A stretch of 64,000 bases of DNA from Trueperaceae bacterium (lineage in GTDB: Bacteria > Deinococcota > Deinococci > Deinococcales > Trueperaceae), in the NCBI GenBank assembly GCA_034520945.1, contig JAXHNB010000006.1, positions 648,180-712,179 on the forward strand, in the 5' to 3' direction. The translations under genes were made by a program, and so were the position numbers. Of the stretch, positions 1 to 64,000 are shown piece after piece. Below the pieces are notes generated by a model, which was given only the letters and a program-made list of their open reading frames with translations, had not been told where the DNA came from and ran no database searches. Within the stretch, counting starts at the first letter, position 1, and the number at the start of each line of letters is the position of its first letter.

Positions 1-284
1 ATGGCGCGGACACCGTGCCACAAGGCGACCCGGAGCCGGCCGCCCGCGATCAGGTCGAGCGCATGTACGCCCAGCTGGTGTCCCTGTGGCACCTGATCGG
101 CTACACCGACGCCGCGCGCGAACGCGCCACCCTCCGCCTGTTCCGCAACATTTTCGACCGGGCCGCCCTGCGGCCCCGCGAGGTCGCCGCCCTCCGCGGC
201 CTGTGGTCGCAGGCCGCCTGGGCGGCCGAACGCGACCCGGGGCGCCTACCGGGCCGAAACGCCGCCGGCAATGATACGCGTTGA
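1..284 (+). CDS. 3' end of a TrmH/SpoU-family (TrmJ-like) RNA 2'-O-methyltransferase gene, cut by the window edge
   Basis: ORF 15..284 stays open to the window edge. The tail ...LRLFRNIFDRAALRPREVAALRGLW resembles the C-terminal extension of group-1 TrmH enzymes. Recognised by eye only. Confidence 0.35.
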   Translation, partial: GADTVPQGDPEPAARDQVERMYAQLVSLWHLIGYTDAARERATLRLFRNIFDRAALRPREVAALRGLWSQAAWAAERDPGRLPGRNAAGNDTR

Positions 285-309
285 CACCGTCCTGGAGCGC
301 CGGTATACT
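281..309 (+). promoter_or_regulatory. sigma-70-type promoter for the tRNA cluster
   Basis: TTGACA (281-286), a 17-nt spacer, then TATACT (304-309), about 15 nt before the first tRNA. Confidence 0.6.
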
Positions 310-323
310 TCTCTGCGCTGACC

Positions 324-412
324 GGAGGGTTGGCTGAGCGGTCGAAAGCGGCGGTCTTGAAAACCGTTGTGGGCATTCCCCACCGGGGGTTCGAATCCCT
401 CACCCTCCGCCA
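324..412 (+). tRNA. tRNA-Ser (anticodon TGA)
   Basis: Acceptor stem GGAGGGT/ACCCTCC, long variable arm, T-arm GGTTCGAATCC, anticodon loop CTTGAAA, encoded CCA. Confidence 0.9.
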
Positions 413-456
413 CCCGCTTCCCTCCGTAGGGGGTTCCGGTCGGCGACAGGCGGTCT

Positions 457-549
457 GGAGAGGTGGCCGAGCGGCTGAAGGCGCTCCCCTGCTAAGGGAG
501 TATAGGGGCAAAACCTCTATCGAGGGTTCGAATCCCTCCCTCTCCGCCA
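457..549 (+). tRNA. tRNA-Ser (anticodon GCT)
   Basis: Acceptor stem GGAGAGG/CCTCTCC, long variable arm, T-arm GGTTCGAATCC, anticodon loop CTGCTAA, encoded CCA. Confidence 0.9.
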
Positions 550-580
550 CGATAGGTCCGGTACGATGCCGGCAGCGCGT

Positions 581-657
<77 letters not shown>

Positions 658-689
658 GCAGAAAGGCCGTCCCACACGGTAGCTGCGTT

Positions 690-719
690 GAACCGTCCCC
701 GCCCGAGCGGGGGCGGTTC
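690..719 (+). terminator. GC-rich hairpin after the tRNA cluster
   Basis: gaaccgTccccgc-ccga-gcgggggcggttc, a 13-bp stem with one mismatch. No clear U-tract. Confidence 0.35.
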
Positions 720-934
720 GCATGCCGTGTCCGGCCGACGAACGCAAGGAACACCAGGTCCCGGTCGAAGCTCCGCCAGACGGGCGTGACCCAACGCCCG
801 GTTCGCACCAGCGCTCGTCGCGCGGAATGGGGCCCTTCGCGGTACGCTCGTCGCTGCGAGGCGTTCGCGCGTTGAGAAGGCATCGCTCGCAGGCAGGAGC
901 GCCCGTGCCAGAGAGGCCCACCCTCCGCGTCGGC

Positions 935-2062
935 ATGGCCGGTTTGCTGGCCCTCGCCGCGACCTACGGCCTGGGACGGCAGGCCTACGGCCTGTTCGTG
1001 CCGTCGTTCCGCGCCGAGTTCACGCTCGGTCTGGACGCCGTCGGCTACTTGGCGGGCGCTGCGCAGTTCGGCTACCTGGTCGCGACCGTCGCGACCGGTG
1101 TGATCGAGGCGCGTTTCGGACCCCGGCTGCCGGTGGTCGCCGGGTGCATCCTGCTGGCCGTCGGCGCGGTGCTGGTCGCGACGGCGGGCGCGACCGGGCC
1201 GCTGGTGGTCGGCGTGATCCTGGCGGGGACGAGCGCCGGCGGGGCGTGGGCGCCGTTCTCGGACGCCGTCGCGCAGCGGGTCCCGCGGGGGCGCCAGCGG
1301 CGGGCGTTGGCGCTGGTGAACGCCGGGTCTCCCGCCGGGCTGCTGATCGCCAGCCTGGTCGTCGCGATCACGGGAAGTTCCTGGCGCCTCGCCTGGGCCG
1401 CGTTCGCCCTCGTCGGCCTGGTCGCGGCCGCCGTGAACGCGGCGGTGCTCCCGAACGTGCCACCGACCCGTGACACCACCGTCGAGTGGGGATGGAAGGG
1501 CCTCGTTGCCCCCTCGGCGCTCCGCTTGTTCGCGGTGGCGGCGCTGGCGTCGATGACGTCCGGCGCCTACTTCGCCTACGCGCCCGAGGCGGCGCAGGCG
1601 GCCGGGCTACCTACGTGGATCGGGGCCGCCATGTGGGGTGCCCTGGGCCTGAGCGGGGGTGCGGTCGGCGCGTTCGGGGGCGAGATCGCGGACCGCTTTT
1701 CCTTGGGCCGGCCCCTGGCCGTCACCTGGTTGGGCTTGGCCGCGGCCCTCGCCTCTCTGCTGGTGGTCATGGGGACGCCCGCGGGTGCGCTGGGATCCGC
1801 CGCGGTGTTCGGTGTGACGTTCACCACCGGCTACGCCTTCATCGCGATGTGGAGTCAGGAGGTGTTTCCGCAGCGGCCGACGACGGGTTTCACCGTGACG
1901 ATCGTGTTCATCGCGGCCGGATTCGTCGTCGGCCCGATCCTCTACGGCGTCGTCGCGACGTTCCTGGGACGTCCCTGGGCGCCGGTGGTCGCGGCCGTGC
2001 CGGCGGTGCTGGCCGCCGTGTTGTCGGTGGCGCCCCCTGCGCGGCGGCGTACCGGCACGTGA
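935..2062 (+). CDS. MFS transporter
   Basis: About 12 hydrophobic segments starting at MAGLLALAATYGLGRQ. The 722-934 part of the track ORF is Arg/Pro-rich and probably not translated. Confidence 0.7.
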   Translation: MAGLLALAATYGLGRQAYGLFVPSFRAEFTLGLDAVGYLAGAAQFGYLVATVATGVIEARFGPRLPVVAGCILLAVGAVLVATAGATGPLVVGVILAGTSAGGAWAPFSDAVAQRVPRGRQRRALALVNAGSPAGLLIASLVVAITGSSWRLAWAAFALVGLVAAAVNAAVLPNVPPTRDTTVEWGWKGLVAPSALRLFAVAALASMTSGAYFAYAPEAAQAAGLPTWIGAAMWGALGLSGGAVGAFGGEIADRFSLGRPLAVTWLGLAAALASLLVVMGTPAGALGSAAVFGVTFTTGYAFIAMWSQEVFPQRPTTGFTVTIVFIAAGFVVGPILYGVVATFLGRPWAPVVAAVPAVLAAVLSVAPPARRRTGT

Positions 2063-2118
2063 ATGAGGACCGCGTAGCGGGGCGCACGGCCGTGTTCGCG
2101 ACGCGCTCGGCGGGTCGT

Positions 2119-2937
2119 TCAGTCCACTGCGCCCTTTACCAGGCCCGAGATGAATTGCCGCTGGAACGCCAGGTACACCACCACCAGCGGGGCCGCCACG
2201 ATGGTGGCTCCGGCGGCCAGCAAGGGAATGTCGGTGGTGTAGCGTCCCTGGAAAAAGGCGATCCCCACCGGCAGTGTCCGTAGGGCGTCGTCGCTCACCA
2301 TGACCAGCGGGATGAAGAACTCGTTCCAGTTCCATATGAACAAGAAGATGGTCAGCACCCCGAACGTGGGGCGGGCCAACGGCAGGAGGACGTGCCGAAA
2401 CACGGTCATGCGCCCCGCGCCGTCCAGTACCGCCGCGTCGATCAGCGCGTCGGGGAGGCTCTTGAAGGTCGCCCAGAGAAGATAGGTGCCGAACGGTAGG
2501 GACAGCGCGATCAAGGGCAGGATCATGGCGAGATAGGTGTTCAGCAGGCCGACCGATCGAAGGCCGTAGTACAGCGGGATGATCAGCCCCTCGTAGGGCA
2601 CCACAAGGCCCAGCAGCAGCACCGCGAACAGGGTGCGTCGGCCCGGTAGGGGCAGGAGTGCCAGGGCGTAGGCGCACATCGCGGCCAATGCGGGCGTGAC
2701 GACCACGACCGGCACGATCACGATCAGCGAGTTCAGGAAGTAGCGCCGAAGGTTGCCTTCCGTCCAGGCGCGCAGGTAGTTGCCCCACTGCGGGGCCTCG
2801 GGCAGTGTCAGCAGGCCCGCGCCCAACTCGTCCGGCGTCTTGAGGGACGTCAGAGCGATCAACAGGAACGGGATCAGGACGGCGGCGGTGAACAGGCTCA
2901 GGACGAGGTAGGCGAGGGTGCGATCAACGCGCATCAC
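2119..2937 (-). CDS. carbohydrate ABC transporter permease (MalG-like)
   Basis: 272 aa with a six-TM pattern and an EAA-type loop (ALIDAAVLDGAGRMTVFRHVLLPLARP). Its start overlaps the stop of the upstream permease. Confidence 0.85.
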   Translation of the reverse strand: MMRVDRTLAYLVLSLFTAAVLIPFLLIALTSLKTPDELGAGLLTLPEAPQWGNYLRAWTEGNLRRYFLNSLIVIVPVVVVTPALAAMCAYALALLPLPGRRTLFAVLLLGLVVPYEGLIIPLYYGLRSVGLLNTYLAMILPLIALSLPFGTYLLWATFKSLPDALIDAAVLDGAGRMTVFRHVLLPLARPTFGVLTIFLFIWNWNEFFIPLVMVSDDALRTLPVGIAFFQGRYTTDIPLLAAGATIVAAPLVVVYLAFQRQFISGLVKGAVD

Positions 2938-3857
2938 GAACTGCTCCGCTGCAGCCGTCGCAGCATCACCGTGACGAGAATGACCAGGATGGTGAGCACC
3001 ACCGCGATGGTCGAGGCGTAGCCGACCTCGCTGCGCTGGAACGCGCTGCGGTACAGGTACAGCGTGCCTACCAGGGTGCTATCGCCCGGCCCCCCGCGCG
3101 TGGTGACGAACACCAGGTCGAACACCTTTAGGGCGGTGACCAGCGTGAAGAAGGCGACGACCACGATCTCCCTGCGTAGGCCGGGCAGGGTCACGTGCAG
3201 AAGTTGTCTGAGCGCACTTGCCCCGTCGACGCGGGCGGCGTCGTAGAGCGTGGGATCGATGCGTTGCATGCCAGCGAAGAACACCGCCATGCAGAAGCCG
3301 TAGAAGTACCAGGAGGCGATCAGGCCTACGCTGGGCAACGCCCAGTCGAAGTCGCCGAGCCACGGGCGCGTGAGGGCGCCGAGCCCGATGGCGGCGAGGA
3401 ACGCGTTGATGGGTCCGTCGCCGGGGGCGTACATCCAGCGCCAGATGACGCCGATGAGCGCCATGGGAAGGATCTGCGGCAGGAACAGCAGCGCCCGGAA
3501 CGTGCCGCGCCCGCGCAGCCACGGTTGGTGCAGCACGGCCGCCAGCAGCAGCCCCAGCGTGATAGGGACCACCGTGTAGAACACGATGAACGCGGCGTTA
3601 TTCGCCAACGCGCGCCAGAACAAAGCGTCCCCGAGCAGGCGGCGATAGTTCGCTAGGCCGACCCAGCTCGCCTCCCCGAAGCCCGCCCAGTCGTGCAGGC
3701 TGTACCAGACCGACACGCCGGCGGGCAGCAGCACCAGCAACGCGTACACCGCGAAGCCGGGCAGGAAGATCGCCAGCCCGTGGTACCAACGATCGCCCGG
3801 CCGGGAGGGGATGTCCCCCTCCCGGCGGAGGTTGCGCGTGGGCGCCTCGTCAGTCAC
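2934..3857 (-). CDS. carbohydrate ABC transporter permease (MalF-like)
   Basis: Contains RWYHGLAIFLPGFAVYALLVL... and the loop DAARVDGASALRQLLHVTLPGLR. The GTG at 3857 overlaps the binding-protein stop. The rest of the 397-aa track ORF is upstream read-through. Confidence 0.8.
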   Translation of the reverse strand: MTDEAPTRNLRREGDIPSRPGDRWYHGLAIFLPGFAVYALLVLLPAGVSVWYSLHDWAGFGEASWVGLANYRRLLGDALFWRALANNAAFIVFYTVVPITLGLLLAAVLHQPWLRGRGTFRALLFLPQILPMALIGVIWRWMYAPGDGPINAFLAAIGLGALTRPWLGDFDWALPSVGLIASWYFYGFCMAVFFAGMQRIDPTLYDAARVDGASALRQLLHVTLPGLRREIVVVAFFTLVTALKVFDLVFVTTRGGPGDSTLVGTLYLYRSAFQRSEVGYASTIAVVLTILVILVTVMLRRLQRSSS

Positions 3858-5127
3858 GCGAGGCGAGGTAGTCCTGGTAGTCCCGGTCCAGGTCCTCGAC
3901 GAACTGCTGCGCGTCGATGCGGCCGGCCAACAGACGCTGCAGGCCGGCAGTGATCGTGTCGTAGAAGCTGGGGGTGGCCCAGTCGAGGTAGAAGCCGGTG
4001 GCGCCTGCCTCGTCGATACGGGTCCAGACGTCGTGAATGTCGGCCTGCAGGCTGCCGGGCTCCAGCATCGCTTCGTCGATCGGCAGGGCGGGCACGACGT
4101 CGGCCGCCATCCAGGCCTCGGCGGCACGCTCGGACATCATCCAGTCGATGTACGCGGCGGCCAGGTCGGGATGCGCGGTGGAGGCGGAGATGGAGAACGG
4201 GATGCCGGTTCCCACGATGTGGAGCGGCGTGGTGCCGGTGTTTTCCTCGAGGGGCGGCATGGCGAAGAAGCCGATGTCGGGGTTGTCGGCGAACAGGTCG
4301 GCCACCTCGCTGCCCGTGATCATCATGGCGCCCTCTCCGCGCGCGAAGGCGGCCCAGGAATCGTCGTAGCTGAGGCCGGCGTAGCCGTCGCTGAGGTAGC
4401 CGCTCTCGACCCAGTCGCGCACGATCTCGGCGGCGCGCAGGTTGCCGTCGGTGACCCAGCTTCCCCCGCGGCCGTAGATCAGGTCGCTGAGGTAGTCCAA
4501 CTCGACGAACAGGTGCTGGACGGCGCCGTAAAGGTGGATGGCGGGCCAACCGTCGCTGTTCCCGAAGGTGATCGGCGTGATGCCGGCCTCGTCCAACGCC
4601 TCGAGGTTGGCCTGAAACTCTTCGAACGTCTCGGGTACGTCAATGCCTGCCTCTTCGAAGTGCGCGCGGTTGTAGTACACGCCCACCACGAAGATCTCGG
4701 GCGAGACGCCGTACAGGTCGCCCCGGCCGAAGTCGCCGTCCTCGGTCCAGCGCTTACGTTCGAACAGCCGCTCGGAGTGTAGGTCCAACCAACCGTACTG
4801 CTCCGCGTACGCGTCCAGGGGCCGGATCAGGCCGCCCTGGACCATCTCGCCCATGTCGGGGGCGCCCTGGTTCACCATGGGCACGTCGGGACCTTCGCCG
4901 GAGCCGAGGGCCAGTTTGACGGTGACCTTGAGGTCGTCGAGGGGCCGGGAGGTCCGCTCGATGGTGACGCCCGGATTCCGTTCTTCGAACTCGGCGTTGA
5001 GCTGTTCGGCGACTTCGTTCTTCTTGCCTTGCGTCCACCAGTCCCACACTTCCAGCGTCTGTGCGTGGGCGAGGGAGAGGACCGCGAGGGCCGTGAGGGT
5101 CAGGATGGTATTGCGGAGTCGGTGCAT
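3850..5127 (-). CDS. extracellular sugar-binding protein (family 1) of the ABC transporter
   Basis: Signal peptide MHRLRNTILTLTALAVLSLAHAQ, with GGAAGGAG 6-13 nt upstream of the ATG at 5127. Confidence 0.85.
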   Translation of the reverse strand: MHRLRNTILTLTALAVLSLAHAQTLEVWDWWTQGKKNEVAEQLNAEFEERNPGVTIERTSRPLDDLKVTVKLALGSGEGPDVPMVNQGAPDMGEMVQGGLIRPLDAYAEQYGWLDLHSERLFERKRWTEDGDFGRGDLYGVSPEIFVVGVYYNRAHFEEAGIDVPETFEEFQANLEALDEAGITPITFGNSDGWPAIHLYGAVQHLFVELDYLSDLIYGRGGSWVTDGNLRAAEIVRDWVESGYLSDGYAGLSYDDSWAAFARGEGAMMITGSEVADLFADNPDIGFFAMPPLEENTGTTPLHIVGTGIPFSISASTAHPDLAAAYIDWMMSERAAEAWMAADVVPALPIDEAMLEPGSLQADIHDVWTRIDEAGATGFYLDWATPSFYDTITAGLQRLLAGRIDAQQFVEDLDRDYQDYLASRD

Positions 5128-5194
5128 GGGGCTCCTTCCGGGGAGCGGCGTGCCCGCGAGGGGCGTGCCATTGGGCGTGGGTCTGGTGCGGGCG

Positions 5195-6169
5195 TTACCC
5201 GCAGGGTGCATGGGGATCTCCCTCCTGCGCAGGAGCGTGGAGGCTCAGCGAGGGCCCATCCTGCGTGTGGGCGAGCGTGCCGAGCGCGGCGCCCAGGACG
5301 CCCGCGTCGGTGCCCGTCGCGGCCGGGAGGACGGGCACGTCTCGGCTTCCGGGGGTCCAGATGCCTTGCCGGGTGGCACGTACCAGTCGATTCCAGTAGC
5401 GTCCGCCCGAGGTGCCCAGCCCACCGCCGACGATCAGTACGGCGGGATCGAGGACGTCGACCAACCACGCGAGGGCGTCGCCCAGCGCGTCGGCGGCTTC
5501 GTCGAGGACGGCCTGGGCGTGTACGTCGCCGTTGGCCGCGAGGTGGGCGACGTCGCGTCCGTGCGTGGTGTCCTGGCCGCTGGCGAGGCGGTACCGGCGC
5601 ACGAGGGCCGGGCCGGAGGCGCGCGCCTCCAGCGAGCGGCTGGCGTCGCGCCGCACGCCGGTGCCCAGGACGCCGGCGCGTCCATGCGCTCCTGGGTACG
5701 GCGTGCCGTTCAGGACCAGGCAGCTGGAGATGCCCGTCCCAATGCTGACGTACACGAAGTCGTCATGCCCGCGTCCTGCACCGAAGATCGCTTCGGCCCG
5801 GGCGGCGGCGCGCACGTCCGCGTCGACGAAGGTGGGGGCGACCTCCGCCAGGCGCGCCCGTACGGGCAGGCCGGCCCAGCGAACGGTGTGCCCGGTGATG
5901 ACGTGGCCTCGGAGGTCGACGAGCTCCGCGACGCCCACCCCGATGCCGCGGAACGGCCGGTCCGGCGGCCGCGGCAACGACAGCAGGTGGCGGGCCAACG
6001 CGAGGGTGTCGTCCAGCACCTCGCGTCCTTGGCGCTCCGGCCGCGTGGGTTCCTCGCGTCGCGCCCGCAACGCGCCTGTGGCCAGGTCAACCAGCGCGGC
6101 GGCGGTCTTGGTGCCGCCCACGTCGATGCCGATGGCGAGGCCTGCGTCGTGGGGCACGGAGGACGTCAT
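5195..6169 (-). CDS. ROK-family sugar kinase
   Basis: N-terminal GIDVGGTKTAAALVD ATP-binding motif and ROK-like core (GAGRGHDDFVYVSIGTGISS). Confidence 0.85.
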   Translation of the reverse strand: MTSSVPHDAGLAIGIDVGGTKTAAALVDLATGALRARREEPTRPERQGREVLDDTLALARHLLSLPRPPDRPFRGIGVGVAELVDLRGHVITGHTVRWAGLPVRARLAEVAPTFVDADVRAAARAEAIFGAGRGHDDFVYVSIGTGISSCLVLNGTPYPGAHGRAGVLGTGVRRDASRSLEARASGPALVRRYRLASGQDTTHGRDVAHLAANGDVHAQAVLDEAADALGDALAWLVDVLDPAVLIVGGGLGTSGGRYWNRLVRATRQGIWTPGSRDVPVLPAATGTDAGVLGAALGTLAHTQDGPSLSLHAPAQEGDPHAPCG

Positions 6170-6176
6170 GCTCGTT

Positions 6177-7043
6177 TCAGGCGTCCTCGGGCGGGGCGTA
6201 GCGTGGCCCGACGCCGAACAGGACCTCGACCGGCGTTCCGGTCATGTTGTAGATCGCGTGGGGCTCGCCGTGCGGGACGAAGAAGCCGTCCCGTGGCGCC
6301 AGCTCGAACCACTTGGGCACGTCGGGCTTGCCTGGGGCGTGAATCTGAGGATCGCCCTCGAGGACGTACATGCACTTGTCCCCGGCGTGGCGCATGGCGT
6401 CGGTGTGCTGGCCCGGCAGGAGGCGGACCTTGCCGGCGGTGAGGTGTTCCGTCGCCGCCAACAGGCCTACGAGTACGCGATGCTCGCTACCTTCGAGCCG
6501 CCACATCATGTCGTCCTCGCGGAGGTGCCGGATGGTGTGCCCGGCACGGCGGGCCGCGTCCTCCATCGGGAAGCGCGTCATCCATTCGTCCTGGCCGTAA
6601 CGGACCTCGGGAAGGTTCTCCTGCTGGCGCGCGTAGCTGCCCGACGTCCCCTGGGATGGCGGGGGCGAGAAGTACTCCAGGACCCGCAGCCGCTCGTTGC
6701 TGAGGTTGTGGACGTGGTGCCAGGTGTCGCGACGGAAGAACGCTGCCTGTCCGGGACGGACGCGGTGCACCTCGCCGGTTTGCGGGTTGGCGATCACCAT
6801 CTCGCCACTGAGGACGTAGAGCACCTCGTCGGCGGCAAAGATGGTGCGAAACGAATCGGAGTGCGTGAACGATCCCATCGGCGGCACGCCGAACAGCAAC
6901 TGGTGGATTTCCTGGGTGGAGGCGTAGATCCAGTCGGAGACCTGGCCGGCTTCAGGATCGCCCCACAGGTGACGGGTGACGTCGCGGTAGGGGATGTGGG
7001 TGGGCGCATCGAAGGTCGGGCGGGGGGAGGGGGCGTAGCTCAT
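6177..7043 (-). CDS. bicupin-domain protein
   Basis: Two cupin-like units (VLYVLSGEMVIANPQTGEVHRVRPGQAAFF and CMYVLEGDPQIHAPG...FFVPHGEPHAIYN). Confidence 0.7.
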   Translation of the reverse strand: MSYAPSPRPTFDAPTHIPYRDVTRHLWGDPEAGQVSDWIYASTQEIHQLLFGVPPMGSFTHSDSFRTIFAADEVLYVLSGEMVIANPQTGEVHRVRPGQAAFFRRDTWHHVHNLSNERLRVLEYFSPPPSQGTSGSYARQQENLPEVRYGQDEWMTRFPMEDAARRAGHTIRHLREDDMMWRLEGSEHRVLVGLLAATEHLTAGKVRLLPGQHTDAMRHAGDKCMYVLEGDPQIHAPGKPDVPKWFELAPRDGFFVPHGEPHAIYNMTGTPVEVLFGVGPRYAPPEDA

Positions 7044-7129
7044 ACGGGGGCTCCTCGGGGGTGGGTGCGCAGTGGGGGTACGCGGTGCGTCAGGGCGAAC
7101 TTGGCGTCAGGGGGTCGGGCGCGGCGGAC

Positions 7130-7936
7130 TCAGGACGGCGCGTCCCGGCGGGCTTGTGACAGGACGACGGCGATGCCCGGCGCTGCTGCCTCGGCTTCGC
7201 TTCGCGCGTGGCGGTCGCTGGCCACGGCGAGCTTGAAGCGGTCACCGCGGTAGCGCACCTCGAAATACTCGGTTGGGAGGTCGTCTTCGCTGTAGCTGAT
7301 CCCTTCGACCGCCAGCAGTCCCGTCCCTTCCGGGACGTCGAAAGCGTCGGCCTCCTCGACGCTCGCGGTGGTGGCGGCGATCGTCTGCTCCGCGCGTTGC
7401 AGGGGTAGGCCGTAGCGTTCCTCCAGTAGCCGGTAGAGCGACTGGTGTGCCAGGTCCTGATTCTCGAGCCCCCGGCAGAGCCGGTGCGGCAGCCAACTGC
7501 TCTCCAGCGCGACGGGCTCCCCGTTGACCCGGCGGAGGCGCGCGACCCGCACCACCGTTTCGTCGGGACGCAGCGCCAGCGCGGTCGCAACGTGGGGCGG
7601 GGAGGTCGCGGTGTCTTGCCGTAGCACGTCCGAGCTGACCGTGCCGTCCTGCTGAAGCATCGTTTCGGTGAAGCCCATGAGGTTGACCGCGTCGAAGGTC
7701 AGTTTGGGTTCGGCCACGAAGGTGCCTGCGCCCTGCCGGACCGTCAGCGTGCCGTCCTGCACCAGTCGGGCCAGGGCCTGACGGAGCGTCATGCGGCTGA
7801 TCCCGAATTCCTCGGCCAGTTCGCGCTCGGAGGGTAGCCGCGCGCCGGGCGCCCAGGCGCCGGTCCGGATGCGACGCCGGATCTCACGGACGACCTGGTG
7901 GTAGAGGGGGACGGGGCTGGACTTGCGTAGGGTCAT
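7130..7936 (-). CDS. GntR/HutC-family transcriptional regulator (DasR/NagR-like)
   Basis: MTLRKSSPVPLYHQVVREIRRRI...LPSERELAEEFGISRMTLRQALARLVQDG wHTH followed by a UTRA-like C-terminal domain. Confidence 0.85.
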   Translation of the reverse strand: MTLRKSSPVPLYHQVVREIRRRIRTGAWAPGARLPSERELAEEFGISRMTLRQALARLVQDGTLTVRQGAGTFVAEPKLTFDAVNLMGFTETMLQQDGTVSSDVLRQDTATSPPHVATALALRPDETVVRVARLRRVNGEPVALESSWLPHRLCRGLENQDLAHQSLYRLLEERYGLPLQRAEQTIAATTASVEEADAFDVPEGTGLLAVEGISYSEDDLPTEYFEVRYRGDRFKLAVASDRHARSEAEAAAPGIAVVLSQARRDAPS

Positions 7937-8017
7937 GCGGCCCCTTTCGGCGGGCGTGCGGGCTGGGATGCGCGGCGTGTTCGCGCCACGGGGTCCTCGA
8001 GGCACTTGGGAGCTCTG

Positions 8018-8031
8018 GAGGTCTAGACCTC
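8018..8031. promoter_or_regulatory. dre-like operator (perfect palindrome GAGGTCTAGACCTC)
   Basis: The core GGTCTAGACC equals the core of DasR/NagR (HutC family) operators. It lies about 85 nt upstream of the HutC gene that heads the minus-strand operon. Confidence 0.6.
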
Positions 8032-8322
8032 TAGAACCGTACCCTGGACTGCTGCGCAGCGCAAGTCCCTCGATGCAATCGTGGTCTGTGACGCATGGGG
8101 TCAACGCGCGTGGGGGACGCCCAGACGCCCTCGAACGATCCTGCGTGCCGGCGCGCCGCGGCCAAGCACCGGCAAGGCGCATGGCGCGGCGCGACCCGCC
8201 GGGGAGGACGCCGCGGCCAAGGCGTAGCATGGCCGTATGGTTTTGATCGCACGACCGGAAGGAGCGCTTCGAGCAAGGGTTGCACCGCGCCCGACGTCCG
8301 CGGGGCCGACCGGTGGGCGGCC

Positions 8323-9201
8323 GTGAGCCGCACGGTCCTCGTCCAGGTGGTGGGCCCACCCGGCGCAGGCAAGACCACGCTGATCGAGCGGTTGGTGCGT
8401 TCGACGCGAAACGAGATGCTCGCGGCCGTGCGCGTGGTGGAGGAGGAAGGCGGCGACACCGTGGCGCGCGACGAGGATGGCGCGGAGGTGGCGTCGTGGC
8501 GGGCGGCCGGCGCGCTCCTCCCCGAGCGGGTGCGGCTGCCGGCGGGTCATTTCGGCGGTGTGCACGCAGCGCTCCAGGCGTGCGGCGCCGGACCCTCCGT
8601 GGCCGACGTGGTGCTCATCGAAGGGGGACCCGTCACGTCCCGTGCGGTGGATGTCGTGGTGTTCGTGACCCGTGCGTTGCAGTCGGAGGCGTCGCTCACG
8701 GTGGACGAAGGCCGCGAAATCGGCCGCATGGACGGCGGGGAGGCGCTGAGCCTGATGTTGGGGCTCACCCCGCCCAGCGAAGACGAGGACGAAGAGGCGG
8801 GGATGCCCGGCGAGGGTGACGCGGTCGATGACGACGACGTCGAGGTCGTGGAAACCTACGAGATCCCCGAACCCGCCGCGCAACGCATACGCGAGCTGCT
8901 GGAGCACGGCCATCCGATCGTGCAGCGCGGCCGCTGGCTCAGGGCGGGCTACGAGCCGCTGGTCCACGCGCAGGTCATCGTCGTAGGGCGTGGCGCGGAC
9001 GGGGATCGCGTTCTGGGCGAACGCACCAAGGGCATGATCGAAGCGGCGCTCGAGGACGAGGAGTTGCGGCGCACCTATCCCGAGCTGGGATCCGTGCACC
9101 GACGCACGATCCTCGCGGCCGACCTGGCGGAGGCGGGCAATGCGGAAGCGCGCAAGGCGGTCGAGGCCATCAAACGCCGTTGGCGGCGGGCGGCGTGGTG
9201 A
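8323..9201 (+). CDS. MobB-like P-loop NTPase with an acidic linker and an unknown C-terminal domain
   Basis: Walker A VVGPPGAGKTTLIERLV, a later DVVLIEGG motif as in MobB, then EDEDEEAGMPGEGDAVDDDDVEVVE. The start is uncertain (GTG 8323 or upstream). Confidence 0.5.
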   Translation: MSRTVLVQVVGPPGAGKTTLIERLVRSTRNEMLAAVRVVEEEGGDTVARDEDGAEVASWRAAGALLPERVRLPAGHFGGVHAALQACGAGPSVADVVLIEGGPVTSRAVDVVVFVTRALQSEASLTVDEGREIGRMDGGEALSLMLGLTPPSEDEDEEAGMPGEGDAVDDDDVEVVETYEIPEPAAQRIRELLEHGHPIVQRGRWLRAGYEPLVHAQVIVVGRGADGDRVLGERTKGMIEAALEDEELRRTYPELGSVHRRTILAADLAEAGNAEARKAVEAIKRRWRRAAW

Positions 9202-9259
9202 TGGCGTTCGGGGCGCCGGCACGATGTTCCCTGTCCAACGTGGAGGGGTCGGTTCGTAC

Positions 9260-9454
9260 CTACCCCTCGTCGTCCTCCCAACCGAGCATCACCTGGTAGG
9301 TGCGGCGGCCGTACAGGTAGGTGCCGACCGTTCGCTCGAGGTCGTTCACGAAGGCGTGAACCTCCTCGCTGGGCACCGCCCAATCGAAGGCCCCGTTCGC
9401 GTCGGCGACGTAGCCGTCGAGCGACATCAGGGTGGTGTAGATCAGTCGGGCCAT
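9260..9454 (-). pseudogene. N-terminal 64-aa fragment of a RibD_C/DHFR-like reductase
   Basis: MARLIYTTLMSLDGYVADANGAFDW...LYGRRTYQVMLGWE matches only the first third of this roughly 190-aa family. The stop follows immediately. Confidence 0.6.
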
Positions 9455-9535
9455 CGTTGGTTCCTCGGGCGGGCTCGGGCGCCGAGTGCGCCGGGTGCGG
9501 CGTTCCAGCGGATGCTCGTGATGTAGGATTCCATC

Positions 9536-9790
9536 GTGGCACATCGGACGCAGTTCACGCTCACCGACGACCAGTACCGGCGTCTTCGAGAGGAGGCGAC
9601 GAGGACGGGCCTCAGCATGGCCGAGTTGGTGAGGCTCGCCGTCGAGCGCACCTACGGCGCTCGCAGCGTAGAGCAACGCTCGCGTGCGCTGGAACGTTCG
9701 TTCCATGGGTGGGCCGAGCATTCGGAAGGCGGGCGGGCATACGTGGATGGCTTGCGTAGAGGGATGGCGCATCGCCTGGATCGCGAGTAG
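9536..9790 (+). CDS. vapB: ribbon-helix-helix antitoxin (VapB-like)
   Basis: 84 aa; FTLTDDQYRRLREEATRTGLSMAELVRLAVERTY is RHH-like. It sits directly upstream of a PIN gene. Confidence 0.7.
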   Translation: MAHRTQFTLTDDQYRRLREEATRTGLSMAELVRLAVERTYGARSVEQRSRALERSFHGWAEHSEGGRAYVDGLRRGMAHRLDRE

Positions 9791-9800
9791 CGCACCGCAG

Positions 9801-10181
9801 GTGGCGGTTCTCGTCGATACCTCCGTGATGGTCGATCATCTTCGTGGCGTCGACGAGGCGCGACGCGCGCTTCAGAGCGCATCTCACGAAGGAGAGCGGT
9901 TGGTGGCCACGGTAATGTGCAAGGTCGAGGTCCTGGCTGGCATGCGTCTCCATGAGGAGACCGCGACGCGTGCACTGTTGAGCGTATTCGATTGGCTTCC
10001 CGTGAGCGAAGCCGTGGCGGAACACGCGGGGATGCTCGCGAACCGGTACCTGCGCTCGCACCCGGGCGTCGATCCCGTCGACTACGTGGTGGCAGCGACG
10101 GCCGAACGAGCCGGGGCCGAGCTTTGGACGCTGAACGTCAAGCACTTTCCGATGTTCCCGGGGTTGCGGCCTCCCTACTGA
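9801..10181 (+). CDS. vapC: PIN-domain toxin VapC
   Basis: [16 protein letters not shown]... with D/E/D PIN residues ([18 protein letters not shown]). The GTG start at 9801 is provisional. Confidence 0.75.
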
Positions 10182-10204
10182 CGGGCGATCCGGGATCGCT
10201 TGCG

Positions 10205-10410
10205 CGGCCGTTCGAGACGGTCGCGTGCAAGATTGACCTGCGGTTCACGGCGGTCATCACCATGGAGGCCCAAGGGGACGGCACGCGCTACGTCGCTATC
10301 GCCAAGCACCGGGACGAGGCTGGCCGCAGCCAGCACGAGGAGATCGGCTTCGAGCAGGGATGGGGCACCGCGCTGGACCAACGGGTGGACTTTGATGAAG
10401 GCGTCGTAGG
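10205..10410 (+). pseudogene. C-terminal remnant of an SRPBCC/AHSA1-type protein
   Basis: ...[51 protein letters not shown] is the typical C-terminal third of the family. No N-terminal part is present. Confidence 0.4.
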
Positions 10411-10494
10411 GGGGAGGTGCGCCCCACGCCTGGGCCGGGCGCCAGGTCGCGGGGCGCGTAGGACCGGGGCGCTCAGCCTCGCCGACGCGCTCCT

Positions 10495-10508
10495 TTGACC
10501 TGCGTCAT
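10495..10508. promoter_or_regulatory. CRP/FNR-geometry box A (TTGAC-CTGC-GTCAT)
   Basis: A 5-4-5 dyad with 35 nt to the ATG at 10544. Same motif and spacing as the boxes at 20681 and 20817. Confidence 0.55.
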
Positions 10509-10543
10509 GGGTCGGCGCGGCGTGAGCCGGCAGACTGGGTGTC

Positions 10544-10762
10544 ATGACAGCGAACGCGTCCATCCCTTTCGAGTCCATCACCTCCGAAACCACGCTCAAC
10601 GACGTCATCGCCGCCCAGCCTGAAGCGACCACCGTATTCGCCGCGCGCGACCTCGACACCTGCTGCGGTGGGGGCGCGACCCTCGCCGAGGCCTGCGCCG
10701 ACGCCGGCGTGTCGCTCGACGACTTGATGGCCGACCTCGGGCGCCTGTGGGACCGAACGTGA
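10544..10762 (+). CDS. ScdA_N (DUF542)-like small protein
   Basis: 72 aa; TLNDVIAAQPEATTVFAARDLDTCCGGGATLAEACADAGVSLDDLMADL matches the N-terminal domain of ScdA/YtfE/DnrN. Confidence 0.65.
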   Translation: MTANASIPFESITSETTLNDVIAAQPEATTVFAARDLDTCCGGGATLAEACADAGVSLDDLMADLGRLWDRT

Positions 10763-11100
10763 GCGTGCCGCCCGAAGGCGAGGCCGACACCGCGCTCGCC
10801 CACCACGACCTGCCCGCGCTCGCCCGGTACGGGGCGACGCGCGACGCCCAGATCCTCGTGGACGCGCCGGAGGTACGCATGGTGCTGTTCAGCCTCCAGG
10901 ACGGGCAACGCGTCCGCGGGCGGGGCGAACCGCGGGTGCACATGATCTGCATCGAGGGCGAGGGCGAGCTTTGGGCGGGCGAACGCAGCGTGCCTGCGCG
11001 CGCGGGAAGCATGATCGGCTGCGGGGCCGGCGAGGCGCACGGCGCGCAGGCGGGCGACGGACGCTTCCTGGTGCTGGGCGTAATCACGCCGCGGCCCTGA
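10747..11100 (+). CDS. small cupin-domain protein
   Basis: 117 aa; VHMICIEGEGELWAGERSVPARAGSMIGCGAGEAHGAQA. Overlaps the upstream gene by 16 nt. Confidence 0.65.
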   Translation: MGPNVSVPPEGEADTALAHHDLPALARYGATRDAQILVDAPEVRMVLFSLQDGQRVRGRGEPRVHMICIEGEGELWAGERSVPARAGSMIGCGAGEAHGAQAGDGRFLVLGVITPRP

Positions 11101-11110
11101 ACGCGCGATC

Positions 11111-11524
11111 ATGATCGCAGCCACCCGTATTGCGCTCAGCGCGGGCGTCCTCTACTTCCTGATCTCCAACACGCTGGGCCTCCTGCTCGGCACCGGCACC
11201 GTGTCCCCCTCGTGGCGGCCGGCGCACGCCCACCTGAACCTGCTGGGGTTCGTGGCGATGATGATCTACGGCGTGGCGTACCACGCGCTGCCACGATTTC
11301 GGGGCGTGCCGATGCGCCGCCCGCACCTGGCGCTGGGCCAGGTGGTGCTGGCCAACGTCGGCCTGATCGGCATGGCCCTCACCTGGGGGCTGCGATGGGA
11401 CGCCGCAGCCTTTGCGCTGTGGGGCGGCCTGTCCTGGTTGGCCAGCGTGCTGTTCGTGGCCCTCATGATGGAGGTGCTGTGGCGTCCACGGCCGGCCATC
11501 CCGTCGGGCGGGCGCCTACGCTGA
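11111..11524 (+). CDS. 4-TM membrane protein with an H-x-H...G...H..P motif (heme-copper-oxidase/NnrS-like fragment)
   Basis: 137 aa; PAHAHLNLLGFVAMMIYGVAYHALPRF. The same spacing pattern recurs in the 448-aa protein at 21112. Confidence 0.55.
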   Translation: MIAATRIALSAGVLYFLISNTLGLLLGTGTVSPSWRPAHAHLNLLGFVAMMIYGVAYHALPRFRGVPMRRPHLALGQVVLANVGLIGMALTWGLRWDAAAFALWGGLSWLASVLFVALMMEVLWRPRPAIPSGGRLR

Positions 11525-11651
11525 GTCGCTGGCCGTAGGTTTCGCGCCTCTTTCTCGGGCGCTGGGCCGGCCCAATGGGCCGGCCCAGCGCGTCGCGTCG
11601 TATCGCGGGTGGCGCAGTGTCCACGGGCCTACTCCGTTCGTGGGTCACGGG

Positions 11652-12398
11652 TCAGTCGTGGGCGTCCTCCAGCGAGGCCCCGTGCCATGCGTGCGGCCAG
11701 ATCGCGCCGGTGGTGGCGTGGACGCTGAGCATGCCGTCGACGCGCCCCTCGCGGCCGTAGTCGAAGGTGACGTAGCCTGGGAACGCCTGTCCGGCGAGGA
11801 TCTCGGCGCCCGGCAGGAACCCCTTGAGGAAATCCTTCGCCAGGTCGCGCGCCGCCGCTTCGTCGTAGCGTTCCGCGGGCGCTGCGGCGTAGCCCATCCC
11901 GCCGGCGCGGTTCCACATCATGTTGGGGCCCGGTTCGGGCGTCACCTGGCCGGTGTAGCGGTCGACGAGCAATTCCGCCAGCCCTCGGTCCTCGCCGTCC
12001 ACGACCTGCGCGTAGGTGTGGTTCGCGAAGGGCATGACGTCGGCGATGCGCGCGTCGGGGCCGAACGAGGCCGCGGCCTCCTCCAGGCGTTCGCGCAGCA
12101 GCGTGTCGTCGAGCGGCGTCGCGCCGGCGGGCAACGTCTGCATCATGCCCATGCCGCCGCCCATCATGCCGCCGCCCATCATGCCGCGCGTGCCAGGGGC
12201 CATGCGTCCGGGGACCCGCTGGCCGTACCCCATACCGCCGTACCCCATGGCACCGTTGCCGGGACCCATGTGGTGGGCACGTTGGTAGCCGTCGTTCGTC
12301 CATGGTTGCGTGTTCGGGCCGTCCATCATGCCCTGGGCGACCACCAGTCCGAGGGCGAGGAGGCCGAGGGTGATCAGTAGCGTTCGTGTGCGGTTCAT
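11652..12398 (-). CDS. secreted Met/Gly-rich protein with PepSY-like repeats
   Basis: Signal peptide MNRTRTLLITLGLLALGLVVAQG, then MGYGGMGYG...GMMGGGMMGGGMGMM. ATGA overlap with the upstream SHOCT gene. Confidence 0.6.
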   Translation of the reverse strand: MNRTRTLLITLGLLALGLVVAQGMMDGPNTQPWTNDGYQRAHHMGPGNGAMGYGGMGYGQRVPGRMAPGTRGMMGGGMMGGGMGMMQTLPAGATPLDDTLLRERLEEAAASFGPDARIADVMPFANHTYAQVVDGEDRGLAELLVDRYTGQVTPEPGPNMMWNRAGGMGYAAAPAERYDEAAARDLAKDFLKGFLPGAEILAGQAFPGYVTFDYGREGRVDGMLSVHATTGAIWPHAWHGASLEDAHD

Positions 12399-12655
12399 GT
12401 CGTGTCCTTTCGCGTCAGTTCGCTCTTGCGACGTTCGAACTCGTCGCTGTCGATCTCGCCGCGGGCGTAGCGCTCGCGGAGGATATCGAGGGCGCGGTCG
12501 TCCCTCTCGCTGCTTTCGTTGCGGCCTCCGGTCTGCGACCGGCCTTGATCCAGCGCCCGTACCAGCCAGACGATGGCCAGGATCAGGACGATCCAGAACA
12601 GGATCATGCCGATGCCGCCGAAGCCGCCCATGCCCCAGCCGCCGTAGCCCATCAT
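12395..12655 (-). CDS. SHOCT-domain membrane protein
   Basis: One TM segment (ILFWIVLILAIVWLV) and the C-terminal LRERYARGEIDSDEFERRK SHOCT signature. Confidence 0.8.
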   Translation of the reverse strand: MMGYGGWGMGGFGGIGMILFWIVLILAIVWLVRALDQGRSQTGGRNESSERDDRALDILRERYARGEIDSDEFERRKSELTRKDTT

Positions 12656-13195
12656 CGGACTCCTCCCTCCAACTCAGCGGTCTGCCAGGCGCCGGGCTCG
12701 ACGCCGCGAACGTCGCGGTCGATGCGCGCGCTTGGGATGGTGTTCGCACAGGTCTGCATGTGGACCTCCGTTCCGTACCCCATCGGGGTATCTGCGTCGA
12801 GGATGCCCTGCCCGTGTAAAGCTGACGTCAAGGGCCGGACAAGCTCGGATGAAGTCGTCTACGCGTGCACCTGCCGGTTTCGTGCATGTTGGCGCCATGC
12901 GCCTGCCCCAGGCCCTGCTTCCGCGCGCCGCCGCTGCCGTTCACGGCGCCCGAGTCGCTGCACGACTGACGCAGGTTCCTGGCGGCGCCGGAGGACGCAG
13001 TGAGCGCCGTGCACACCACTTTGGGCAGCACGGGCGCGCCGATGGTGGTGCGGTTCACCTGGCGCGATTTGCAGCGTCTGACCAACCTGTGGGCGCTTGG
13101 GTTGCGGCTGGTGGGCACGGATTCCATGCGCGCACCGATCGCGCTCCCCTGCAGGCGCGGCCTGCCGGCCTGCCGCGAGGTGGGCGTCCGCCTCG

Positions 13196-13462
13196 CTACT
13201 CGTTCGGGGGGGTCAGGTCCCGTACCTGGCGCGCATACTCCTCGTCGTCGATCTCGCCGCGCGCGTAGCGTCGACGCAGGCGCTCGTGCGCCCGCGCGTT
13301 CGCGTCTTCCTCCCGTGCCCGTTCCTTCTTGAGGCCGATGGCACGCATCAGCCGGTCGATTCCCATGACGGAGAGGATGACGAGCAGGGCGACGCCGAGC
13401 GGGGCGAATCCGCCCATGCCCCAGCCGTGGTAGGGAAGCATGGCAGCCCCGAGGATCATCAC
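13196..13462 (-). CDS. SHOCT-domain membrane protein (paralogue)
   Basis: Same build as the gene at 12395: N-terminal GWGMGGF, one TM, C-terminal LRRRYARGEIDDEEYARQ. Confidence 0.8.
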   Translation of the reverse strand: MMILGAAMLPYHGWGMGGFAPLGVALLVILSVMGIDRLMRAIGLKKERAREEDANARAHERLRRRYARGEIDDEEYARQVRDLTPPNE

Positions 13463-13472
13463 GCCCGCCCCC

Positions 13473-13868
13473 TCACGTGGCGCCCCCCATCAGCAGGTTC
13501 CGCCGGGTGTCGCGGGTGGACGGGTCGAACTGCAGGCCCATGGAGAGAGTGTACGCGCCCTGGCCCGGCCATCGGTCGGCCGGATCGGCGTGCAAGGGCT
13601 CGAGATCCACCGAGGCCACGCCGATGCGCGGCGTCATGGGTAGGGACTCGAGGTTCGGCAAGCGTTCGCAGTGTGCAAGCAGATCGTCGAGGGGCATGGC
13701 CCGTTCGATGCCGTTTCGCTTGTGAAGCAATGCGACCTCCCACACGCGAAGGGCCGACACCGCGATGCCGCTCTCAATGTGCGCCTGAATGGCCCGTCGG
13801 GCGGTTGCGCTCGGTTCGCGCGGTTCGCTCAGCCACCACAGCCAGGCGTGCGTGTCGAGGGCGATCAC
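13473..13868 (-). CDS. PIN-domain protein (VapC-like) with no adjacent antitoxin
   Basis: VIALDTHAWLWWLSEP...ISALRVWEVALL...HADPADR. GTG at 13868, 35 nt after the upstream gene stop. Confidence 0.6.
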   Translation of the reverse strand: MIALDTHAWLWWLSEPREPSATARRAIQAHIESGIAVSALRVWEVALLHKRNGIERAMPLDDLLAHCERLPNLESLPMTPRIGVASVDLEPLHADPADRWPGQGAYTLSMGLQFDPSTRDTRRNLLMGGAT

Positions 13869-13903
13869 GCGCTCGGTCGGCCGCCTGGCCCCTCCTGGAC
13901 GCC

Positions 13904-14983
13904 TCAGGCGCGCGGCGCAAGGCGCTTCGGGTGCTGGAAGGCGAAGTCCTCGCGGAGGATCATGTCGAGCGTCTGTTCGATCGTGGGGCGGTCCCCCCAG
14001 TAGGTGCCGGCGTTGCAGAAGCGCACCACGCCCTCGGGGTCGATGATGACGGTCGTCGGGCGGTTCACGAACTCGCCGTGGACGGCGTACTGCAGCGGTT
14101 CGGTCCCGTACCGGGCACCGACGGCGCCGGCCCGGTCCATGAGGTGAGGCCACCAGATCCGTTCGGTGTAGGCCTCCTTGAACCATTGCCGTGAGCCCCA
14201 TAGCGTGGGTTGGATCTCGCGGCCCACCATGAGGCGAGCGCGCCAGGTGTCGTGCGCCTCGAGCGTCGCGAGCTGTACGCCTCGCTCCACGAACGCGTCG
14301 CGCATCTCCATCAACTCGGCGAATTCGCGGTGGCAGACGGGGCACCAGTCGGCGAACACCCACACCAGGACGACCCAAGCGCCGCGGGCGTTCCGCAGGC
14401 GCCACCTTCGGCCTTCGGTGTCGTCCAGCTCGAAGTCGATGGCGTGATGACCGGGTGCAGGGCGACCGAAGTGGTCTTCGTTCAGGGCCAGGAAGGCGTC
14501 GCGTTGGGCGTCCGAGCTGTGGCCGGCGGCCTCGATCTGCGCCGCTGCCAGCTCGAGCTGATGGCGGACGTCGGCGTGCGGTTCGGACGCGAGGCGTTCT
14601 TGCAGGAGCTCCAGGGACGGCGTCGCACCCATCTCGCCCAACGCGATGGCCCCGTACGCCCGGGCGACCGGTTCGGGGTCTTGGGCAACCATGCGTTCGA
14701 GGTCGTCCCGTGCCGCGTGCGCCCGGGCGATGCCGAGGGCGTACGCGGCGAGGCTGCGGACGTTCAGGTCCTCGTCGGCCAGTCCACTCGCGACGGCGTC
14801 GGGGTCGGCGAGCGCCCCCCGGATGAGGTCGCGGACGGCCAGGGAGCGCACGCGGCCGTCTTGATCCTCGAGATCGGCCACGCCCGGCTCGCCCAGCTCG
14901 CGGTCCACGGTGAAGGTGCGCCGTTCGGCCTCGAGGGGATGGAAGTCGTGCCGGCGGATCCGTTCGAAGGTGGCGGAAACCAT
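13904..14983 (-). CDS. HEAT-repeat / thioredoxin-fold (redoxin, AhpC-TSA-like) fusion protein
   Basis: The N-terminal half has HEAT-like repeats (VRSLAAYALGIA, ARAYGAIALGEMG). The C-terminal half has VLVWVFADWCPVCHREF. Only the last 1080 nt of the 679-aa track ORF are credible. Confidence 0.7.
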   Translation of the reverse strand: MVSATFERIRRHDFHPLEAERRTFTVDRELGEPGVADLEDQDGRVRSLAVRDLIRGALADPDAVASGLADEDLNVRSLAAYALGIARAHAARDDLERMVAQDPEPVARAYGAIALGEMGATPSLELLQERLASEPHADVRHQLELAAAQIEAAGHSSDAQRDAFLALNEDHFGRPAPGHHAIDFELDDTEGRRWRLRNARGAWVVLVWVFADWCPVCHREFAELMEMRDAFVERGVQLATLEAHDTWRARLMVGREIQPTLWGSRQWFKEAYTERIWWPHLMDRAGAVGARYGTEPLQYAVHGEFVNRPTTVIIDPEGVVRFCNAGTYWGDRPTIEQTLDMILREDFAFQHPKRLAPRA

Positions 14984-15163
14984 GCGTGAGTGTAGGCGAC
15001 GCCCCGTTCTCGACCGCGTCGCGTGTTTGTCGGGCCCAGAAGGGGCTGGCGCGAGGGGGTCTGATCGACCGGCACCGCGTCGTTCGTCGTTACGAGCGTT
15101 GCAGTGCGCCCGTGGCGCTACGGGCTGCAGGCGAATCCGATGAATCGTGCAAAGCTGTAGCGC

Positions 15164-15637
15164 ATGAGACCCATCCAGCGCCTGATCGGACGCGTACGTC
15201 ACCCCATGGCCGAGCGGCACGCGCGCGGCAAGGGCATCGAGGTGCTTGCCGCCGAACTCGAGGCGTCCGGCCGCGCGCTGGACGCCCGCATCGCCGGAAA
15301 GCTGGACACGTCCGGGAACCGCGAGGCGCTGGCTCACTGGATCGGGATCGAGCGCTGGGGGCAGCGCCGCCTCCACGTGACGCTGGGTGAGCCCTTCCTC
15401 CAGGACGAACATCATTCCTACCGGCCCGACATGGGGGAAGGGTTGACGGCGCTGCAGCGCGCCTTGGCCGAGACGCGCGCCGAGACGGTGGCGTTGGCAC
15501 GCAGGCTGCAGAAGGAAGGTGTCGATCCCACCACGACCGTGCCGCACAACGATCTGGGCCGGCTGAGCGTGGCCGGCTGGCTGGCGTACCTGCGGCAACA
15601 TCCGGAGCAGGAGGCGAGGGGGCGGCTGCGGGGGTGA
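15164..15637 (+). CDS. DinB-superfamily protein
   Basis: 157 aa with a four-helix-bundle-like pattern and His-containing motifs (ALAHWIGIERW, DEHHSY). Recognised by eye. Confidence 0.6.
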   Translation: MRPIQRLIGRVRHPMAERHARGKGIEVLAAELEASGRALDARIAGKLDTSGNREALAHWIGIERWGQRRLHVTLGEPFLQDEHHSYRPDMGEGLTALQRALAETRAETVALARRLQKEGVDPTTTVPHNDLGRLSVAGWLAYLRQHPEQEARGRLRG

Positions 15638-15844
15638 CCTCGGCGGGCCCGGACGCTCACGACCGACCTTGGGGCGTGTCCTCTTCCGCCAGCAGGCCGT
15701 CGATCGCCTGGAGCGCCCACAGGGTCCGAGCGAGCGTGGTTGACCTCGGCGGGCCCGGACGCTCACGACCGACCTTGGGGCGTGTCCTCTTCCGCCAGCA
15801 GGCCGTCGATCGCCTGGAGCGCGCGCAGGGTCCGAGCGAGCGTG
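15635..15844. repeat. tandem duplication, two copies of a 106-bp period (104 nt aligned, 2 mismatches)
   Basis: tgacctcggcgggcccggacgctcacgacc...cagggtccgagcgagcgtg occurs at 15635 and 15741. The track shows the same peptide MTSAGPDAHDRPWGVSSSASRPSIAWSA twice. Confidence 0.9.
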
Positions 15845-16248
15845 CCGCTGCCCAAGTGGTCGCCTAGCTCGCGATCCAGTACGGCCAGGAACGCGCGAAC
15901 GTCCGCCATCATCCGTTCGCCCCGGTCGGTGAACACGATGCACTTCTGCCTGCCGGTGCCCTCACGTTGTTCCACGTATCCGGCGCGGGACAACTGCGCG
16001 ACGGTCTTGCCCACCATCTGCCGGGACACACCGAGCGTGCGGGCGACGTCGGAGGCGACGTTCACGCCGCAGTCGAGCGTCCCCAAGAACTCGAGAACCG
16101 CTGGGGAGAGGTCCTCGTATCCTTTCTCCTGCAGGTGCTGGGCCGCGCGTGACACGATCCGTTCGTGGACGTCGGCGGTCGCGAACACGAGCGCGAGCGA
16201 GCGGCTCTCGACCATCGCCACCCCGCGCTGTGTAAACCAAGTTGACAT
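15763..16248 (-). CDS. MarR-family transcriptional regulator
   Basis: 161 aa; wHTH ASDVARTLGVSRQMVGKTVAQLSRAGYVEQREGTGRQK. Confidence 0.85.
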   Translation of the reverse strand: MSTWFTQRGVAMVESRSLALVFATADVHERIVSRAAQHLQEKGYEDLSPAVLEFLGTLDCGVNVASDVARTLGVSRQMVGKTVAQLSRAGYVEQREGTGRQKCIVFTDRGERMMADVRAFLAVLDRELGDHLGSGTLARTLRALQAIDGLLAEEDTPQGRS

Positions 16249-16288
16249 AGGGCGCTCCGTCCGCTAGCCTGTGTCTACCAAGTTTACA
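16231..16288. promoter_or_regulatory. two imperfect palindromic boxes (candidate MarR operators)
   Basis: TGTAAAC-caa-GTTGACA (16231-16247) and TGTCTAC-caa-GTTTACA (16272-16288) sit 41 bp apart in the marR / 16332 divergent region. Confidence 0.4.
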
Positions 16289-16331
16289 TGCGGCCGCGGT
16301 TCCGACCCGGCGGCGTGGAAGGGGCCCGAAC

Positions 16332-17246
16332 ATGCACACCGCACGCCCATTACGCCACGCGCTGCTTGCCAACGCCACGTTCTCGCTGGTGATGGCGTCG
16401 CTGCTCGTCATTGCCCCCTCGCGTGTCGGGGACGCTCTGGCGCTCGACGCGCCCGGCCTCTTGCGGTTTTTGGGCTACGGGCTCGTCGTCTTCGGCGCGG
16501 ACCTCGTGCACCAGGCCACCCGCGAGCGTGTCGCGACGTGGCGGGCGCTGTATGCCAGCGCCCTGGACGTCCTGTGGGTGGTCGGAACGGCGGGATTGCT
16601 GCTCGCCCGTCCCGAGTTGCTGTCCCTCAGGGGCGCCGTCGTGGCGCTGGCGGTCGCGGGGATGGTCGCCGTGTTCGCGGCTTGGCAGCTCTGGGCGATC
16701 GACCGAGCACACGCCGGTTCGAGCTCGGGTTTGCGCCGCCACTGCGTGGCCGTGCACGCAGACGTCTCGGCCGATGCCATGTGGCGCGTCTTGGGCGACT
16801 TCGGCCGCATTCAGCGCTTCACGGCGAGTCTGGCCAGCTCCGAGATCCTGGGCGACGAGGATGCGGACGTCGGCGCTGGTGCGCCGATGCGTGGACGTGC
16901 GCGGCAATGCCTGGGAGGAGGCCTGCGTGGCCTACGAGCCCGGCAGCAGCCTCACGATGCGCTTCTTGGCAGAGGCGCCGGACGTTCCCTTCCCTGCGCG
17001 GTCCATGACGCGCGGTTGGAATCTCGTTCCGGACGGCTCACGAACGCGCGTCGAGGTGTGGTGGGAACGGCGCCCCGCCCGCGCTACGCCGCGCCCGTGC
17101 TCATGCCCCTCTTCGCCTGGCGGGCCGACCGGGCGATCCCGGAGGTGGTGCGACGCATGACGCAGGCCGCCAGGGGTGCCCGAGGGGTCGAGGCCTCGCG
17201 GCGCGGGGTTCGCCGCTTGGCGCGGCCCCTTCCGCGTGCGTGCTGA
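16332..17246 (+). pseudogene. membrane-anchored SRPBCC (polyketide-cyclase-like) protein, split over two frames
   Basis: N-terminal TM region and the start of SRPBCC are in frame 16332. The core (VRRCVDVRGNAWEEACVAYEPGSSLTMRF...RVEVWWERRP) is in frame 16411. The tail returns to frame 16332. Confidence 0.6.
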
Positions 17247-17268
17247 CCGAGGACACGTGCTCCCTGCG

Positions 17269-17997
17269 CTACGCGGCGCAACCGTCGTCGTCGCAGGCCG
17301 CCCCGTGCTCGCCGAGCGTCTCCAGCGGCGCGCGTTCCTGCCAGGTGCGGCGCAGCGCCTGCAGGATGGTGTCGGCCGGTTGCGCGCCGGGAAGGCCGTA
17401 GCGGCTGTCCAGCGCGAAGAACGGCACGCCCGTGATGCCCAGTCGGCGGGCGCGGGTTTCGTCGGCGCGCACGTCGTCGGCGTGCGCGCCGGAGCTCAGG
17501 GCCTCGCGCACCTCGTCTGCAGGGACGCCGACGTCGTCCAGCAGCTCCACCAGCGTGTCCGTGTCGGAGATGGCGCGGGCCTCGGTGAAGTATGCCCGCA
17601 GCAGGCGTTCCTTGGCGTCGTCCTGCAGGCCGTGCTCCTGGGCGAGGTGCAGCAGGCGGTGCGCGTCGAAGGTGTTGCCGCGCTGGGCCTGGTCCAGCCG
17701 GTAGTCCAGCCCCTCGGCGGCCGCCAGTTCGGTCACCTGCTGGTTCATGGCGGCGGCGCGCTCGAGGCTGACGCCGTACTTCTCCGCCAGGTGCTGCTCG
17801 AGGCCCACGCGGGCGTGGGTCGGCGCGTCCGGGTCGAGCTCGAACGAGCGCCAGACCACGTCGACGGCGTCCGCATGCTCGAAGTCCCGGAGGGCCGCTT
17901 CGAAGCGCCGCTTGCCGATGTAGCACCAGGGGCAGACGACGTCGGACCAGATCTCGACGGTGAGGTGCTCGGTAAGGGTGGGGGCGCCGTCGTTCAT
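17269..17997 (-). CDS. frnE: DsbA-family dithiol-disulfide isomerase, FrnE type
   Basis: IWSDVVCPWCYIGKRRFE active site and the C-terminal ACDDDGCAA (CxxxxC) tail described for Deinococcus FrnE. Confidence 0.8.
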   Translation of the reverse strand: MNDGAPTLTEHLTVEIWSDVVCPWCYIGKRRFEAALRDFEHADAVDVVWRSFELDPDAPTHARVGLEQHLAEKYGVSLERAAAMNQQVTELAAAEGLDYRLDQAQRGNTFDAHRLLHLAQEHGLQDDAKERLLRAYFTEARAISDTDTLVELLDDVGVPADEVREALSSGAHADDVRADETRARRLGITGVPFFALDSRYGLPGAQPADTILQALRRTWQERAPLETLGEHGAACDDDGCAA

Positions 17998-18087
17998 GGG
18001 GAGAGTGTACGGGTGGGCGGGCGAGGGTGGCGTCGGCTCGGGTGCTTGTAGATTCACTTCACGCGTACCACGAGGGTACGGCTCTCC

Positions 18088-18321
18088 TTAGGTTTTGCCT
18101 ATGCGGACGCGCCAGAGTTCGGGTCCGGATTCGAGGTACTCCCATTCGAGCAGGCCGGGGCGTTCGGCCTGGAACTGGTAGTACAGCGGCTTGGGATCGT
18201 GGTCGTTGACCAGCTCGTACGCTTCGCCGGGCGAGAGGTCGTCGAAGCGTTCGAACAGCAGGGGGTGGCGGTCGCGCGGTGGGATTTCCCGCACGTCGAT
18301 GCGTTCCTTCGGATCGGCCAT
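18088..18321 (-). CDS. DUF2249-domain protein
   Basis: 77 aa; IDVREIPPRDRHPLLFERFDDLSPGEAYELVNDHDPKPLYYQF. Confidence 0.7.
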   Translation of the reverse strand: MADPKERIDVREIPPRDRHPLLFERFDDLSPGEAYELVNDHDPKPLYYQFQAERPGLLEWEYLESGPELWRVRIGKT

Positions 18322-18446
18322 GATGAACCTCCGGGGTCGTGGGGTGCATGTAGGTGTCGTTGCTCTTGAGGGATCGTACGCCGAGCACGGTGAGCGTGCC
18401 GGCGCCAGCGATGAGCGCTTTGTGCTCGCCTTGGGCGACGTGCACC

Positions 18447-19723
18447 TGGACCTCCCCCGGGGCCGTGGACCGGGCTTGGGCGCCTTCGGTCATGCGGGCG
18501 CCGTCCTGCGAGCGTACTGGGTTTCCCACTCCGCTGGGGTGAGCATGCCCAGGGTGGAGTGGCGCCGACGCTGGTTGTAGGTCACCTCCAGCCAGAAGAA
18601 GATCGCGGTTCTCAGTTCCTCCTCGACCGCCACGCGTGGCGGTCGAGGAGTTCCGTCTGCAACGTCGCGAAGAAGCTTTCCATCACCGCGTTGTCGTGGG
18701 GGCTTCCCCGACCGCTCATGCTGCCCACCAGGCCGAACTGGGATAGCGTCTCGCCGAACCGGATCGAGGTGTACGCCGACCCGCGGTCGGAGTGGTGGAT
18801 GAGACCGCCGTTCACGTCGTGCCGCCCTGCGGCCATGCTGACGGCGTCGACGACCAGCTCGGTGGAGGCACTGTCGCCCATCGACCAGCCTTTGATCCGT
18901 TTCGATGCCGCATCGAGGACGGCCGCCAGGTACAACCAGCCGTCGTCCGTAAGGTGCTGCGTCACGTCCGCGTACCAAACGCGGTTGGGCTCCTCGACCT
19001 CGAAGGCGCGCTGCACCAGGTCCGGCGCGACGCGCTCCGCCAGCGAAGCCTCCTGCGCCTTCCTGCGGCCCTGCTTGCGGCGGTGCACGCCCTGCAGGCC
19101 CGCGGTCCGCATCAGGCGCTCCACGCGCTTCCTGGAGACGTACCAGCCGTGCTCCAGGCGCAGCTCGGCGTGCACCCTGGGCGAGCCGTACGTGCCGTCC
19201 GACGCCTCGTGAATCTCACGGATCACGCCCAACAGCTCATCGTCCTCCTGGGCCCTCTGGGACGGCGGGCGGTCCCGCCAGGCGTAGTACCCCGCCCGAG
19301 CAATGTTCAAGACGCGGCACATGGTCCTGACGCTGTGGTTCGCCTTCTCCGCATCGACGAACCGATACACGCTTACCGCGTGCGATCGGTCGTCCGTCGC
19401 GAAGAAGGCTGCCGCCTTTCGTAAGATCTCCCGTTCCTCACGCAACAAGCGATTCTCGCGCTTCAAACGGCGAATCTCCGCGCTTTCCTCGACCGCCTGC
19501 GGGTTCTCCTGGACTTCGGCGTCCCGCACCCACTTCCGGATCGAGTACGCGCTCACGTCGAGTTCCTCCGCCAGTTTCCGGAAGCCCTTGCCACTCTCCC
19601 GGTAGAGGCGTACGACCTCCTGTTTGTACTCGCTGCTGTACCGCTTGGCCATTCGGACCAGTCCCTTCCTTCCCGAAACCTACCAGGAAGCAGTCACATG
19701 GTCCACGAGGCAGGGGGAACTCC
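18447..19723 (-). mobile_element. IS3-family insertion sequence (about 1277 bp)
   Basis: Imperfect 25-bp terminal inverted repeats (tggacctcccccggggccgtggacc at 18447; reverse complement of 19699-19723 is tggagttccccctgcctcgtggacc; 19/25 match). Flanked by the 3-bp direct repeat ACC (18444-18446 and 19724-19726). Confidence 0.75.
18490..19652 (-). CDS. IS3-family transposase (OrfA-OrfB in one frame; C-terminal frame break near 18620)
   Basis: HTH MAKRYSSEYKQEVVRLY..., LRKAAAFFA junction, DDE core (WYADVT, HHSDRGSAYTS, PHDNAVMESFF). The last roughly 40 aa (EELRTAIFFWLEVTYNQRRRHSTLG) are in another frame. Confidence 0.8.
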
Positions 19724-19730
19724 AACCACG

Positions 19731-19976
19731 TCACCCTCGGGGGCGCGTGAGGATCTCCTCGAGTTCTGCGTACAGCGCGTGCGCCTGCGTTTCGCTCAGG
19801 CCTCGGATGCGGATGGCTTGCTCCAGCGTGACGGTCGCCGCCAGCGCGCTGCGCATGACGGGGTTCTGCAGCGGCGTGAATCCGTGGCGCACCAGGCAGG
19901 GCAGCACCTCGGGGGAGCGTTCCAGCAGGGTCGAGACGCGCGTATGCGCCAGCGAAGCGGGAGGGTCGGCCGTCAT
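19731..19976 (-). CDS. DUF1858-like small protein
   Basis: 81 aa from MTADPP; VSTLLERSPEVLPCLVRHGFTPLQNPVMRSALAATVTLEQAIRIRGL. Confidence 0.5.
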   Translation of the reverse strand: MTADPPASLAHTRVSTLLERSPEVLPCLVRHGFTPLQNPVMRSALAATVTLEQAIRIRGLSETQAHALYAELEEILTRPRG

Positions 19977-20022
19977 GCGCGTCACCGTGGCCGAGCCCAA
20001 CGGCGCCTCGCTATGACCGAGG

Positions 20023-20646
20023 TCAAACGCCGCGCAGGGAGGCGGTGTCCATATCGGCCGGTTCACCGCCGTTCTGGCTGCGCTGCGTTCCCACGACCTC
20101 GCTCACGAGGCGGTCGCACCACGCATCCAGCAGCTCGTCCACCCGCTCCTCCTCGCCGTCGTAGTTCAGCAGCAGGCCCACGAACATGTCCCCCCGCAAC
20201 GCGCGGGAGTCCTCGAAGTCGTAGCCGGCGTGCGGCCACGGCGCCACCAGCGTCGCCCCCGCCGCTTCGAAGCGTTCCGCGACGATGCCGAGGGCGTCGC
20301 CGAAGGTGTCGGGATAGAAGACCGGATCGCCGGCACCGAAGAGGGCGACGCGCACGCCCCGGAAGTCCTGACCCGTAAGCTCGTCCAGGCGGTCGTCCCA
20401 GTCGGCCTGCAACAGCCCGATGTCCCAGGTGGGGACACCGAGCGCAAGCACGTCGTACGACGTCAACGTGGCCGGTTCCACGACCCCCACGTCGAGGCAG
20501 GGCACTTTGGCGTCCAGCCGTCGCTCCAACCGCTCGGTGAGTCGCTTGGCGGCGTCCTCGGTGTTGCCCGAGGTGCTGCCGTACACCACGGCCATGCTGG
20601 GCGTCTCAGGAACGGTCGTGCGGGTCGGATCGGAGGAGGACGCCAT
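20023..20646 (-). CDS. long-chain flavodoxin
   Basis: MAVVYGSTSGNTEDAAKRL FMN-phosphate loop, WDIGLLQADWD, ALFGAGD. Confidence 0.85.
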   Translation of the reverse strand: MASSSDPTRTTVPETPSMAVVYGSTSGNTEDAAKRLTERLERRLDAKVPCLDVGVVEPATLTSYDVLALGVPTWDIGLLQADWDDRLDELTGQDFRGVRVALFGAGDPVFYPDTFGDALGIVAERFEAAGATLVAPWPHAGYDFEDSRALRGDMFVGLLLNYDGEEERVDELLDAWCDRLVSEVVGTQRSQNGGEPADMDTASLRGV

Positions 20647-20680
20647 GCGTGGCAGGATAGCGGCCCTCCCGCCAGGGCGC

Positions 20681-20696
20681 CTTGACGCAGGTCAAG
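20681..20696. promoter_or_regulatory. CRP/FNR-geometry box B (cTTGAC-GCAG-GTCAAg, perfect 16-bp palindrome)
   Basis: 35 nt separate the 14-mer from the flavodoxin ATG (20646, minus strand). TATCCT ends 7 nt before that ATG. Confidence 0.55.
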
Positions 20697-20816
20697 TTCG
20701 CCCGGTCGCGCGCCCGGGGGGCGGTCGCTGGACGAGCGCAGGTACGACGCGGCGGTTTCGACGCAGCCGCACGCGGGGCGGGCCTTCCGTGGAGGAGCGC
20801 TCCGGGTTGGGCAGGG

Positions 20817-20832
20817 CATGACGTGCGTCATG
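20817..20832. promoter_or_regulatory. CRP/FNR-geometry box C (cATGAC-GTGC-GTCATg, perfect 16-bp palindrome)
   Basis: 35 nt separate the 14-mer from the ATG at 20867. TAGGTT ends 6 nt before that ATG. Confidence 0.55.
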
Positions 20833-20866
20833 GCCCCGGCACGCGCTTGCAGGCTAGGTTCACCGC

Positions 20867-21115
20867 ATGAGTGACACCGTCGACGAGGTGCTCGACAATC
20901 GCGGCCTCGAACCCCCCATGCCGATGACGCGCACGCTGGAGGCGTACGAGGGCCTTGCGCCGGGCGGCCGCCTGCGGATCCACAACGACCGCGTGCCCAT
21001 CTACCTCCTGCCACAACTAGAGGAGCGCGGCGCCCGCTTCGAGATCGACGAACAGGTTGATGGCAGCGCCTTCGTCACCATCACCAAGCCCGAGGGCGAC
21101 GCGGCGGCGCGGTGA
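20867..21115 (+). CDS. DUF2249-domain protein
   Basis: 82 aa; LDNRGLEPPMPMTRTLEAYEGLAPGGRLRIHNDRVPIYLLPQLEERG. Confidence 0.65.
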   Translation: MSDTVDEVLDNRGLEPPMPMTRTLEAYEGLAPGGRLRIHNDRVPIYLLPQLEERGARFEIDEQVDGSAFVTITKPEGDAAAR

Positions 21116-22458
21116 CGTCCGCGCTTGCTGGGGGCAATGCCGTCCCTTTCGTGGTTCCGCTGCGCTTCTTGCTGAGTGGCGCCGTGGCCCTGGCTGCGTT
21201 CTGGACGGCGCTCGTGTTGCGTCCCAGCGCTGCGGTGGGGTACGCCGCCGCGCCGGATACGTTGGCGTTGGTGCATGTGCTCACGTTGGGGGTCGGCACG
21301 CTGGTGCTGGTGGGTGCCATGCATCAGTTGGTGCCGGTGCTGCTGGTCACGCACCTCTATGCTCCCGGGTGGGGGTTGGCGACGTTCCTGGGGTTGGGTG
21401 TGGGTTCGTTGGCGGTGGTGCTGGGTTTCGCCCTCGGGTCGCGCCCGGCGTGGTTGGCGGTGGGTGGCACCGTGGCGTGGCTGGCCGTCACGCTGTTCGT
21501 CCTGAACGTCGGCCTCACCGCCGCCCGCGTAGCGCGCCTCGACGCGCCCGCCGTGACGCTGCTGGTGGCGACGGCGTACCTGTGGTTGACGTTCACGCTG
21601 GGGACGCTGCTGGCGCTGGCGCGCGTCTGGCCCGCCCTGCAGGCGGCGCTCGGGTACGCCACGCCCGTCCACCTCTCCTTCGGCCTGCTTGGCGCGTTCG
21701 GGCTGGCCATCGCCGGTGCGGGCCATAAGCTCCTCTCGATGTTCACTCTGGCGCACGGTGTGCGCCTGGGCGCGCTCTGGGGCGTCCTCGGCTTCACGGT
21801 GGCCGGGACGGTGCTGCTGGTGGTGGTCACCTGGGGTCCCGCCGTGGGGTTCGGCGGCGGTCCGGGGGCGCTTACCTACGCCGCGTCCTGGGGGGCGCGC
21901 CTCGCCTTCCTGTTCGGGGGCGCGTGCTACGCCCTGGACGTCCGTCGGATCCTGCGCGCCCGCATACGCCGCAACCCGGACGTGGGCGTGCGGGGGTTCC
22001 TGGTCGGCATCGCAGGGTTCGTGCCGGCGGCGGCGGCGATGCTGGCGGGGCGCATCGACGTCGCGGTGACACTGGTGTTGGTGGGCGTCGTTCCGCTGGC
22101 CATCGCCGGCATGCTCGTCAAGATCTCGACGTTCCTGACCTGGCAGCACCGCTACGCGCGATGGGTGGGTCGCAGCCAGACGGGGCGGGGCACGCCGATG
22201 CTGTCCGACATGATCCGGCCGCGCCTGGGGTGGGTCACGATCATGGGCTTGGCGGCGGGGAGCCTGCTGGTGGCACTGGCGCGATTGCTGGACAGCGAAG
22301 CCGTCGCGGGCATTGCTGCCGTGCTGGGCGCCGTGGGCGCCTGGGCGCTGCTGGCGCACGTGGCGTGGATCGTCTTCGCCGAGCATGCGCCGAGCGGAGC
22401 GCAGGGCACGCCCCCCGCTCCGCCGGTGGAGAGGAGACAGGATGTCCGACCTTCGTGA
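21112..22458 (+). CDS. about 12-TM membrane protein with repeated His motifs (NnrS / heme-copper-oxidase-like)
   Basis: 448 aa; LVHVLTLGVGTLVLVGAMHQLVPVL and VHLSFGLLGAFGLAIAGAGHKLLSMF. ATGA-type overlap with DUF2249. Confidence 0.55.
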   Translation: MTSALAGGNAVPFVVPLRFLLSGAVALAAFWTALVLRPSAAVGYAAAPDTLALVHVLTLGVGTLVLVGAMHQLVPVLLVTHLYAPGWGLATFLGLGVGSLAVVLGFALGSRPAWLAVGGTVAWLAVTLFVLNVGLTAARVARLDAPAVTLLVATAYLWLTFTLGTLLALARVWPALQAALGYATPVHLSFGLLGAFGLAIAGAGHKLLSMFTLAHGVRLGALWGVLGFTVAGTVLLVVVTWGPAVGFGGGPGALTYAASWGARLAFLFGGACYALDVRRILRARIRRNPDVGVRGFLVGIAGFVPAAAAMLAGRIDVAVTLVLVGVVPLAIAGMLVKISTFLTWQHRYARWVGRSQTGRGTPMLSDMIRPRLGWVTIMGLAAGSLLVALARLLDSEAVAGIAAVLGAVGAWALLAHVAWIVFAEHAPSGAQGTPPAPPVERRQDVRPS

Positions 22459-22798
22459 CGAGATTCGGGGTGACGTCGCCGTCACCGAGATGAACCCCAG
22501 CGTTGATCCGCAGGAGGTGGTGCGCGGCATGGCGAGCGTCATCGATCCCGAGCTGGGATTGGATGTGGTGTCGCTCGGCCTGGTGTACGAGGTGCACGTG
22601 GTGGGGGGTGATGTGACCGTCATCATGACGCTCACCACGCCGGGATGCCCGCTGCACGGCATCATCAGCGCCGACGCCAGCGAGAAGGTCGGCGCGCTGC
22701 CGGGCGTGGACAGTGTCGATGTGCAGCTGGTTTGGGATCCGGCCTGGACGCCGGACATGATCTCAGAGGAGGGCAGGAGCAAGCTGTTCTGGCTGTGA
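22442..22798 (+). CDS. DUF59 / SufT-like Fe-S assembly protein
   Basis: VVRGMASVIDPELGLDVVSLGLVYEV...TLTTPGCPLHG. Overlaps the upstream gene by 17 nt. Confidence 0.8.
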   Translation: MSDLRDEIRGDVAVTEMNPSVDPQEVVRGMASVIDPELGLDVVSLGLVYEVHVVGGDVTVIMTLTTPGCPLHGIISADASEKVGALPGVDSVDVQLVWDPAWTPDMISEEGRSKLFWL

Positions 22799-22839
22799 GC
22801 CGGCCCTTGCTACCTCGGTTTGGGCGCCCCCCCCCGGGG

Positions 22840-23393
22840 TCAGGGAGCGCTGCATGTCGTCGATGCGTTCGCTGATGCGGATGCCGCGCCGGCACGATCT
22901 CGGGCTGATGGTGGTGCCGGGCCTCGTGTCGTGCCCTCGGTCACACCTGGCAACCCCGGGTACGATCCAATCCGAACTTCGGCGTATTCGATGGCACGAA
23001 GGTCAGCGGCGTGGCGAACGGCCGCGTCGAGGGTGACGATACGTGCGTTTAAGCCTCCCGCAAAGGCGAGGTGCAGTGCGTCGAGGCGCGTAGGCTCGTG
23101 CGCCGCGCAAGCAGCCACGCCGTGGCGCGCTCGTAGTGGACCGCGGTGAGGGGTCGGATCTGGAAGCGGCTGGCTTGGAGATCCTGCTCGAATGCCGCTT
23201 CGATACGGTTAGCTTCCACTTCGCTGATCTGGCGCATGCGGGTCCAACGTGCCAGCGCGGAAGTGAACTCGACGCGCGTCAGTTGACGGATCAGCACAGC
23301 CTCTTCTTGGCGTCGCAGCAAATCCTCTACGGCTTCGCTGTGCCGTTCGAGCCGGTAGTAGGGCAGGAGCGCGCTGGTGTCGAAGTACAGCAC
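22840..23393 (-). pseudogene. vapC: PIN-domain toxin VapC, frameshifted near 23100
   Basis: MLYFDTSALLPYY... is in frame 23393. The conserved LDALHLAFAGGLNARIVTLD continues in frame 23118. Confidence 0.6.
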
Positions 23394-23636
23394 TCAGTAC
23401 CGCTCATCGTCTCGAAGGCTGCGCACCGTTTCGGCCGCTGACTCCTTCATCGAGGGTAGCTGACGCCGCAACTCGCTTCGGTCAGGGAAAGGCGACATCG
23501 GTCGTTCGACGGGAACGAGTCGTGCCGCCGGTCGTCCTCGGCGAACGATCACGATCTCCTCCCCCGCAGCCACCGCGTCGAGGAGGTCTGAGAGTCGCTC
23601 GCGTGCGTCTCGCACGTTCACGGTTTCCATACGCAC
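23394..23636 (-). CDS. Phd/YefM-type antitoxin
   Basis: METVNVRDARERLSDLLDAVAAGEEIVIVRRGRPAARLVP. Abuts the vapC start. Confidence 0.75.
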   Translation of the reverse strand: MRMETVNVRDARERLSDLLDAVAAGEEIVIVRRGRPAARLVPVERPMSPFPDRSELRRQLPSMKESAAETVRSLRDDERY

Positions 23637-23870
23637 TTCCCGTGTGTACTCGTCTAGTGTACGTCAACCCGTGTCAGCGCTCCCTGCCTTGCGCAGCCCG
23701 TCTCTTCACCTTCCTTCACGTACGGTATCGTTTTCCCGAAGCACGCTTTGCGGTGAGTGCGACGCAACCCGTCGCAGCGCCGTGCCATACCGGGACACAC
23801 GCGGCAGGACCCGGACCGAGCCGGGCGCCGGCCGACGCGACCGCCCCCAGGACGAAGGGATTCGCGCTTC

Positions 23871-24197
23871 TTGGACATCTTCGATTTCCGCGAGCACCTG
23901 ATCGGCGATTACGCCGATTACGTGCGGTCGTTCATCCACATTCGCGACGCGCGCATCCGAGACCAGGTCGAGGGCGCTTTGAAGGACGGACGCCTGTGGC
24001 CGCAGCCGCTGCTGCAGCTCAACCCGTCGTTCGAGCCGGGTGGGTCGCTGGATGCCTTGGTGCGCGAGGGCGTCCTGCACTCGCGGACGCCGGAGGTGTT
24101 CCGCGTGGGCAAGTCGGTGGTGGATCCGCGGGGCCGACCGCTCCCGGCGCACCGGCAGCTTCGCGCAACAGACACGGAGGCTGAGCAACTTGTTTGA
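23871..24197 (+). pseudogene. N-terminal remnant (about 100 aa) of a large DEAD/DEAH-box helicase
   Basis: LDIFDFREHLIGDYADYVRSFIHIRDARI...GRLWPQPLLQLNPSFEPGGSLDALV is the leader region of >1000-aa defence-associated helicases. Reading ends before the first helicase motif. Confidence 0.45.
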
Positions 24198-24204
24198 CAA
24201 GTTG
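24186..24204. promoter_or_regulatory. perfect 8-3-8 palindrome CAACTTGT-ttg-ACAAGTTG (candidate FadR/GntR operator)
   Basis: Fits the GntR-type T.GT-N-AC.A pattern, 35 nt upstream of the FadR-type gene start. Confidence 0.5.
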
Positions 24205-24238
24205 TAAGGTCGTTTCATCGAAGGCAGGAGGCAATGGC

Positions 24239-25033
24239 ATGGTCGAGATCGGCGTAGAGCACGCGATGCTGACCAAAGGCCGCAAGCCGGGTCCGTCGTC
24301 TGGTAGCAAGTCGCAGTGCATCGCGCAGGCGCTAGCGTCCGCCATCGTCGCGGGGAATCTGTCCGATGGCGCGTTTCTTCCTCCTGAGAACGAGCTCGCG
24401 GCGCGGTTCGAAGTGAGCAGGCCGATCGTGAGGGAGGCGCTTCACAAGGTCGCTGGCGCAGGCTTGGTGGAGTCCCGGCACGGCATCGGCACGTACGTGA
24501 AGCCCGAGTCGTCGTGGGGTCTATTCGACTCGCTGGTGATGGAAGCCTACGTCGCGACTGGGAACCTGCCGCGCGTACTGAACGAGATCATCGAGCTCAG
24601 GCGTATGGTCGAAGTCGAAGCGGCCGGGAACGCGGCTGCAAGGATAGGCCAAGTGGGGCTCGCGCGGCTCGGCGACTGGCTCGAGCAAATGGACGACGTC
24701 ATCGCGGATCCCGATCGGACGGCCCGAGCCGACATCGCATTCCATGATGCGATCGTGGCCGTCACCGAGAACCGGTTTCTCGTGGCGATCGCGCGTCAGC
24801 CCAGGCGACTCCTGCTCGAGGCGCGTCATCTCACCTCCACGGCCGGTGGGCTGAGCGGCCGAAGGCGGGCGTTGGACGAGCATAGGCGCGTGTATGACGC
24901 AATCCGTGAGGGGAACGGCGAGGAGGCCCGGGAGGCCATGAGCGTTCACGTGAGCAACTCGGAGGCTGATCTCCGGCGTGCGATTCTCCGTGAAGGCGGC
25001 GACCACGCTTCGGGCCGAGGGGACGATCGCTAG
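24239..25033 (+). CDS. GntR/FadR-family regulator (FCD domain)
   Basis: LPPENELAARFEVSRPIVREALHKVAGAGLVESRHGIGTYV plus a helical FCD-like C-terminus. AGGAGG lies 10 nt before the ATG at 24239. Confidence 0.8.
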   Translation: MVEIGVEHAMLTKGRKPGPSSGSKSQCIAQALASAIVAGNLSDGAFLPPENELAARFEVSRPIVREALHKVAGAGLVESRHGIGTYVKPESSWGLFDSLVMEAYVATGNLPRVLNEIIELRRMVEVEAAGNAAARIGQVGLARLGDWLEQMDDVIADPDRTARADIAFHDAIVAVTENRFLVAIARQPRRLLLEARHLTSTAGGLSGRRRALDEHRRVYDAIREGNGEEAREAMSVHVSNSEADLRRAILREGGDHASGRGDDR

Positions 25034-26211
25034 TGCGTATTGCGGCCGTCAATACTTGGTTCGTCGAAGGCATCAAGTACAACTGGTGTTTCATCAAGGT
25101 TGAGACCGAGAACGGACTGTACGGGTACGGCGAGGCGACCAACTGGCCGGGCTCCCCGCTGGTGGAGGCGGCGTGTCGGCACGTCGGAGAGCGGATCGTG
25201 GGTCTGGACGCACGCCGAATCGACTTCATGTGGACGAAGCTGTACAAGGACATGAACTGGCTGGGTCAGGCGGGTCCCGTTGCTGAGTGCCATGAGCGCC
25301 GTGGACATGGCGCTTATGGGACATACAGGGCAAGGCATTGGGCGCTGCCCGTGTACCAGCTCCTTGGCGGCGCCTATCGGGAACGGATCGAACTGTACGC
25401 CAACTACTGGTTCACCGGTGCGGAACATACTGCGTCCGACTACGCCCGTGATGCGAAGCGGGCCGTCGACGCTGGCTTCGACGCCCTCAAGTTCGACCCC
25501 TTCTCGCATGTCGACTACCTTTACGGTGAGCACTTGGCGCCTGCGCTTGGACTCAGTTCTGCAGCAGAAGGAGCGGGCGATCGACGTTGACGCGGGCCGT
25601 TCAGGATGCGCGGTCGGTCGCACGTCCCATTGGCTCTCGAAACGCATGCCATGCTGAACGGCGCGACCGCGGTCGAGATGGCGAGACCGGATCGCGCAGG
25701 CGGGGATCAATTGCATGTGGTACGAGGAGCCGTGCCCGCCGGAAGTACCAGACGCGATCGCGGACGTGCGCCGCCAGGATTTCGCGTTGCCTGTCGCGGT
25801 GGGCGAGCGCCTGCCACAGCCGGTACATGTTTCGGCCCGTGCTCGAGAAGCAAGCGGCGGACGTGCTCGATGCCCGATATCACCCGCTGTGGCGGCGTGA
25901 GCGAGATGCGCAAGATCGCCAACGCTGGCGGAGACCTTCAACCTGCCCATCGCGCCACACAACCCGAACGGTCCTTTGTCGACCATCGCCTCGGCGCATG
26001 TGATGGCGTGCGATTCCGAACTTCATGCGGCTGGAATTCATGTTCGACGACGTGCCATGGCGTGACGAGGTTCTCGATGCCTGAAGGGATGCCCATCGAT
26101 CGCGGGAGTGTTCGTGCTCCCCGACCGTCCCGGACTGGGGTTTTCGACTCGACGAGGGCGTCCTCGAGGCGCCATCCGGGCATCGTCGACCAGGAGGGCT
26201 ACTACGTATGA
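25033..26211 (+). pseudogene. enolase-superfamily (mandelate racemase / acid-sugar dehydratase) gene, many frame breaks
   Basis: Family motifs are scattered over all three frames: ...GYGEATNWPGS..., SAVDMAL / WDIQGKALGA / PVYQLLGG within about 70 nt, MWYEEPCPPE, and the PDITRCGGVSEMRKIANA-type segment. Confidence 0.75.
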
Positions 26212-26227
26212 TGGGTGGAACGGGCAT

Positions 26228-27208
26228 ATGACGGTCGTGATCACGAAGAAGATGCCGGAGGCTCTCGTTGCCCAGGAGCTTCCCGGTGTCGACGTCGTCC
26301 AGGGTCCAGATGGGCGTGCGTGGTCGCGAGAGCAAGTGATCCCGTACCTGGCCAGCGCTGAAGCCCTGATCACCTGGGGCTTCTTGAAGGTCGACGACGA
26401 CGCTCCTGTCGCACGCCCCGAACTTGAAGGTCGTTGCCAACGCTGCAGCGGGCGTGAACAACCTGGACGTCTGACGCAGCTCGACCCGCCACGGGGTGTG
26501 GGCCACGAACGTGCCCGACGCGTTCGCGGTGCCGACCGCCGAGGTCGCGATCGGTCTTGATGGTCTCCCTCATGAGACGCATCAGCGAGGGAGAACGGTA
26601 CCTGCGTGCCGGCGAATGGAAGGAGATCGGAGCCCGGTCGCTTCGACGGCGTCTCGCTCGCGGGGAAGCGGCTTGGCCTGGTGGGCTTCGGTCGTATTGG
26701 CACGAGAGGTGGCACGCCGGGCGACGCGCGTTCGGCATGGACGTGATGCTACACGAGGCGCGGAGGCGTCGAGACGGCGAAGCTGCTCGAAGATGGGAAC
26801 GCGACGTATCGCTCTCTCGACGAGCTCCTCGAGGCAGCGGACGTCGTCTCGCTCCATACGCCACTCACGGAGGAGACGCGCCACCTGATCGATGTCTGCC
26901 ATGCTCGCGAAGATGAAGCCGACCGCGTTCTTGGTGAACACGGCTCGTGGCAACGTGGTCGATCAGGATGCCCTGATCGACGCGCTCGCCAGCGGTCGCC
27001 TTGCCGGTGCTGGCCTGGATGTGTTTGCCGACGAGCCCGCGTTCCCGAGCGTCTACTCGCACTCGACGACGTCGTCGTGACGCCACATTTGGGCGGTGCA
27101 TCCGTCGAGTCCCGGTGGGAGGCGTACCGGCAGGCGCTCGAAAACGTCCGGCTCGTGTTCGAGGGGCGAGAACCACGCTCGCCCGTCAACCGGGGAATGT
27201 TCCTCTAG
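26228..27208 (+). pseudogene. D-isomer-specific 2-hydroxyacid dehydrogenase, many frame breaks
   Basis: MTVVITKKMPEAL... (frame 26108), the GLVGFGRIG-type segment in another frame, [37 protein letters not shown] (frame 26892), and the VVVTPHLGG tail in a third frame. Confidence 0.7.
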
Positions 27209-27284
27209 AAGGGGGGTGATAGGTAGCGAGGGTAGGTCCACAGAAGCGACACCGCAATGACCTCGACGAAAGGTGGTCGATAAC

Positions 27285-28259
27285 ATGAAGAAGGGATTGA
27301 CGAGTCTTCTCCTGCTGGTGCTGGTGGCCGGCTTCACATCTTCGGCTTTGGCCCAGGAGTTTCCGGACAGCAGCATCACCGTCATCGCGCCGGCAGCCGC
27401 AGGTGGCGGCACTGACCTGACCGCTCGGAACCTTGGCCGTGAGGCCGAGCCGTTCCTGGGCGTTTCGGTCAGCGTACGCAACATGCCCGGTGGCGGAAAC
27501 GCGATCGGAATCACGGCTGGGAACCAGGCGGACCCTGACGGGTACACCCTCGTGCTCGGTCAGGTCGAGACGGTCCTTGCTGCCCATGACAGGGCGCGTT
27601 CCTTGGGAAGCGGAAGACTTCACGCCCATTATCGGGCGTGAACAAGGCTTCCTCGGCGCTGACCGTGCAGGGCGGATTCTCCCTGGGAGAGCTGCTGCAG
27701 GAGTTCCTGCAGTACGCCAAGTGAGAACCCCGGCGTCCAGGTGGGTGGCTCGGCCCCCGGCACGATCTGGCACCTTGCAGCCGTGGGACTGGACCAAGTC
27801 GCGGACGCCGGGCTTCAACGTCATTCCCGTACTCGGGTGGCGCTGCGCCGGCGATTCAGGACCTGCTCGGTGGTCAGCTCGAAGCCGTGACCGTCAGCGG
27901 CGGTGAGGTTTCCGATCAGGTCGAGGCGGGCAACCTCCGGATCCTCTGCATCATGAGCGACGGAGCGCGACACGACGCGGTTCCCCGACGTGCCGACGTG
28001 CGCGGAAGAAGGCTATGACGCCAACTACGCGACCTGGTGGGCACTTCTGGCACCGCCCGACACGCCCGAAGCGATTCAGATCCACCTTGCACGATGCGTT
28101 CAGGCAGGCTTGGGAAAGCGACAGCGTTCCAAGAGCTTCATGGCGAGCCAAGGGCTCGAGCCGAACTACGTCGGCCCGGACGAATGGCAGGAGTTCGTCC
28201 AGATGGAATCCGAGAAGTTCCGTCCGGTTCTCGAAGAACTGGATCTCGCGGCCGACTGA
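27285..28259 (+). pseudogene. tctC: TctC/Bug-family tripartite tricarboxylate transporter binding protein, several frame breaks
   Basis: The signal peptide and GGGTDLTARNLG are in frame 27273. DFTPIIG, IPYSGGAAPAIQDLLGGQ and the tail EEGYDANYATWWALLAPPDTP are in other frames. Confidence 0.75.
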
Positions 28260-28307
28260 GGCCAAGGAGCGCCAGGTTCCTCTCCCGCGCGGGGAGGGAA
28301 CCTAGGC

Positions 28308-28781
28308 ATGCCGCTTCGCGCAATCATGGTCGACATTGTCTCCGGCTTGTTGTTCGCGCTCTTCTCGGGCGCAGTCTTCGCGTTGTCGCTCGCGCTGCCC
28401 GAAGGGGCCTCGGGCATTGCTGGCCCAGGCTTTCTTCCGAGAGTGCTCGGGACGTTCGGCGTGGTCTTGGGGCTCATGTTGTGCGTGCGTGGCGCGTATG
28501 CGATCAGGGGCGGTTCGAGTTCCAAGGGACCGCGTACGAGGGGGTGGGAGTACTACCTTCGCTTGCTCGCGCTCGTGGTGGTGGCCAGTGCATATGTATT
28601 TACGCTCGAGCCTTACGGGTTTCTGTTGACTTCAGCCGGGTTCCTGTTCATGACGCTACTCATCCTCGGTGAACGCAGAATCGCCATGCTGGTCGTGATA
28701 CCCGTGGGGTTCACCGCAGGGGTGTATTTCCTGTTCAGCGAGCTTCTCGGGCTCCGCCTTCCCAGTGGGCCGCTGCTCTGA
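28308..28781 (+). CDS. tctB: TctB-family small membrane subunit
   Basis: 157 aa, 4 TM, positioned between tctC and tctA. Confidence 0.7.
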   Translation: MPLRAIMVDIVSGLLFALFSGAVFALSLALPEGASGIAGPGFLPRVLGTFGVVLGLMLCVRGAYAIRGGSSSKGPRTRGWEYYLRLLALVVVASAYVFTLEPYGFLLTSAGFLFMTLLILGERRIAMLVVIPVGFTAGVYFLFSELLGLRLPSGPLL

Positions 28782-28793
28782 AGGGCTGGTGAC

Positions 28794-30299
28794 ATGGATC
28801 TTCTGGCCAACCTGGGTGGAGGATTCGCTGCGATCCTGAACCTGCATACGATGCTTCTGATGCTCTTCGGCGTGACTGCGGGGCTCCTTGTGGGTGCGCT
28901 GCCCGGCCTGACGGTGACGATGTCCGTGGCGATCCTCGTGCCGCTCACCTTCGACTTCGAACCCATCAGGGCGTTGTCGATGCTTCTATCGGTGTATGTA
29001 GGTGCGGTCACCGGCGGCGCCGTCAGTGCCATTCTCGTCAACACGCCAGGTACACCGGCGTCGGTAGCGACGACCTTCGATGGCTATCCCATGGCCCAAC
29101 AAGGCAAGGCAGCACGAGCCCTGGGCGTCGCCCTCATGGTCAGCATCTTTGGTTCCTTGCTCAGCATCGTGGTACTCATTACTCTCTCTCCCACGATCGC
29201 AAGGGCCGCCCTGCGGTTCAGTGCTCCGGAGTACTTTGCGATCGCGTTCTTCGGGCTGACCATGGTCGTTGGCATTGCGGGCAGTGATTTGATCAAGGGC
29301 GTGATGTCGGCAATTTTGGGATTGTACGTGGGTTTTATCGGCCTCGACCCCATGATGGGAATGCCACGCTTCACGTTCGGAAACGTGAATCTGCTGGGTG
29401 GCTTCTCATTCGTTCCGGTCCTCATCGGGCTGTTCGCGATCTCTGAAGCCCTTTTGCAGTCGACGAAGTTGCACGAGAAGGCCGAACTCACCAAGGTAAG
29501 TGGACGGATCCTCCCGCCGTTGCGCGATTTCGTGCGTCATAGGTGGCTGATCCTGAAATCGGCCGCCATTGGCACCTCCGTTGGTGCACTGCCGGGCGCA
29601 GGAGCCGATATCGCGTCGTTGGTCTCGTACAACGAAGCGAAGCGAAGCAGCCGCCATCCGGAGCGCTTCGGGAAGGGCGCGGAGGAAGGCGTCGTCGCGT
29701 CCGAGACCGCCAACAACGCGATCGTTGGGGCTGCACTGATTCCTCTCCTCACGCTCGCGATTCCTGGCGATGCCGTCACCGCCGTGTTGTTGGGCGCCAT
29801 GCGGATGCACGAACTTCGTCCAGGACCGTTGCTGTTCCAGCACAACGAACAGGAGGTGTTCGCGATGTATGCGGCCCTCTTGATGTCCGTTCTTCTCTTG
29901 CGTGTCGTTGGCACGATCATTCTCCCGCTCTTCGCGCACGTGATGAACGTCCCACGGCGCTACCTGGTTAGCGGCATCCTCTTGTTCAGCTTCGTGGGTT
30001 CGTACGCGATCGGCACCAGCGTATTCGACATGGCGACCGCGTTGGGATTCGGCGTCCTCGGGTTCATCATGCTTCGCTTCGGGTTTCCCGTAGCACCGAT
30101 GGTGCTCGCCTTGATCCTCGGGCCGCTTGCTGAGGATCGTCTGCGACAGGCATTGGTCATGTCGCAGGGAGATTGGAGCATCTTTGTCACTCGGCCGATT
30201 TCGGCCATCGTTCTGGCCGTTGCGTTCGCGTCGCTGTTCTTCGCGTATCGCCAGCAGCGGCAGATCACGCGGCTCACCAACCCCTCCGACGAATCGTAG
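28794..30299 (+). CDS. tctA: TctA-family large permease subunit
   Basis: 501 aa; GALPGLTVTMSVAILVPLTF, GALPGAGADIASLVSYNEAKR. Intact. Confidence 0.9.
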   Translation: MDLLANLGGGFAAILNLHTMLLMLFGVTAGLLVGALPGLTVTMSVAILVPLTFDFEPIRALSMLLSVYVGAVTGGAVSAILVNTPGTPASVATTFDGYPMAQQGKAARALGVALMVSIFGSLLSIVVLITLSPTIARAALRFSAPEYFAIAFFGLTMVVGIAGSDLIKGVMSAILGLYVGFIGLDPMMGMPRFTFGNVNLLGGFSFVPVLIGLFAISEALLQSTKLHEKAELTKVSGRILPPLRDFVRHRWLILKSAAIGTSVGALPGAGADIASLVSYNEAKRSSRHPERFGKGAEEGVVASETANNAIVGAALIPLLTLAIPGDAVTAVLLGAMRMHELRPGPLLFQHNEQEVFAMYAALLMSVLLLRVVGTIILPLFAHVMNVPRRYLVSGILLFSFVGSYAIGTSVFDMATALGFGVLGFIMLRFGFPVAPMVLALILGPLAEDRLRQALVMSQGDWSIFVTRPISAIVLAVAFASLFFAYRQQRQITRLTNPSDES

Positions 30300-30317
30300 G
30301 AAGTGAGGAAAACGAGG

Positions 30318-31234
30318 ATGGCGACCGTACATTGGCAAGGTGTCTTCGCGGTTCTGGTGACTCCGTTCCACGAAGACCTGAGTATCGACTTCGACGGGTT
30401 GACCCAACAGGTGGACTTCTGTGTGGCATGCGGCGTTCAAGGGGATCGTCACGCCCGTGGTGGCGAGCGAATTCTTCAAGCTGTCCGACGCTGAACGCGT
30501 TCGGATCATCGACGTGGTGGCCACACGCCTCGACGGTGGCATCCCCCTGGTGGCCGGCGTGGCAGGCACCAGCGCTCCGCACGCCTCTGCGCTCGCGAAG
30601 GAGGCCGAGGGACGTAGGGGCGGACGCGCTCATCGCGATGCCCCCGTATGTGGGCGGCACGAACAGGGCGCAGATCTTCGACTATTACGAAGCGATCGCC
30701 CGTGCCGCGCGCCTGCCGCTCATGATTCAGAACGCTGGGCCACCCGTTGGTACGCCGCTCGCCGTCGAAGACCTGATCGAACTGGTCGAGCGCGTGCCCG
30801 AAATCGTGGCGATCGAACAGGAAACCTCGCCGAACCCGCAGACGGTCGGCAGAATCGTGGAAGCGGGAGACGGCCGGCTCGAAGGGGTGTTCGGTGGGCT
30901 CGGTGGCATCTATCTGTTCAACGAGTTGCGTCGCGGAGCCACTGGAACCATGCCCGCCTGCCAGTTCGCCGATGTCGCCGTCCAGGTCTTCGATCTGTAC
31001 CACGAGGGCGACGAGGATCGTGCTCGGGAGGTGTACGCCGACCTACAGCCTGCCCTCGTGATGGAGCGCTTGTACGAAATGACGTTCATGAAGGAGTGCC
31101 TGAAGCGCCGGGGCGTCATCGACACGGCCGTGACGCGGGTGCCGGAAACTCCGATGGACGCGGCAGATCACGCCGAGCTGGATCGGATATGGAACGCGCT
31201 GGGAACCCACTTCACGTGGCACGCGGGCAAGTGA
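30318..31234 (+). pseudogene. DapA/dihydrodipicolinate-synthase-family aldolase, two frame breaks
   Basis: GVFAVLVTPFHEDLSIDFDGL (frame 1), GIVTPVVASEFFKLSDAERVRIIDVV (frame 2), ADALIAMPPYV...LPLMIQN to the end (frame 3). Confidence 0.7.
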
Positions 31235-31238
31235 AGGT

Positions 31239-32255
31239 ATGGACCGCATGAGAGGCACCGCAATGGAGCATTTCATCGTCGTGGACTCCGGGACCAGCAC
31301 CACCCGTGCCCGTCTCTACACCGGGGGGCGGGTCACGAGAACCGAGACCGAACCCGTTGGGGCCCGCAATACCGCAACGGAGGGCAGCAATGCCGCACTC
31401 AAGGCAGGGCTGGCCACGCTACTCTCGCGACTGCAGGCGTCGGAAGAGGCACGCGGGACGGACGTGGAGGCGGTCATATGCTCAGGAATGATCACCTCGA
31501 ACATGGGGCTGCTGGAGGTTCCCCACCTGACGGCGCCCGCGAGCGTGGACGCGCTCGCGGAGGGTGTCGTTCGGCAGGATTTCCCGGACGTGACGCCACT
31601 CCCCGTTCACTTCGTACGTGGCGTGAAGACGGTGGCGGATCGTCTCGACGCGTGCGACGTGTTGCGGGGTGAGGAAGTCGAATGCCTTGGCCTACGTGAA
31701 CTCTTGGCGTTGTCGGGTCCGGCGGTGTTCATGCACCACGGTTCGCACTCGAAGTCGATCCAGACCGATGCCGAGGGCACGATCCTGCAGTCGCGCACGG
31801 CCATCACAGGAGAGCTCCTGGCCGCCATCGTTCAACACACGATCTTGGCGAACAGCGTCGTAGGGTTCGAAGCGCTCGAGCTCGATCAAGCACAATGGCG
31901 GGAAGGCCTAGAGACAGCTCGCGAGAGTGGCGTGGGGCGCGCGCTTTTCCTCGTGAGGGTCGGCGAGCAGATTGCGGGCCGGACGAAGATGGCCATGACG
32001 AGCTTTCTCCTCGGGGTGCTCGCGAGCATGGATCTTCCGCTCCTCGACGAGGGTTTGCAAACGGATGCGACCCTCGTGCTCTACGGACGTGGCGTTCAGA
32101 AGGTCGCGCTTGGAAGGTACTTGGAAGAGCAAGCACCCGGCCGTGTCATCGTGACGGACGACGAGCGCGCCGAGTTGTCCGCTGTCGTGGGTGCCGTGAG
32201 AATCTACGAGCGGCACCTGGAACTCACGGCAGGGAGAAACGGAGGGACGTCTTGA
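31239..32255 (+). CDS. dgoK: 2-dehydro-3-deoxygalactonokinase
   Basis: FIVVDSGTSTTRARLY..., VLRGEEVECLG, HHGSHSKSI. The start may instead be the ATG at 31263. Confidence 0.75.
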   Translation: MDRMRGTAMEHFIVVDSGTSTTRARLYTGGRVTRTETEPVGARNTATEGSNAALKAGLATLLSRLQASEEARGTDVEAVICSGMITSNMGLLEVPHLTAPASVDALAEGVVRQDFPDVTPLPVHFVRGVKTVADRLDACDVLRGEEVECLGLRELLALSGPAVFMHHGSHSKSIQTDAEGTILQSRTAITGELLAAIVQHTILANSVVGFEALELDQAQWREGLETARESGVGRALFLVRVGEQIAGRTKMAMTSFLLGVLASMDLPLLDEGLQTDATLVLYGRGVQKVALGRYLEEQAPGRVIVTDDERAELSAVVGAVRIYERHLELTAGRNGGTS

Positions 32256-32923
32256 GTGGACTCCAGTCTCCAGCGGCTGATTCGCGGGTTTCGGAGCGGA
32301 TTCGTGAGGAGCGGATCATTGCGATTCTCCGGGGGGTGCCCATCGAACACTTGGCGACCCTGGGCCAAGCGCTGTGGCGCGGTGGGTTTCGCGTGGCCGA
32401 AATTACCTTCACGGACGACGACGCCGAAGACAAGATCGCGTTGCTCGGTAAGAGCCTCGGCAACGACGCGCTGGTCGGGGCTGGAACCGTCACGAACGCC
32501 GAGACGGCCCGGCGCGCCGTCGAAGCTGGCGCTCGCTTCCTCGTCACGCCGCACGTGGTGGACGAAGTGAGCGCCTTCGGCCGCGACAACGGCGTCCACG
32601 TGATCAGTGGCGCACTCACGCCTGGCGAGATTGCGCTGGCACGGTCGCAAGGGAACGCCCTCGTCAAGGTGTTTCCCGCCAAGATGGTCGGGCCGGATTA
32701 CATCAGGGCGCTGCGTGGACCGTATCCGGATGCTGAGTTGGTTGCAGTGGGCGGCATCGAGGAAGGCGATGTCCGACCGTTCTTGCACGCCGGGGCGGTC
32801 GCGGTCGGAATCGGCGGGACGCTCACGAGGCTGGATTGGGATGCGCCCGATTTCGATCACGTTCATGCGCTGGCAACGCGATTGGTTTCCCTCGTGGCTG
32901 CCAGCAGGGTGGAGTCAACATGA
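32252..32923 (+). CDS. dgoA: KDPGal/KDPG aldolase
   Basis: RIIAILRGVP...VAEITF...VGAGTVTN...ARFLVTPH...VKVFPA. TTG start overlaps the dgoK stop. Confidence 0.75.
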   Translation: MSGLQSPAADSRVSERIREERIIAILRGVPIEHLATLGQALWRGGFRVAEITFTDDDAEDKIALLGKSLGNDALVGAGTVTNAETARRAVEAGARFLVTPHVVDEVSAFGRDNGVHVISGALTPGEIALARSQGNALVKVFPAKMVGPDYIRALRGPYPDAELVAVGGIEEGDVRPFLHAGAVAVGIGGTLTRLDWDAPDFDHVHALATRLVSLVAASRVEST

Positions 32924-34068
32924 AAATCGTCGAGCTGGAACTGTTCAAGGTGCCACCGCGTTGGCTGTTCGTGAAGCTCACGACCGATGAGGGCGTGACA
33001 GGCTGGGGCGAGCCAGTGGTCGAAGGGCGGGCCGATACGGTACGCACCGCCGTTCTGGAACTCGAAGAGATGTTGATCGGAAGCGATCCGTTTCGGATCG
33101 AGGACTTCTTCCAGATGGCGTACCGCGGCGGCTTCTACCGCGGCGGCCCGGTCCTCACGAGCGCGATCTCGGGTATAGAGCAGGCCCTGTGGGACATCAA
33201 GGGCAAGGCGCTCGGCGTTCCCGTGTACGAGTTGCTAGGCGGGGCCGCTCGTGACCGTATCCAGGTGTACACGTGGATCGGCGGAGACCGTCCCCAGGAC
33301 ATCCGGGCGGCCGCGCGGGCGCAAATGGACCTCGGCCTCACCGCCGTCAAGATGAACGCTACGGAGGAAATGCACTACATCGACACGTACGACAAGGTAG
33401 ACGCCGTACTGGAACGCGTCGCCACCGTACGAGAGGCGGGAGACCCTGCACCGAGCGTCGGGCTCGACTTTCACGGGCGCGTGCACCGTGCAATGGCCAA
33501 GATCCTCGCCAAGGAACTCGAGCCGCTGCGTCCGATGTTCATCGAAGAACCCGTGTTGCCAGGACACACGGAGGCGCTTCGCGAAGTCGCGGCTCGCACT
33601 ACGATCCCAATCGCCTTGGGGGAACGACTCTTCACGCGATGGGATTTCAAGGATGTCTTGCTCGGCGGCGCCGTAGACCTGCTACAACCCGATCTGTCTC
33701 ATGCAGGCGGAATTCTCGAGGTCCGAAAGATCGCGGCGATGGCCGAAGCTTTCGATGTGGCCGTGGCGCCGCACTGTCCATTGGGGCCGATCGCCCTTGC
33801 AGCCTCACTGCAGTTGGATGCCTGTACCCCCAACGCGCTCATTCAAGAATCCAGCCTCGGCATCCACTACAACCTAGGGGCCGATATCCAGGACTACCTG
33901 ACAGACGCAAGCGTGTTCCAAATCGAGGACGGGCATCTGAACATTCCTCAAAGGCCTGGGCTCGGCATCGATATCGACGAAGACGTCGTACGCGAGAAGG
34001 CCAAGGAGGGGCACGCTTGGAAGAATCCCCTCTGGCGACACGGCGACGGTTCGGTGGCGGAGTGGTAG
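32920..34068 (+). CDS. dgoD: D-galactonate dehydratase
   Basis: MKIVELELFKVPPRWLFVKLTTDEGVTGWGEPVVEGRA...ALWDIKGKALGVPVYELLGG. ATGA overlap with dgoA. Confidence 0.9.
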   Translation: MKIVELELFKVPPRWLFVKLTTDEGVTGWGEPVVEGRADTVRTAVLELEEMLIGSDPFRIEDFFQMAYRGGFYRGGPVLTSAISGIEQALWDIKGKALGVPVYELLGGAARDRIQVYTWIGGDRPQDIRAAARAQMDLGLTAVKMNATEEMHYIDTYDKVDAVLERVATVREAGDPAPSVGLDFHGRVHRAMAKILAKELEPLRPMFIEEPVLPGHTEALREVAARTTIPIALGERLFTRWDFKDVLLGGAVDLLQPDLSHAGGILEVRKIAAMAEAFDVAVAPHCPLGPIALAASLQLDACTPNALIQESSLGIHYNLGADIQDYLTDASVFQIEDGHLNIPQRPGLGIDIDEDVVREKAKEGHAWKNPLWRHGDGSVAEW

Positions 34069-34159
34069 ATCGACCCACCGTCCTTGGTGCGAGGTCAACG
34101 AGAATATGTCGTCGCGGAGACGGTTGCTCGAACGGTCAGCCCTTCGTCGGGGATCTTGC

Positions 34160-35112
34160 TCAGTAGCCGCGATCCCGCTCGATCACGTTCTCGAGGGGCT
34201 CGCCGGCCTGCAATCGCGCCAGGTTGTAGAGAACGAGATCCTGTGCACCAAGAGGGCGGCCTCCCGAGGCATGCGGCGTGATGATGACGTTCTCCAGCTG
34301 CCACAATGGCGACGTCGGGGGCAGAGGTTCCTCCTCGAACACGTCGAGCGCGGCACCCGCGAGGTCGCCATCGCCGAGTGCCGAAACGAGCGCATCCCCG
34401 TCGAGGGTAGAGCCACGTCCGACGTTCACGAGCCACGCATGCTTGGGCAAGCAGGCAAGTTGGCGGGCGCCCACGAGCCGATAGTTGTGGGGCGTATTCG
34501 GGAGGATCATCAAGAGAAGATCGGTCCTCTCTAGAAGGGACGCGGCTGCGTCGCCAGCCGACACGGGTACGCCGGCCCGCGTACCTCCGTACGTAGCTAT
34601 CCCCTCTACGTGCGCACCCAACGCCTGCAAGATCGGGGTGAGTGTCTTCGCGATACTGCCGAAACCCCAGATCGTGACCCGTGCGTCCAGTAGACTTCGG
34701 AACGTTCGGCCCGGGGCGTGCTCCTGTATCCACCAAGGTCGAAGCGCCATTCATGCCGGCCCTGCGCATCGCGCAGGACGTGAAGGCGACGCGCACTCGC
34801 CAAGATCAGGGCAAGGGCGTGCTCCGCTGCCGGCCGGTCGTGCAAGCCCCGCCCCGAGGCAAGGATCACGTCGTCTGGAAATGATGCGGACAGGACCTCG
34901 TCGGCGCCGGCGGCCAAGCCCTGCACCCATTGCAGGTTCGGCAACACTTCGGCGACGTGCGAGCGTTGCCATGGTGGATTGGCCCACAGCACGATCGCTT
35001 CCGCGCCTCGAAGGTGCGCAGGGATCTCTTGCTTCGGGTCGTAGATCTCGACGTCTACACCGTCGAAACGGTCGAGATCCCATGAAAGCGAGGATGGCAG
35101 GAGGATTCTCAC
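34160..35112 (-). pseudogene. D-isomer-specific 2-hydroxyacid dehydrogenase, one frame break near 34740
   Basis: The N-terminal half is in frame 35193. The NAD-binding and catalytic half (VTIWGFGSIAKT..., WLVNVGRGSTLDGDALVSAL, ALDVFEEEPLP, ITPHASG) is in frame 34750. Confidence 0.65.
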
Positions 35113-35377
35113 GTTGGCATTCTTGCATGGGCGTTCGATGTCGGACCGGCGGACCCTGCCCCCCGGGCGGAGGTGAGTCGTGTCATTTCTCATGAGCTCG
35201 ACTCAGCCGTTCTCGCGAGCATGACACACGCCTGTGATGGCGGGGTTTTCTCGTTTGGTCGACCCAGGAGCGATGTCGCCTCATTGCGAGCGACGTCCGT
35301 GTCACGCACCGATGGCGTCGGTCGCCAGGAACTCGACGAGCGACGGATTTCTGTTCTGCTTGCGCCTCTCGGGCCGG

Positions 35378-35566
35378 TCAGTTCCGTCTGCCTTGCAATG
35401 TCTTCGCGATCCGCTCCATTCTCAGCAGGAGGCGGGTGGACGGCGCGACCTTGCCCGTGAGGTAGGTCGACGACCACGGTGCAAAGGTGGCGATCACGCC
35501 CTCGGTAGGCCAGCTGCCCACGGAATCCACGGGTTTCGCGTCGATGTTGCGGAATCGAAGGCTCAC
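35378..35566 (-). pseudogene. internally deleted copy of the HTH gene at 56362
   Basis: VSLRFRNIDAKPVDSVGSWPTEGVIATF // STYLTGKVAPSTRLLLRMERIA aligns with both ends of the 56362 protein. The middle is missing. Confidence 0.5.
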
Positions 35567-35700
35567 GGCTTCTCGCGCTCCTGCTCGAGCACGTGCTGGG
35601 CGATGGCCAGGCATTGGTCGGCCACCATGCGCCAAGCGTGCCAGCGGGGGTGGAGGCGCTTGTAGCGCGGCAGCTCCCGGGCGGTATCGGTATCGTCCGG
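35563..35700 (-). pseudogene. C-terminal remnant of a paralogue of the NTase-like gene at 56835
   Basis: My translation ...ELPRYKRLHPRWHAWRMVADQCLAIAQHVLEQEREKP* compares with ...ELERYKHLVPRWQTWSNVVAQCQQLAQTMLLAEDDTL*. GTGA overlap with the HTH remnant. Confidence 0.4.
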
Positions 35701-35987
35701 CTTTGGCTCCGCCGCCGGAGGCGAGGCTCGAGCTGGAAGTGGCGCGGAAGAAGGGGTCGGTGTTCGAGCCTGCGCACCCGCTGTGCGCGCCGACCGGTAC
35801 GTCCGGTTTCACGAGGGGCTCGAAGTGCTACTGGATGCGCCCGTAGAGTTCGTGTGGGGCGTCGTCGAATCTCACCTCAGCAACCTGCGACGAGAGGTGC
35901 GGACCCTTCTCGCGGAGGACCCTGAATAGCCCCAGTACGCACGGAACCCTTGCAGCGACTCGCTTCGAGGCGGCCGCTCGCGGGTCG

Positions 35988-36528
35988 TCAGCCCTGAAGC
36001 TCGACCGCCAATGCCAGCAGGCCACGCACGGTGCGCCAGTTGCGGGCCGTGACCTCGACGCCCAGCACACTCGGCACCCGCTGGGGGAGCTTGGATCGCC
36101 CCAGGCCGTTGGGCGCATGCACGTACGGGACGTTGCCGCGCAGCGCACACGGTTCGCCGTTGCTGCAGACCTCTTCCAGTGCGGCGAGGTTCGGTGCCTG
36201 CGGCAGGCTGGCGGGGAAGAACGCGTGCAGCGTCGTGGGCTTTCCCTCCGCCTCCGGGAAGGGGTTCGCGTCCGCGACGCGGTGCAGTTCGTCCGCCGAG
36301 AGAAGCGCCACGGCGGGTCGAAACGCCATGGTCGGCGGCGACCTTGTCCGCGAGGGTCTCCGCGAGACGGCTCGTAGCGTGCGGGGGCGCAGCGAATACG
36401 GCGTTGCCGCTCTGAAGGTAGGTTCGCACGCGCGTCGCGCCGAGGTCGCGAAGGGCGTGCGCGAATGCCGTCATAGGCAGGCGGTTGCGGCCGCCGACGT
36501 TGACTCCGCGAAGGAGCGCCACATGCAT
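35988..36528 (-). pseudogene. DUF1697-family protein, one frame break near 36330
   Basis: MHVALLRGVNVGGRNRLPMTAF...YLQSGNAVF is in frame 36528. The remainder (...TARNWRTVRGLL) is in frame 36329. Confidence 0.6.
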
Positions 36529-36629
36529 TCGGGGAGGTTAGCACCCGGGGAACCGAGCAGGGATCGCGGTTGCGCGCAAAGCCCACACGCGTCGTTGGCA
36601 ATCCTTGCCAACAGCGCTATGATGCGGGT

Positions 36630-36863
36630 ATGGGAACCATGAACGTGTCCCTCCCCGAAACCCTGCGCGCGTACGTGGAAAAGCGGGTGCAGGACGAGGG
36701 CTACGCAAGCAGTAGCGAGTACGTGCGCGAGTTGATTCGCAGGGACCGCAGTCGCGAGCGGCTGCGCGCCATGATCATCGACGGCATCGAATCGGGCCCC
36801 GCACGGTCGCTGGACGACGCCTACTTCGACGATCTCGTGGCGTCGTTGGATGAATCGACCTGA
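36630..36863 (+). CDS. parD: ParD-type (RHH) antitoxin
   Basis: MGTMNVSLPETLRAYVEKRVQDEGYASSSEYVRELIRRD. Confidence 0.75.
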   Translation: MGTMNVSLPETLRAYVEKRVQDEGYASSSEYVRELIRRDRSRERLRAMIIDGIESGPARSLDDAYFDDLVASLDEST

Positions 36864-37180
36864 GGCGGAGATCCTGTGGCGTCCGCGAGCCATCGCGGAC
36901 GTGGAGCAGGCTGCGTGGAGCTATCGCGATATCAGGCGGAAGCGGTGTGGCGACGCGCTTCGTAGCCGAAGCTTCAGCGCGCCACCACAGCCATCCGGCA
37001 GGAGCCTTTTGCCGGGTCCCCGCGTCATGGGATCGAACTCGGGATGCCTGGCCTCAGGAGCTGGGTCCTAGACGAGTTCCCGCATCTCGTCTTCTACTTC
37101 TACCTGTCGGACCAGTCGACCGTGGAAATCGTCCGCGTGCTTCATGCTCGGCGTGACGTCCAGTCGCTCCTGGCGGAGTA
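36850..37180 (+). pseudogene. parE: ParE-type toxin, at least two frame breaks
   Basis: ILWRPRAIADVEQAAWSY (frame 1), ATRFVAEA..HPAGA (frame 2), FPHLVFYFYLSDQSTVEIVRVLHARRD (frame 3). Confidence 0.55.
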
Positions 37181-37336
37181 ACGTTCGGTGCGTCATGACG
37201 AGGCCAGCCTGACCTCGGGGATCTTCATGGGCACATGCGCTTGGAGGGTCCCAGACTTGCGCGTGACGTTGGCGATGGCGCCGTAGTATGTCCCCGCCAC
37301 GCGATGGACTACGAGCCGCACCATGAAGGGACGACC

Positions 37337-37747
37337 ATGGCTACGAGGACCCGACCCACGACGCCACCGACGAGATCGAGGCGCGAATCCAGGAACTCTC
37401 GGACTGGCGCGGAGCGCGACTCGCGAATCCGCCGCCTCGTGAAGCAGGCTGCCCAAGGCGTGGTGGAGGAGGTGAAGTGGCGCAAGCCGTCGGACGGCAT
37501 GCGCGGCGTTCCGGTGTGGTCCAAGGACGGGATGATCTGCAGTTTCGAGACCTACGAGGACAAGGTCAAGCTCATCTTCGCCAAGGGCGCCGCCCTCGAC
37601 GATCCTGCGGGGCTCTTCAACGCCGGCTTCGGCGGCCACACGCGGCGCGCCATCGACCTGCGTGAGGGCGACGACATCGACGAGGCGGTCTTCATGTCCC
37701 TCATGCGCCGGGCGGTGGCCCAGAACGAGCCGGCCAAAAAGGGCTGA
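37337..37747 (+). pseudogene. DUF1801 (YdhG-like) protein, frame break near 37425
   Basis: The core VVEEVKWRKPS...VKLIFAKGAALDDP is in the track frame. The expected leader DEIEARIQELSDWRGARLA reads in another frame. Confidence 0.55.
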
Positions 37748-37853
37748 GCCTAATCTTCCACGCGATGCAGTAGCGAGTTCCGAGCGATTCGTCGGCGCAT
37801 GCCTCGTCCTGAGGCCTGGCCCTACGGCCGACGTGTGGCGCGAGGGTTCGCTC

Positions 37854-38657
37854 TCAGGCCCCGCGCGTTCGCTGCAGCAGCTCGTGGAAGGCCGCGAACG
37901 AGCTCTGCCGCGTGCCGAAGTCGGGCGTCTCGGGCCAGGGGCCGGTCCCGCCGAGCACAAGCTCGGCGCCCTGCTCGCGGCAGGCGTCGCCGATGCGCTG
38001 GGTGGCCTCGGCCAGGCCGGCGACGTCGTTCGACGCCGACGATGCGGAGAGCGCCACCATCACGGGCGCCTCGGTGCGAATGAAGCGTTCGACGTCGGCG
38101 ACGGGGGTGCGTCCCCCCAGCCACACCACCGGCAGGCCCACTTCGCGGACGCACAACTCGGCCAGGGAAAGGCCCAGCGTGTGGTCGTCATCGCCGAGGC
38201 ATGCCAGCAGCACCGGCCGCCCCTCGGGTGCCGCGGGCAGCGCGTCCCCGATGCGCGCCAGCCCCCGCGCCAGCACCTCGGAGGCGCGATGCTCCTCGCC
38301 GATACCGAGGCGGCCGTCCTGCCACGCGTCGCCCATGGCGCCCAGAACGCTCCCAAGCTCGTCGGCCAACGCGTGCCATGAGCCCAGGCGAGCGCGGGCC
38401 TCCAGCAGCCGCGCGTCGACCTCGTGCCTGCGGCCCGTGACCAACACCTCGATCCAGGCCTCGACCGGGTGCAGCCCTGCGGTGGCGTGACGGTCCTGGA
38501 GCCACTGCTCCAGCGCGCTGCGGGTGAACCGGCGGTGCCCACCGGGGGTGCGGACCGAAGGCAGCCCTTCCTGTTCCGCCCAGCGCTTGACGGTCGACGC
38601 GGAGACGCCTGCGATCGCCGCCGCCTGTTTCGGGGTGAGCATGCCTTCGGCCGCCAT
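37854..38657 (-). CDS. MerR-family, B12-binding-domain regulator (LitR/CarH-like)
   Basis: MerR HTH LTPKQAAAIAGVSASTVKRWAEQEGL and the B12 motif GDDDHTLGL (DxHxxG). Confidence 0.8.
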   Translation of the reverse strand: MAAEGMLTPKQAAAIAGVSASTVKRWAEQEGLPSVRTPGGHRRFTRSALEQWLQDRHATAGLHPVEAWIEVLVTGRRHEVDARLLEARARLGSWHALADELGSVLGAMGDAWQDGRLGIGEEHRASEVLARGLARIGDALPAAPEGRPVLLACLGDDDHTLGLSLAELCVREVGLPVVWLGGRTPVADVERFIRTEAPVMVALSASSASNDVAGLAEATQRIGDACREQGAELVLGGTGPWPETPDFGTRQSSFAAFHELLQRTRGA

Positions 38658-38743
38658 CGGGCTACGATACCTCGAATCGGGCGGTTCTGGTGAGGTGAAT
38701 CCGACGATTTCGCCCACCGCCGTCGGGTACGGGAAGGGGAGAC

Positions 38744-39229
38744 ATGCAGGGTCGACATCGCCTCGTACGCCACCAGTGGGTGCCGCACCCACCCGATACG
38801 GTGTTCGCGTTCTTTTCAGACGCGCACAACCTGGAGCGGCTCACGCCGACGTTCCTTCGCCTGGACATCCGTACGCCACAGCCGATCGAGATGCGCTCCG
38901 GCACGCGTATCGAGTACGTGATGCGCCTGTTCGGCCTGCCCGTGCGGTGGCGCACCCGCATCGACGAATGGCGGCCGGGTGAGGGCTTCGTGGACGTGCA
39001 GGAGTCGGGGCCGTACGCGTACTGGCGCCATGCCCATCGCTTCGAACCGGTGGACGGGGGCACCCGGCTCGTCGACGAGGTCGAGTACACGCTGCCGTTC
39101 GGATGGCTGGGACGACTGGCCCATGCCCTGGTGGTGCGGCATGTCCTGCGGCGCATCTTCGATTTCCGCGCTGCGGCGATCCAACGGCAGTACGGGGACG
39201 AGGAGGCACTTCGGCCCGCGCGGTCCTGA
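38744..39229 (+). CDS. SRPBCC-family protein
   Basis: 161 aa; VFAFFSDAHNLERLTP...WRTRIDEWRPGEGFVDVQESGPYAYWRHAHRFEP. Confidence 0.75.
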   Translation: MQGRHRLVRHQWVPHPPDTVFAFFSDAHNLERLTPTFLRLDIRTPQPIEMRSGTRIEYVMRLFGLPVRWRTRIDEWRPGEGFVDVQESGPYAYWRHAHRFEPVDGGTRLVDEVEYTLPFGWLGRLAHALVVRHVLRRIFDFRAAAIQRQYGDEEALRPARS

Positions 39230-39267
39230 GTCGGCGCCCCGCGGCAGGCACTCACGACCAAGCAAAC

Positions 39268-39299
39268 GTCCGGCGGCCCCCAAACGGGGGCCGCCGGAC
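39268..39299. terminator. bidirectional hairpin terminator
   Basis: gtccggcggccccc-aaac-gggggccgccggac, a perfect 14-bp stem between convergent genes. Confidence 0.75.
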
Positions 39300-39329
39300 G
39301 AGTGATTGGAGGAGCGTCGAGGGGTTAGC

Positions 39330-39863
39330 TCATTCGCCCTCGGGGGGCAGGAGAACGCCGTCGATGACGTGGACGACGCCGTTGCCGGCCTCGAGGTCGG
39401 TGGCGGTCACGGTGGCGGAGCCGTTCACCATCACCTGATCACCGCTCAGCGTGACGGTCAGGGACGCGCCCTGCACCGTGGTCACGACGGCTTCGCCGTC
39501 GCCCGCCTCGATCGCGGCCAGCACGTCGGCGGCCAGCAGGCGCTGCGGCACCACGTGGTAGCCGAGGATGTCGGCCAGCGCCGGGTCGGCCAGCAGTTCT
39601 TCGGCGCTGATGCCGAGCGCTTCCAGGGCCGCTTCGAAGGCGGCGTCGGTGGGCGCGAACACGGTGAAGGGGCCTTCTTCGCTGAGGGTGGTGCCGAGGC
39701 CCGCTTCGACCACGGCGGCTGCGAGGGTGGTGTGGTCTTCGCTGCTTACGACGATGTCGACGACCGTGTGCGGCATGTCGCCGTGGTTGGAGGCCAAGGA
39801 GGCGCCGAGCCCGAAGGCCATCACGGCGAGGAGCAGGAGCGTGCGGTTCAGGGTGTGCGTCAT
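39330..39863 (-). CDS. secreted fasciclin (FAS1)-domain protein
   Basis: Signal peptide, then FTVFAPTDAAF...ILGYHVVP...NGVVHVIDGVLLP. Confidence 0.85.
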   Translation of the reverse strand: MTHTLNRTLLLLAVMAFGLGASLASNHGDMPHTVVDIVVSSEDHTTLAAAVVEAGLGTTLSEEGPFTVFAPTDAAFEAALEALGISAEELLADPALADILGYHVVPQRLLAADVLAAIEAGDGEAVVTTVQGASLTVTLSGDQVMVNGSATVTATDLEAGNGVVHVIDGVLLPPEGE

Positions 39864-40116
39864 GTTCGTCTCCTTTTGAAGGGTCCGAGGCTGGTCCCTC
39901 ATGGCCCCATCGGTTGGGGGCTTCGTCCGCTGCCGCCGGTCCCGCGAACGCCCTATTGGGTCGGCCGAGTGAAAGGCGGGCAGTCGGGCGATCGCCCTTG
40001 AACCGAACGAATCGTAGCACGAGATAGCCAACTAATGCAAGCTCGAATCGGCTAAACCGTCTACCCGCTCGAAATGTCGCGGCCAGGACGCGGCTCGCCC
40101 CTGAAGCGAGCCGCGC

Positions 40117-40203
40117 CTATCCTTCGAACGGCCAGGCCACGACGCGGCCTAGCAGGGTGGCGATCTTCTGTTCGGGGACGTGGCCAGTGTGGATCTCATC
40201 CAT
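40117..40203 (-). pseudogene. 28-codon N-terminal remnant of a GyrI-like gene (paralogue of 58376..58858)
   Basis: MDEIHTGHVPEQKIATLLG compares with MNEVHTRHVPERTVATIEG at 58858. The upstream in-frame text looks like a MerR-type coiled-coil linker. Confidence 0.35.
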
Positions 40204-40354
40204 GTCGGCGTCCTTTCTTCGCAGGTGTCGCCGGAGGTCGCGTGCCAGGCGGCGTTTGGCTCGTGCGTTTGCCTGCTCCTCGCGGGCGTAACGGCCGATT
40301 TCGCACGCTGCGGCGTCGTCACTGCATCACGTTGGATGATGCTATGATGATGCT

Positions 40355-40609
40355 ATGCGTACCACCATTACGCTCGATCCCGACGTCGAGGCGCTCGTAC
40401 GTCGGCGCATGCGCGAGCGGGGTATCGGCTTCAAGCAGGCCGTCAACGAAGCGTTGCGGGAAGGGCTCGTGCCCGAAGATGCGCACACACCGTTCGAAAC
40501 GCCCTCCTTCGACCTCGGTGGCGCTCGCGTGGACGTGACGCGAGCCCTTGAGCTTGCTGGGTACCTGGAGAACGAGGAGTTTCTCCATAAGCGTGCGCTT
40601 CGGAAGTGA
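40355..40609 (+). CDS. vapB: VapB-type antitoxin
   Basis: MRTTITLDPDVEALVRRRMRERGIGFKQAVNEALREGL. GTGA overlap with vapC. Confidence 0.75.
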   Translation: MRTTITLDPDVEALVRRRMRERGIGFKQAVNEALREGLVPEDAHTPFETPSFDLGGARVDVTRALELAGYLENEEFLHKRALRK

Positions 40610-41049
40610 GCAAGGGCGTGTCGGTCGTCGACGCCAACGTTCTGCTGTACGCGGTGGACCGCTCAGCGCCGTGGCATGCCGAGGCGAGGGTGTGGCTGGA
40701 TCGCGCCTTGTCGGGTTCGGGCACGGTCGTGTTTCCGTGGTTGTGCCTGTTGGCTTTTCTGCGCATCAGCACGCACTCGGGCATCTTTCAGAACCCATTG
40801 CGGACCGAGCAAGCGCTCGACGTGATCGAGGCGTGGCTATCTCGTCCGAATGCCGTCGTTCCGGGGCCGGGCCGGGCGCATCTAGATTCGCTGCGGTCGT
40901 TGCTTGCCGAAACGGGAAGCGGCGGCAATCTCGTGAACGACGCGCATATCGCGGCGATCGCGCGCGACGCGGATGCGGTGGTCGTCACGTTCGACGCGGA
41001 CTTCGGGCGCTTTCCAGGCGTCCGGTGGCAGCGGCCCGAGCGTCCGTAG
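40606..41049 (+). CDS. vapC: PIN-domain toxin VapC
   Basis: VVDANVLLYAVD..., FPWLCLLAFLRI, GNLVNDAHIAAIA, VVTFDADF. Confidence 0.8.
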   Translation: MSKGVSVVDANVLLYAVDRSAPWHAEARVWLDRALSGSGTVVFPWLCLLAFLRISTHSGIFQNPLRTEQALDVIEAWLSRPNAVVPGPGRAHLDSLRSLLAETGSGGNLVNDAHIAAIARDADAVVVTFDADFGRFPGVRWQRPERP

Positions 41050-41064
41050 AATCGGCCTGAAGCG

Positions 41065-41787
41065 TCACCGTGCACGCACGTCCCACCGCGTCGCGATCCC
41101 GAGCGGTTTCTGATCGCTCCGCCCGTGCTCGGTGATCAGCACCGCCTCGAGTTGCGGGTTCTCGGCGAAGCGGTGCAGCACCTCCTCGGCGGGCGTGTCG
41201 CGCGCGGCGAAGGCGTGGTTCTCACGTGGTTCCTCGTAGTCGAGGAGCTCGGCGACGGTGCGTGCCTCGAAGTCCACCAAGCTCACGTCCTCGTGTTCCA
41301 TGACGTGCGCCAGCCAGTGCGCGACGCCGTTGCCGGTGACGAGGCCGCGGAAGGTGCCGTCGTGGTAGGCGGGGAACTGGGTGTAGGCGCGGCCCTCCAC
41401 CTCACGCAGCGCCTCCAGGACGGACTGCGTCACCTCCAGCGAAGCGACCTCGCGCGCGAACGCCTCGTCGGCGCGGGTCGGCCTTAGAAGCCGGTCGCGA
41501 ACGGCTTCGATCTCCTCCAGGACGTGCGAACTGGGGATGGAGAGGTACTCGTAGGGCTGATAGCGCTCGTGCACGATCACGTTGCGCAGGTCCGCGAACG
41601 CCAGCATCGCTTCGAAGTCGCGCTCCCACCAACGATGCGCCTTCACGAACCGGTGGGCGGCGGTGCGGAAGCTCTCGTGCCGGTCCACGCCGGTGCGCTC
41701 CTTGAGCGCCTGCTCGACGGTGTTGAAGGCCGTCAGGAACGCTTCGGCGCGGGCGTTCGCCTCGTCACGGTCGGGTGTCTGCTCCAT
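41065..41787 (-). CDS. HEPN-like (RNxxxH) N-terminal domain fused to a CBS pair
   Basis: AFADLRNVIVHERY (R-x4-H) in a helical N-terminal domain, then two CBS-like units (VTQSVLEALREVEGRAYTQFPAYHDGTFRGLVT; TPAEEVLHRFAENPQLEAVLITEHG...PLGIAT). Confidence 0.55.
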   Translation of the reverse strand: MEQTPDRDEANARAEAFLTAFNTVEQALKERTGVDRHESFRTAAHRFVKAHRWWERDFEAMLAFADLRNVIVHERYQPYEYLSIPSSHVLEEIEAVRDRLLRPTRADEAFAREVASLEVTQSVLEALREVEGRAYTQFPAYHDGTFRGLVTGNGVAHWLAHVMEHEDVSLVDFEARTVAELLDYEEPRENHAFAARDTPAEEVLHRFAENPQLEAVLITEHGRSDQKPLGIATRWDVRAR

Positions 41788-41973
41788 GCTGCCGTCCACC
41801 GTACGACGGAAGCGTAGTGGGCGGTTCGACACGGACGTTGCTGACACATCATTGCGCTGCGTCAGATACCACCATCGATCCATCCGTGGTCGAGCTGGCA
41901 GCGTGTGACCATCGCACGGTCGAACGCACCATGTGGATCGAAGCGCTGGGAGTGCTCGCGGAGCCGCAGTGGC

Positions 41974-42290
41974 TCAACGGTCCGGCAGCCACGAGTGCGG
42001 CATGTCATGCGGACCTTCCTTCCCGAACGCATGGCGCACTCGAGCCCTCACCCTACGCTGCCGCAACGAGAACGCCGCGGGGATGAGCGCTTCAGCCGGT
42101 ACGAAAGAAGTCGCGCTGGCGCAGGCGGCCAGCCTGGCCGTGGAAGACGGCCGCGCGATCCTGAGGCCGATTGAGTTCAAAGGCGACCGGAGGCGGGTGC
42201 GGTTCGAATGCGCGTGGTCGTCAGGCCCGCACGTCGAAGATGCCCTACGAACGTGTCGCTGTCGAGGGCTTCGTCGACGAATACGTGCAT
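41974..42290 (-). pseudogene. degraded DUF5615/VapC45-like PIN-like toxin
   Basis: MHVFVDEALDSDTFVGHLRRAG opens like DUF5615, then the reading frame is lost. Confidence 0.3.
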
Positions 42291-42664
42291 CCATGTTTGG
42301 GGCCCCGCTTCGAACATGATCGCGTCGCGAACGTGCTGGATTGCCAAGTCATGGTCGTGCGCTACGTACGAACTCGAGGTCCTCGCCATCGTCGACGCGG
42401 GCGGCGATCATGGCCGTCGGTACGCCACTGCAGAACGCGGAGAAGCTGCAGCTCGATCAGGGTCGTGAACGACACGCCCCCTGCGAGTTCGGCGTGGAGC
42501 ACGCGCTCGAAGCGACCCCTGGGTCCGTATGAGCCTACCGACCCGCCCTTGATCCAGCAGCGGACCGTTGTGGGGGGAACCCGTACGATCCTTGCTGCTT
42601 CGGCGAACGCGTAGAACGGCAGCTGAAGAGGAGCCTCGTTCGCGTAGAACACGCGGGCTTCCAT
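42290..42664 (-). pseudogene. degraded VapB45-type HTH antitoxin
   Basis: FYAFAEAARIVRVPPTTVRCWIKG...VSFTTLIELQLLRVLQ, then GVPTAMIAARVDDGEDLEF and HDLAIQHVRDAIMFEAG in two other frames. Shorter than typical family members. Confidence 0.35.
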
Positions 42665-42919
42665 ATGCGGCGAGCGCAGCAGGCGCCTCTGCGGGCATCC
42701 AGGTGCATCACTTCTCAGTGAAGCGCAGCTGCGCGGTTCCTGAACCGCGCCAAGCGATCGGGCTTCGGGGTGGACGCCGTCAATTCGCTCTCGGGCGAAC
42801 GGGGTCGGACGTGATGCCCCCGAGTTTTCTTCGGCCGAGTGAGCCAGGCCGGATCATGAGTGAGCCAACGAGCGTTGACAGGTGGCATGTGCCCTTTCAT
42901 GCCAGCGACGGCCGTCGGC

Positions 42920-43393
42920 TCACAACCGCTCGTCGAACCAGAACGGCGCGCCGGCACCGATGACGACCTCTTCGAAGTCCGGGTGCACCGGGTTCAACAG
43001 CAGGTTGTGCTCTTGGGGGACCAGCACGCTGGGGACGAGCAGCGCCACGCTGGCCGCCTGCTCCAGCCAGGCGTCGCCGATGGCGCGGGCGCCAGGGCTG
43101 TTGGGCCGGACACGCCAGTCGCTCGGCAGGTCGTCGCGTCTCAGCATCAGCACCAGCTCGGCGGGGATCTCGACCGCGAAGGCGACGTATTCGCGTTGGA
43201 AGCGGCTTCGTTCCGCGTGGGCCAGCGTTTCGAGGGCGGCCAGGGAGAGGTGCTCGCTGGCGTAGACGAGGGGCCTGCCGGCGCTGTTCCAGCGCCCGCC
43301 GTAGCGGCGGGCCCCTTCGCCCGAGAATGCCGCGCCTGTGGTGCCGTAGGCGGGCCGCACCAGCCGCCACGCCTGCTGGGGCTCGTCGGTCAT
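42920..43393 (-). CDS. RES-domain toxin
   Basis: GARRYGGRWNSAGRPLVYASEHLSLAALE...LLVPSVLVP. Confidence 0.85.
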   Translation of the reverse strand: MTDEPQQAWRLVRPAYGTTGAAFSGEGARRYGGRWNSAGRPLVYASEHLSLAALETLAHAERSRFQREYVAFAVEIPAELVLMLRRDDLPSDWRVRPNSPGARAIGDAWLEQAASVALLVPSVLVPQEHNLLLNPVHPDFEEVVIGAGAPFWFDERL

Positions 43394-43397
43394 CGCC

Positions 43398-43832
43398 TCA
43401 GGTGTACACGCCGTGTTCGAGGCGGCCGAGGAGGTCTTCGACTTCGCGCGCGCCGAACTCGGTCTCCGCCAGGGTCAGCGGCGTGACGCCGCCGAGGGCG
43501 AGGTTGTCGCTACGGAGCCAGTCGGCCGCGTCCGCCTCCTCTTCGAACACCTGCGTGGCGCGGGCCAGGAGGGCGGCGACGCGGAGGACGTGCTCGCCCT
43601 CCGCCGTGGTGAGCGTGCCACTACGTTTGCGGCGGGCGAGCGTGGTGGAGGAGAGGCCGACGGTGCGGGCCAGTTCGGCTTCGCTGACGCCGAGGCGTCG
43701 GGCCAGCGTGGTGAACACGCCGGTGGGCAGGCCTTCTTGGAGGGCTTCGATCCACGCCGCGCGGTCGCCGCCGAGCCCGAGGTCGCTCAGGAGGCCGTGT
43801 GGTTCGGGGCGAGGCGGCTGGAACGTTTCCAT
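43398..43832 (-). CDS. Xre-type antitoxin with DUF2384 domain
   Basis: LARRLGVSEAELARTVGLSSTTLARRK...ADWLRSDNLALGGVTPLTLAETEFGAREVEDLLGRLEHGVY. Confidence 0.8.
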   Translation of the reverse strand: METFQPPRPEPHGLLSDLGLGGDRAAWIEALQEGLPTGVFTTLARRLGVSEAELARTVGLSSTTLARRKRSGTLTTAEGEHVLRVAALLARATQVFEEEADAADWLRSDNLALGGVTPLTLAETEFGAREVEDLLGRLEHGVYT

Positions 43833-44007
43833 GTGGGAAATCTACCATGCCCATATGGGGGCGCGGCGGCTGGGGGTGCGGAACCCGACCTGCGTTCCGC
43901 GCCATCGCCGCACGCGGTCTCGTGCAGCCCCTTCGGTGCAAAGGGGTGCAACCTCCTACGGCCGCAGTCGGAACGCTGCGCGTGCGCCCGCCGCTACGCT
44001 CGCCGCC

Positions 44008-44418
44008 TCACGCCGAACGCGGCGTCGGCACCGCCTGCCTGAGCGCCGCGTCCAGCCGCTCGCGCACCTCCCGCGCCAGCGGGTTCAGCGTCTGCTGTTG
44101 TTCGGCGGTGGCCAGGCCGAACACGCGTTCGGGGTCGAGGACCTTCACTTCCGTGCCGCTCTCGACCTCGTGGAGCGTCACCGGGCACGGCAGCAGCAGC
44201 GCCAGGTCGCGGTCGACGTCGAGGACTTCCTTGCCGAAATTGGGGTTGCAAACGCCGAGGATGCGGTGACCTTCGTGGTCCACGTCGAGCTTCTGCTTGA
44301 AGATGGCCTGCACGTCGATCTCGCTGAGTATGCCGAACCCTTGATCCTTCAGGGCGGCTTCGAGGTCTTGGCGGACGGTGTCGAGATCGTTGGGCGAGGT
44401 CCTGGCGAGGTCGGGCAT
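44008..44418 (-). CDS. DUF302-domain protein
   Basis: GFGILSEIDVQAIFKQKL...HRILGVCNP...LPCPVTL. Confidence 0.8.
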   Translation of the reverse strand: MPDLARTSPNDLDTVRQDLEAALKDQGFGILSEIDVQAIFKQKLDVDHEGHRILGVCNPNFGKEVLDVDRDLALLLPCPVTLHEVESGTEVKVLDPERVFGLATAEQQQTLNPLAREVRERLDAALRQAVPTPRSA

Positions 44419-44636
44419 GGGGGACTCCTTCTCACGAACGCGGTCGCGTAGGGCCGTCGGTCACGCGTCCTGTCGTGGGCGCTGTGACCCCGGTCGCTTC
44501 GCGGCCATCGTACGACCGAGCCATCCCCACGATCGCCCGCGTACCCGACATGCCCTCGACGGTGGGCAAGCGGGCACGCGCCACTCACGGATGGCACGCC
44601 ACCACGCACGGGCGACGCCGGGGAGACCATGGGTCT

Positions 44637-45620
44637 TCAGGATTGCGCTTGCGCCGGCGGACGCCCAGAAAGCGGAAACGTCGCCCCGAACTCGTTCCCT
44701 TGCCCGCTGGCGTCATCGCGCCATGCCCGCGCCCACGCCGTCCCTCCCGCCGCGTCCACGATCGAGCGAACCACGTACAGCCCCAGGCCCCGCCAGCCTG
44801 TTCGCGACGCATCGCGTGCGTGCGGGTCCAACAACGCCTCCAAGCGCTCGGCGGAGAGCGGTTCGCCTTCGTCCCGCACCGCCAGGTACGCTTGGCCGTC
44901 CTTCGCGACCACGGCCACCCGGACGTCCGCATGGTCGGGACCATGCACCGCGGCGTTCTCCAATAGGTTGACCAGCACCTGCAGCACCTTGTCGGGATCG
45001 GCCCACACCACGAGGTCGGCCACGTCCTGGTGCACCGTGACGCCGTGCTGCTCGAACGTCGGCGCAAGGACCGCGCACGCGCGCGCGACCACCTCGCGGA
45101 CCGGCACGCTGCGCTCGCGCGGCGGGGCGACGTCGACCGTGAGGTCGTTCAGGAGGCGCACCAGGCGTTGCGCTTCGCCGTGGGCGCGTTCGAGTAGCTG
45201 GGCACGCTCCGCCGCCGGCAGGTCGTCGTACTCGAGCGCTTCCAGGGTGGAGGTGATGGTGGTGACGGGCGTGCGGAGTTCGTGCGACACCACCGCCAGC
45301 ATCTCGCGGGCGTCGATCTCCGCCTGCCGTGCCTCGCTCACGTCCCGCAGCGCCAGGCCGGCCGGGATCGGGACGACGAGCAGGTGCCGGCCCCCCACCT
45401 TCAGTTCGGCACGTGCTTGGTCGTGCCACACGCGTTCGATGCGGTGATCCCGCACGACGGCGATCAACGCCTTGCCGACCGCCCAGCTCGCGTCGACGCC
45501 GAGCAGGGCCGCCGCGGCCGCGTTGACCCGCGCGACGCGGCCGCTCTCGAGCAGAACGACGCCTTCCGCCAGCGCATCGATCCAGGCGTCAGGCGCCCGC
45601 GTGGGGATCGACCATCCTGT
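44637..45620 (-). CDS. phoR: soluble PAS histidine kinase (PhoR-like); start unresolved
   Basis: PAS-like ALAEGVVLLESGRVARVNAAAAALLG, H-box SHELRTPVTTI, N/G boxes. No TM segment and no canonical start codon after the upstream stop. Confidence 0.7.
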   Translation of the reverse strand, partial: TGWSIPTRAPDAWIDALAEGVVLLESGRVARVNAAAAALLGVDASWAVGKALIAVVRDHRIERVWHDQARAELKVGGRHLLVVPIPAGLALRDVSEARQAEIDAREMLAVVSHELRTPVTTITSTLEALEYDDLPAAERAQLLERAHGEAQRLVRLLNDLTVDVAPPRERSVPVREVVARACAVLAPTFEQHGVTVHQDVADLVVWADPDKVLQVLVNLLENAAVHGPDHADVRVAVVAKDGQAYLAVRDEGEPLSAERLEALLDPHARDASRTGWRGLGLYVVRSIVDAAGGTAWARAWRDDASGQGNEFGATFPLSGRPPAQAQS

Positions 45621-46299
45621 AGCCCCGGCCTCGAACCGTCTCGATCCAGCCCTTGCCGATCCGGGCGCGGAGCTGCGCCACGTGCTGATCGACGGTGCGC
45701 TCGGTGCCCACGAAGTCCATGCCCCACGCCCCGTCCAGCAGCGCGGCACGTGCGAACACGCGCCCAGGATGCTCGATCATGTGTGCGAGGAGGTCGAACT
45801 CACGGCGCGTGAGGGCGAGTTCCTCGCCTCCACGAAAGGCGCGTCCCGAGGCCGTGTCGACGACGAGGTCGCCGAGCCGGAACCTGAGCGCGGGCGGGGC
45901 GCGCCGAAGCAGCGCCCGCACGCGCGCCACCAGTTCCGGGGCGCTGAACGGCTTCACCAGGTAGTCGTCCGCCCCCGCCTCCAGCCCGCCCACGCGGTCG
46001 CGTTCGGTGGCGCGGGCCGTCAACATCAGGACCGGCACCTGACGGTCCTCCGGGTCGGCCCGCATCCAGCGAAGCAGCGCGTCGCCGCTCTGGCCCGGAA
46101 GCATGCGATCCAGCACGACCGCGTCGGCGTGGTCGACCCGCCGCCAGGCCTCCTCGGCGTTCTCCGCTTCCGTGACCCGAAATCCGCCGCGCGTCAGGTG
46201 GAGCGATACCAGTCTGCGCACCGACGCGTCGTCCTCGACGACCAACACCCGCCCGGGCGTCCCATCGCTGCTGGTCGGGTCGTGGCAAGCATCAGCCAT
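45589..46299 (-). CDS. phoB: OmpR/PhoB-family response regulator
   Basis: RVLVVEDDASV..., VVLDRMLPGQSG, LMLTARA, GADDYLVKPF, and a winged-helix C-terminus. Confidence 0.9.
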   Translation of the reverse strand: MADACHDPTSSDGTPGRVLVVEDDASVRRLVSLHLTRGGFRVTEAENAEEAWRRVDHADAVVLDRMLPGQSGDALLRWMRADPEDRQVPVLMLTARATERDRVGGLEAGADDYLVKPFSAPELVARVRALLRRAPPALRFRLGDLVVDTASGRAFRGGEELALTRREFDLLAHMIEHPGRVFARAALLDGAWGMDFVGTERTVDQHVAQLRARIGKGWIETVRGRGYRMVDPHAGA

Positions 46300-46300
46300 G

Positions 46301-46337
46301 GTGTCATCTTAGCGTCGCTTCGTCATGGCCGCGTCAG
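46301..46337 (+). promoter_or_regulatory. Pho-box-like heptamer repeats
   Basis: GTGTCAT-ctta-GCGTCGC followed by tCGTCAT-ggcc-GCGTCAG. The first box ends 62 nt before the phoU ATG. Confidence 0.45.
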
Positions 46338-46380
46338 CCGGCGTTCTGCCGCATGCGCGCCCGTGCTAGCGTCGCCTTCG

Positions 46381-47019
46381 ATGACGCCCTTCGAGCAGGA
46401 TCTCCAAGAGCTCACGGACCAGACGGTGCGGATGCTGAGCCTGGTCCGCGAGGCGGTCGAGTTGGCGCGGCGTTCGCTGGTGGGCGCGGACCCCGAGGCG
46501 GCGGTTCGCGGCCAGCGCGTCGAAGACGAGATCAACGACCTGCAGGATCAGTTGGAGAGCCGCATTCTCAGCGTGATTGCGCGCCGTCAGCCCGCCGCGC
46601 GCGACCTCCGCCTGTTGGGCGCGACCTACCGGTCGCTGGCGGACATCGAGCGGGCCGGCGATTACGCCTTTCACGTATCCCGCGCCGGCGCCGAGATGGC
46701 CAGCGAACCGCCGCTCAAGAAGTACCTCGACATGGACCGGATCCTGGCGATCGAGATCGCCATGATCGACGAGACCGCGCGAGCATTGGCCGAGAGCGAC
46801 ACGGAGGCGGCACGGCGTGGACACGCCATGGACGAGGAGGTGGATCAGCTCTACGAGCAGATCCAGCGCGAGCTCATCACCTACATGATCGAGGATCCAC
46901 GCACCATCACCAAGGCGACGCGCCTGTTGGGGGTGGCCCGCCACCTGGAGCGCTTGGGCGACCACCTGGAGAACGTCGACGAGCACATCCTGTTCTGGTT
47001 GACCGGACGGCGCGGCTGA
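46381..47019 (+). CDS. phoU: phosphate signalling protein PhoU
   Basis: Two PhoU repeats (DEINDLQDQLESRIL...ADIERAGDYA; DEEVDQLYEQIQ...RHLERLGDHLENV). Confidence 0.9.
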   Translation: MTPFEQDLQELTDQTVRMLSLVREAVELARRSLVGADPEAAVRGQRVEDEINDLQDQLESRILSVIARRQPAARDLRLLGATYRSLADIERAGDYAFHVSRAGAEMASEPPLKKYLDMDRILAIEIAMIDETARALAESDTEAARRGHAMDEEVDQLYEQIQRELITYMIEDPRTITKATRLLGVARHLERLGDHLENVDEHILFWLTGRRG

Positions 47020-47073
47020 CGCGGTCCCGCGTCGGGCGACCCTCGGGGCGTGCGCAACGGCGTCGCCCTGCTC

Positions 47074-47877
47074 TCAACCGAAGCGGCCCGACACGTAGTG
47101 CTCCGTCAGTTCGTGCTTCGGGTCGGTGAAGATCTGTTCCGTGGGGCCCTCCTCGACCAGCACGCCGAGGTGCATGAAGGCGGTACGGTCGCTGACCCGC
47201 CCCGCCTGCTGCATGTTGTGCGTGACGATGACGACCGTGTAGTCGCGCTTCATGTCGTGGATCAGCCGTTCGATGCGGTCCGTGGCGATCGGGTCCAGCG
47301 CCCCGGTCGGCTCGTCCATCAGGATCACGTCGGGATCGGTGGCCATGGCGCGTGCGATGCACAAGCGCTGTTGCTGACCGCCGGAAAGCCCCAGGCCGGA
47401 CTGGTGAAGCTTGTCGTGCACCTCCTCCCACAGCGCTGCATGGCGCAGCGATCGCTCCACGAGGGACGGCAGCCCGTTGGCATCGCCGTGCAGGCGCGGC
47501 CCGAACGCGACGTTGTCGTAGATGCTCTTCGGAAACGGGTTGGGATGCTGAAACACCATGCCGATGCGGCGGCGCAGCTCGACCGGATCGACGGTCGGAT
47601 CGTAGAGGTCCACGCCGTCGTAGCCGATGCGTCCTTCGACGCGCACGCCGGGCAGCATGTCGTTCATGCGGTTGATGCAGCGCATCAGCGTCGACTTGCC
47701 CGATCCCGAGGCGCCGATCAGCGCGGTCACCTGGTTGCGGGGTACGCCGAGCGCGATCCGGTGCAGCGCCTGAAACCCGCCGTACCAGAGGCTCAGCTCC
47801 TCGACGTCCAATACGGCGGAGTCCGAGGGGACGGGATCCGTGCGTACGGTGACGTGGTCTGGATCGATGCGTTGCAT
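47074..47877 (-). CDS. pstB: phosphate ABC transporter ATPase
   Basis: [44 protein letters not shown], and the C-terminal YVSGRFG. Confidence 0.95.
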
Positions 47878-47882
47878 CTTGC

Positions 47883-49136
47883 TCACGACGTCCTTTCGAA
47901 ACGGCGCCGCAGCCAGTTGGCGGTGGCGTAGAGGAGGACCAGCACGACCAGCAACACGAGGATGGCGGCCGAGGCGACGTGTCTGAACTCCGCGTCGTTC
48001 TCCGCCACCCAGGAGTAGATCTGGACGGGCAGGACGGTATACCTGGACAGCGGCCCATCCGGGAGGTACGGCACGAACGCCGCAGCCCCGACCAGCAGCA
48101 GCGGCGCTGTCTCGCCGATCGCGCGCGCGACGGACAGAATCACGCCCGTGACGATCCCGGGCACCGCGTGAGGCAGGACCACCGTCGCGACCGTCTGCCA
48201 ACGGGTGGCGCCCAGCGCCAGGCTGGCTTGACGCAGCGAGTCGGGCACGGCGCGCAGCGCCTCACGTGACGCGATCACGACGACCGGGAGGATCAGCAGC
48301 GCCAGCGTCAGCGCGGCCGCCAAGACGGTGGGCCCCACGCCCCACAGGCGGACGAACACGTAGAGGCCCAGGATCCCGTACACGATGCTGGGGACACCGG
48401 CGAGGTTGCGGATGTTCAGCTCCAACGCACGTGTCAGCCGGTTGTCGGGCGCGTACTCCTCCAGGTAGATGGCGGTGCCCACCCCCAACGGCAAAGCCAT
48501 CACCATCACCAGGCCGATCACCCACAGGGTGCCGGCCAGGGCGGTGCGAAGCCCTGCCATGACCGGCGTTCGGGAGGCGTTGCGGGCGAAGAACGAAACG
48601 TCGAGCCAGGGGTTGAGGTAGAGGCGTTCATGTTCGGCCAGTCCCGCCTGGAGGGACGTCAGGTCGCGCAGGCCGGCCAGGAGGCCATGGTCGGCCACCC
48701 GCCGGTCGCGTGCGTTCGTGACGACCCAACGAAACGGCCCTTCGTCCGTGAGCCACATCAGCTCGACGCGGTTCCGCGCCCGCCACATGCGCAGCTCCGA
48801 AGCGTCGCCAAGGAGCGTGTCGATCTCCGTGGAGGTCGCCCCCTGGGCGGCCAGCTCCAAACGGATCACGCCCTCACCCCCCAGAGGTGCGCGCCACCAC
48901 GCGAACGCATGGCCGCTGTTGGCCGGCTCCACCACCTGCCAGGAGACGACGTCACCGGTGACGTCGAGCAGCAGCACTCCGACGAACGCGATCGCCAGCA
49001 CCACCGGCACCAAGGTCACCGCGGCGAAGCCCCGGGCGATCCATTGCCTGCGCGCCGTGCCGGCGCGTCGACCGATCAGCCCGGTGCGCGTGCGGCTCCG
49101 GCCTGTCCGCGCGTCCCCGGCCAGGTCGCCGGTCAC
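47883..49136 (-). CDS. pstA: phosphate ABC permease PstA (long form)
   Basis: GTGA overlap with pstC. Large loop after TM1; EAA region [19 protein letters not shown]. Confidence 0.85.
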
Positions 49137-50095
49137 GCGTACGCCTCGCGGAAGCGTCGCACGATCGCCTGCGCGGTCAGGTTGAGGGCCAGCGTCATCA
49201 CGAACAGCGTGGATGCGACGGCGTAGAGAGAGCGCGCGGCAACGGACCCTGCGGGTTGGTCTCCGGTCGCCGCTTGAACCACGAACGACGTCATGGTGGC
49301 GATGGTCTTGCGCGGGTCGAAGTGCAGGTCGGGTCGCTGCCCGGCTGCCAACGTGACGATCATCGTTTCGCCGATGGCGCGCGACACGGCCAGGATCAGC
49401 GACGCCACGATGCCTGAGAGGGCCGCAGGGATCACGACCCGCAACACCAACTGGTGCTTGGCCGCCCCCAAGCCGTAGGCGGCCTCGCGCAGAGAACGCG
49501 GGACGGCCTGCATCGCGTCGACGGACACGCTGCAGATGGTCGGCAGGATCATGAAGCCCATCACGATGCCTGCCGACAAGGGGTTGAACAGGTCGACGCC
49601 CGAGATGACGTCGCGAAGCAACGGCGTGACGAACAGCAGCGCGAAGTAGCCGAGGACGACCGTCGGAATGCCCGCCAGCAATTCGATCACCGGCAGGATG
49701 CGGCGCCTCTGGCGCACGTCGGCGAATTCGGACAGGTAGCACGCCGCGCCCAGGCCCAGCGGTGCGCCCACCGCCACGGCGATCGTCGTGACCAGCAGCG
49801 TTCCGCTGACCAGCGGCGCGATGCCGAAGTTGCGGTCCAGGAACAAGGGCGTCCACTCGGGATTGGTGAAGAACTCGACGATCGATACCTCCCGGAAGAA
49901 GCCCAGCGTTTCTACGCTCAAGACGAGCACCACCGCGAGCGTGGTGACGATCGACACCAGCGCGCACGCGAAGAGGAGACCTGCGATCAGCGACTCGCCG
50001 ATCCTTCGCCGCCCGCGCCGGCGCAAGCTCTGGGTCTGCAGCCTGGAACCGTGGCGAATCTGCGACTTCATGCGTTCATCCCCGATCGTTGTCAT
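49133..50095 (-). CDS. pstC: phosphate ABC permease PstC
   Basis: 320 aa; EAAYGLGAAKHQLVLRVVIPAALSGIVAS. Confidence 0.9.
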   Translation of the reverse strand: MTTIGDERMKSQIRHGSRLQTQSLRRRGRRRIGESLIAGLLFACALVSIVTTLAVVLVLSVETLGFFREVSIVEFFTNPEWTPLFLDRNFGIAPLVSGTLLVTTIAVAVGAPLGLGAACYLSEFADVRQRRRILPVIELLAGIPTVVLGYFALLFVTPLLRDVISGVDLFNPLSAGIVMGFMILPTICSVSVDAMQAVPRSLREAAYGLGAAKHQLVLRVVIPAALSGIVASLILAVSRAIGETMIVTLAAGQRPDLHFDPRKTIATMTSFVVQAATGDQPAGSVAARSLYAVASTLFVMTLALNLTAQAIVRRFREAYA

Positions 50096-50166
50096 GGAGG
50101 GTGCTCCCCGTCGTCACAGGACGGGGAGCACGCGGCGGTCGTGGCCGGCTCGGGCGTTGGGGGGCG

Positions 50167-51150
50167 CTACTCGTCGCCCGCCTGCTGGACGGCGTCGAGG
50201 ACGCTGTCGCCCGGCTCGAAGGTCGCGAAGGAGGTGCCGGTCGTCCGGGCCGACAGCCGGTCGGCGGCCGCGTCGTAGATCTCGCGGGGGTAGGCGAGGT
50301 ACCCCGTGTCGGCCACGAGGGGCTCCGCGTCGGGGGAGATGGCGAACTCCGCGAACGTGCGGAGCGTGTCGTTGCTGCTGAGGCGGTCGGCGTTGAAGTA
50401 CAGGAACAGGGGGCGCGACAAGGGGGTGTAGGTGTTCGCGGCGATCGTCTCGGGGCTGGGCTCGATGCAGCCGCTGCCGCCGTCGATTGCCACCAGCGAC
50501 AGGCGGTCGGTGTTCTCGGCGTAGTAGGCGTACCCGAAGAATCCCATGGCGTTCTCGTCTCCGGACACGCCTTGGACCAACACGTTGTCGTCTTCGCTGG
50601 GGAAGAAGTCGGTGCGGACGGCACCGCTCTCGCCGTTCACGGCCTCGGTGAAGTAGTCGAACGTGCCGGAGTCCGTGCCCGCGCCGTAGAGCACGATATC
50701 CTCAGCCGGCCACTCGGCACGCACGTCCTGCCACTGGCTGACGTCCGAGTCGGGCCGCCAGATGGCATGGAGTTCCGCCACGCTCAGGCACTGCACGAAA
50801 TCGTTGTCGGGATGCACCACGACCGACAGCCCGTCCGCCGCGATGGGCAGCTCGACGAACGGCACGTCGTTCTGGGCGCACGCCTCGACCTCGCTGGCCT
50901 TGATCGGCCGGCTGGCGCCGCTCACGTCGGTCTCTCCCCGGCAGAACTTCTCGAAGCCCGCGCCGGTCCCGGAGAACGCGACCGTGAGTCGTGCGTCCGG
51001 GTGCATGATCTGGAACTCCTCGCTCAGGGCGAGGCTGATGGGGTAGACGGTGGACGAGCCGTCGATGCGGACGTCCTGGGCCAATGCGAGCGATACCATC
51101 GTGACGAGAACGACGAGTGCGAGGGCGAGGGCGTTGGATGAACGGGTCAT
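50167..51150 (-). CDS. pstS: phosphate-binding protein PstS
   Basis: Signal peptide MTRSSNALALALVVLVTMVSLALAQ, then GSSTVYP, SGTGAGF, ASRP. Confidence 0.85.
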   Translation of the reverse strand: MTRSSNALALALVVLVTMVSLALAQDVRIDGSSTVYPISLALSEEFQIMHPDARLTVAFSGTGAGFEKFCRGETDVSGASRPIKASEVEACAQNDVPFVELPIAADGLSVVVHPDNDFVQCLSVAELHAIWRPDSDVSQWQDVRAEWPAEDIVLYGAGTDSGTFDYFTEAVNGESGAVRTDFFPSEDDNVLVQGVSGDENAMGFFGYAYYAENTDRLSLVAIDGGSGCIEPSPETIAANTYTPLSRPLFLYFNADRLSSNDTLRTFAEFAISPDAEPLVADTGYLAYPREIYDAAADRLSARTTGTSFATFEPGDSVLDAVQQAGDE

Positions 51151-51183
51151 TCGGATCACCTCCGCCGTCAACCTAAGGCGCTT

Positions 51184-51201
51184 CTGTCATGGCAGCGTCA
51201 C
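51184..51201 (+). promoter_or_regulatory. Pho-box-like direct repeat CTGTCAT-ggca-GCGTCAC
   Basis: Close to the E. coli Pho box (CTGTCAT-N4-CTGTCAY). Ends 62 nt before the start at 51264, the same offset as at phoU. Confidence 0.45.
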
Positions 51202-51263
51202 CGGCTGGCCGATTCATGACGCGGTCGCACGGGCCTGCGTCCGAATCCTGACGGAACGCCGGC

Positions 51264-51950
51264 GTGGATCGGGGGATCCTCTCCGGCATGATCGATCGCG
51301 GCCTGCGTCCACTCAAGAGCTACGCCCTGGGCCCGGCTACCTCCGCCCTCGCGCCGCGTCTCGCCCGTTGGGGCGCCATGCCGGTCACCGCGCTCGGGCT
51401 CGGGGTTGGCCTCGCCGCCGCGGTCGCCGGGGCCGCAGGCGCGTTCGGGCCGGCCCTGTGGCTGTGGTGGGGCAACCGCCTTCTGGACGGGCTGGATGGT
51501 GAAGTGGCGCGCCGGCTCGGCCGCGCGGACGATCGCGGGGGCTACGTCGACCTGATCGCCGATCTCGTCGTGTACGCCCTGGTGCCGATCGGTGCCGCGG
51601 TCGGCGCCACGGCGCCCTGGTCCCTGCACGGTGCCACCCCCGACCCGTGGACGTGGCCCGCGGCTGCAGCCCTTCTCGGCGCCTACTACGTCAACCTCGG
51701 CAGCCACGCGTACCTGGCCGCCCTCCTGGAGAAGCGGGGCCGTGGTGCGGCCATGCGGCCGGACGTGACGTCGTTCGCGATGCCCGGCGGTCTGGTGGAG
51801 GGGTTCGAGACGATCGTGCTGGTGTCGCTGATGCTCGCCGTCCCAGCGCTGCTGCCGTGGTGGTTCGGTCTTGCCGCCGTCCTGGTCGCCGTGACGGCCG
51901 GCCAACGGGTCTGGTGGACCGTGCGGACGCTGGCACGCGAGGCGATGTGA
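51264..51950 (+). CDS. CDP-alcohol phosphatidyltransferase-family protein
   Basis: DGLDGEVARRLGRADDRGGYVDLIADLV matches DG(x2)AR(x8)G(x3)D(x3)D. Confidence 0.8.
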   Translation: MDRGILSGMIDRGLRPLKSYALGPATSALAPRLARWGAMPVTALGLGVGLAAAVAGAAGAFGPALWLWWGNRLLDGLDGEVARRLGRADDRGGYVDLIADLVVYALVPIGAAVGATAPWSLHGATPDPWTWPAAAALLGAYYVNLGSHAYLAALLEKRGRGAAMRPDVTSFAMPGGLVEGFETIVLVSLMLAVPALLPWWFGLAAVLVAVTAGQRVWWTVRTLAREAM

Positions 51951-52762
51951 GGCGGGACGTCGTTTCGTCCGGCTCGCGACGTGGCGCCGGCGCCGTGGGG
52001 GGTGCGCATCGCCGGCTCCGCTGGGCTGGGTTGGTCCTATGGGCGGCCGGCTTGGCGGCGTACCTCACCACGGTGGCCACGACCGACCACGGGCCCGTGG
52101 ACCTGTTGATCGCCACGGGTGCGTTCTTGGGCCAGCACCCCTTGGGTCCCATCGCGTACCTGGGGGCGTACGCCCTTCGGCCGCTGCTCTTGGTATCAGC
52201 CACCCTCCTGACGGTGTCGGCCGGCATCCTGTACGGCCCGGTGCTGGGGACCTTGCTCGCGATCGTTGCCGCCAACCTGAGCGCGTGGGTGGCCTACACG
52301 CTGGCGCGCGTGCTGGGCGCCGAACTGGCCGAGCCCGCGCTGGCGCATCCGAGGCTGGCGGGGGTCACCGGACGCCTGCGGACGCACACCTTCGAAACCG
52401 TGCTGACGTTGCGGTTCCTGTTCGTGCCGTACGACGCGGTCAACTACCTGGCTGGCGCGACGCGCCTGCGGCCGCTGCCGTTCGCAGCCGCCACGGCGGT
52501 CGGGTCGCTGCCTGCCACCGCCATGTTCGTGCTGTTCGGCGCGGGCCTCGGCGACCTCTCGGCGCTCGGTTCGGGCCGCCTTCCCGCCGCCGACCCGCGC
52601 TTGCTCGCCGTCAGCGCCGCGCTGTTCGTCGTGAGCCTGGCGGTCGCGCGCGGGCTTCGCCGACGTGCGGTGGGTTCTCACGCCACGACGGCCAGCGTGG
52701 CGCACGTGGAAGGCGCGGCGCACCCGAGCGGCCCCGTACGCGCGCAAGGGAAGATCCGGTGA
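51947..52762 (+). CDS. TVP38/TMEM64 (DedA-related) membrane protein
   Basis: GTGA overlap with the upstream gene. LRFLFVPYDAVNYLAGATRL motif region; 5-6 TM. Confidence 0.75.
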   Translation: MRRDVVSSGSRRGAGAVGGAHRRLRWAGLVLWAAGLAAYLTTVATTDHGPVDLLIATGAFLGQHPLGPIAYLGAYALRPLLLVSATLLTVSAGILYGPVLGTLLAIVAANLSAWVAYTLARVLGAELAEPALAHPRLAGVTGRLRTHTFETVLTLRFLFVPYDAVNYLAGATRLRPLPFAAATAVGSLPATAMFVLFGAGLGDLSALGSGRLPAADPRLLAVSAALFVVSLAVARGLRRRAVGSHATTASVAHVEGAAHPSGPVRAQGKIR

Positions 52763-54223
52763 CCCGGCAGGTGGCGCGGTTCGATGCGGTGGTCCTGGGC
52801 GCGGGCGCTGGTGGATTGACCGTGGCGGTGGGGCTCTCCCGGCTGGGGAAGCGCGTCGCGCTGGTCGAGGCCGACCGGGTGGGCGGGGACTGCACGAACG
52901 TGGGGTGCATCCCCTCGAAGACCCTGATCGAGTTGGCCCGCGGGGTGGCCGAGCTTCCGCCGGATCAGCGCGTGGAGGCGGCCCGCCAAGCATTCGCGGC
53001 GGCCCGCCGGCAACGCGACGCCGTCCGGGCGCACGAGGAAGGCTGGTTGGCGGAAGACCCGCGGAATCGAGATCGTTCGAGGGTGGGGCCGGCTCACCTC
53101 CGCCCGCCGTGGTCGCGTCGACGTGGAGGTCACGAGCGCAGACGGCGGCACGCGGTCGCTACAGGCCCCCCGCGTGGTCCTGGCGACCGGCTCGCAGGCG
53201 CTGGTGCCGTCCCTGCCCGGCCTGGACGACACCGATGGGCCCGAGGCGACGGTCCTCACGAACGCCACGCTGTTCGACCTGGCGTCGCCGCCGCGGCACC
53301 TGGTGATCATGGGCGCGGGCGTGATCGGCAGCGAGATGGCGTTCGCGTTCGCCCGACTCGGCAGCCGCGTCACGCTCGTGGAAATGGCGGACCGAGTGCT
53401 GCCGGCCTCGGAGGCGTCGGCTTCGGAGATGGTCGGCGCACGCCTCGAGGCGGCCGGTGTTCGTGTCGTCACCGGCGCGCAGGTGACGAGCGTCGACCCG
53501 AGCGCGGGCGCCGTGCGCGTGAAGGCGGCCCAGGAGGGGGCAGCGTCGCCGCCTGCGCTGGAGGCAGCCGATCGCGTGCTGGTGGCGGTGGGCCGCCGGC
53601 CGGCCTCGCGCGGGTTGGGACTCGAGGACGTCGGCGTCGAGGTCGACAGACGCGGCGCCGTGCCGGTGGACCGCGCCTACCGCACGAGGGCGCCCGGCGT
53701 GCACGCGATCGGCGACCTGATCGGCGGCGCGTTCACGCACGCCGCGCACGAGCAGGGGCGGCGGCTGGTGCGCTACCTGAGCGTTCCCGTGCCGCTCCTT
53801 CCGGAACGCGACCACCCGTCGGTCTCGTTCACCGAGCCGGAGGTCGGCCAGATCGGCCCCACCCTCGCCGAACTGCAGCGCCGCTGGCCGGAACGATTGC
53901 TGTCGGTGCACCGGGTGGCGTTGGCGGACACCGACCGGGGCGGCACGATGGGCCTGTCCGACGGGTTCGTGCAGCTCGTCGCGCTGCGCGGGAGTGGGCG
54001 CCTCCTCGCTGCGACCGTGGTCGCGCCCGGCGCGGCGGAGATGATGCCGTTGCTGGTGTCGGCGCAACACCGAGGTACCTCGCTGTGGCGCCTCTCCCGC
54101 CTGGAGGTGGCCTACCCGGCGCTGTCCCAAGCCGTTCGCCAGGCCGCGGACGACTTCGTGTTCTCGAGCTTGCCGCGCCTGCATCTCGAGATCGGCGCCT
54201 ACGCTCGTTGGCGTTGGGCGTGA
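52759..54223 (+). pseudogene. FAD-dependent pyridine nucleotide-disulfide oxidoreductase, one frame break near 53055
   Basis: FDAVVLGAGAGG, the redox centre GGDCTNVGCIPSK (frame 52039), then GIEIVRGWG.../VIMGAGVIGSEMA.../HAIGD in frame 53123. GTGA overlap with TVP38. Confidence 0.75.
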
Positions 54224-54358
54224 GGGCCCGCGGACCTACCTCCGTACCTTCTGGCACGCGCAGGTGGCCTCCGCTACGACGCCATCGCAGGGCTCGACCA
54301 CGTTCGTGGCATCGACGCAATCGTGGAACACGGTCGCGACGGCCGCGCAGGACGTAAG

Positions 54359-55366
54359 ATGACCGCCGTGCCCCCCGCGCCTACCCAAGACGAACCGACC
54401 GAGCACGACGCACCTCCCGCCCTTCGTTCGACCGGCCTCTCCAAACGCTACGGCGCCACGCATGCCCTGGTGGACCTCGACCTGGAGGTGGCCCGCGGCG
54501 AGATCTTCGGCTTTCTCGGCCCCAACGGCGCCGGCAAGTCCACCTTCATCCGCCTGCTGCTGGGCTTCCTGCACGCCTCGGCCGGAAGTGCCCGCGTGCT
54601 GGGCCACGACGTCGCGACCGAGAGCGTCGCCATCCGCCGGCGCGTGGGGTACCTGCCCAGCGGCGCGTCGCTGTACGGCGAGATGACCGGCCGGCGGGTG
54701 CTGGACTACCTCGCCTCGTTGCAAGGCCGGCCGCCGGTGCGCCGCGCCGAGGCGTGCGACCGGCTCCGCCTGACGGCCGACGTGCTGGCGAAGCCGGTGC
54801 GGACGTACTCGCACGGCATGCGGCAGAAGCTGGGGCTGGTGCAGGCGCTGCAGCACGACCCGGAACTGTTGATCCTGGACGAGCCCAGCGAGGGCTTGGA
54901 TCCGTTCATGCAGCAGGCGCTCTACGGGCTGCTGGAGGACCTGCGCCGCGAGGGCCGCACGGTGTTCTTCAGCAGCCACGTGCTCTCCGAGGTGGAGCGC
55001 GTCTGCGACCGCGTGGCGATCGTGCGCGCCGGTCGGTTGATGACGGTGCAGGACCTGCCTACGCTGCGCGCCCGCCGGCGGCGGCGTGCCATCGTTCGCC
55101 TGCGCGGCCCGGCGCCGGACCTGCGCGAGGTGCCCGGGGTGGAGGCCGTCGAGGTCGACGGCGCGCGCATGATCGTGACGCTGTCGGGCGCCGTGCAGCC
55201 GTTCGTGCGGGCCATGGCCGACACCGAACTCGACGACCTCACCATCGAGCCGGCGCGGCTGGAGGAGGCGTTCTTCGAGTACTACGCCGGCGGCGACGAG
55301 ACGGCTCCGGGCGACGAAGCGTCGCCGCAGCCCGCGGCTGCGGCGCAGGGGAGCGCACCTCGATGA
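54359..55366 (+). CDS. ABC transporter ATP-binding protein (ABC-2 type)
   Basis: GPNGAGKST, YSHGMRQKLGLVQAL, LILDEPSEGLD. Confidence 0.9.
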   Translation: MTAVPPAPTQDEPTEHDAPPALRSTGLSKRYGATHALVDLDLEVARGEIFGFLGPNGAGKSTFIRLLLGFLHASAGSARVLGHDVATESVAIRRRVGYLPSGASLYGEMTGRRVLDYLASLQGRPPVRRAEACDRLRLTADVLAKPVRTYSHGMRQKLGLVQALQHDPELLILDEPSEGLDPFMQQALYGLLEDLRREGRTVFFSSHVLSEVERVCDRVAIVRAGRLMTVQDLPTLRARRRRRAIVRLRGPAPDLREVPGVEAVEVDGARMIVTLSGAVQPFVRAMADTELDDLTIEPARLEEAFFEYYAGGDETAPGDEASPQPAAAAQGSAPR

Positions 55367-56166
55367 GCCGGCCGTTGTTCGTACAGACGCTGCGCGACCT
55401 CGGCCTGCGGACGCTCGTGCTGGCGGGGGTCACCTTCGCGTGGGGCTGGCTGATGGTATTCATGTTCACCACCTTCTCGCCGGCCATGAGGCAGCTGGTG
55501 CAGGGCAACCCCATGTTCGAGCGCTTCAGCGAGTTCGCCTCCGGCAACTTCTTCACCCTGCCCGGCGCCATCACGCTGGGCTTCCAACACCCGCTGCTGA
55601 TCGCGATGATCGCGGTGGTGGCGGCCGGCGCCAGCGCGGTCGCCATCGCCGGCGAGCGTGAGGCAGGCACCCTGGAGCTGCTGCTGGCGCGGCCGATCTC
55701 GCGCCGGCGCCTGTACGTGTCCGTCCTGCTGGCGCAGCTGCTGGTGGTGGCGCTGTTGCTGCTCACCACCCTGGCCGGCATGATCACCGGCACCTTCGTG
55801 CACGGCCTGAGCGGCGAGGTGGCGTTGGCGCGCATGCCCTGGGTGTTCGCGAATGGGCTCTTGCTATGGGCGTCGTTCACGGCGTTCGGGTTGGCCGCGT
55901 CCGTCAGTTTCGACCGGTCCGGACCCGCCCTGAGCCTGAGCCTCGGCTGGTTGTTCCTGCACTACTTCCTGGAGGTGCTCGGCTCGTTGTGGGCGGACGC
56001 GCGTTGGACGCAGGACGTCTCGCTCATCCACCGCTTCCGCGCCAACGATCTGCTGACCGGCGATGCGACTGTCCTGGACTTCGTCGTTCCTGGCGCGACC
56101 TTCCTGGTGTTGGTGGCGTACGCGCTGGTGGTGTTCCCGCGGCGGGACCTGGCGGCGCCCAGTTGA
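55363..56166 (+). CDS. ABC-2-type permease
   Basis: ATGA overlap with the ATPase gene; 6 TM; AGEREAGTLELLLARPISRRR. Confidence 0.8.
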   Translation: MSRPLFVQTLRDLGLRTLVLAGVTFAWGWLMVFMFTTFSPAMRQLVQGNPMFERFSEFASGNFFTLPGAITLGFQHPLLIAMIAVVAAGASAVAIAGEREAGTLELLLARPISRRRLYVSVLLAQLLVVALLLLTTLAGMITGTFVHGLSGEVALARMPWVFANGLLLWASFTAFGLAASVSFDRSGPALSLSLGWLFLHYFLEVLGSLWADARWTQDVSLIHRFRANDLLTGDATVLDFVVPGATFLVLVAYALVVFPRRDLAAPS

Positions 56167-56361
56167 GGGCGCAGGTCGGTGGGCGCCGCCCCACCTGTCG
56201 CGTTGCGATTCAGGACGCTCGTACGAGGTCGTCCAGCTTCACCACCCCGCCGTCGAGCGTGACCCATTCGAACGTCATCAGGCGGTCAGGGCGGTGACGG
56301 TGGGGGACCGGTGTCGATGGAGGGCCGGCGGGCGTGGCGGTGACAAACGAAGCCTATGCCG

Positions 56362-56838
56362 TCATGTCGTGTGTTCAACCTTGCCGGACAGACCGTACGC
56401 GCATGGTTCGAGCCCGGCCACGCGCTCCATGCGCACCATCAACGTCGAGGAGGGCGCCACCCGCCCGTTCAGGTAGGTGGACAGGCGCGAGGACGACGTT
56501 CCGACGCGTTCGGCGAATGCACGCCGGGATAGGCCCGACGCCACCAGCAGGGCGCGTACGCGGCGGGCGACCTCGGCCCGTTCGTCCGCTTCGGCCTCCG
56601 CCCGCGCCCGTGCCAAGGCCGTTGCCATCAGTTCGCTGACGCCGTAGGGATGGGTGGCGCGCAACGCGTCCTCGAGGCGCCGGGCCACGGGCCCCCACGG
56701 GTCGCGGCGCACCGCCGCGGCGACGCGACGCCAGTCCGAAAGCCCGCCGCGTTCCAAGGCGGCAATGACGGCCTCGGTCGGCCAGGTGTCCACCGGGTCG
56801 GACGGGCGTGCGTCCACATTGCGGAACCGCAGCGTCAT
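56362..56838 (-). CDS. HTH (XRE-like C-terminus) protein coupled to the upstream NTase-like gene
   Basis: MTLRFRNVDARPSDPVDTWPTEAVIAALERGGLSDWRR... and the C-terminal LSRRAFAERVGTSSSRLSTYLNGRVAPSSTLMVRMERV. ATGA overlap with the gene at 56835. Confidence 0.6.
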   Translation of the reverse strand: MTLRFRNVDARPSDPVDTWPTEAVIAALERGGLSDWRRVAAAVRRDPWGPVARRLEDALRATHPYGVSELMATALARARAEAEADERAEVARRVRALLVASGLSRRAFAERVGTSSSRLSTYLNGRVAPSSTLMVRMERVAGLEPCAYGLSGKVEHTT

Positions 56839-57530
56839 AACGTGTCGTCCTCCGCCAGGAGCATGGTCTGCGCCAGCTGCTGGCACTGCGCGACCACGTT
56901 GCTCCAGGTCTGCCATCGCGGTACGAGGTGCTTGTAGCGCTCCAGCTCCATGGGGGTCCTGGAATCGGCCGGTCGCGGGTCCGCGAGTTGGCGTGTCACC
57001 TGCGACGAGACGCCGTCCCCGTCCTCGTGCTGGTCCGTGTAGTAGGCGTCCAGCCGGATCAGTGCGCGTGCCGCCTCGAGCGTGCCCATGCGGTCGCTGA
57101 GAGCGGCAACGTCGATGAAGTCTCGGGTCTGATTCCTACGCACCAGCAGGTAGGCCTTGACGCGCAGCGTTTCGGCCAAGGTGGGCACGCGCACGGTGTT
57201 GCCCGAGGGAAGCGCCAGCTCGACCGTTTCCAGGGGGCGACGGCGACGCATCTGGCGGACGCCGGCCTCGATGTCCCCAAGTCGCCCCAGGATGATCTTG
57301 CTGGGTACGACACGGTTCGTGACCCACCCCTCCGTGTGTTCGATGGCCTCCAACACCATGTCGAAACGCTCCTTCAGGTCGGCCAGGACGTGGTCATGAT
57401 CGAACGAGTCCCGGTGACCGGCGTGCACGGCAGCCGCGGTACCACCGACCAGGACGGCGTCGGGCACCACCTGCTGGAGGCGAGCCGCCGATTCGAGGAC
57501 CTCGGCGAGTGAAGGTTCGTCCTCGGGCAC
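56835..57530 (-). CDS. AbiEii/DUF1814-like nucleotidyltransferase-fold protein
   Basis: AVLVGGTAAAVHAGHRDSFDHDHVL resembles the GG(T/S)A...R.S.D.D NTase signature. GTG start. Confidence 0.5.
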   Translation of the reverse strand: MPEDEPSLAEVLESAARLQQVVPDAVLVGGTAAAVHAGHRDSFDHDHVLADLKERFDMVLEAIEHTEGWVTNRVVPSKIILGRLGDIEAGVRQMRRRRPLETVELALPSGNTVRVPTLAETLRVKAYLLVRRNQTRDFIDVAALSDRMGTLEAARALIRLDAYYTDQHEDGDGVSSQVTRQLADPRPADSRTPMELERYKHLVPRWQTWSNVVAQCQQLAQTMLLAEDDTL

Positions 57531-57540
57531 GGAATGAGGT

Positions 57541-57554
57541 TATCATAAGTGATA
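57541..57554. promoter_or_regulatory. AT-rich palindrome TATCA-taag-TGATA
   Basis: A conspicuous AT-rich dyad 11 nt upstream of the NTase-like gene start, in the divergent region with the antitoxin gene at 57675. Confidence 0.35.
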
Positions 57555-57674
57555 CATGGCCGCGTAGGCATGCGCGCGACGGCCTTCGAGTCCGCTCGAT
57601 CCCTCCGCGCTGCTCCGGTCCTGGGCAGCGCCGAACGACATCTCGCGTGCCGGGAGTGCATGCATGATGCAGGC

Positions 57675-57911
57675 ATGCCCAAATCGATCACCATCCGTGA
57701 TGTGCCCGACGACGTCAGCGAGGAACTCGCGGCGCGTGCTTCGCGATCGGGAACGTCGCTGCAGGCGTATCTTCGCGCTGAACTGATCGCGACGGCGCGT
57801 CGGCAGGAGCTCGATGTGGTGTTGGGCCGTGCCCGGGAGCGCGTGGAGCGGATGGGCAGCTCCCTACCTCGTGACACGATCCTGGGTCACATCGAGAAGG
57901 ATCGGCGCTGA
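57675..57911 (+). CDS. vapB: FitA/VapB-type RHH antitoxin
   Basis: MPKSITIRDVPDDVSEELAARASRSGTSLQAYLRAELI. Confidence 0.7.
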   Translation: MPKSITIRDVPDDVSEELAARASRSGTSLQAYLRAELIATARRQELDVVLGRARERVERMGSSLPRDTILGHIEKDRR

Positions 57912-58306
57912 GACGCGTAGTCGACGCCTCTGTGACAGTTGCTGCGCTGGTGGACAGCGGTAGCGACGGATCCTGGGCTGCTGAATCGCTCGCGGAGAGC
58001 GCGTTGATTGCGCCGCACCTCATGCCCGTCGAAGTTGCGAACGTATTGCGCCGGGCGCTTCGACGCGGTGAACTCGATTCGGCTTCGGCTGCCGACGCGT
58101 ACCAGGACTTGTTGACCCTTCCCGTCGCATTGCTGGCGTTCGGGCCGTTCGCCGAGCGCGTTTGGACGTTGAGGTCGACGCTCAGCGCATACGACGCCTG
58201 GTACGTCGCGATGGCTGAAGCATTGAACGTCGAGCTGCTCACCTTGGACGAGCGCATCCGGAGGGCCCCAGGTGTCCGCTGTGACGTGCTTAGCCCGGGG
58301 CATTGA
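57908..58306 (+). CDS. vapC: PIN-domain toxin VapC (start codon unresolved)
   Basis: The conserved opening RRVVDASV lies upstream of the track start (GTG 57932). The only in-frame option is CTG 57908, which overlaps the antitoxin stop. Confidence 0.65.
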   Translation: MRRVVDASVTVAALVDSGSDGSWAAESLAESALIAPHLMPVEVANVLRRALRRGELDSASAADAYQDLLTLPVALLAFGPFAERVWTLRSTLSAYDAWYVAMAEALNVELLTLDERIRRAPGVRCDVLSPGH

Positions 58307-58375
58307 ACGCGATACCGTGCCGCGTTCGGATCTGGACGTGGGCGCAATGGCCCACGCTGCCCAGCGTTCGCCCCG

Positions 58376-58858
58376 TCAGCCCTCCGCCGCGCGAATGGGC
58401 CAAGCCACGTCGCACGCGGGATCGTCGGGGTTCGCGGCGCTCCAGTCGGTGACGTACACCTCGCGCGGGGCGCCGCTGGAGGTCGCGCCGGTGCGCGTCA
58501 GGTACTCCTCCAGCGCCTGGTACGCCTCGAGGATGCCGGGGTAGGCCACCTGCGCCTTGGTGAGGCGAACGTACGCCTCTTGCGCGGCGGGTTCGACCCG
58601 TACTCGGACGTCGTCTTCGCCCTCGAGCGTCCCGTCGATCGGCACGCACACCTCGACGGGCCCGTCGGCCTCGGCGTCTACCGGTCCGTAGTACGCCACG
58701 AACGGTGCGCCGGCCGGGGATAGGCCCGCGACGCTCAGGACGTCCAACAGCCGGTGCAGGTGGGTTTGGATGAAGTCGGGCAGCGCTTCGGCGGTGGTGT
58801 GCCCCTCGATCGTGGCGACCGTGCGTTCCGGGACGTGGCGGGTGTGAACTTCGTTCAT
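58376..58858 (-). CDS. GyrI-like small-molecule-binding protein
   Basis: MNEVHTRHVPERTVATIEGHTT...GAPFVAYYGPV...EVCVPI...REVY. Confidence 0.7.
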   Translation of the reverse strand: MNEVHTRHVPERTVATIEGHTTAEALPDFIQTHLHRLLDVLSVAGLSPAGAPFVAYYGPVDAEADGPVEVCVPIDGTLEGEDDVRVRVEPAAQEAYVRLTKAQVAYPGILEAYQALEEYLTRTGATSSGAPREVYVTDWSAANPDDPACDVAWPIRAAEG

Positions 58859-58883
58859 GTCGTGAGCATGCCATGCGTGGGCG

Positions 58884-59171
58884 GTGACCCCCGTGTGCAG
58901 GGTCGAGGGTCGCGACGTGGATCCGCTGGACCTCGCCGCCGCGCTCACGGCAGCGTCGGGCCGCGAGGTCCAGGTGCTGATACTCGGGGACGACGTCGGC
59001 GTGCCGTTGCTCGAAGAGCTCGTTCGGGACGGAACCGTGCTCGTGGAGGGCGTGCCGGGTGCGGCGGCGTCGTGGCGCACGCGCGCCCTGGTGACGCTGG
59101 AGACCGATCGCCCTTGGTACGGGCGCATGCGCGATGCATACCTCAGGCGCCTGGCGGAACGGGGCACGTGA
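58884..59171 (+). pseudogene. 5'-truncated MNT-type nucleotidyltransferase antitoxin
   Basis: GRDVDPLDLAAALTAASGREVQVLILGDD...ELVRDGTVLVE resembles the C-terminal two-thirds of MNT. The GS-motif region is missing (in-frame stop at 58863). Confidence 0.4.
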
Positions 59172-59350
59172 TGGTCAACCGGGACTTGGTGGCGGCCAAG
59201 CTATCGGAAGCGAAGGTGCATGTCGACCGGGTTCGGGCACATCTTCCGCCCAGCGCCGAGGAGCTTCGCCGTGACCGCGACGCACTCGTCGCCGCGTCGA
59301 AGCCGCAGGCGTCCGTCATCTGCCGCGCGACCGAACGAACGCTGCGCACG
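59171..59350 (+). pseudogene. 3'-truncated HepT/DUF86-like toxin fragment
   Basis: MVNRDLVAAKLSEAKVHVDRVRAHLPPSAEELRRDRDALVAA opens like HepT. ATGA overlap with MNT. Cut by the end of the converging large gene. Confidence 0.3.
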
Positions 59351-59353
59351 CGG

Positions 59354-62300
59354 TCACGCCACGTCGGGCGGGTCGTCCGGGGCGGCATCTTGGCCGACCC
59401 ACGCGACGGCGTCCAGCACGCTACTCCGAGTACCCTCCTGCCACGCTGCCCTGAATCGGGCCGGGGCGAGCTGCGACCGCGTGGCCTCCACGTCACGGGT
59501 GTGGACCTCGCCCTCCTCGCCGGTACGGACCAGGCCGTACCGCTCCAGGACGGCCGTTTCGACGCCCCACAGCCGCGCTGCGACCTCGGGGCGTTCCTCC
59601 AAGGTGGCCAAGCTGGCCAGCGCCCACAACGAATCGACGGTGCGCCCCTCCTCGCCGAGGGCCACCCAGCGTTGGACCGTTTCCAGGAATGCGCGCCTTG
59701 CCTCGTCCAGCTTGCCGCGCTTGCGGGCCACCAGCCCCAGGTCGAAGGTAACGTCGGCCACCCCGCGGGCATCCCCCATGTCGAGGTACATCTGCAGCGC
59801 CTCGTGGTAGCTTCGCTCCGCGCCAAGCAAGTCGTTTCGTTCCTGCATCACCCCCGCCAGCATGTGGAGGGCGGTCGCGACGCCCCACCTGTCGCCGATC
59901 TCGCCGTCTCGTTCCAACGCCTGCTCCATGTGGCTCCGGGCGGCGTCCAGATCGCCCAACTGCCACGCTACGAGCCCCAGGTTGTGGTGGCTGGTGGCGA
60001 TGCTCGTCGCTGCCTCGTCTCGGTGCCCGCTGTCGAGGACACGCCCGTAGTGCGCCCGTGCCTCGTCGAAGTCGCCACGCAGGCGCGCGACCTCGCCCAG
60101 GCCCGTGAGCGCCCCACGCTCCCCGTTGATGTCGCCTCGTTGGCGTGCCCGTGAAAGGGTTTCGCTGAAGTACGCCTCGGCCTCGTCCAAGCGGCGCTGC
60201 TCGATGGCGACGTTGCCGAGCGTCTGGACGGCACGCAGCTCGGCCTCGTCGTCGCTGACGGAAGCCGCGGCGGCGCGGGCCGCCTGCAGGTCATCGCGGG
60301 CCGCCTCGTGATCGCCGAGGCGATAGGCCATGGCGCCCGCCACGTGCAGTGCTCGCGACCGCCCATGCTCCGCGCGACCGTCCGCGGAAGCAAGCCCCGC
60401 CAGGGCTTGGGTGCGGCCCTCCGCGAAGCGGCCGCTGAAGCGCCAGCGATGCCACTGTGCGTCCACCAGGTCGAGGGCGAGCTGCGGGTCGTGTTCCCGG
60501 CCGTACGCTCCCGCTGCGGTGAGGTTGGCCGCCTCGAGGTCGAACCACCTCTGCGCCTCGTGCTGACGGGGCCCGTAGTACGCCGCGCTCCACGCGCGGG
60601 CACGATTCAGGAAATGCGCCGCGTGGCGCGCGGCCAACGCCGCGGCGAGGTCCTCCTCTTCTTCGAGTCGCTCGACGGCGTAGGTCCGTACCAGCGGGTG
60701 TACGGCGAAGCGCCCATCGTCCCACCTCGAAATGAGCGAGGCGCCGATCAGTGCCTCCAACGTGTCCGCGTCAGCGCCGGCGACGTCATGGGCCGAAGCC
60801 GCGTCGAAGCCGCCGTGGAACACCGCCAGCCGACGCAAGGCCTCGCGCTGCGTCTCCGACAACCGTGTCCAGGAGGCGTCGAAGCTGGCCCGCAGGGTGA
60901 GGTGCCGCTCAGGCCGGTTTCGCGACGTGGCGGCGAGCGCATCCATCGACGCCTTCAGCGATGCCTCCGCGTCGACGGCCGAGCCGTCCCGCAACAGGAA
61001 CGCTGCCAGCTCGATGCCCAAGGGCACGCCGTCCACCAACCGGCACATCCTGGCGATCGCTTTGCGCTCTAGCGCGTCCGGCGCGTAATCCAGGCGCACA
61101 CGCTTGGCGCGGTCCAGGAACAGGTGGACCGCATCACCGTCGGTGTCCGGCTTCGAATCGTCTTGGGGCACCGGCAGGCCCTCAAGCGGGAACACCGACT
61201 CCTCCTCCAGGTCCAGGCGGACGCGCGAGGTCGCCACGATCCGGGCGGCCGGGCAGCACGCCAGGAGGCGTGCCAGGGTGGGGGCGTCCTCCACCAGGTC
61301 GTCGACGTTGTCGAGAACCCACAGGACGCGTCGCTGGCCCACCGTGCGAGCAAGGGCGTCCTCGTCCGTTTCGTGTGGCGCGGGAACGACCCCCATGGCG
61401 TTGGCCACGGCGGCCGCTACGGCGGCGCCGTCGCTCACGTCCTCCAGCGAGACGAAGTGCACCCCGGCCTCGAAGGTGCCGCGACTGGCCACGTCGTGTG
61501 CGAGGGCCAGGGCGAGGCGGGTCTTGCCGACCCCTCCGAGGCCAAGCAGCGTGAGAAGGGGATGGTCGTCGCGCGCCAAGATGCGGCCCAGTTCCAGTCG
61601 TTCCACGTCGCGCCCCACGAACGAGGTGGGTGCGCGCGGCAGGATCACCGGAGTCCGCGCGGCCCGTAGCGACGCCCGTGCGCGGGCGCGGCCGGGTACC
61701 AACTCCAAGCCGAACTCGGCGGCCTCGTCGCGCACGCTTCGGGCCTCGTCGGAATCGCCGGCCACGAGCACGGCGTGCAGGCGCTCCAGCAGCTCGGGCG
61801 GGGCCGGCGGTGCCCCGGCGATCCGGCGGGCGCGTTCGGCCAGGCCAACACCGTTGCGGTAGCGGCCAGCTGCTGCCTCACCTTCGGCCCCGTCGACCAC
61901 CAGCGTGCGAATCCGCCCGGCCAACCCTTCGCGGCGTTGCAAGATCCAGGACTCCAGCTCGGTGCCCAGTGGGGGAAGGCCGCTCCCGTCGAGGAATGCA
62001 CCTTCGTAGCGCGCCAGGACCTCCTCGTGGTCGCATCGCGCCAAGGCTTCCTCCACGAGCGCCACGTCCGTTTGCAGCCGACTCCGAAGGGTAGCGCCTT
62101 CGGCATGGACGGCGTCCGGTGCGGCAGCCCGCACGCGGCGGAGGGTCACCGCGAGGCGATTGAGGGGGTTCGTCGCGTCGGGCCAGAACAGCCGAGACAG
62201 GCGCTCGCGCGGTTGCGGTCCCTCGAGCGCCAGGTACGACAGAAGCAGGAGAGGCTTGTAGCGACGGAAGTCGCTGCCTTCCAGCGCCAGGTCGCCGAGC

Positions 62301-62392
62301 ATTCGAAGGATCACACGTTGAAGGGTACCAAGCATGCGCCCCAGAACGCGCGCCTGGCGGGATCCAACGTCTTTGCCGCTTCCGTTGGACAT
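59354..62392 (-). CDS. SARP (wHTH + BTAD) - NB-ARC ATPase - TPR regulator (AfsR-like STAND protein)
   Basis: 1012 aa, intact. BTAD EEVLARYEGAFLDG, Walker A GLGGVGKTRLA, Walker B VLWVLDNVDD, then about 10 TPR-like repeats. Confidence 0.85.
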   Translation of the reverse strand: MSNGSGKDVGSRQARVLGRMLGTLQRVILRMLGDLALEGSDFRRYKPLLLLSYLALEGPQPRERLSRLFWPDATNPLNRLAVTLRRVRAAAPDAVHAEGATLRSRLQTDVALVEEALARCDHEEVLARYEGAFLDGSGLPPLGTELESWILQRREGLAGRIRTLVVDGAEGEAAAGRYRNGVGLAERARRIAGAPPAPPELLERLHAVLVAGDSDEARSVRDEAAEFGLELVPGRARARASLRAARTPVILPRAPTSFVGRDVERLELGRILARDDHPLLTLLGLGGVGKTRLALALAHDVASRGTFEAGVHFVSLEDVSDGAAVAAAVANAMGVVPAPHETDEDALARTVGQRRVLWVLDNVDDLVEDAPTLARLLACCPAARIVATSRVRLDLEEESVFPLEGLPVPQDDSKPDTDGDAVHLFLDRAKRVRLDYAPDALERKAIARMCRLVDGVPLGIELAAFLLRDGSAVDAEASLKASMDALAATSRNRPERHLTLRASFDASWTRLSETQREALRRLAVFHGGFDAASAHDVAGADADTLEALIGASLISRWDDGRFAVHPLVRTYAVERLEEEEDLAAALAARHAAHFLNRARAWSAAYYGPRQHEAQRWFDLEAANLTAAGAYGREHDPQLALDLVDAQWHRWRFSGRFAEGRTQALAGLASADGRAEHGRSRALHVAGAMAYRLGDHEAARDDLQAARAAAASVSDDEAELRAVQTLGNVAIEQRRLDEAEAYFSETLSRARQRGDINGERGALTGLGEVARLRGDFDEARAHYGRVLDSGHRDEAATSIATSHHNLGLVAWQLGDLDAARSHMEQALERDGEIGDRWGVATALHMLAGVMQERNDLLGAERSYHEALQMYLDMGDARGVADVTFDLGLVARKRGKLDEARRAFLETVQRWVALGEEGRTVDSLWALASLATLEERPEVAARLWGVETAVLERYGLVRTGEEGEVHTRDVEATRSQLAPARFRAAWQEGTRSSVLDAVAWVGQDAAPDDPPDVA

Positions 62393-62403
62393 GCAGCGGA
62401 CAC

Positions 62404-62465
62404 GGTTCGATTGTCAGTGTGGCCGGAAGGCGTGAGGTTCGATCGTGGCACATGGCTTCGATCGT
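62404..62465. promoter_or_regulatory. three direct repeats G(G/C)TTCGAT(T/C)GT in the divergent promoter region
   Basis: ggttcgattgt (62404), ggttcgatcgt (62436), gcttcgatcgt (62455). The last ends 30 nt before the lipoprotein ATG. Confidence 0.3.
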
Positions 62466-62494
62466 CTCCGCGTGCCAGCCTCGGAGGTTCCCCG

Positions 62495-63292
62495 ATGACC
62501 CAGACACCCACACCGCCCCGTTCGGCCGAGCGGGACACAGTCGCAACGCACCCCTCACCCCGGCAGCGGGGCGTGCTGATTCGAGGCGCCGCGATCACGG
62601 TCCTCTGCATCGCCCTGGCCGCCTGCAGCGACGTCGCCTCGCAACGGGGCGGGCTCACCGTCGAGGTGACCGGACTGCCTTCGGAGGCGGTGGCTGACGT
62701 CACCGTGCACGGAGCGTCGGGGGATCCCCTTCCCGTCGCCGGGTCGGGCCTCGTGGCGAACGCCGCGGAGGGTACCTACACCGTACGCGCTGCGCCCGTT
62801 CATGTCGACGACGTCACCTATCACGCCGAGCCTGCTGAACAGCGCGTGAGGGTCGAGGACGGCGATCGCACCACGGCGCGCATCAGCTACGCTCCTTCGA
62901 GTGCCGTGGAACCTTCGGAGCGTGACGACACCGACATGAACGCGGCCGGGGTGACGCGCGGCGAGATGCTGCAGGGCGTGCTGTGGACCGACCGCGACGG
63001 CGATGGGCGCTTCGGGCGCGGCGACACCGTCGCTCCGGACGCGAGGGTCTACCTCGACCTCGACGGCAACGAACGCCGCGACGAGGGCGAGCCGAGCGTC
63101 CGCACCGACGGAGCGGGACAGTACCGCTTCGAGGATCTGACGCCGGGCACGAACTTCGTCGTACGGCACCAGGCCGCGGACGACGAGGACGGTGGGTTGG
63201 GGTCGGCCGCGGCCGATCGCGCCAGTGGTGGCGGTGCGACGCACCACGTGTGGTTCGGCGCGGCCCTCCCGGCTGCAGGGGACGCGCGATGA
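62495..63292 (+). CDS. lipoprotein with an SdrD/Cna-B-like domain
   Basis: GGAGG 8 nt upstream; lipobox IALAAC; WTDRDGDGRFGRGD...DLDGNERRDEGEPSVRTDGAGQYRFEDL. Confidence 0.65.
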   Translation: MTQTPTPPRSAERDTVATHPSPRQRGVLIRGAAITVLCIALAACSDVASQRGGLTVEVTGLPSEAVADVTVHGASGDPLPVAGSGLVANAAEGTYTVRAAPVHVDDVTYHAEPAEQRVRVEDGDRTTARISYAPSSAVEPSERDDTDMNAAGVTRGEMLQGVLWTDRDGDGRFGRGDTVAPDARVYLDLDGNERRDEGEPSVRTDGAGQYRFEDLTPGTNFVVRHQAADDEDGGLGSAAADRASGGGATHHVWFGAALPAAGDAR

Positions 63293-64000
63293 GCGCGGCT
63301 CGCCTCCTGGCACCCTTCGGGCTGCTCCTCGTCCTTGTCCTTGGTGCCTGCGCGCAGGACGGCGCGACCCGAGGTATGCGCGTGCAGGCCGAACCCGGCC
63401 CCGGCCACGTGACCGTCACCTGGCAGGGCGTGCCCCAGGACCACACCGAGATCGACGTCGCCCGCGTGGCACTCTCCGACCAAGGCGCCCCACTCGAGGC
63501 ACCACGCGTCGTCGCCGAACTCGATGCCGGCGCCGTTTCCTACCGCGATGAGGACGTCGAACCCGAGCGCAGCTACGCCTACACCGTCACGGCGCACTTG
63601 GAAGACGGCACCACGCGAACCGCGCGGCAGGAGGGGGCGACCCGCGCCATCGAGCCGCTGGTCGTCGTCCGCGCCGAGGCCGTGGCAGGAGATCACGTCA
63701 TGGTCGTTCTGAACAAGCCCGTCGAGGCGCAGGACGCACTGACGCTGGGGAACTACGCCCTCGAGCCGGAGGTGGAGATCGTGGACGCCACGCTCAGCGA
63801 GCACGGCACCGAGGTCGACCTGAAGACCGCACCCTTGGAAGAGACCGAGTACACGCTCACCGTCCGCGACCTACGCGACGCAGAGGGGTACGAGCTGCTG
63901 CCGGGGCACGGCGAGGCAACGTTCACGGGGAAGCGCCTCGACAGCGACAGGGACGGACTCCATGACGAACAAGAGGGCGCCGGTTGGACCGTGGCGGTGA
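63289..64000 (+). CDS. lipoprotein with Fn3/Ig-like repeats (3' end outside the window)
   Basis: ATGA overlap with the upstream gene. My translation gives MSAARLLAPFGLLLVLVLGAC (lipobox), then beta-rich repeats. Open to the window end. Confidence 0.55.
   Translation, partial: MSAARLLAPFGLLLVLVLGACAQDGATRGMRVQAEPGPGHVTVTWQGVPQDHTEIDVARVALSDQGAPLEAPRVVAELDAGAVSYRDEDVEPERSYAYTVTAHLEDGTTRTARQEGATRAIEPLVVVRAEAVAGDHVMVVLNKPVEAQDALTLGNYALEPEVEIVDATLSEHGTEVDLKTAPLEETEYTLTVRDLRDAEGYELLPGHGEATFTGKRLDSDRDGLHDEQEGAGWTVAV

Follow-up and report, generated by a model that had tools for sequence, protein, structure and literature searches.

Four 14-bp inverted repeats of the form wTGAC-N4-GTCAw, located in the 64-kb stretch of DNA analyzed here (the window), probably serve as targets of a dimeric DnrT-type activator from the CRP/FNR family, organizing leaderless class II promoters into one regulon. 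We infer regulator binding, the activating direction, the transcription start and the inducing signal as well as the location of the regulator gene, which would be encoded in this genome outside the window. Since the box is already known from denitrification promoters of Thermus thermophilus, the finding is an extension of a known system, not a new one.

Palindromic boxes in the window

The initial annotation had reported three boxes, and their coordinates were confirmed in the sequence. This count was too low, as a fourth box overlaps the stop codon of the flavodoxin gene. All four are 14-bp inverted repeats in 5-4-5 arrangement of the TTGAY-N4-RTCAA class. They are listed with scores from a weight matrix built from the sites of relatives alone:

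10495-10508: box 1, TTGACCTGCGTCAT, 35 nt upstream of the nsrS-like ATG (10544, + strand), 21.4 bits
20682-20695: box 2, TTGACGCAGGTCAA, 35 nt upstream of the flavodoxin ATG (20646, - strand), 20.5 bits
20818-20831: box 3, ATGACGTGCGTCAT, 35 nt upstream of the DUF2249 ATG (20867, + strand), 20.2 bits
20013-20026: box 4, ATGACCGAGGTCAA, 36 nt upstream of the DUF1858 ATG (19976, - strand), 19.3 bits

Two of the sites, initially described as perfect 16-bp palindromes, are in fact perfect only in their 6-bp arms, which enclose a 4-bp spacer without symmetry. Four boxes in the 64-kb window compare with a chance expectation of 0.09, representing an approximately 40-fold excess of perfect sites, and none of 100 dinucleotide-preserving shuffles of the window gave four. 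One-mismatch variants of TGAC-N4-GTCA appeared at background frequency (28 vs 23.8 expected). The relatives-only matrix, whose sites yield the extended consensus CCwTGACCnnGGTCAwGG, picked exactly the four boxes (19.3-21.4 bits), with the next window site scoring 9.9 bits and shuffled windows giving a mean of 0.31 matches of at least 12 bits.

Genes downstream of the boxes

The genes following the boxes are:

10544-10762, + strand: nsrS-like gene, 72 aa, ScdA_N/DUF542 (Pfam 1.2e-13; NCBIfam RIC N-terminus)
10759-11100, + strand: nsrT-like cupin gene, 65% identical to Thermus NsrT
11111-11524, + strand: 137-aa membrane protein, orthologue of the 125-aa Thermus gene after nsrST (E 1.4e-43)
19731-19976, - strand: DUF1858 gene, 81 aa from ATG 19976 (Pfam)
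20023-20646, - strand: long-chain flavodoxin, FldA-like (Pfam and NCBIfam)
20867-21115, + strand: DUF2249 gene, 82 aa (Pfam 6.2e-17)
21112-22458, + strand: membrane protein with heme-copper-oxidase subunit I fold (predicted structure), 448 aa from GTG 21112
22442-22798, + strand: SufT/DUF59-like Fe-S assembly protein (Pfam FeS_assembly_P 2.1e-21; NCBIfam)

The first operon is orthologous to Thermus nsrS-nsrT. Its first gene, the equivalent of Thermus NsrS (PMC5748679), carries the N-terminal domain of RIC/YtfE proteins (ScdA_N/DUF542). The nsrT-like ORF opens at GTG 10747, its probable start being GTG 10759, which overlaps the nsrS stop codon (GTGA) in the same manner as in Thermus, while the 137-aa membrane protein gave a weak COX1 match. 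Orthologues of the DUF1858 gene were found in five related loci (L001-L003, L006, L020), and in relatives this gene is transcribed divergently from DUF2249; for the flavodoxin, no homologue was found among the related loci compared. The membrane protein of the box 3 operon (435 aa in the NCBI annotation) has no Pfam or NCBIfam match. Its AF2 model (pLDDT 89.6) matches best to cbb3 CcoN and cNOR NorB (TM ~0.65), and the protein lacks the helix-X histidines. The SufT-like ORF opens at 22313, with ATG 22442 as probable start.

Promoter geometry

All four boxes are located 34-36 nt upstream of the start codon of a GC3-supported ORF, compared with a background of 3.8% of window positions lying at this distance from an ATG or GTG opening such an ORF. 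The spacing of exactly 35 nt originally noted between three of the 14-mers and the ATGs at 10544 (+), 20646 (-) and 20867 (+) is correct. For the flavodoxin, however, the start itself is ambiguous: ATG 20646 would provide the leaderless geometry and adds 17 residues, whereas alignment places the N-terminus of canonical FldA at Met18 (ATG 20595). The -10-like hexamers recognized earlier (CAGACT, TATCCT, TAGGTT) were found in place, and a weak one (CACGGT) precedes the DUF1858 gene; their promoter function is putative:

10531-10536, + strand: CAGACT, 22 nt after box 1, 7 nt before the ATG
20654-20659, - strand: TATCCT, 22 nt after box 2, 7 nt before ATG 20646
20855-20860, + strand: TAGGTT, 23 nt after box 3, 6 nt before the ATG
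19984-19989, - strand: CACGGT, 23 nt after box 4, 7 nt before ATG 19976

In all four cases, the xAnnnT hexamer follows the box by 22-23 nt and precedes the ATG by 6-7 nt; with the 14-mer at -48 to -35, a -10 element would be expected at this distance from the box. Promoter prediction gave no sigma-70 promoter with -35 and -10 elements at any of the four positions inferred, the lone match between 19600 and 23000 falling just inside the DUF2249 coding sequence. The window promoters lack a Shine-Dalgarno sequence, and the geometry of hexamer and start codon fits leaderless promoters; in Deinococcus deserti, 60% of mRNAs are leaderless (PMC4007540). This geometry is not universal, because the boxes of the published Thermus nic and nrc promoters are located 50-73 nt from the start codon and occur together with ribosome-binding sites.

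Conservation among relatives

Conservation in orthologous loci, which the initial annotation had expected, was observed across Trueperaceae, Deinococcaceae and Thermus. Approximately 30 orthologous promoters retain the box at 33-38 nt from the start; in them, a -10-like hexamer follows the box by 22-23 nt and precedes the start by 5-7 nt. The box precedes orthologous genes in loci L001-L010, L020, L023, L149 and L150, and relatives often have one copy lying between a divergent gene pair. In L149, the two genes of such a pair, each called independently, begin at exactly 35 nt from opposite sides of one box. Strong boxes were restricted to loci from Deinococcota or resembling them, and most Myxococcota and Planctomycetota loci carrying the same operon are devoid of strong boxes.

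Candidate regulators

HMM and tblastn searches in all six frames confirmed the earlier statement that the window contains no CRP/FNR gene. Such genes (domains cNMP_binding and HTH_Crp_2) adjoin the orthologous operon in seven relatives (L002, L003, L005, L006, L020, L149, L150), their products being 46% identical to Thermus DnrT, which was recognized by its dnrS-dnrT-narC context. The recognition helix TVPE(L/A)VSRNL (P-E-x-x-S-R) is common to these proteins and DnrT; Pro or Ser at the CRP-R180 position together with a retained Glu181 correlates with FNR-like wyTTGACnnnnGTCAArw motifs (PMC1274295). A wider search revealed 837 DnrT-like relatives at E <= 1e-20, and the source-named matches among the 120 listed all belong to Trueperaceae. 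No DnrS homologue was found in the Trueperaceae or Deinococcaceae loci searched. The DnrT-like proteins of the relatives have a single conserved N-terminal cysteine (ARCPLF), a position at which Thermus DnrT has none; according to the Thermus literature, DnrT lacks an FNR-type cysteine cluster. FNR proper, the [4Fe-4S] oxygen sensor, was rejected as an identity for these proteins, as they have no N-terminal cluster of cysteine ligands.

It is unlikely that another CRP/FNR paralogue, not orthologous to DnrT and responding to a different signal (e.g., an FNR sensing oxygen or an HcpR/DNR-like heme protein), binds the box by the same class II mechanism. This reading draws on the HcpR motif of some delta-proteobacteria being wyTTGACnnnnGTCAArw, and on a metagenome scan in which the same box preceded, by 34-37 nt, a NarX-like kinase gene and a CRP/FNR gene from other taxa; therefore, several E--SR paralogues could read the box. 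Against this, each of the seven related loci has a DnrT-type protein as its linked regulator, and the 837 relatives, as far as named among those 120, point to Trueperaceae throughout.

Precedents in Thermus

The window box corresponds to the T. thermophilus palindrome CTTGACCNNGGTCATGG, which occurs as an exact match in a Thermus locus (L028, 5761-5774) and is matched with two mismatches by window positions 10494-10510 (tTTGACCTGcGTCATGG). DnrT, a CRP-family protein, binds the Pnrc promoter at CCTTCACCTTACTCCTTGACCCCGGTCAT, approximately -43 relative to the transcription start, in a site that includes TTGACCCCGGTCAT; it recruits RNA polymerase and activates Pnrc in vitro from this position (PMC7694296). 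For Thermus DnrT, direct binding and regulator-dependent transcription have been reported (PMC7694296, PMC5748679). The same sources assign the palindrome itself, by EMSA with deletion fragments, to the Rrf2 protein NsrR(Th), with EMSA using DnrT having failed; at Pnrc, the palindrome overlaps the DnrT footprint only partly, the DnrT site extending upstream of it (PMC5748679, PMC7694296).

A second candidate is an Rrf2-family Fe-S regulator resembling NsrR(Th), with the box as its operator, as has been proposed for the identical palindrome of the T. thermophilus nic cluster, and activation or repression in response to NO. PnorC was shifted by NsrR(Th) only when CTTGACCNNGGTCATGG was present, and the palindrome precedes nsrS in Thermus (PMC5748679). 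Matches to it were found in nsrS-type promoters, and nsrS-nsrT are the Thermus orthologues of the window operon at 10544. However, neither the window nor any of the Trueperaceae and Deinococcaceae loci searched yielded an NsrR(Th)-like Rrf2 gene, and a word-seeded search of limited sensitivity placed NsrR(Th) orthologues only in Thermus/Thermaceae (43 matches, no Trueperaceae among the named ones), while the box is still conserved across Deinococcota. In addition, the usual NsrR motif gATGyAT-N5-ATrCATc is unrelated to the box (PMC1274295), and a 5-4-5 TTGAC dyad at about -41.5 represents FNR-class architecture. We consider this explanation improbable.

Proposed regulon and mechanism

The initial annotation had proposed a class II CRP/FNR geometry with the site some 41.5-42.5 bp from the start codon, together with one regulon transcribed into leaderless mRNAs. 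This proposal gained support from the conserved box-start spacing (34-38 nt), the hexamer position, the DnrT-like genes linked in seven relatives and the DnrT precedent at about -43 (PMC7694296). In the DnrT-type reading, a dimeric activator (DNR subgroup, no FNR-type cysteine cluster) would bind the four boxes, each spanning approximately -48 to -35 of a promoter without a -35 hexamer. Once bound, the dimer would bring RNA polymerase to the xAnnnT element 22-23 nt downstream, and transcription would begin at or beside the start codon, resulting in leaderless mRNAs. Box 1 would drive nsrS-nsrT and the 137-aa membrane protein, box 2 the flavodoxin, box 3 the DUF2249, heme-copper-oxidase-like and SufT-like proteins, and box 4 the DUF1858 protein. 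Such a regulon would most likely act under stress from nitric oxide or anaerobiosis and in the repair of Fe-S clusters.

Negative regulation, with the box acting as a repressor operator over the -35 region instead of a class II activation site, appears very unlikely. In its favor, a protein bound at this position could keep RNA polymerase out; in Thermus, the nqo and fbc promoters are repressed by DnrT (PMC5748679), and NsrR(Th) has been proposed to repress PnirS. On the other hand, the promoters have no recognizable -35 hexamer, a typical trait of promoters that depend on an activator. Across the approximately 30 promoters, the -10-like hexamer also keeps a fixed 22-23 nt from the box, as activation requires, and DnrT activates Pnrc in vitro from about -43 (PMC7694296). 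A chance or otherwise non-regulatory repeat, for which the background frequency of one-mismatch variants could be quoted, is effectively refuted by the excess of perfect sites, the relatives-only matrix scores, the placement of all four boxes 35-36 nt from starts and the retention of this position across three Deinococcota families.

A more far-reaching interpretation is offered tentatively and is itself rather doubtful: the NsrR(Th) palindrome could primarily be a DnrT box. If so, DnrT-like regulators and the box would define a Deinococcota-wide leaderless regulon, one box often being shared by divergent genes. Its conserved core would comprise DUF2249, the heme-copper-oxidase-fold membrane protein and the SufT-like protein, and the membrane protein would be a previously unrecognized NO-handling member of the heme-copper oxidase/NOR superfamily.

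Comparison with known systems

The Thermus DnrT/nrc promoter shares the box core TTGACC-NN-GGTCAT with the window; the site at about -43 with RNA polymerase recruitment is a feature of Thermus (Cava et al. 2007, cited through PMC7694296 and PMC5748679). Homologous regulators (46%, TVPExVSRNL helix) adjoin the orthologous operon in relatives from the same phylum. Unlike the Thermus system, the window contains no dnrS-dnrT pair and no nar, nir or nor genes, and its promoters look leaderless with the box at 35-36 nt, whereas Thermus boxes lie at 50-73 nt with ribosome-binding sites. The nsrRST cluster of the Thermus nic island (PMC5748679) has the same palindrome upstream of orthologous nsrS-nsrT (NsrT 65% identical), a conserved small membrane protein after nsrT, and an upstream stop codon inside the box in both organisms; in contrast, no nsrR (Rrf2) gene precedes nsrS in the window or in Trueperaceae relatives.

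Class II promoters dependent on FNR, DNR or ANR in proteobacteria carry TTGAT-N4-ATCAA centered at -41.5. They resemble the window promoters in the 5-4-5 dyad, the 22 nt between box and -10 hexamer and the missing -35 element, their regulators share the E--SR recognition helix with the DnrT-like proteins, and they differ in the half-site (TTGAT instead of TTGAC/ATGAC); moreover, the DnrT-like proteins of the relatives lack the FNR cysteine cluster and the transcripts here are putatively leaderless. HcpR of Geobacter, Desulfuromonas and Desulfotalea, with its FNR-like motif wyTTGACnnnnGTCAArw (PMC1274295), belongs to a different clade and phylum and targets hcp and frdX, with no hcp gene present in the window, yet it shares the identical consensus, Pro/Ser at the CRP-R180 position and a regulon centered on nitrosative-stress genes, including dnrN/RIC.

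Four FNR-type boxes precede start codons at a near-constant distance

Re-reading of the sequence confirmed three wTGAC-N4-GTCAw 14-mers where the initial annotation had placed them, with exactly 35 nt to the ATG in each case. The observation is real and slightly understated, as the 64-kb window contains four such sites instead of three. The overlooked box 4 lies 36 nt upstream of ATG 19976, the start of a minus-strand DUF1858 gene. The boxes with their genes, and the features between these operons, are as follows.

Boxes and intervening features in the window
10495, box 1: ScdA_N/DUF542 protein (72 aa), cupin and 137-aa membrane protein (plus strand, from 10544)
12395-12655 and 13196-13462, minus strand: two SHOCT-domain proteins
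13904-14900, minus strand: HEAT-repeat and AhpC/TSA fusion protein
17269-18057, minus strand: DsbA-like protein
18612-19652, minus strand: IS3-family transposase
20013-20026, box 4, ATGACCGAGGTCAA: DUF1858 protein; the box overlaps the flavodoxin stop codon
20682, box 2: long-chain flavodoxin
20818, box 3: DUF2249 protein, 435/448-aa membrane protein (21112-22458, plus strand) and SufT/DUF59-like Fe-S assembly protein

Dinucleotide-preserving shuffles of the 64-kb window predicted 0.09 sites compared with the four observed, and none of 100 shuffles contained four. Variants of the core with one mismatch stay at background level (28 versus 23.8), thus only the perfect sites are remarkable. Positions 34-36 nt 5' of an ATG or GTG opening a GC3-supported ORF make up 3.8% of the window and include all four boxes. 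The “16-bp perfect palindromes” described initially turned out to be perfect 6-bp arms flanking a non-symmetric 4-bp spacer. ATG 20646 is a possible start of the flavodoxin but not the sole candidate, with Met18 (ATG 20595) fitting the canonical FldA N-terminus. Two boxes host the stop codon of an upstream ORF through the TGA of TTGAC, namely at 10496-10498 (ORF ending at 10498) and 20023-20025 (flavodoxin).

Within the box 1 operon, the cupin start overlaps the preceding stop codon (GTGA), and the 435/448-aa protein 3' of box 3 is identical to hypothetical protein U5K81_11595 of a Trueperaceae MAG (Deinococcota). The intervening genes, a MarR-like regulator as well as those listed, are unrelated to the operons, and in L001, the locus of the closest relative, the same operons lie ~3 kb from each other. 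A megablast search of window 10-23 kb against plasmids returned a 46-nt SHOCT stretch as the sole match. The region 24194-34068, of lower GC content (61-65%), carries a sugar-acid catabolic cluster unrelated to the boxes (GntR/FCD regulator, TctA transporter, 2-keto-3-deoxy-galactonokinase, and mandelate racemase/enolase-family dehydratase).

Promoter geometry is consistent with leaderless transcripts

A (T/C/G)AnnnT hexamer begins 22-23 nt past the box and ends 5-7 nt ahead of the start codon, and this geometry of box, -10-like element and start codon is constant over ~30 promoters. Placing the 14-mer at -48 to -35, with transcription beginning at the start codon, would give the hexamer spacing seen. 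A role of TTGAC as -35 hexamer was dismissed, given its 30-nt distance from the -10-like element and the lack of any predicted sigma-70 promoter at the inferred promoter positions. Sequence inspection revealed no Shine-Dalgarno sequences at the predicted leaderless starts, and there is a precedent in Deinococcus deserti, in which 60% of mRNAs are leaderless (PMC4007540). Together with the constant geometry, this provides indirect support for the prediction that the class II box promoters make leaderless transcripts here. The Thermus nic and nrc promoters were published with leaders carrying ribosome-binding sites, which would make the leaderless arrangement a trait of the gene set and not of the box.

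The box is conserved in relatives

A search of genome collections with the 435/448-aa membrane protein as query yielded 24 loci for comparison. The box, whose absence from orthologous loci of relatives the initial annotation would have taken as refutation, is kept: all loci from Trueperaceae, Deinococcaceae, and Thermus have it 5' of the orthologous genes, at a distance of 33-38 nt to the start codon, with the extended consensus CCwTGACCnnGGTCAwGG. A weight matrix built from the relatives' sites alone recovered exactly the four boxes when run on the window (19.3-21.4 bits), the next window site scoring 9.9.

A single box is located between the divergent DUF1858 and DUF2249 genes in the related loci L001, L002, L003, L006, and L020, with starts 34-36 nt on each side. 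In the related locus L149, a single box also separates divergent DUF2249 and 146-aa genes, each starting exactly 35 nt away from it according to the database gene calls. With these shared boxes (L001 9618, L002 9695, L003 6948, L006 7655, L020 8751, and L149 12604; intergenic regions of ~84 bp), one activator dimer could serve two divergent leaderless promoters. In the window, the shared-box arrangement is split into separate boxes by the insertion of the flavodoxin gene.

Strong boxes are absent from most of the Myxococcota and Planctomycetota loci at which the DUF2249-membrane protein-SufT operon is found. At one of the Myxococcota loci (L021), which lacks the box, an Rrf2-family gene (11486-12076, minus strand) adjoins this operon; NsrR-type control of the operon is possible in this other phylum. 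A related box, CTGAC-N4-GTCAA, occurs in two Myxococcota MAGs (L011 12398-12411 and L012 2763-2776), 33-34 nt 5' of a gene for a 636-aa protein without Pfam match, just 3' of the same operon, a hint that FNR-type sites of an analogous kind exist outside Deinococcota. The contig JACKFC010000047.1 (L004), binned as Deltaproteobacteria/Myxococcota, shows a Deinococcota-type box with 34-nt geometry and encodes a membrane protein 45% identical to the 435/448-aa protein; wrong binning of a Trueperaceae contig or lateral transfer may account for this.

A metagenome scan with CCWTGACCNNGGTCAWGG gave at least 120 matches and did not delimit the regulon. Most among the 120 matches listed are chance occurrences inside coding sequence, from taxa of 29-73% GC. 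Plausible FNR-type promoters among them precede a NarX-like kinase, a CRP/FNR gene, and a Thermus-like radical-SAM gene, besides the Thermus-like locus L074.

A DnrT-type protein is the favoured reader of the box

As noted initially, no CRP/FNR gene is present in the 64-kb window. CRP/FNR-family genes (cNMP_binding and HTH_Crp_2 domains) directly adjoin the operon in the related loci L002, L003, L005, L006, L020, L149, and L150, their products showing 46% identity to a Thermus megaplasmid protein. Gene context identified the latter as DnrT, a CRP-family activator of the DNR subgroup, because its gene lies 3' of a GAF-BTAD gene (dnrS) that is divergent from narC-narG. The recognition helix TVPE(A/L)VSRNL is common to the Thermus and Trueperaceae proteins and reads Pro180-Glu181-x-x-Ser-Arg185 in CRP numbering. 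Ser or Pro at position 180 with Glu181 kept is associated with FNR-like motifs of the consensus wyTTGACnnnnGTCAArw (Rodionov et al., PMC1274295). The DnrT-like family comprises 837 matches at E <= 1e-20; the source-named proteins among the 120 matches listed are all from Trueperaceae, and the FNR-type cysteine cluster is absent from DnrT-like proteins. The initial class II CRP/FNR reading agrees with the experimentally studied DnrT system of Thermus and is backed by conservation and promoter geometry, by the regulator genes linked to the operon in relatives, and by the residues of the recognition helix.

Possible as well is a binding of the box by an NsrR-like protein, or by both regulators. 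In Thermus, the palindrome was assigned to the Rrf2 protein NsrR(Th) by EMSA with deletion fragments (Alvarez et al., PMC5748679). According to the same authors, the palindrome shares sequence with the DnrT footprint, and EMSA with DnrT had been unsuccessful. However, no NsrR(Th)-type Rrf2 gene was found in the window or at the Trueperaceae and Deinococcaceae loci, and the named ones among 43 matches to NsrR(Th) all belong to Thermus/Thermaceae, in a word-seeded search of limited sensitivity. The gene accompanying the box throughout the phylum is DnrT-like, and the usual NsrR motif, gATGyAT-N5-ATrCATc, is unrelated to the box (PMC1274295). On these grounds, we favour a DnrT-type protein as the putative reader of the box in this genome.

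Other candidates within the window were dismissed. The ORF at 11652-12303 (minus strand), beside the first operon, has no meaningful family match, and a tblastn match of NsrR(Th) at 24392 corresponds to the HTH of the GntR/FCD regulator. The wHTH protein at 15763-16248 (minus strand) is not NsrR, since it is MarR-like, contains a single Cys, and comes with operator repeats of its own. The latter, two repeats of ~20 nt (TGTGTAAACCAAGTTGACAT and TGTGTCTACCAAGTTTACAT; 16231-16290) between this gene and a divergent gene for a 304-aa protein without assigned family, are probably the MarR-like regulator's own operator and unrelated to the boxes.

A heme-copper-oxidase-like protein in the proposed regulon

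The 435/448-aa membrane protein has neither a Pfam nor an NCBIfam match. Its AlphaFold model is confident (pLDDT 89.6), with the cbb3 oxidase subunit CcoN and the nitric oxide reductase (cNOR) subunit NorB as best structural matches (TM ~0.65). Invariant His residues of the family (42, 58, 174, 192, and 202) are found in the N-terminal half; the segment corresponding to helix X has none. This HCO-like protein may represent a branch of the heme-copper oxidase/NOR superfamily that has yet to be described. The operon that it forms with DUF2249 and SufT-like genes is conserved in Deinococcota, Myxococcota, and one Planctomycetota MAG.

Counterparts of the 137-aa membrane protein (11111-11524, plus strand) follow nsrST in Thermus and, at other loci, are encoded in the vicinity of the operon. 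The protein has a weak COX1 match and a motif, H..LLGF..YG..YHALP, similar to the HCO-like N-terminus; a comparison of its profile with the HCO-like family gave no significant match (E 0.084).

SufT-like proteins have a role in Fe-S assembly, and DUF2249 genes are reportedly prominent in a haloarchaeal denitrification transcriptome study. Together, NsrS and NsrT look like a RIC/YtfE Fe-S repair protein divided in two (PMC5748679). A role of the regulon in NO/anaerobic stress is the most economical reading.

Comparison with the DnrT system of Thermus

To our knowledge, studies of the DnrT system have been confined to the denitrification islands of Thermus thermophilus. Thermus DnrT is insensitive to O2 and nitrate and has DnrS as partner; no DnrS homologue was found at the Trueperaceae or Deinococcaceae loci. 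The nirJ, norC, nrc, nsrR, and nsrS promoters of T. thermophilus share the conserved palindrome CTTGACCNNGGTCATGG (PMC5748679). On Pnrc, DnrT recruits RNA polymerase from a site, CCTTCACCTTACTCCTTGACCCCGGTCAT, at about -43 relative to the transcription start (PMC7694296); the footprint details given here follow the summaries of Cava et al. 2007 in PMC7694296 and PMC5748679. The exact box is found at the nrc promoter of Thermus strain NAR1 (L027 15064-15077).

The first window operon corresponds to Thermus nsrS (65 aa, with an ScdA domain) and nsrT (a cupin of 98 aa). As with the window cupin, the nsrT start overlaps the nsrS stop; the two cupins share 65% identity, and the gene following nsrST is orthologous too (E 1.4e-43). 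Thermus HB5018 carries the box 38 nt 5' of nsrS, overlapping the stop codon of nsrR; the TGA of TTGAC provides the Thermus nsrR stop (L028 5762-5764).

A related genus thus already offers published precedents for the box, for its approximate position, and for a candidate binder, and the window boxes do not overturn current understanding. They extend the DnrT system to Trueperaceae and Deinococcaceae, where the predicted conserved targets are small NO and Fe-S stress genes and a divergent HCO-fold protein, not reductase genes. The predicted promoter design combines a class II activator with a leaderless transcript, at times with one box for two divergent genes. While the Thermus literature leaves the choice between DnrT and NsrR(Th) undecided, the comparative data lean to DnrT. 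Beyond the known DnrT system, this adds the predicted single-box divergent leaderless promoters, a comparative argument on the binder of the Thermus palindrome, and, central to the predicted regulon, a divergent protein with the heme-copper-oxidase fold.

What the first reader, a model, noticed from the sequence alone, without database searches (positions are those of the whole stretch)
41065..41787. HEPN-like (R-x4-H) domain fused to a CBS pair inside a toxin-antitoxin cluster
The N-terminal roughly 100 aa are helical and contain ADLRNVIVHE, an RN-xxx-H motif of the kind that forms HEPN RNase active sites. The C-terminal 140 aa read as two CBS units.

CBS pairs bind adenosyl ligands such as AMP/ATP, SAM and cyclic dinucleotides. 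The fusion could therefore be a ligand-gated RNase.

The gene is solitary, with no partner ORF. It sits between vapBC and a degraded VapB45/VapC45-like pair, 1.2 kb from RES-Xre.
Basis: partly seen in the sequence, partly recalled or inferred. Interest (0 to 1): 0.65.

Follow-up and report, generated by a model that had tools for sequence, protein, structure and literature searches.

The report
Solitary HEPN RNase fused to CBS sensor
This intact 240-residue gene joins a probable RNA-cutting (HEPN) domain to a nucleotide-sensing CBS pair, and it belongs to a large family annotated only as "CBS domain protein", whose likely job is RNA cleavage switched by a small adenine-containing molecule.

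Summary
Window 41065-41787 (minus strand) encodes an intact 240-aa protein under purifying selection (dN/dS 0.16 against a 91%-identical relative).

The C-terminal 135 residues are a clear CBS pair. The N-terminal 104 residues are modelled with high confidence as four helices. An RNxxxH motif sits at the end of helix 3, where HEPN RNases carry their catalytic Rx4-6H. In 110 diverse homologues, R is kept in 109, N in 109 and H in all 110.

Every match to a known HEPN family is below threshold. However, only HEPN families recur among the weak Pfam hits, and only HEPN structures give TM of 0.45 or more. I therefore accept HEPN at about 0.8 to 0.85.

The family is large: 987 clusters at 50% identity with E <= 1e-10. 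It has no conserved partner gene. Here it sits in a toxin-antitoxin island, but elsewhere it is often a stable chromosomal gene, for example E. faecalis EF1724.

HEPN+CBS fusions were predicted in 2013. A CBS-then-HEPN protein, DS-11, was shown in 2026 to defend E. coli against phage. This family has the opposite domain order and a different HEPN subtype, so I file it as a new variant of a known kind. RNase activity, ligand and role are inferred, not shown.

The parts
41065..41787 (-). Whole gene: 240-aa HEPN-CBS protein, with the stop codon at 41065-41067
   Evidence: ORF. Full-length homologues. Alignment A1. dN/dS 0.16 against L054.
41476..41787 (-). N-terminal HEPN-like domain, residues 1-104, with four helices (5-32, 40-50, 52-73, 87-101)
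   Evidence: AF2 models. Foldseek best TM only to HepT/HEPN structures. Recurrent sub-threshold HEPN Pfam hits. hhalign to a HepT alignment gives P = 0.008.
41569..41586 (-). RNVIVH, residues 68-73: the putative catalytic Rx4H motif, at the C-terminal end of helix 3
   Evidence: Sequence. Kept in 109 (R), 109 (N) and 110 (H) of 110 homologues. Aligned onto the LRNIAVH of HepT.
41293..41475 (-). CBS motif 1, about residues 105-165. It includes Y135 (F or Y in 90 of 110), P139, G148 and T151.
   Evidence: Profile against PDB. hhalign to the DS-11 CBS pair puts Y135 opposite DS-11 Y157. Residue counts.
41068..41280 (-). CBS motif 2, about residues 170-240, with the full ribose-binding signature G230-x-x-T233-x-x-D236
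   Evidence: Pfam CBS at residues 192-238. G230 is kept in 99, T233 in 100 and D236 in 105 of 110.

Best explanation
The gene encodes a self-contained, partner-less ribonuclease of the HEPN superfamily. A C-terminal Bateman module (a CBS pair) controls its activity in cis.

**Proposed mechanism.**
1. The N-terminal four-helix domain carries the catalytic R68-N69-x3-H73 at the end of helix 3.
2. As in other HEPN RNases, two copies must pair so that their motifs form one composite, metal-independent RNA-cleaving site.
3. The CBS pair has one canonical adenosine/ribose site (G230, T233, D236, plus an aromatic residue at 135). It binds an adenine-containing ligand such as AMP, ADP, ATP, Ap4A or SAM.
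4. By changing how two protomers pack, ligand binding switches the HEPN site on or off.
5. The CBS pair thus plays the restraining role that an antitoxin plays for HepT. This would explain why no partner gene is needed.

The outcome is RNA cleavage and growth arrest, or RNA turnover, when the cell's nucleotide state changes through stress, starvation or phage infection.

**Shown here.** The domain architecture, motif invariance, predicted fold, family size, absence of a partner gene and purifying selection.

**Inferred.** HEPN homology (from convergent but sub-threshold evidence), RNase activity, dimerisation, the identity of the ligand, the direction of gating and the physiological role.
For: **Intact, selected gene.** 240 aa, dN/dS 0.16.

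**CBS pair.**
- T151 is T in 101 and S in 8 of 110.
- T233 is kept in 100 and D236 in 105 of 110.
- Position 135 is F or Y in 90 of 110.
- Y135 aligns with DS-11 Y157, which is required for defence.

**HEPN domain.**
- R is kept in 109, N in 109 and H in 110 of 110.
- The motif lies at the end of helix 3, before the loop to helix 4. This is the HEPN-defining position (PMC3710099).
- Foldseek on the isolated domain gives TM 0.48-0.55 only to HepT and HEPN structures. Most other helical bundles give 0.2-0.3, and none exceeds 0.32.
- A profile against PDB gives HepT among the top hits, with the motifs in register.
- Of 61 N-domains, 21 hit HepT-like, 11 RiboL-PSP-HEPN, 7 Apea-HEPN and 3 Cthe2314-HEPN. 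DUF6548 (7) and DUF3644 (5) also recur. Every other listed family is a singleton.
- hhalign against a HepT alignment gives P = 0.008.

**No conserved neighbour.** None in 42 independent loci or in eight annotated contexts.

**Precedent.** A single protein with CBS and HEPN domains (DS-11) protects E. coli from phage and loses protection with R330A, H335A or Y157A (PMC13092281). HEPN+CBS fusions were predicted to couple nucleotide sensing to RNA stability (PMC3710099).
Against: - No match to any HEPN family reaches significance: best Pfam E = 3e-4, below the gathering scores; Foldseek E = 0.9-3; hmmsearch against PDB E = 0.3-0.6.
- Helices 2 and 3 are separated by one residue in the model, so the first hairpin is atypical.
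- hhalign finds no similarity to the DS-11 HEPN domain (probability 0.7%). The DS-11 precedent is therefore an analogy, not homology.
- No activity, ligand or dimer data exist for this family, and I could not run a multimer prediction.
- In many lineages the gene is a stable chromosomal gene next to housekeeping genes. In E. faecalis, EF1724 lies between fhs and lspA. That fits a routine RNA-metabolism role at least as well as a toxin or defence role.
- CBS1 lacks the ribose-binding Asp, so only one ligand site is canonical.
Confidence: 0.6

Rival explanations
1. This rival keeps the same enzyme but proposes a different role. The protein would be a housekeeping or stress-responsive RNA-processing nuclease tuned to adenylate or phosphate status. 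It would not be a toxin or defence module, and its place in a toxin-antitoxin island here would be incidental.
For: - Synteny is stable within lineages and sits beside core genes: Enterococcus faecalis fhs-EF1724-lspA-rluD-pyrR; Acholeplasmataceae, where the gene overlaps a Sua5/TsaC-like gene by 4 nt; Bacteroidota PBP-RR-gene; Limnochordia/Clostridiales M28 peptidase-gene.
- EF1724 is present in all E. faecalis strains compared. It is among the genes shared by more than 90% of enterococcal species, and it scored 'Fitness Important' in Tn-seq (PMC7701990).
- The family is rare on mobile elements: 5 of 72,556 plasmids. The 3 'phage' records are unannotated; the one I examined, OR846607.1, is chromosomal E. 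faecalis DNA.
- Pst/Pho genes lie within 5 kb in three separate lineages.
Against: - The Tn-seq phenotype may be a polar effect on the essential lspA, which overlaps EF1724 by 4 nt.
- The window copy and at least two others (P0020, P0042) sit in toxin-antitoxin or defence islands.
- The Pho association is weak: 3 of about 25 lineages, against roughly 0.7 expected by my rough estimate.
- DS-11 shows that the same domain logic works in defence.
Confidence: 0.3
2. The N-terminal domain is not catalytic. It would be a helical dimerisation, RNA-binding or nucleotide-binding module, like the inactive HEPN domains of Swt1 or the KNTase C-terminal domain. The protein would then be a nucleotide-sensing adaptor or regulator.
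For: - All HEPN matches are sub-threshold.
- Inactive or binding-only HEPN domains exist (PMC3710099).
- No activity data exist for this family.
Against: - Inactive HEPN domains typically lose the motif. Here R, N and H are kept in 109-110 of 110 sequences that are only 20-56% identical to the window protein, which is what a catalytic site would show.
- P85, in the loop after the motif, is also invariant.
Confidence: 0.12
3. The gene is the toxin of a two-gene toxin-antitoxin module of the HepT/MntA kind. Its antitoxin would have been lost or not recognised, for example among the degraded genes upstream or as a small ORF or RNA in the 390-nt upstream gap.
For: - The gene lies in a toxin-antitoxin island next to degraded remnants.
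- HepT is its best sequence and structure match.
Against: - No MNT (nucleotidyltransferase) gene lies nearby.
- No neighbour family is conserved across 42 loci.
- The closest relative, L054, lacks the upstream remnants altogether and still keeps the gene under purifying selection.
- The Tyr two residues after His that MntA AMPylates in HepT is R75 in the window protein (H-E-R). The 110-sequence consensus reads VHER.
- An upstream 112-aa ORF in L001 looks like a kinase-family gene fragment (by eye) and is not conserved across loci.
Confidence: 0.05
4. The protein is a transcriptional regulator with C-terminal CBS domains, as some source annotations say ('predicted transcriptional regulator').
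For: JGI gives this name to several homologues. HTH-CBS regulators do exist.
Against: - No HTH family is detected in the N-domain: one HTH_5 hit at E = 0.035 among 61 members.
- The model has a 28-residue first helix and no helix-turn-helix unit.
Confidence: 0.03

Closest known systems
DS-11 (WP_000257686.1), the single-gene CBS+HEPN anti-phage system of E. coli from DefensePredictor (PMC13092281)
   Same: - One polypeptide with a CBS pair and an Rx4H (R-N-x3-H) HEPN domain, and no partner gene.
- An aromatic residue in CBS1 at the position of Y157 (Y135 here).
- The proposed logic is the same: an adenine-derivative sensor gates a HEPN nuclease.
   Different: - DS-11 is 365 aa, ordered N-terminal extension, then CBS pair, then C-terminal HEPN. 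This protein is 240 aa, with HEPN first and the CBS pair last.
- The DS-11 authors' HHpred assigns its HEPN domain to the SAV2148-like family. The domain here is closest to HepT and RiboL-PSP types.
- hhalign detects no relation between the two HEPN domains.
- DS-11 has a tested defence phenotype. This family has none.
HepT toxin of HepT/MntA (HEPN/MNT, type VII toxin-antitoxin), e.g. Shewanella SO_3166 (PDB 5yep, 6m6u, 6m6w, 7bxo)
   Same: - It is the best structural match (TM 0.5-0.55) and ties for the best sequence-profile match.
- The LRNxxVH motif is in the same register.
- Both are small HEPN domains with the motif at the end of helix 3.
   Different: - There is no MntA partner.
- The Tyr that MntA AMPylates in HepT (RX4HXY) is replaced, giving H-E-R.
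- The domain is fused to a CBS pair.
- Pfam PF01934 scores fall below its threshold.
HEPN+CBS (with or without HD) fusions noted by Anantharaman et al. 2013 (PMC3710099; examples alr3009 and gi 118580987)
   Same: It is the same predicted idea: a CBS domain senses nucleotides and controls HEPN-mediated effects on RNA stability.
   Different: - Those examples are listed under the Swt1/Abi2-like HEPN group, and some carry an HD domain.
- I could not retrieve their sequences, so it is untested whether any of them belongs to this 240-aa family.
Stand-alone CBS-pair proteins (MJ1225, MJ0100, AcuB, Rv2626c/HRP1)
   Same: The C-terminal half matches them strongly.
   Different: They lack the N-terminal RNxxxH helical domain.

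Membership tests
HEPN superfamily | Conserved Rx4-6H motif with a polar residue (N, D or H) directly after the R | tested here: met
   R68-N69-V-I-V-H73. R is kept in 109, N in 109 and H in 110 of 110 diverse homologues. The motif is in 181 of 183 relatives.
HEPN superfamily | [quoted passage not shown] | tested here: met
   The AF2 model (pLDDT 89-91) has helices 5-32, 40-50, 52-73 and 87-101, and the motif is at residues 68-73. The criterion is taken from PMC3710099. This is a prediction, not a solved structure. Helices 2 and 3 are nearly continuous.
HEPN superfamily | Statistically significant sequence or structure match to an established HEPN family | tested here: inconclusive
   - Pfam: best E = 3e-4 (RiboL-PSP) and 3.7e-4 (HepT-like), below the gathering scores. 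HEPN families are the main recurrent hits (21, 11, 7 and 3 of 61), alongside two DUFs (7 and 5).
- Foldseek: E = 0.9-3, TM 0.48-0.55.
- hmmsearch against PDB: HepT at E = 0.33.
- hhalign against a HepT alignment: P = 0.008.
HEPN superfamily | Metal-independent endoribonuclease activity from a dimeric composite site | not testable with these tools
   This needs biochemistry. No multimer prediction tool was available.
HepT/MntA type VII toxin-antitoxin | An adjacent MNT-type nucleotidyltransferase antitoxin gene | tested here: not met
   None lies in the window neighbourhood. No neighbour family is conserved in 42 loci.
HepT/MntA type VII toxin-antitoxin | RX4HXY motif, whose Tyr is AMPylated by MntA (recalled from the HepT/MntA literature) | tested here: not met
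   The window protein reads H73-E74-R75. The 110-sequence consensus reads VHER.
CBS pair (Bateman module) | Two tandem CBS motifs forming one module | tested here: met
   Pfam CBS. All 43 members hit CBS. The profile aligns positions 108-235 to the first CBS pair of MJ1225, E = 8.8e-25. Foldseek gives probability 1.0.
CBS pair (Bateman module) | Ribose-phosphate binding signature G-h-h-T/S-x-x-D/N (recalled from the CBS literature) | tested here: met
   CBS2 has G230 (99), T233 (100) and D236 (105) of 110. CBS1 keeps G148 and T151 but has G or T in place of Asp. One canonical site is therefore expected.
CBS pair (Bateman module) | Binding of an adenosyl ligand | not testable with these tools
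   This needs DSF, ITC or a co-crystal.
DS-11-type CBS-HEPN defence protein | A single gene encoding both a CBS pair and a catalytic HEPN domain | tested here: met
   DS-11 is described.
DS-11-type CBS-HEPN defence protein | Same domain order (N-extension, CBS pair, HEPN) and a homologous HEPN domain | tested here: not met
   The order is reversed. hhalign of 61 N-domains against the HEPN region of 117 DS-11 homologues gives probability 0.7%. Only the CBS parts align, at probability 94.8%.
DS-11-type CBS-HEPN defence protein | Anti-phage activity that depends on the HEPN R and H and on the CBS aromatic residue | not testable with these tools
   This needs phage challenge assays.
HTH-CBS transcriptional regulators (the name some sources give to homologues) | An N-terminal helix-turn-helix DNA-binding domain | tested here: not met
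   No HTH family hits the window N-domain at E <= 10. One marginal HTH_5 hit occurs among 61 members. The model has no HTH unit.

The most novel reading that the evidence does not exclude
This would be the founding, unannotated member set of a widespread family of antitoxin-free, metabolite-gated HEPN RNases. The family has about 1,000 clusters at 50% identity, across Deinococcota, Chloroflexota, Bacillota, Mycoplasmatota, Bacteroidota and Caldisericota.

In many lineages, including Enterococcus faecalis (EF1724) and apparently Listeria, it would be a core chromosomal gene. It would couple adenylate or phosphate status directly to RNA cleavage. That would make it a general bacterial 'energy-state RNase' rather than a mobile toxin. 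Copies in toxin-antitoxin or defence islands, such as this one, would be secondary recruitments.
Probability: 0.25. Interest if true: 0.7.

Novelty: new variant of a known kind. Interest (0 to 1): 0.5.

Why it matters
**An unannotated nuclease family.** If the reading is right, hundreds of genomes carry a probable nuclease annotated only as "CBS domain-containing protein". They include the core genome of E. faecalis.

**A minimal case of a wider principle.** A toxic RNase would be held in check by a fused small-molecule sensor instead of an antitoxin. DS-11 showed in 2026 that this logic works in phage defence, but its ligand is unknown.

**A tractable system.** This compact 240-aa family has the reverse domain order and a different HEPN subtype. 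It offers an independent way to find the ligand and the gating mechanism, and to ask whether such enzymes serve defence, stress physiology or both.

**A gap in annotation.** The HEPN part is invisible to Pfam, NCBIfam and PADLOC.

Tried and rejected
- **Whole-protein Foldseek against PDB** returned only CBS proteins. I therefore modelled and searched the N-domain alone.
- **Foldseek of the N-domain against viral structures** gave nothing meaningful.
- **Pfam on the window's N-domain alone** gave no hit at E <= 10. NCBIfam and PADLOC gave nothing relevant.
- **hhalign of the N-domain profile against the DS-11 HEPN region**, first as a single sequence and then as a 117-sequence alignment, showed no relation.
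- **An upstream 112-aa ORF overlapping the P0012 gene** was considered as a partner. I rejected it because it looks like a fragment of a ROK-type kinase gene (by eye) and is not conserved.
- **All-against-all clustering of ORFs within 4 kb in 42 loci** found no partner family conserved across lineages. It found only lineage-specific synteny and generic families such as ABC ATPases and two-component systems.
- **The search for related loci with the diverse alignment A3** failed because it had no conserved stretch. A1 worked.
- **Sequencing runs:** only metagenome DNA runs (salt pan, sediment) hold this sequence. No RNA run was listed, so there is no expression evidence.
- **Promoter and terminator scan** gave nothing informative on the gene's strand.
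- **The 'phage' hits** do not show a phage-borne copy. All three records are unannotated, and the one I examined (OR846607.1) is chromosomal E. faecalis DNA.
- **The EF1724 Tn-seq phenotype** is not taken as proof of function, because it may be a polar effect on lspA.
- **The 2013 HEPN paper's supplement** held no sequences for its CBS examples.
Full report
**1. What is there**

Window 41065-41787 on the minus strand is an intact ORF. The ATG at 41787 gives a 240-aa protein. This start matches the closest relatives, P0001 (91% identical) and P0319 from NCBI, both 240 aa.

Against the orthologue on contig L054, the gene is 91% identical in DNA and has dN/dS = 0.16. It is therefore a functional gene under purifying selection, unlike the decayed ORFs just upstream of it.

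**2. The C-terminal half is a CBS pair**

- Pfam CBS matches at E = 3.6e-7, and all 43 first-round family members hit CBS.
- A family profile aligns positions 108-235 to a complete CBS pair of MJ1225, with whole-sequence E = 8.8e-25.
- Foldseek on the full model (pLDDT 91, pTM 0.83) matches many solved Bateman modules at probability 1.0, including AcuB, IMPDH, AMPK-gamma and MJ0100.

CBS2 carries the canonical ribose-binding signature. G230 is kept in 99, T233 in 100 and D236 in 105 of 110 diverse homologues. CBS1 keeps G148 and T151 but has no Asp. One canonical adenosyl site is therefore expected. That this signature binds ribose rests on general knowledge of CBS domains, not on a test made here.

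**3. The N-terminal 104 residues**

Pfam, NCBIfam and PADLOC do not recognise this part in the window protein. The case for HEPN rests on five independent lines of evidence.

(a) *Motif invariance.* In 110 homologues that are 20-56% identical to the window protein, R68 is kept in 109, N69 in 109 and H73 in all 110. P85, in the following loop, is also invariant. RNxxxH is present in 181 of 183 retrieved relatives.

(b) *Position in the fold.* AlphaFold2 models have pLDDT 89 for the domain alone and 91 in the full-length protein. They give helices 5-32, 40-50, 52-73 and 87-101. The motif occupies the last turns of helix 3, before a 13-residue loop to helix 4. Anantharaman et al. [quoted passage not shown]

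(c) *Fold search.* With the isolated domain, no PDB match is significant (E = 0.5-10). Every hit with TM of 0.45 or more is a HEPN protein: HepT of Shewanella (5yep, 6m6u, 6m6w, 7bxo; TM 0.48-0.55) and T. thermophilus 1wwp (0.51). Most other four-helix bundles score 0.2-0.3, and none exceeds 0.32.

(d) *Sequence profiles.* hmmsearch of two N-domain profiles against PDB puts HepT first or tied for first (E = 0.33-0.64). It aligns LRNvIVHe onto the catalytic LRNIAVHD of HepT. hhalign against a small HepT alignment gives P = 0.008 in the same register.

(e) *Member-wise Pfam scan.* Among 61 N-domains, the recurrent families are:

| Pfam family | Members hit (of 61) | Best E |
|---|---|---|
| HepT-like | 21 | 3.7e-4 |
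| RiboL-PSP-HEPN | 11 | 3e-4 |
| DUF6548 | 7 | 2.5e-5 |
| Apea-HEPN | 7 | 0.0056 |
| DUF3644 | 5 | 0.005 |
| Cthe2314-HEPN | 3 | 6.9e-4 |

Swt1-HEPN and HEPN (PF05168) each have one hit. Every other listed family is a singleton. Where I looked at individual members, the hits cover up to 55 residues around the motif, not just the motif itself.

None of these lines is significant alone. Lines (d) and (e) are partly driven by the motif that defines the superfamily. Taken together I rate HEPN membership at about 0.8 to 0.85.

The domain is not a HepT-family member in the narrow sense:
- its scores are below the Pfam threshold;
- the residue two positions after His is Arg, not the Tyr that MntA AMPylates in HepT (that point is from my knowledge of the HepT/MntA literature);
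- there is no MNT gene nearby.

**4. The family**

A search of 1.84 billion representative proteins with the N-domain profile found 1,655 clusters at E <= 1e-3 and 987 at E <= 1e-10. Most are 225-260 aa, which is the same two-domain architecture.

Genome hits span Trueperaceae, Anaerolineae, Bacillota (Ureibacillus, Alkalihalobacterium, Desemzia, Lacticigenium, Limnochordia, Clostridiales), Acholeplasmataceae, Caldisericales and Bacteroidota. tblastn adds Enterococcus faecalis and Listeria monocytogenes, plus a few plasmids from Chlorohelix, Rhodococcus and Corynebacterium.

Sources name these proteins only "CBS domain-containing protein", or wrongly "predicted transcriptional regulator". The window itself comes from a salt-pan metagenome organism, and its nearest relatives are Trueperaceae.

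**5. Genomic context**

In the window, the gene is convergent with vapBC (PIN E = 1.7e-11). It lies 1,133 nt from a RES-Xre pair (RES E = 7.6e-35). The gap holds two short remnants. One has weak HTH_17 and HTH_66 hits. The other starts like a DUF5615 PIN-like protein by eye only, with no Pfam hit.

The closest relative keeps Xre-RES-gene-vapC-vapB but lacks the remnants, and it has an extra 378-aa gene further out. The island is therefore in flux, while this gene is retained.

Across the family there is no conserved partner. Eight annotated contexts differ completely. Clustering of all ORFs within 4 kb in 42 non-redundant loci found no partner family conserved across lineages.

Some copies sit in defence islands:
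- P0020 lies between UvrD-like genes and GmrSD.
- P0042 lies among helicase, HNH and restriction genes.

Many others show lineage-stable synteny with ordinary genes:
- Acholeplasmataceae, where the gene overlaps a Sua5/TsaC-like gene by 4 nt;
- Limnochordia and Clostridiales, directly after an M28 peptidase;
- Bacteroidota, after a PBP and a response regulator;
- Alkalihalobacterium, between pstCAB-phoU plus a Na/Pi transporter on one side and phnCDE on the other.

In E. faecalis the member lies between fhs and lspA-rluD-pyrR-pyrP. It is UniProt Q834D7. By gene order and gene length it is EF1724:

| Locus tag | Annotation | Length (nt) |
|---|---|---|
| EF1723 | Lipoprotein signal peptidase | 485 |
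| EF1724 | CBS domain protein | 704 |
| EF1725 | Formate-tetrahydrofolate ligase | 1,670 |

(PMC7701990 supplement.)

That Tn-seq study scored EF1724 "Fitness Important" and lists it among genus-core genes. Because EF1724 overlaps the essential lspA by 4 nt, the phenotype may be a polar effect.

**6. How it most likely works**

*Shown:* a HEPN-like domain with an invariant catalytic-type motif is fused to a Bateman module with one canonical adenosyl site. There is no partner gene, and the gene is under purifying selection.

*Inferred from the established behaviour of the two domain classes:* HEPN RNases cut RNA through a composite site made by two Rx4-6H motifs in a dimer. Bateman modules dimerise and change their packing on binding an adenosyl ligand.

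The simplest mechanism is that ligand occupancy of the CBS pair sets the geometry of a homodimer, and so switches the HEPN site. The CBS pair would act as an in-cis substitute for an antitoxin.

The direction of gating, the ligand and the RNA targets are unknown. I put 0.6 on this mechanism as a whole.

The physiological role is less certain. The family-wide contexts favour a chromosomal stress or RNA-metabolism function at least as much as defence. The window copy's place in a variable toxin-antitoxin island fits an accessory, toxin-like use.

**7. Comparison with what is known**

- *2013 prediction.* Anantharaman et al. noted HEPN domains fused to CBS, sometimes with HD, and proposed nucleotide-responsive control of RNA stability. 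They listed these fusions under the Swt1/Abi2-like group.
- *2026 validation.* DefensePredictor validated DS-11 (WP_000257686.1, 365 aa), a single protein with a CBS pair (residues 134-241) followed by a C-terminal HEPN. Defence was lost with R330A, H335A or Y157A, and the ligand is unknown.
- *This family.* It shares the logic and an aromatic residue at the Y157 position (Y135). It has the opposite domain order and no N-terminal extension. Its HEPN domain shows no detectable relation to that of DS-11. It looks like an independent fusion of the same two domain classes.
- *Literature.* No paper in the searchable library describes this 240-aa architecture.

I therefore file it as a new variant of a known kind.

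**8. Verdict**

- The idea of a CBS-gated HEPN nuclease is already in the literature, so this is not categorically new.
- The family is large, unannotated as a nuclease, architecturally distinct from the one validated example, and present in the core genome of well-studied bacteria.

Interest is 0.5.

Noticed in passing
window 41788-42920, compared with L054 3362-3644: The closest relative (91% aa identity) has only 282 nt between RES and the HEPN-CBS gene. The window has 1,133 nt there, holding the degraded HTH_66-like and DUF5615-like remnants (42177-42664). L054 also has an extra 378-aa gene between DUF302 and Xre that the window lacks. The island is an indel hot spot.
   Followed up: partly
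L017 and L018 (JAXHLW010000013.1, Trueperaceae MAG): Two 99.3%-identical copies of the family gene lie 11.5 kb apart on one contig, with an IS110 transposase nearby. This is either a recent segmental duplication or an assembly artefact.
   Followed up: partly
L053 (OR846607.1, 'Enterococcus phage Efs 1-1-1') 2266-9245: This 'phage' record (flagged UNVERIFIED_ORG) carries core E. faecalis chromosomal genes: fhs, EF1724, lspA, rluD, pyrR and pyrP. The family hit in the phage collection is therefore not evidence of a phage-borne copy.
   Followed up: yes
L053 4992-5696 (E. faecalis EF1724, UniProt Q834D7): The family member is a genus-core gene scored 'Fitness Important' in Tn-seq (PMC7701990). 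Its stop overlaps the start of the essential lspA by 4 nt, so the phenotype may be polar.
   Followed up: partly
window 44637-47019; L029, L032 and L037; L024 and L025: Phosphate-regulon genes lie within 5 kb of the family gene in three unrelated lineages. The window has a phoR-like kinase (44637-45749), a phoB-like regulator (45589-46299) and a PhoU-like region (45472-47019). Alkalihalobacterium has pstCAB-phoU, a Na/Pi cotransporter and phnCDE. Trueperaceae has pstC/A. My rough estimate is 3 lineages observed against about 0.7 expected, which is weak. Most names come from reading the sequences, not from a Pfam scan.
   Followed up: partly
L041 5791-7067; L042-L047 (e.g. L042 5807-7491): In a Caldisericales MAG, an HD-domain gene overlaps the start of the family gene, which recalls the HEPN+CBS+HD fusions of the 2013 survey. 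In six Acholeplasmataceae and Bacillota MAGs, the family gene overlaps a Sua5/TsaC-like gene by 4 nt, which looks like an operon.
   Followed up: no
window 37854-38792 (-): This 312-aa ORF looks like a MerR-type HTH fused to a B12-binding-like domain (a CarH-like light or B12 regulator). That is read from the translation only and was not scanned.
   Followed up: no
DefensePredictor Table S10 (PMC13092281), WP_001532511.1: An E. coli 263-aa 'CBS domain-containing protein' is listed as a predicted novel defence gene (log-odds about 5). Its length is close to this family's. I could not obtain its sequence to test whether it is a member.
   Followed up: partly

Follow-up and report, generated by a model that had tools for sequence, protein, structure and literature searches.

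Do a nucleotidyltransferase (NTase)-like gene and the gene for a helix-turn-helix (HTH) protein that follows it, an order opposite to that of AbiE, form a toxin-antitoxin (TA) module? This question is raised by a locus in the window analyzed here, the whole 64,000-nt stretch of a Trueperaceae genome, where an AbiEii-like NTase gene had been annotated as overlapping a downstream gene for an XRE-type HTH protein. The relevant features of the window are listed below.

57541-57554, minus strand: palindrome TATCA-N4-TGATA (14 bp), proposed operator for the XRE-HTH partner
57537-57545, minus strand: extended -10-like element TGATAACCT (TGnTAnnnT), overlapping the right arm of the palindrome, with the GTG start codon 6 nt later
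57530-56835, minus strand: NTase-like gene, ORF with GTG start, 231 aa, containing VGGTAAAVHAGHRDSFDHDH
56848-56853, minus strand: Shine-Dalgarno sequence GGAGGA of the partner gene, within the 3' end of the NTase gene, with the ATG 9 nt further
56835-56838, minus strand: ATGA stop/start overlap joining the NTase and partner genes, read from the sequence
56838-56362, minus strand: HTH partner gene, ORF, 158 aa, proposed antitoxin and autorepressor
57675-58306: VapB (FitA-like)/VapC (PIN) pair, divergent to the module
35405-35712, minus strand: decayed second copy of the module, found by tblastn and in the sequence, ORF 35378-35812
36630-36863: ParD-like gene

Conservation and genomic context of the pair

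The initial annotation had described two genes joined by a 4-nt ATGA overlap, with the NTase gene first, the reverse of AbiE. The overlap is present at 56835-56838, and a survey of co-conservation, in which 80 close and four distant loci were sampled, showed that the gene order is held as well, the partner gene directly following the NTase gene in 77 of the 80 related loci. The three exceptions were two contig ends and one broken NTase gene, the latter being the sole locus that had room for a partner but lacked one. The 80 loci came from Deinococcota, Actinomycetota, Chloroflexota, and Gammaproteobacteria, and relatives were found, with a patchy distribution, in at least 524 of 185,579 species genomes. 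Because the same downstream partner was found in 77 of 80 loci and the exact upstream palindrome in 59 of 80, the arrangement is far beyond chance, and the pair is a real, widely spread, and fixed two-gene unit.

The earlier description of the pair as a mobile two-gene module fits these data. Identity across phyla was 60 to 72%, the flanks differed among loci with no third conserved gene, a few relatives were located on plasmids, and the two proteins were found to co-vary (r = 0.79; none of 999 permutations was as high). An origin as prophage cargo was rejected, since no phage genome contained a match to the module, no PHROG was found for the NTase, and 2.9 million viral contigs yielded one relative. 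A search for mobile-element direct or inverted repeats around 55.9 to 58.7 kb of the window returned short chance matches only.

The pair had been placed in a TA-rich patch, and both a VapBC pair (57675-58306) and a ParD-like gene (36630-36863) are indeed in the window. The GC content of the module and its VapBC neighbor (0.65 to 0.68) represents a mild dip relative to the flanks (0.70 to 0.74), and an Rfam scan of the window found three distant tRNAs and nothing else. The suspected decayed second copy at 35.4 to 35.7 kb was real by tblastn. It comprises the C-terminal 47 aa of the NTase (35712-35572; 47% identity), a retained GTGA junction, the N-terminal 28 aa of the HTH protein (35566-35483; 61% identity), and, after an internal deletion of about 90 codons, the C-terminal 22 aa of the HTH protein (35470-35405; 68% identity). 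This copy is divergent and decayed and is not a recent duplicate.

The two encoded proteins

By its sequence, the 231-aa protein is a distant member of the DUF1814/AbiEii NTase superfamily, as the initial annotation had proposed. Residues 86 to 182 matched Pfam family PF08843 with 24.0 bits (E = 4.2e-5), a small margin above the cut-off of 22.5, 63 of 79 close NTase relatives also matched (E <= 0.01), and motifs I to IV are present. More distant relatives were colinear with nearly the whole PF08843 model (E of about 1e-7), with alignments spanning model positions 6-231, 10-175, and 13-213. PF08843 was the sole family match; the minimal MNT family was not matched in Pfam, and neither Pfam nor NCBIfam linked the protein to ANT/Lnu or another resistance NTase family.

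Motifs I and II together constitute the pol-beta NTase signature hG[GS]-x(9-15)-DhD (PMC3985639). In the window NTase they correspond to V28-G29-G30-T31, followed after 12 residues by D44-H45-D46, while motif III, a Lys in a hydrophobic context (K-x6-R), corresponds to K125-A-Y-L-L-V-R-R132 and the family-specific C-terminal motif IV to R136-D137-F-I-D140. The key residues are G29-G30-T31, S42, D44, D46, K125, R132, R136, D137, and D140. In a 41-sequence alignment (35 to 59% identity), R132, R136, D137, and D140 were invariant and G29, G30, D44, D46, and K125 were at least 90% conserved; the conserved pattern over motifs I and II was G-G-[ST]-x12-D-x-D. S42, two residues ahead of the DxD, did not vary among the 79 close relatives, and its conservation in the wider set was 90% or more. 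D44 or one of the two glycines of the GG motif is missing from some family members, and E88, a candidate third carboxylate, was not conserved across the wider family in the 41-sequence alignment. The spacing of S42-D44-D46 is the same as that of T39-D41-D43 in MenT1, and that of K125/D137/D140 equals that of MenT1 K137/D149/D152, with K-to-D distances of 12 and 15 (MenT1 numbering from PMC11375011).

The AF2 model of the NTase had a mean pLDDT of 75 and a poor catalytic half (residues 44 to 91 below 50), and with this model Foldseek found nothing in the PDB at E <= 0.001. The best low-significance matches were 5uvd (NTase-like; probability, 0.80), MenT1 (8an5; 0.44), and MenT4. Searches for MenT or AbiEii in the PDB with the NTase sequence, two family profiles, and a distant relative gave chance matches only, and the window proteins had no sequence-profile match to MenT or MenA chains in the PDB.

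For the partner, the architecture originally read from the sequence, a conserved N-terminal domain and a C-terminal XRE-like HTH, was correct as judged by Pfam, alignment, AF2, and Foldseek. Residues 1 to 85 form a conserved helical N-domain with the pattern LRFRN...WPTE...ERG..DW...DPWGP...PYG, from which a long helix leads to the XRE-type HTH at residues about 90 to 145 (HTH_3, E = 3.3e-8; HTH_31, E = 1.2e-7; Pfam). The AF2 model had a pLDDT of 89.7, and Foldseek matched the HTH alone, to XRE folds only (ClgR, C.AhdI, and lambda cI; rmsd, 1.4 to 2 A); weak HMM matches of the HTH to HigA and MqsA were also observed. The N-domain had no family in Pfam, NCBIfam, or PADLOC, and a PDB profile search with it, MenA1 included, was empty. 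No toxin signature of any kind was found in the partner, and no HEPN family was found in Pfam or NCBIfam, the PADLOC match to CARF_HEPN (E = 0.018) not being significant. In the alignment, partner homologs begin with M-x-LRFRN; therefore, the 158-aa start is correct, and an alternative start giving 184 aa was ruled out.

Small relatives of the N-domain may exist outside the family. Proteobacterial sister pairs, such as those of Pseudomonas putida pKF715A and the Thiothrix nif cluster, consist of a gene for a 75-aa "hypothetical" protein and then an overlapping gene for a 236-aa AbiEii-like NTase. This NTase is 46% identical to the window NTase, and the 75-aa protein, for which no Pfam family was found, resembles the partner N-domain (hhalign E = 4e-4). 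In the sister pairs the partner comes first and lacks an HTH, whereas in the window module the NTase comes first and the partner has an HTH. An N-domain-only partner was also found in Deferribacter, located after the NTase. Homology of the N-domain to such small stand-alone partners is moderately supported (E of 4e-4 to 0.02; probability up to 34%). Among the distant matches, two apparent fusions of NTase and partner (P0304 and P0289) were frameshifted reads rather than true fusions, and the similarity of the C terminus of P0290 to the N-domain was not significant (E = 0.056).

Palindrome and expression signals

An AT-rich dyad had been noted 11 nt upstream of the pair. The dyad, TATCA-taag-TGATA, is present at 57541-57554, and its distance to the NTase GTG was corrected to 10 nt. 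It was the sole match in 64 kb even when one mismatch was allowed (0.06 expected). In the related loci where it was exact, it occurred once per locus (twice in L026), in every case directly ahead of the NTase gene. When sequences were aligned on the dyad, 60 of 81 were exact and 18 of 81 had one mismatch, and the consensus tTATCAgATnTGATAnnnT-7nt-TG was common across loci. In 52 of 59 loci a start codon followed the dyad by 8 to 14 nt, and in 39 the distance was exactly 10 nt, against a background of 0.19. The dyad is a family-wide element, conserved across phyla, and it matters more than a reader of the sequence could have known.

A Shine-Dalgarno core between the dyad and the NTase start was found in only 2 loci. 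A scan for sigma-70 -35/-10 promoters and terminators gave no matches, the sigma-70 scanner requiring a -35 element, and the conservation of the region suggests a promoter that has no -35. The overlap of the dyad with the extended -10-like element, together with the start codon 10 nt downstream, points to a leaderless, self-repressed operon. We infer that the HTH protein binds the palindrome; the recognition helix (G113, T114, S115, R118, S120, T121, and Y122) was invariant across the partner alignment, as are the half-sites of the dyad. The cis-element is thus unusually well defined, being a 14-bp palindrome within an extended -10, with the putative leaderless start at a constant distance of 10 nt. 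At the second gene, 60 of 77 related loci had a GGAG/GAGG core at positions -18 to -4 relative to the partner start, and the same 4-nt overlap (ATGA or GTGA) was present in 37 of 77, with the other junctions ranging from -20 to +5 nt.

Proposed function in relation to known systems

In both known types of DUF1814 pair, COG5340-COG2253 and COG4861-COG4849 (AbiE/MenAT-type systems), the regulator is encoded ahead of the NTase (Dy et al. 2014, PMC3985639). AbiE, from Lactococcus and Streptococcus agalactiae, resembles the window module in having a toxin candidate of the same Pfam family (PF08843/DUF1814) with motifs I to IV, a bicistronic overlapping operon, a DNA-binding domain in the partner, and promoter inverted repeats that suggest autorepression. 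AbiEii is auto-phosphorylated at T65, and the position of this residue is that of the Ser/Thr two residues ahead of the DxD (bioRxiv 10.64898/2026.01.19.700257). The differences are that the regulator comes first in AbiE and the NTase first in the window module, and that the operator is one 14-bp palindrome rather than two 23-bp repeats (PMC3985639). At 231 aa, the window NTase is also shorter than AbiEii, and its sequence similarity to that protein is marginal. The AbiE partner is a COG5340 protein (N-terminal winged HTH plus CTD), whereas the window partner has a novel N-domain and a C-terminal XRE HTH, matches only HTH_3 and HTH_31 at its C terminus, and showed no match to AbiEi/COG5340- or COG4861-type antitoxins.

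The MenAT systems of Mycobacterium tuberculosis (MenA1-MenT1, MenA3-MenT3, and MenA4-MenT4) are similar in that MenT1 has the same spacing of phospho-acceptor, DxD, Lys, and D-x-x-D, and MenT1 and MenT4 were among the best, though weak, structural matches of the window NTase; they differ in that the MenA genes come before the MenT genes. MenT partners are structurally diverse, and we know of no MenA type with an XRE HTH. HigBA and MqsRA, which are reverse-order type II TA systems, share the toxin-first order, an XRE-HTH antitoxin, and the expected repression at a palindrome. Their toxin, however, is a RelE- or MqsR-fold RNase (for HigBA-like systems, a ribosome-dependent RNase of RelE/ParE fold), whereas the window module has an NTase with PF08843 as its sole match, and the proposed neutralizing domain of the window module lies on the N-terminal side of the HTH and is unrelated. 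MNT-HEPN (MntA-HepT) likewise has an NTase-fold gene first and a small helical partner next. In that system the NTase is the antitoxin, of the minimal MNT family, and its partner, a HEPN RNase, is the toxin and carries no DNA-binding domain, whereas the window partner has a DNA-binding HTH and no HEPN family match.

DUF1814 NTases such as AbiEii and MenT are actively studied toxins, with tRNA 3'-end modification and antitoxin-induced auto-phosphorylation as their themes, and to our knowledge all described DUF1814 pairs are regulator first, with AbiEi-like or MenA partners. The window module represents a large cross-phylum DUF1814 branch that differs from these in its reversed order, in an unrelated, uncharacterized partner domain fused to an XRE HTH, and in its unusually well-defined cis-element. 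It bears on whether control by auto-phosphorylation reaches unrelated antitoxins, and as a two-gene cassette it is unstudied so far.

We consider it probable (about 0.6) that the pair is a self-contained, horizontally spread two-gene operon functioning as a toxin-first TA or abortive-infection module. As its conservation suggests, the extended -10 promoter (TGATAACCT) would produce a leaderless mRNA that starts with the NTase GTG codon. The NTase, by analogy to MenT and AbiEii, would extend the 3' ends of tRNAs with added nucleotides and halt translation. The partner would be translated via its own Shine-Dalgarno site across the ATGA overlap, and its N-domain would bind the NTase, neutralizing it by sequestration or by induced auto-phosphorylation of S42, the equivalent of MenT1 T39, MenT3 S78, and AbiEii T65. 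The XRE HTH, as a dimer, would bind TATCA-N4-TGATA where it overlaps the -10 and switch the operon off. If the partner were lost, the NTase would be released.

The putative roles, toxin for the NTase and antitoxin for the partner, are consistent with the broken NTase at the sole partner-less locus, the decay of both genes in the second copy, and the confinement of the palindrome within the window to the promoter of the module itself. Also consistent with them are the sister-family N-domain-like protein, encoded before and overlapping the NTase in the usual antitoxin position, and the N-domain-only partner after the NTase in Deferribacter. Counting against a TA module are the identity of 60 to 72% across phyla, more than is usual for a TA pair, the near absence from phages and viral contigs together with rarity on plasmids, and the loss of D44 or of one GG glycine in some members along with the nonconserved E88. 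The proposal is also limited by the poorly modeled catalytic half of the NTase, by structure and profile searches of the PDB that did not reach MenT or AbiEii with significance, and by the moderate support for homology between the N-domain and the small stand-alone partners.

A less probable reading is that the N-domain is a new NTase-controlling domain that also occurs alone before or after related NTases, defining a large unrecognized DUF1814 branch with a neutralization or signaling mechanism unlike that of AbiEi or MenA; clustered at 50% identity, this branch comprises 1,481 clusters or more. If so, the invariant peptide at the N terminus might sit in the active site or, alternatively, the NTase might nucleotidylylate the repressor and thereby switch the operon.

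Several of the observations that count against a TA module would suit a regulatory switch without growth arrest, in which an NTase-like sensor, modifier, or pseudo-enzyme nucleotidylylates or binds the XRE repressor and controls its DNA binding, as paralleled by MntA modifying HepT and by anti-repressor/repressor pairs. The very high cross-phylum conservation points to strong constraint on several surfaces and not to an arms race, some members have lost D44 and the GG motif, phage association is absent, and invariant S/T/Y residues in or near the partner HTH could be modification sites. We nevertheless regard such a switch as unlikely. The palindrome is found only ahead of the module itself, which leaves such a switch no obvious regulon; like selfish modules, this one occurs as an insertion in unrelated contexts and its two genes decay together; its catalytic motifs match those of toxins with proven activity; and the one partner-less locus has a broken NTase.

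Reversed roles, with the NTase as antitoxin, like MNT in MNT-HEPN, and the partner N-domain as toxin, are highly improbable. The NTase-first order is that of MNT-HEPN and the N-domain has no known function, but the family of the NTase is PF08843/DUF1814 and not minimal MNT, and the PF08843/DUF1814 members studied so far are toxins. Moreover, the partner lacks a HEPN or other toxin signature and has a DNA-binding, putative autorepressor domain of a kind typical of antitoxins, and the proteobacterial sister family encodes its small partner first, overlapping the NTase, as antitoxins do. Least credible is an ordinary housekeeping or resistance (e.g., antibiotic-modifying) NTase with a dedicated transcriptional repressor: operons of this kind exist among resistance genes and the window operon appears self-repressed in design, but the NTase resembles no ANT/Lnu or other resistance family in Pfam or NCBIfam, its spread is patchy, a decayed copy lies in the window, and enzyme/repressor pairs do not typically show translational coupling or co-variation with a partner-binding domain.

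In public records, the window NTase is named "hypothetical protein U5K81_11820" of a Trueperaceae MAG (exact protein match), and most genomes annotate the pair as "hypothetical" or generically. A 62%-identical relative on a plasmid carries the PGAP name "nucleotidyl transferase AbiEii/AbiGii toxin family protein" and is followed by a "helix-turn-helix domain-containing protein."

Organization and conservation of the gene pair

The initial annotation described an AbiEii/DUF1814-like nucleotidyltransferase (NTase) gene followed by a coupled gene for a DNA-binding partner. This finding is genuine and was well read, and the elements of the pair are as follows.

57541-57554, palindrome TATCA-taag-TGATA, 10 nt from the GTG of the NTase gene
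57530-56835, minus strand, NTase ORF, 231 aa, GTG start, contains VGGTAAAVHAGHRDSFDHDH
56838-56362, minus strand, partner ORF, 158 aa, ATG start; Shine-Dalgarno sequence GGAGGA 9 nt 5' of the ATG

The coupling is read directly, as the TGA of the NTase gene and the ATG of the partner gene overlap in ATGA. A 184-aa version of the partner ORF was rejected, since M-x-LRFRN is the start of the homologues.

The NTase family comprised more than 5,200 scored 90% clusters and at least 1,481 50% clusters at an E value of ≤1e-3, with relatives in at least 524 of 185,579 species-representative genomes. In the best 80 loci, from Trueperaceae, Deinococcaceae, many Actinomycetota, one Limnocylindrales metagenome-assembled genome (MAG) and one Wenzhouxiangella MAG, the partner was directly 3' of the NTase on the same strand in 77, bearing out the proposed NTase-first order beyond the window. 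Two of the three exceptions stop at a contig edge; in the third (L057), the NTase is broken into two ORFs with an unrelated helix-turn-helix (HTH) ORF downstream. The junction was a 4-nt overlap in 37 of the 77 loci and ranged from −20 to +5 nt in the rest, and a Shine-Dalgarno core preceded the partner start in 60. The flanks of these loci held no further conserved gene. Pairwise identities of NTase and partner co-varied (r = 0.79; 0 of 999 permutations as high), and the pair is almost certainly a conserved, autoregulated two-gene unit. NTase identity of 60 to 72% between Deinococcota and Actinomycetota points to probable horizontal spread of the module. Eight plasmid records carried relatives; none was found in phage genomes, and one of 2.9 million viral contigs had one.

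The NTase and its partner

The window NTase was deposited as a "hypothetical protein" from a Trueperaceae MAG, and a Pseudonocardia plasmid relative (62% identical) was named by PGAP as "nucleotidyl transferase AbiEii/AbiGii toxin family protein." The window protein matched PF08843 (AbiEii) at 24.0 bits (cut-off, 22.5) over residues 86 to 182 only and the PADLOC AbiEii model at an E value of 0.008, with no match in the NCBIfam scan. The link is firmer across the family than for the window NTase alone: PF08843 was matched by 63 of 79 NTase relatives (E ≤ 0.01), and distant relatives were colinear with nearly the whole model at E values of about 1e-7 (model spans 6-231 in P0286, 10-175 in P0385 and 13-213 in a P. 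putida plasmid relative). An alignment of 41 sequences (35 to 59% identity) showed that G29-G30-[ST], R40, S42, D44, D46, K125, R132, R136, D137 and D140 are kept, and motifs I to IV of DUF1814 as defined by Dy et al. (PMC3985639) correspond to the conserved NTase residues. Together with the profile matches, these motifs uphold the AbiEii/DUF1814 resemblance noted initially, and DUF1814 membership is very probable. In MenT1, residues T39-D41-D43 and K137/D149/D152, which were defined by experiment (PMC11375011), have the same spacings as NTase S42-D44-D46 and K125/D137/D140, so that S42 is a candidate auto-phosphorylation site.

The AF2 model of the NTase had a pLDDT of 75 overall and <50 for residues 44 to 91. 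A Foldseek search of the PDB with this model gave no match at an E value of ≤0.001, the best including 5uvd (NTase-like), MenT1 and MenT4; neither MenT nor AbiEii was recovered from the PDB by sequence or profile searches. In P0311, the NTase domain is preceded by a second, DUF6036-like NTase domain, and P0290 is extended at both termini, possibly by fused neighbours.

The partner agreed with its initial description as a conserved N-domain joined to a C-terminal XRE HTH. Residues 90 to 145 are an XRE-type HTH (HTH_3, E = 3.3e-8; HTH_31, E = 1.2e-7), with G113 T114 S115 x x R118 x S120 T121 Y122 invariant in the recognition helix. The AF2 model was confident (pLDDT of 89.7), and its C-terminal part superposed at 1.4 to 2 Å on ClgR, C.AhdI, lambda cI and P22 c2. 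The N-domain (residues 1 to 85) is strongly conserved, with F5, R6, P15, V16, W19, E22, E29-R30-G31, W36, P47, W48 and G66 invariant, and had no relative in Pfam, NCBIfam, PADLOC or the PDB.

The upstream palindrome and predicted promoter

The palindrome is the strongest new result of the analysis. An AT-rich dyad 5' of the pair was reported initially and stands, with its distance to the GTG corrected from 11 to 10 nt. It is unique in the 64 kb, even at one mismatch (expected, 0.06). Exact TATCA-N4-TGATA was present in 59 of the 80 loci, always just 5' of the NTase gene and once in each except a Deinococcaceae MAG (L026, 3933-3976), where two copies lie 30 nt apart. Including the window (n = 81), 60 palindromes were exact, 18 had one mismatch and 1 had two. 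The dyad-aligned consensus was tTATCAgATnTGATAnnnT, then TG 7 nt further, so that an extended −10 element (TGnTAnnnT) takes its "TGn" and "TA" from the right arm TGATA. An ATG or GTG lay 8 to 14 nt 3' of the dyad in 52 of the 59 loci (background, 0.19) and exactly 10 nt in 39, and the window matches this mode exactly (TGATA-ACCTCATTCC-GTG). Only 2 loci had a Shine-Dalgarno core between the dyad and the NTase start. Leaderless transcripts occur commonly in both Actinomycetota and Deinococcota. From this architecture we infer a leaderless operon in which a putative HTH dimer on the palindrome would occlude the predicted −10 element. The initial finding now includes a conserved, predicted arrangement of operator and promoter, and its partner domain is defined.

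Divergent from the NTase operon, and sharing a 144-nt intergenic region with it, is a toxin-antitoxin pair.

57675-58306, plus strand, VapB (FitA-like ribbon-helix-helix, PF22513) and VapC (PIN, PF01850)

Also in the window are a GyrI-like weak match (58379-58798, minus strand; 21.3 bits, cut-off 26) adjoining a 1,012-aa STAND-type regulator (59354-62392, minus strand; NB-ARC/AAA and many TPR repeats, MalT/AfsR-like) and, at the very beginning, three consecutive tRNA genes (324-654, plus strand).

Possible mode of action, relatives and the decayed copy

The best-supported model, with a probability of about 0.6, is a toxin-first toxin-antitoxin or Abi-like module, in which the NTase would probably be the toxin and the partner the antitoxin. 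Tentatively, by analogy with MenT and AbiEii, the target may be tRNA 3' ends, and the partner N-domain may neutralize the toxin by sequestering it, by inducing auto-phosphorylation of S42, or both. Autorepression would fall to the partner HTH, and leaderless translation of the toxin versus coupled, Shine-Dalgarno-driven translation of the antitoxin could yield antitoxin excess despite the reversed order. Ranking below this model are a non-toxic regulatory switch, a reversal of roles as in MNT-HEPN and, lastly, a resistance enzyme with its repressor. The module has the toxin-family features of AbiE and MenAT but differs from both in two defining features, gene order (antitoxins are upstream in the MenAT papers) and antitoxin type, and we therefore do not class it as an AbiE system. 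According to Dy et al., the regulator gene comes ahead of the NTase gene in both known types of DUF1814 pair. Full-text literature searches around AbiEii and DUF1814 returned no description of an NTase-first arrangement with an XRE partner. The module is not categorically new; it represents an extensive, uncharacterised branch within a toxin family of current interest, and the predictions it yields can be tested directly.

Distant relatives pair the NTase with smaller proteins. On Deferribacter pDF308 (2920-4159), the gene for a 299-aa AbiEii-like NTase (33% identical) comes before that for a 112-aa protein (FTYRNID...ERG...), which lacks the HTH and aligned with the partner N-domain (hhalign E = 0.007); this pair adjoins a CRISPR-cas locus on the megaplasmid. 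In a proteobacterial sister module, present in P. putida pKF715A (2802-3726) and Thiothrix chromosomes (L084 to L087), a 75-aa protein (...ISRGRWRDW...PY...) precedes and overlaps a 236-aa AbiEii-like NTase (46% identical) and matched the N-domain in profile-profile comparison (E = 4e-4, probability 34%). It is highly conserved, with at least 1,387 clusters, all "hypothetical" and with no Pfam family. If this homology is true, the N-domain would be the ancestral NTase partner, which the window subfamily shifted downstream and fused to an HTH. The Thiothrix pair lies within a nif gene cluster, and an ISL3 transposase is just 3' of the pKF715A pair.

Remnants of both genes were found for the decayed second copy claimed initially.

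35712-35572, minus strand, last 47 aa of an NTase, 47% identity
Junction, minus strand, GTGA
Minus strand, partner remnant: first 28 aa (61% identity), internal deletion, last 22 aa (68% identity)

This copy is divergent, separately acquired and decaying. It adjoins a ParD-like gene and an apparently frame-split DUF1697 gene on the minus strand, of which ORF 35872-36528 holds the N-terminal part and ORF 35988-36329 the C-terminal one. The latter is likely a pseudogene, and with it directly beside the remnant the stretch looks like an accessory-gene graveyard. The ParD-like antitoxin gene (PF03693) is followed by a 73-aa ORF (together 36630-37071, plus strand) with a ParE-like beginning and no Pfam match, which is probably a decayed toxin.
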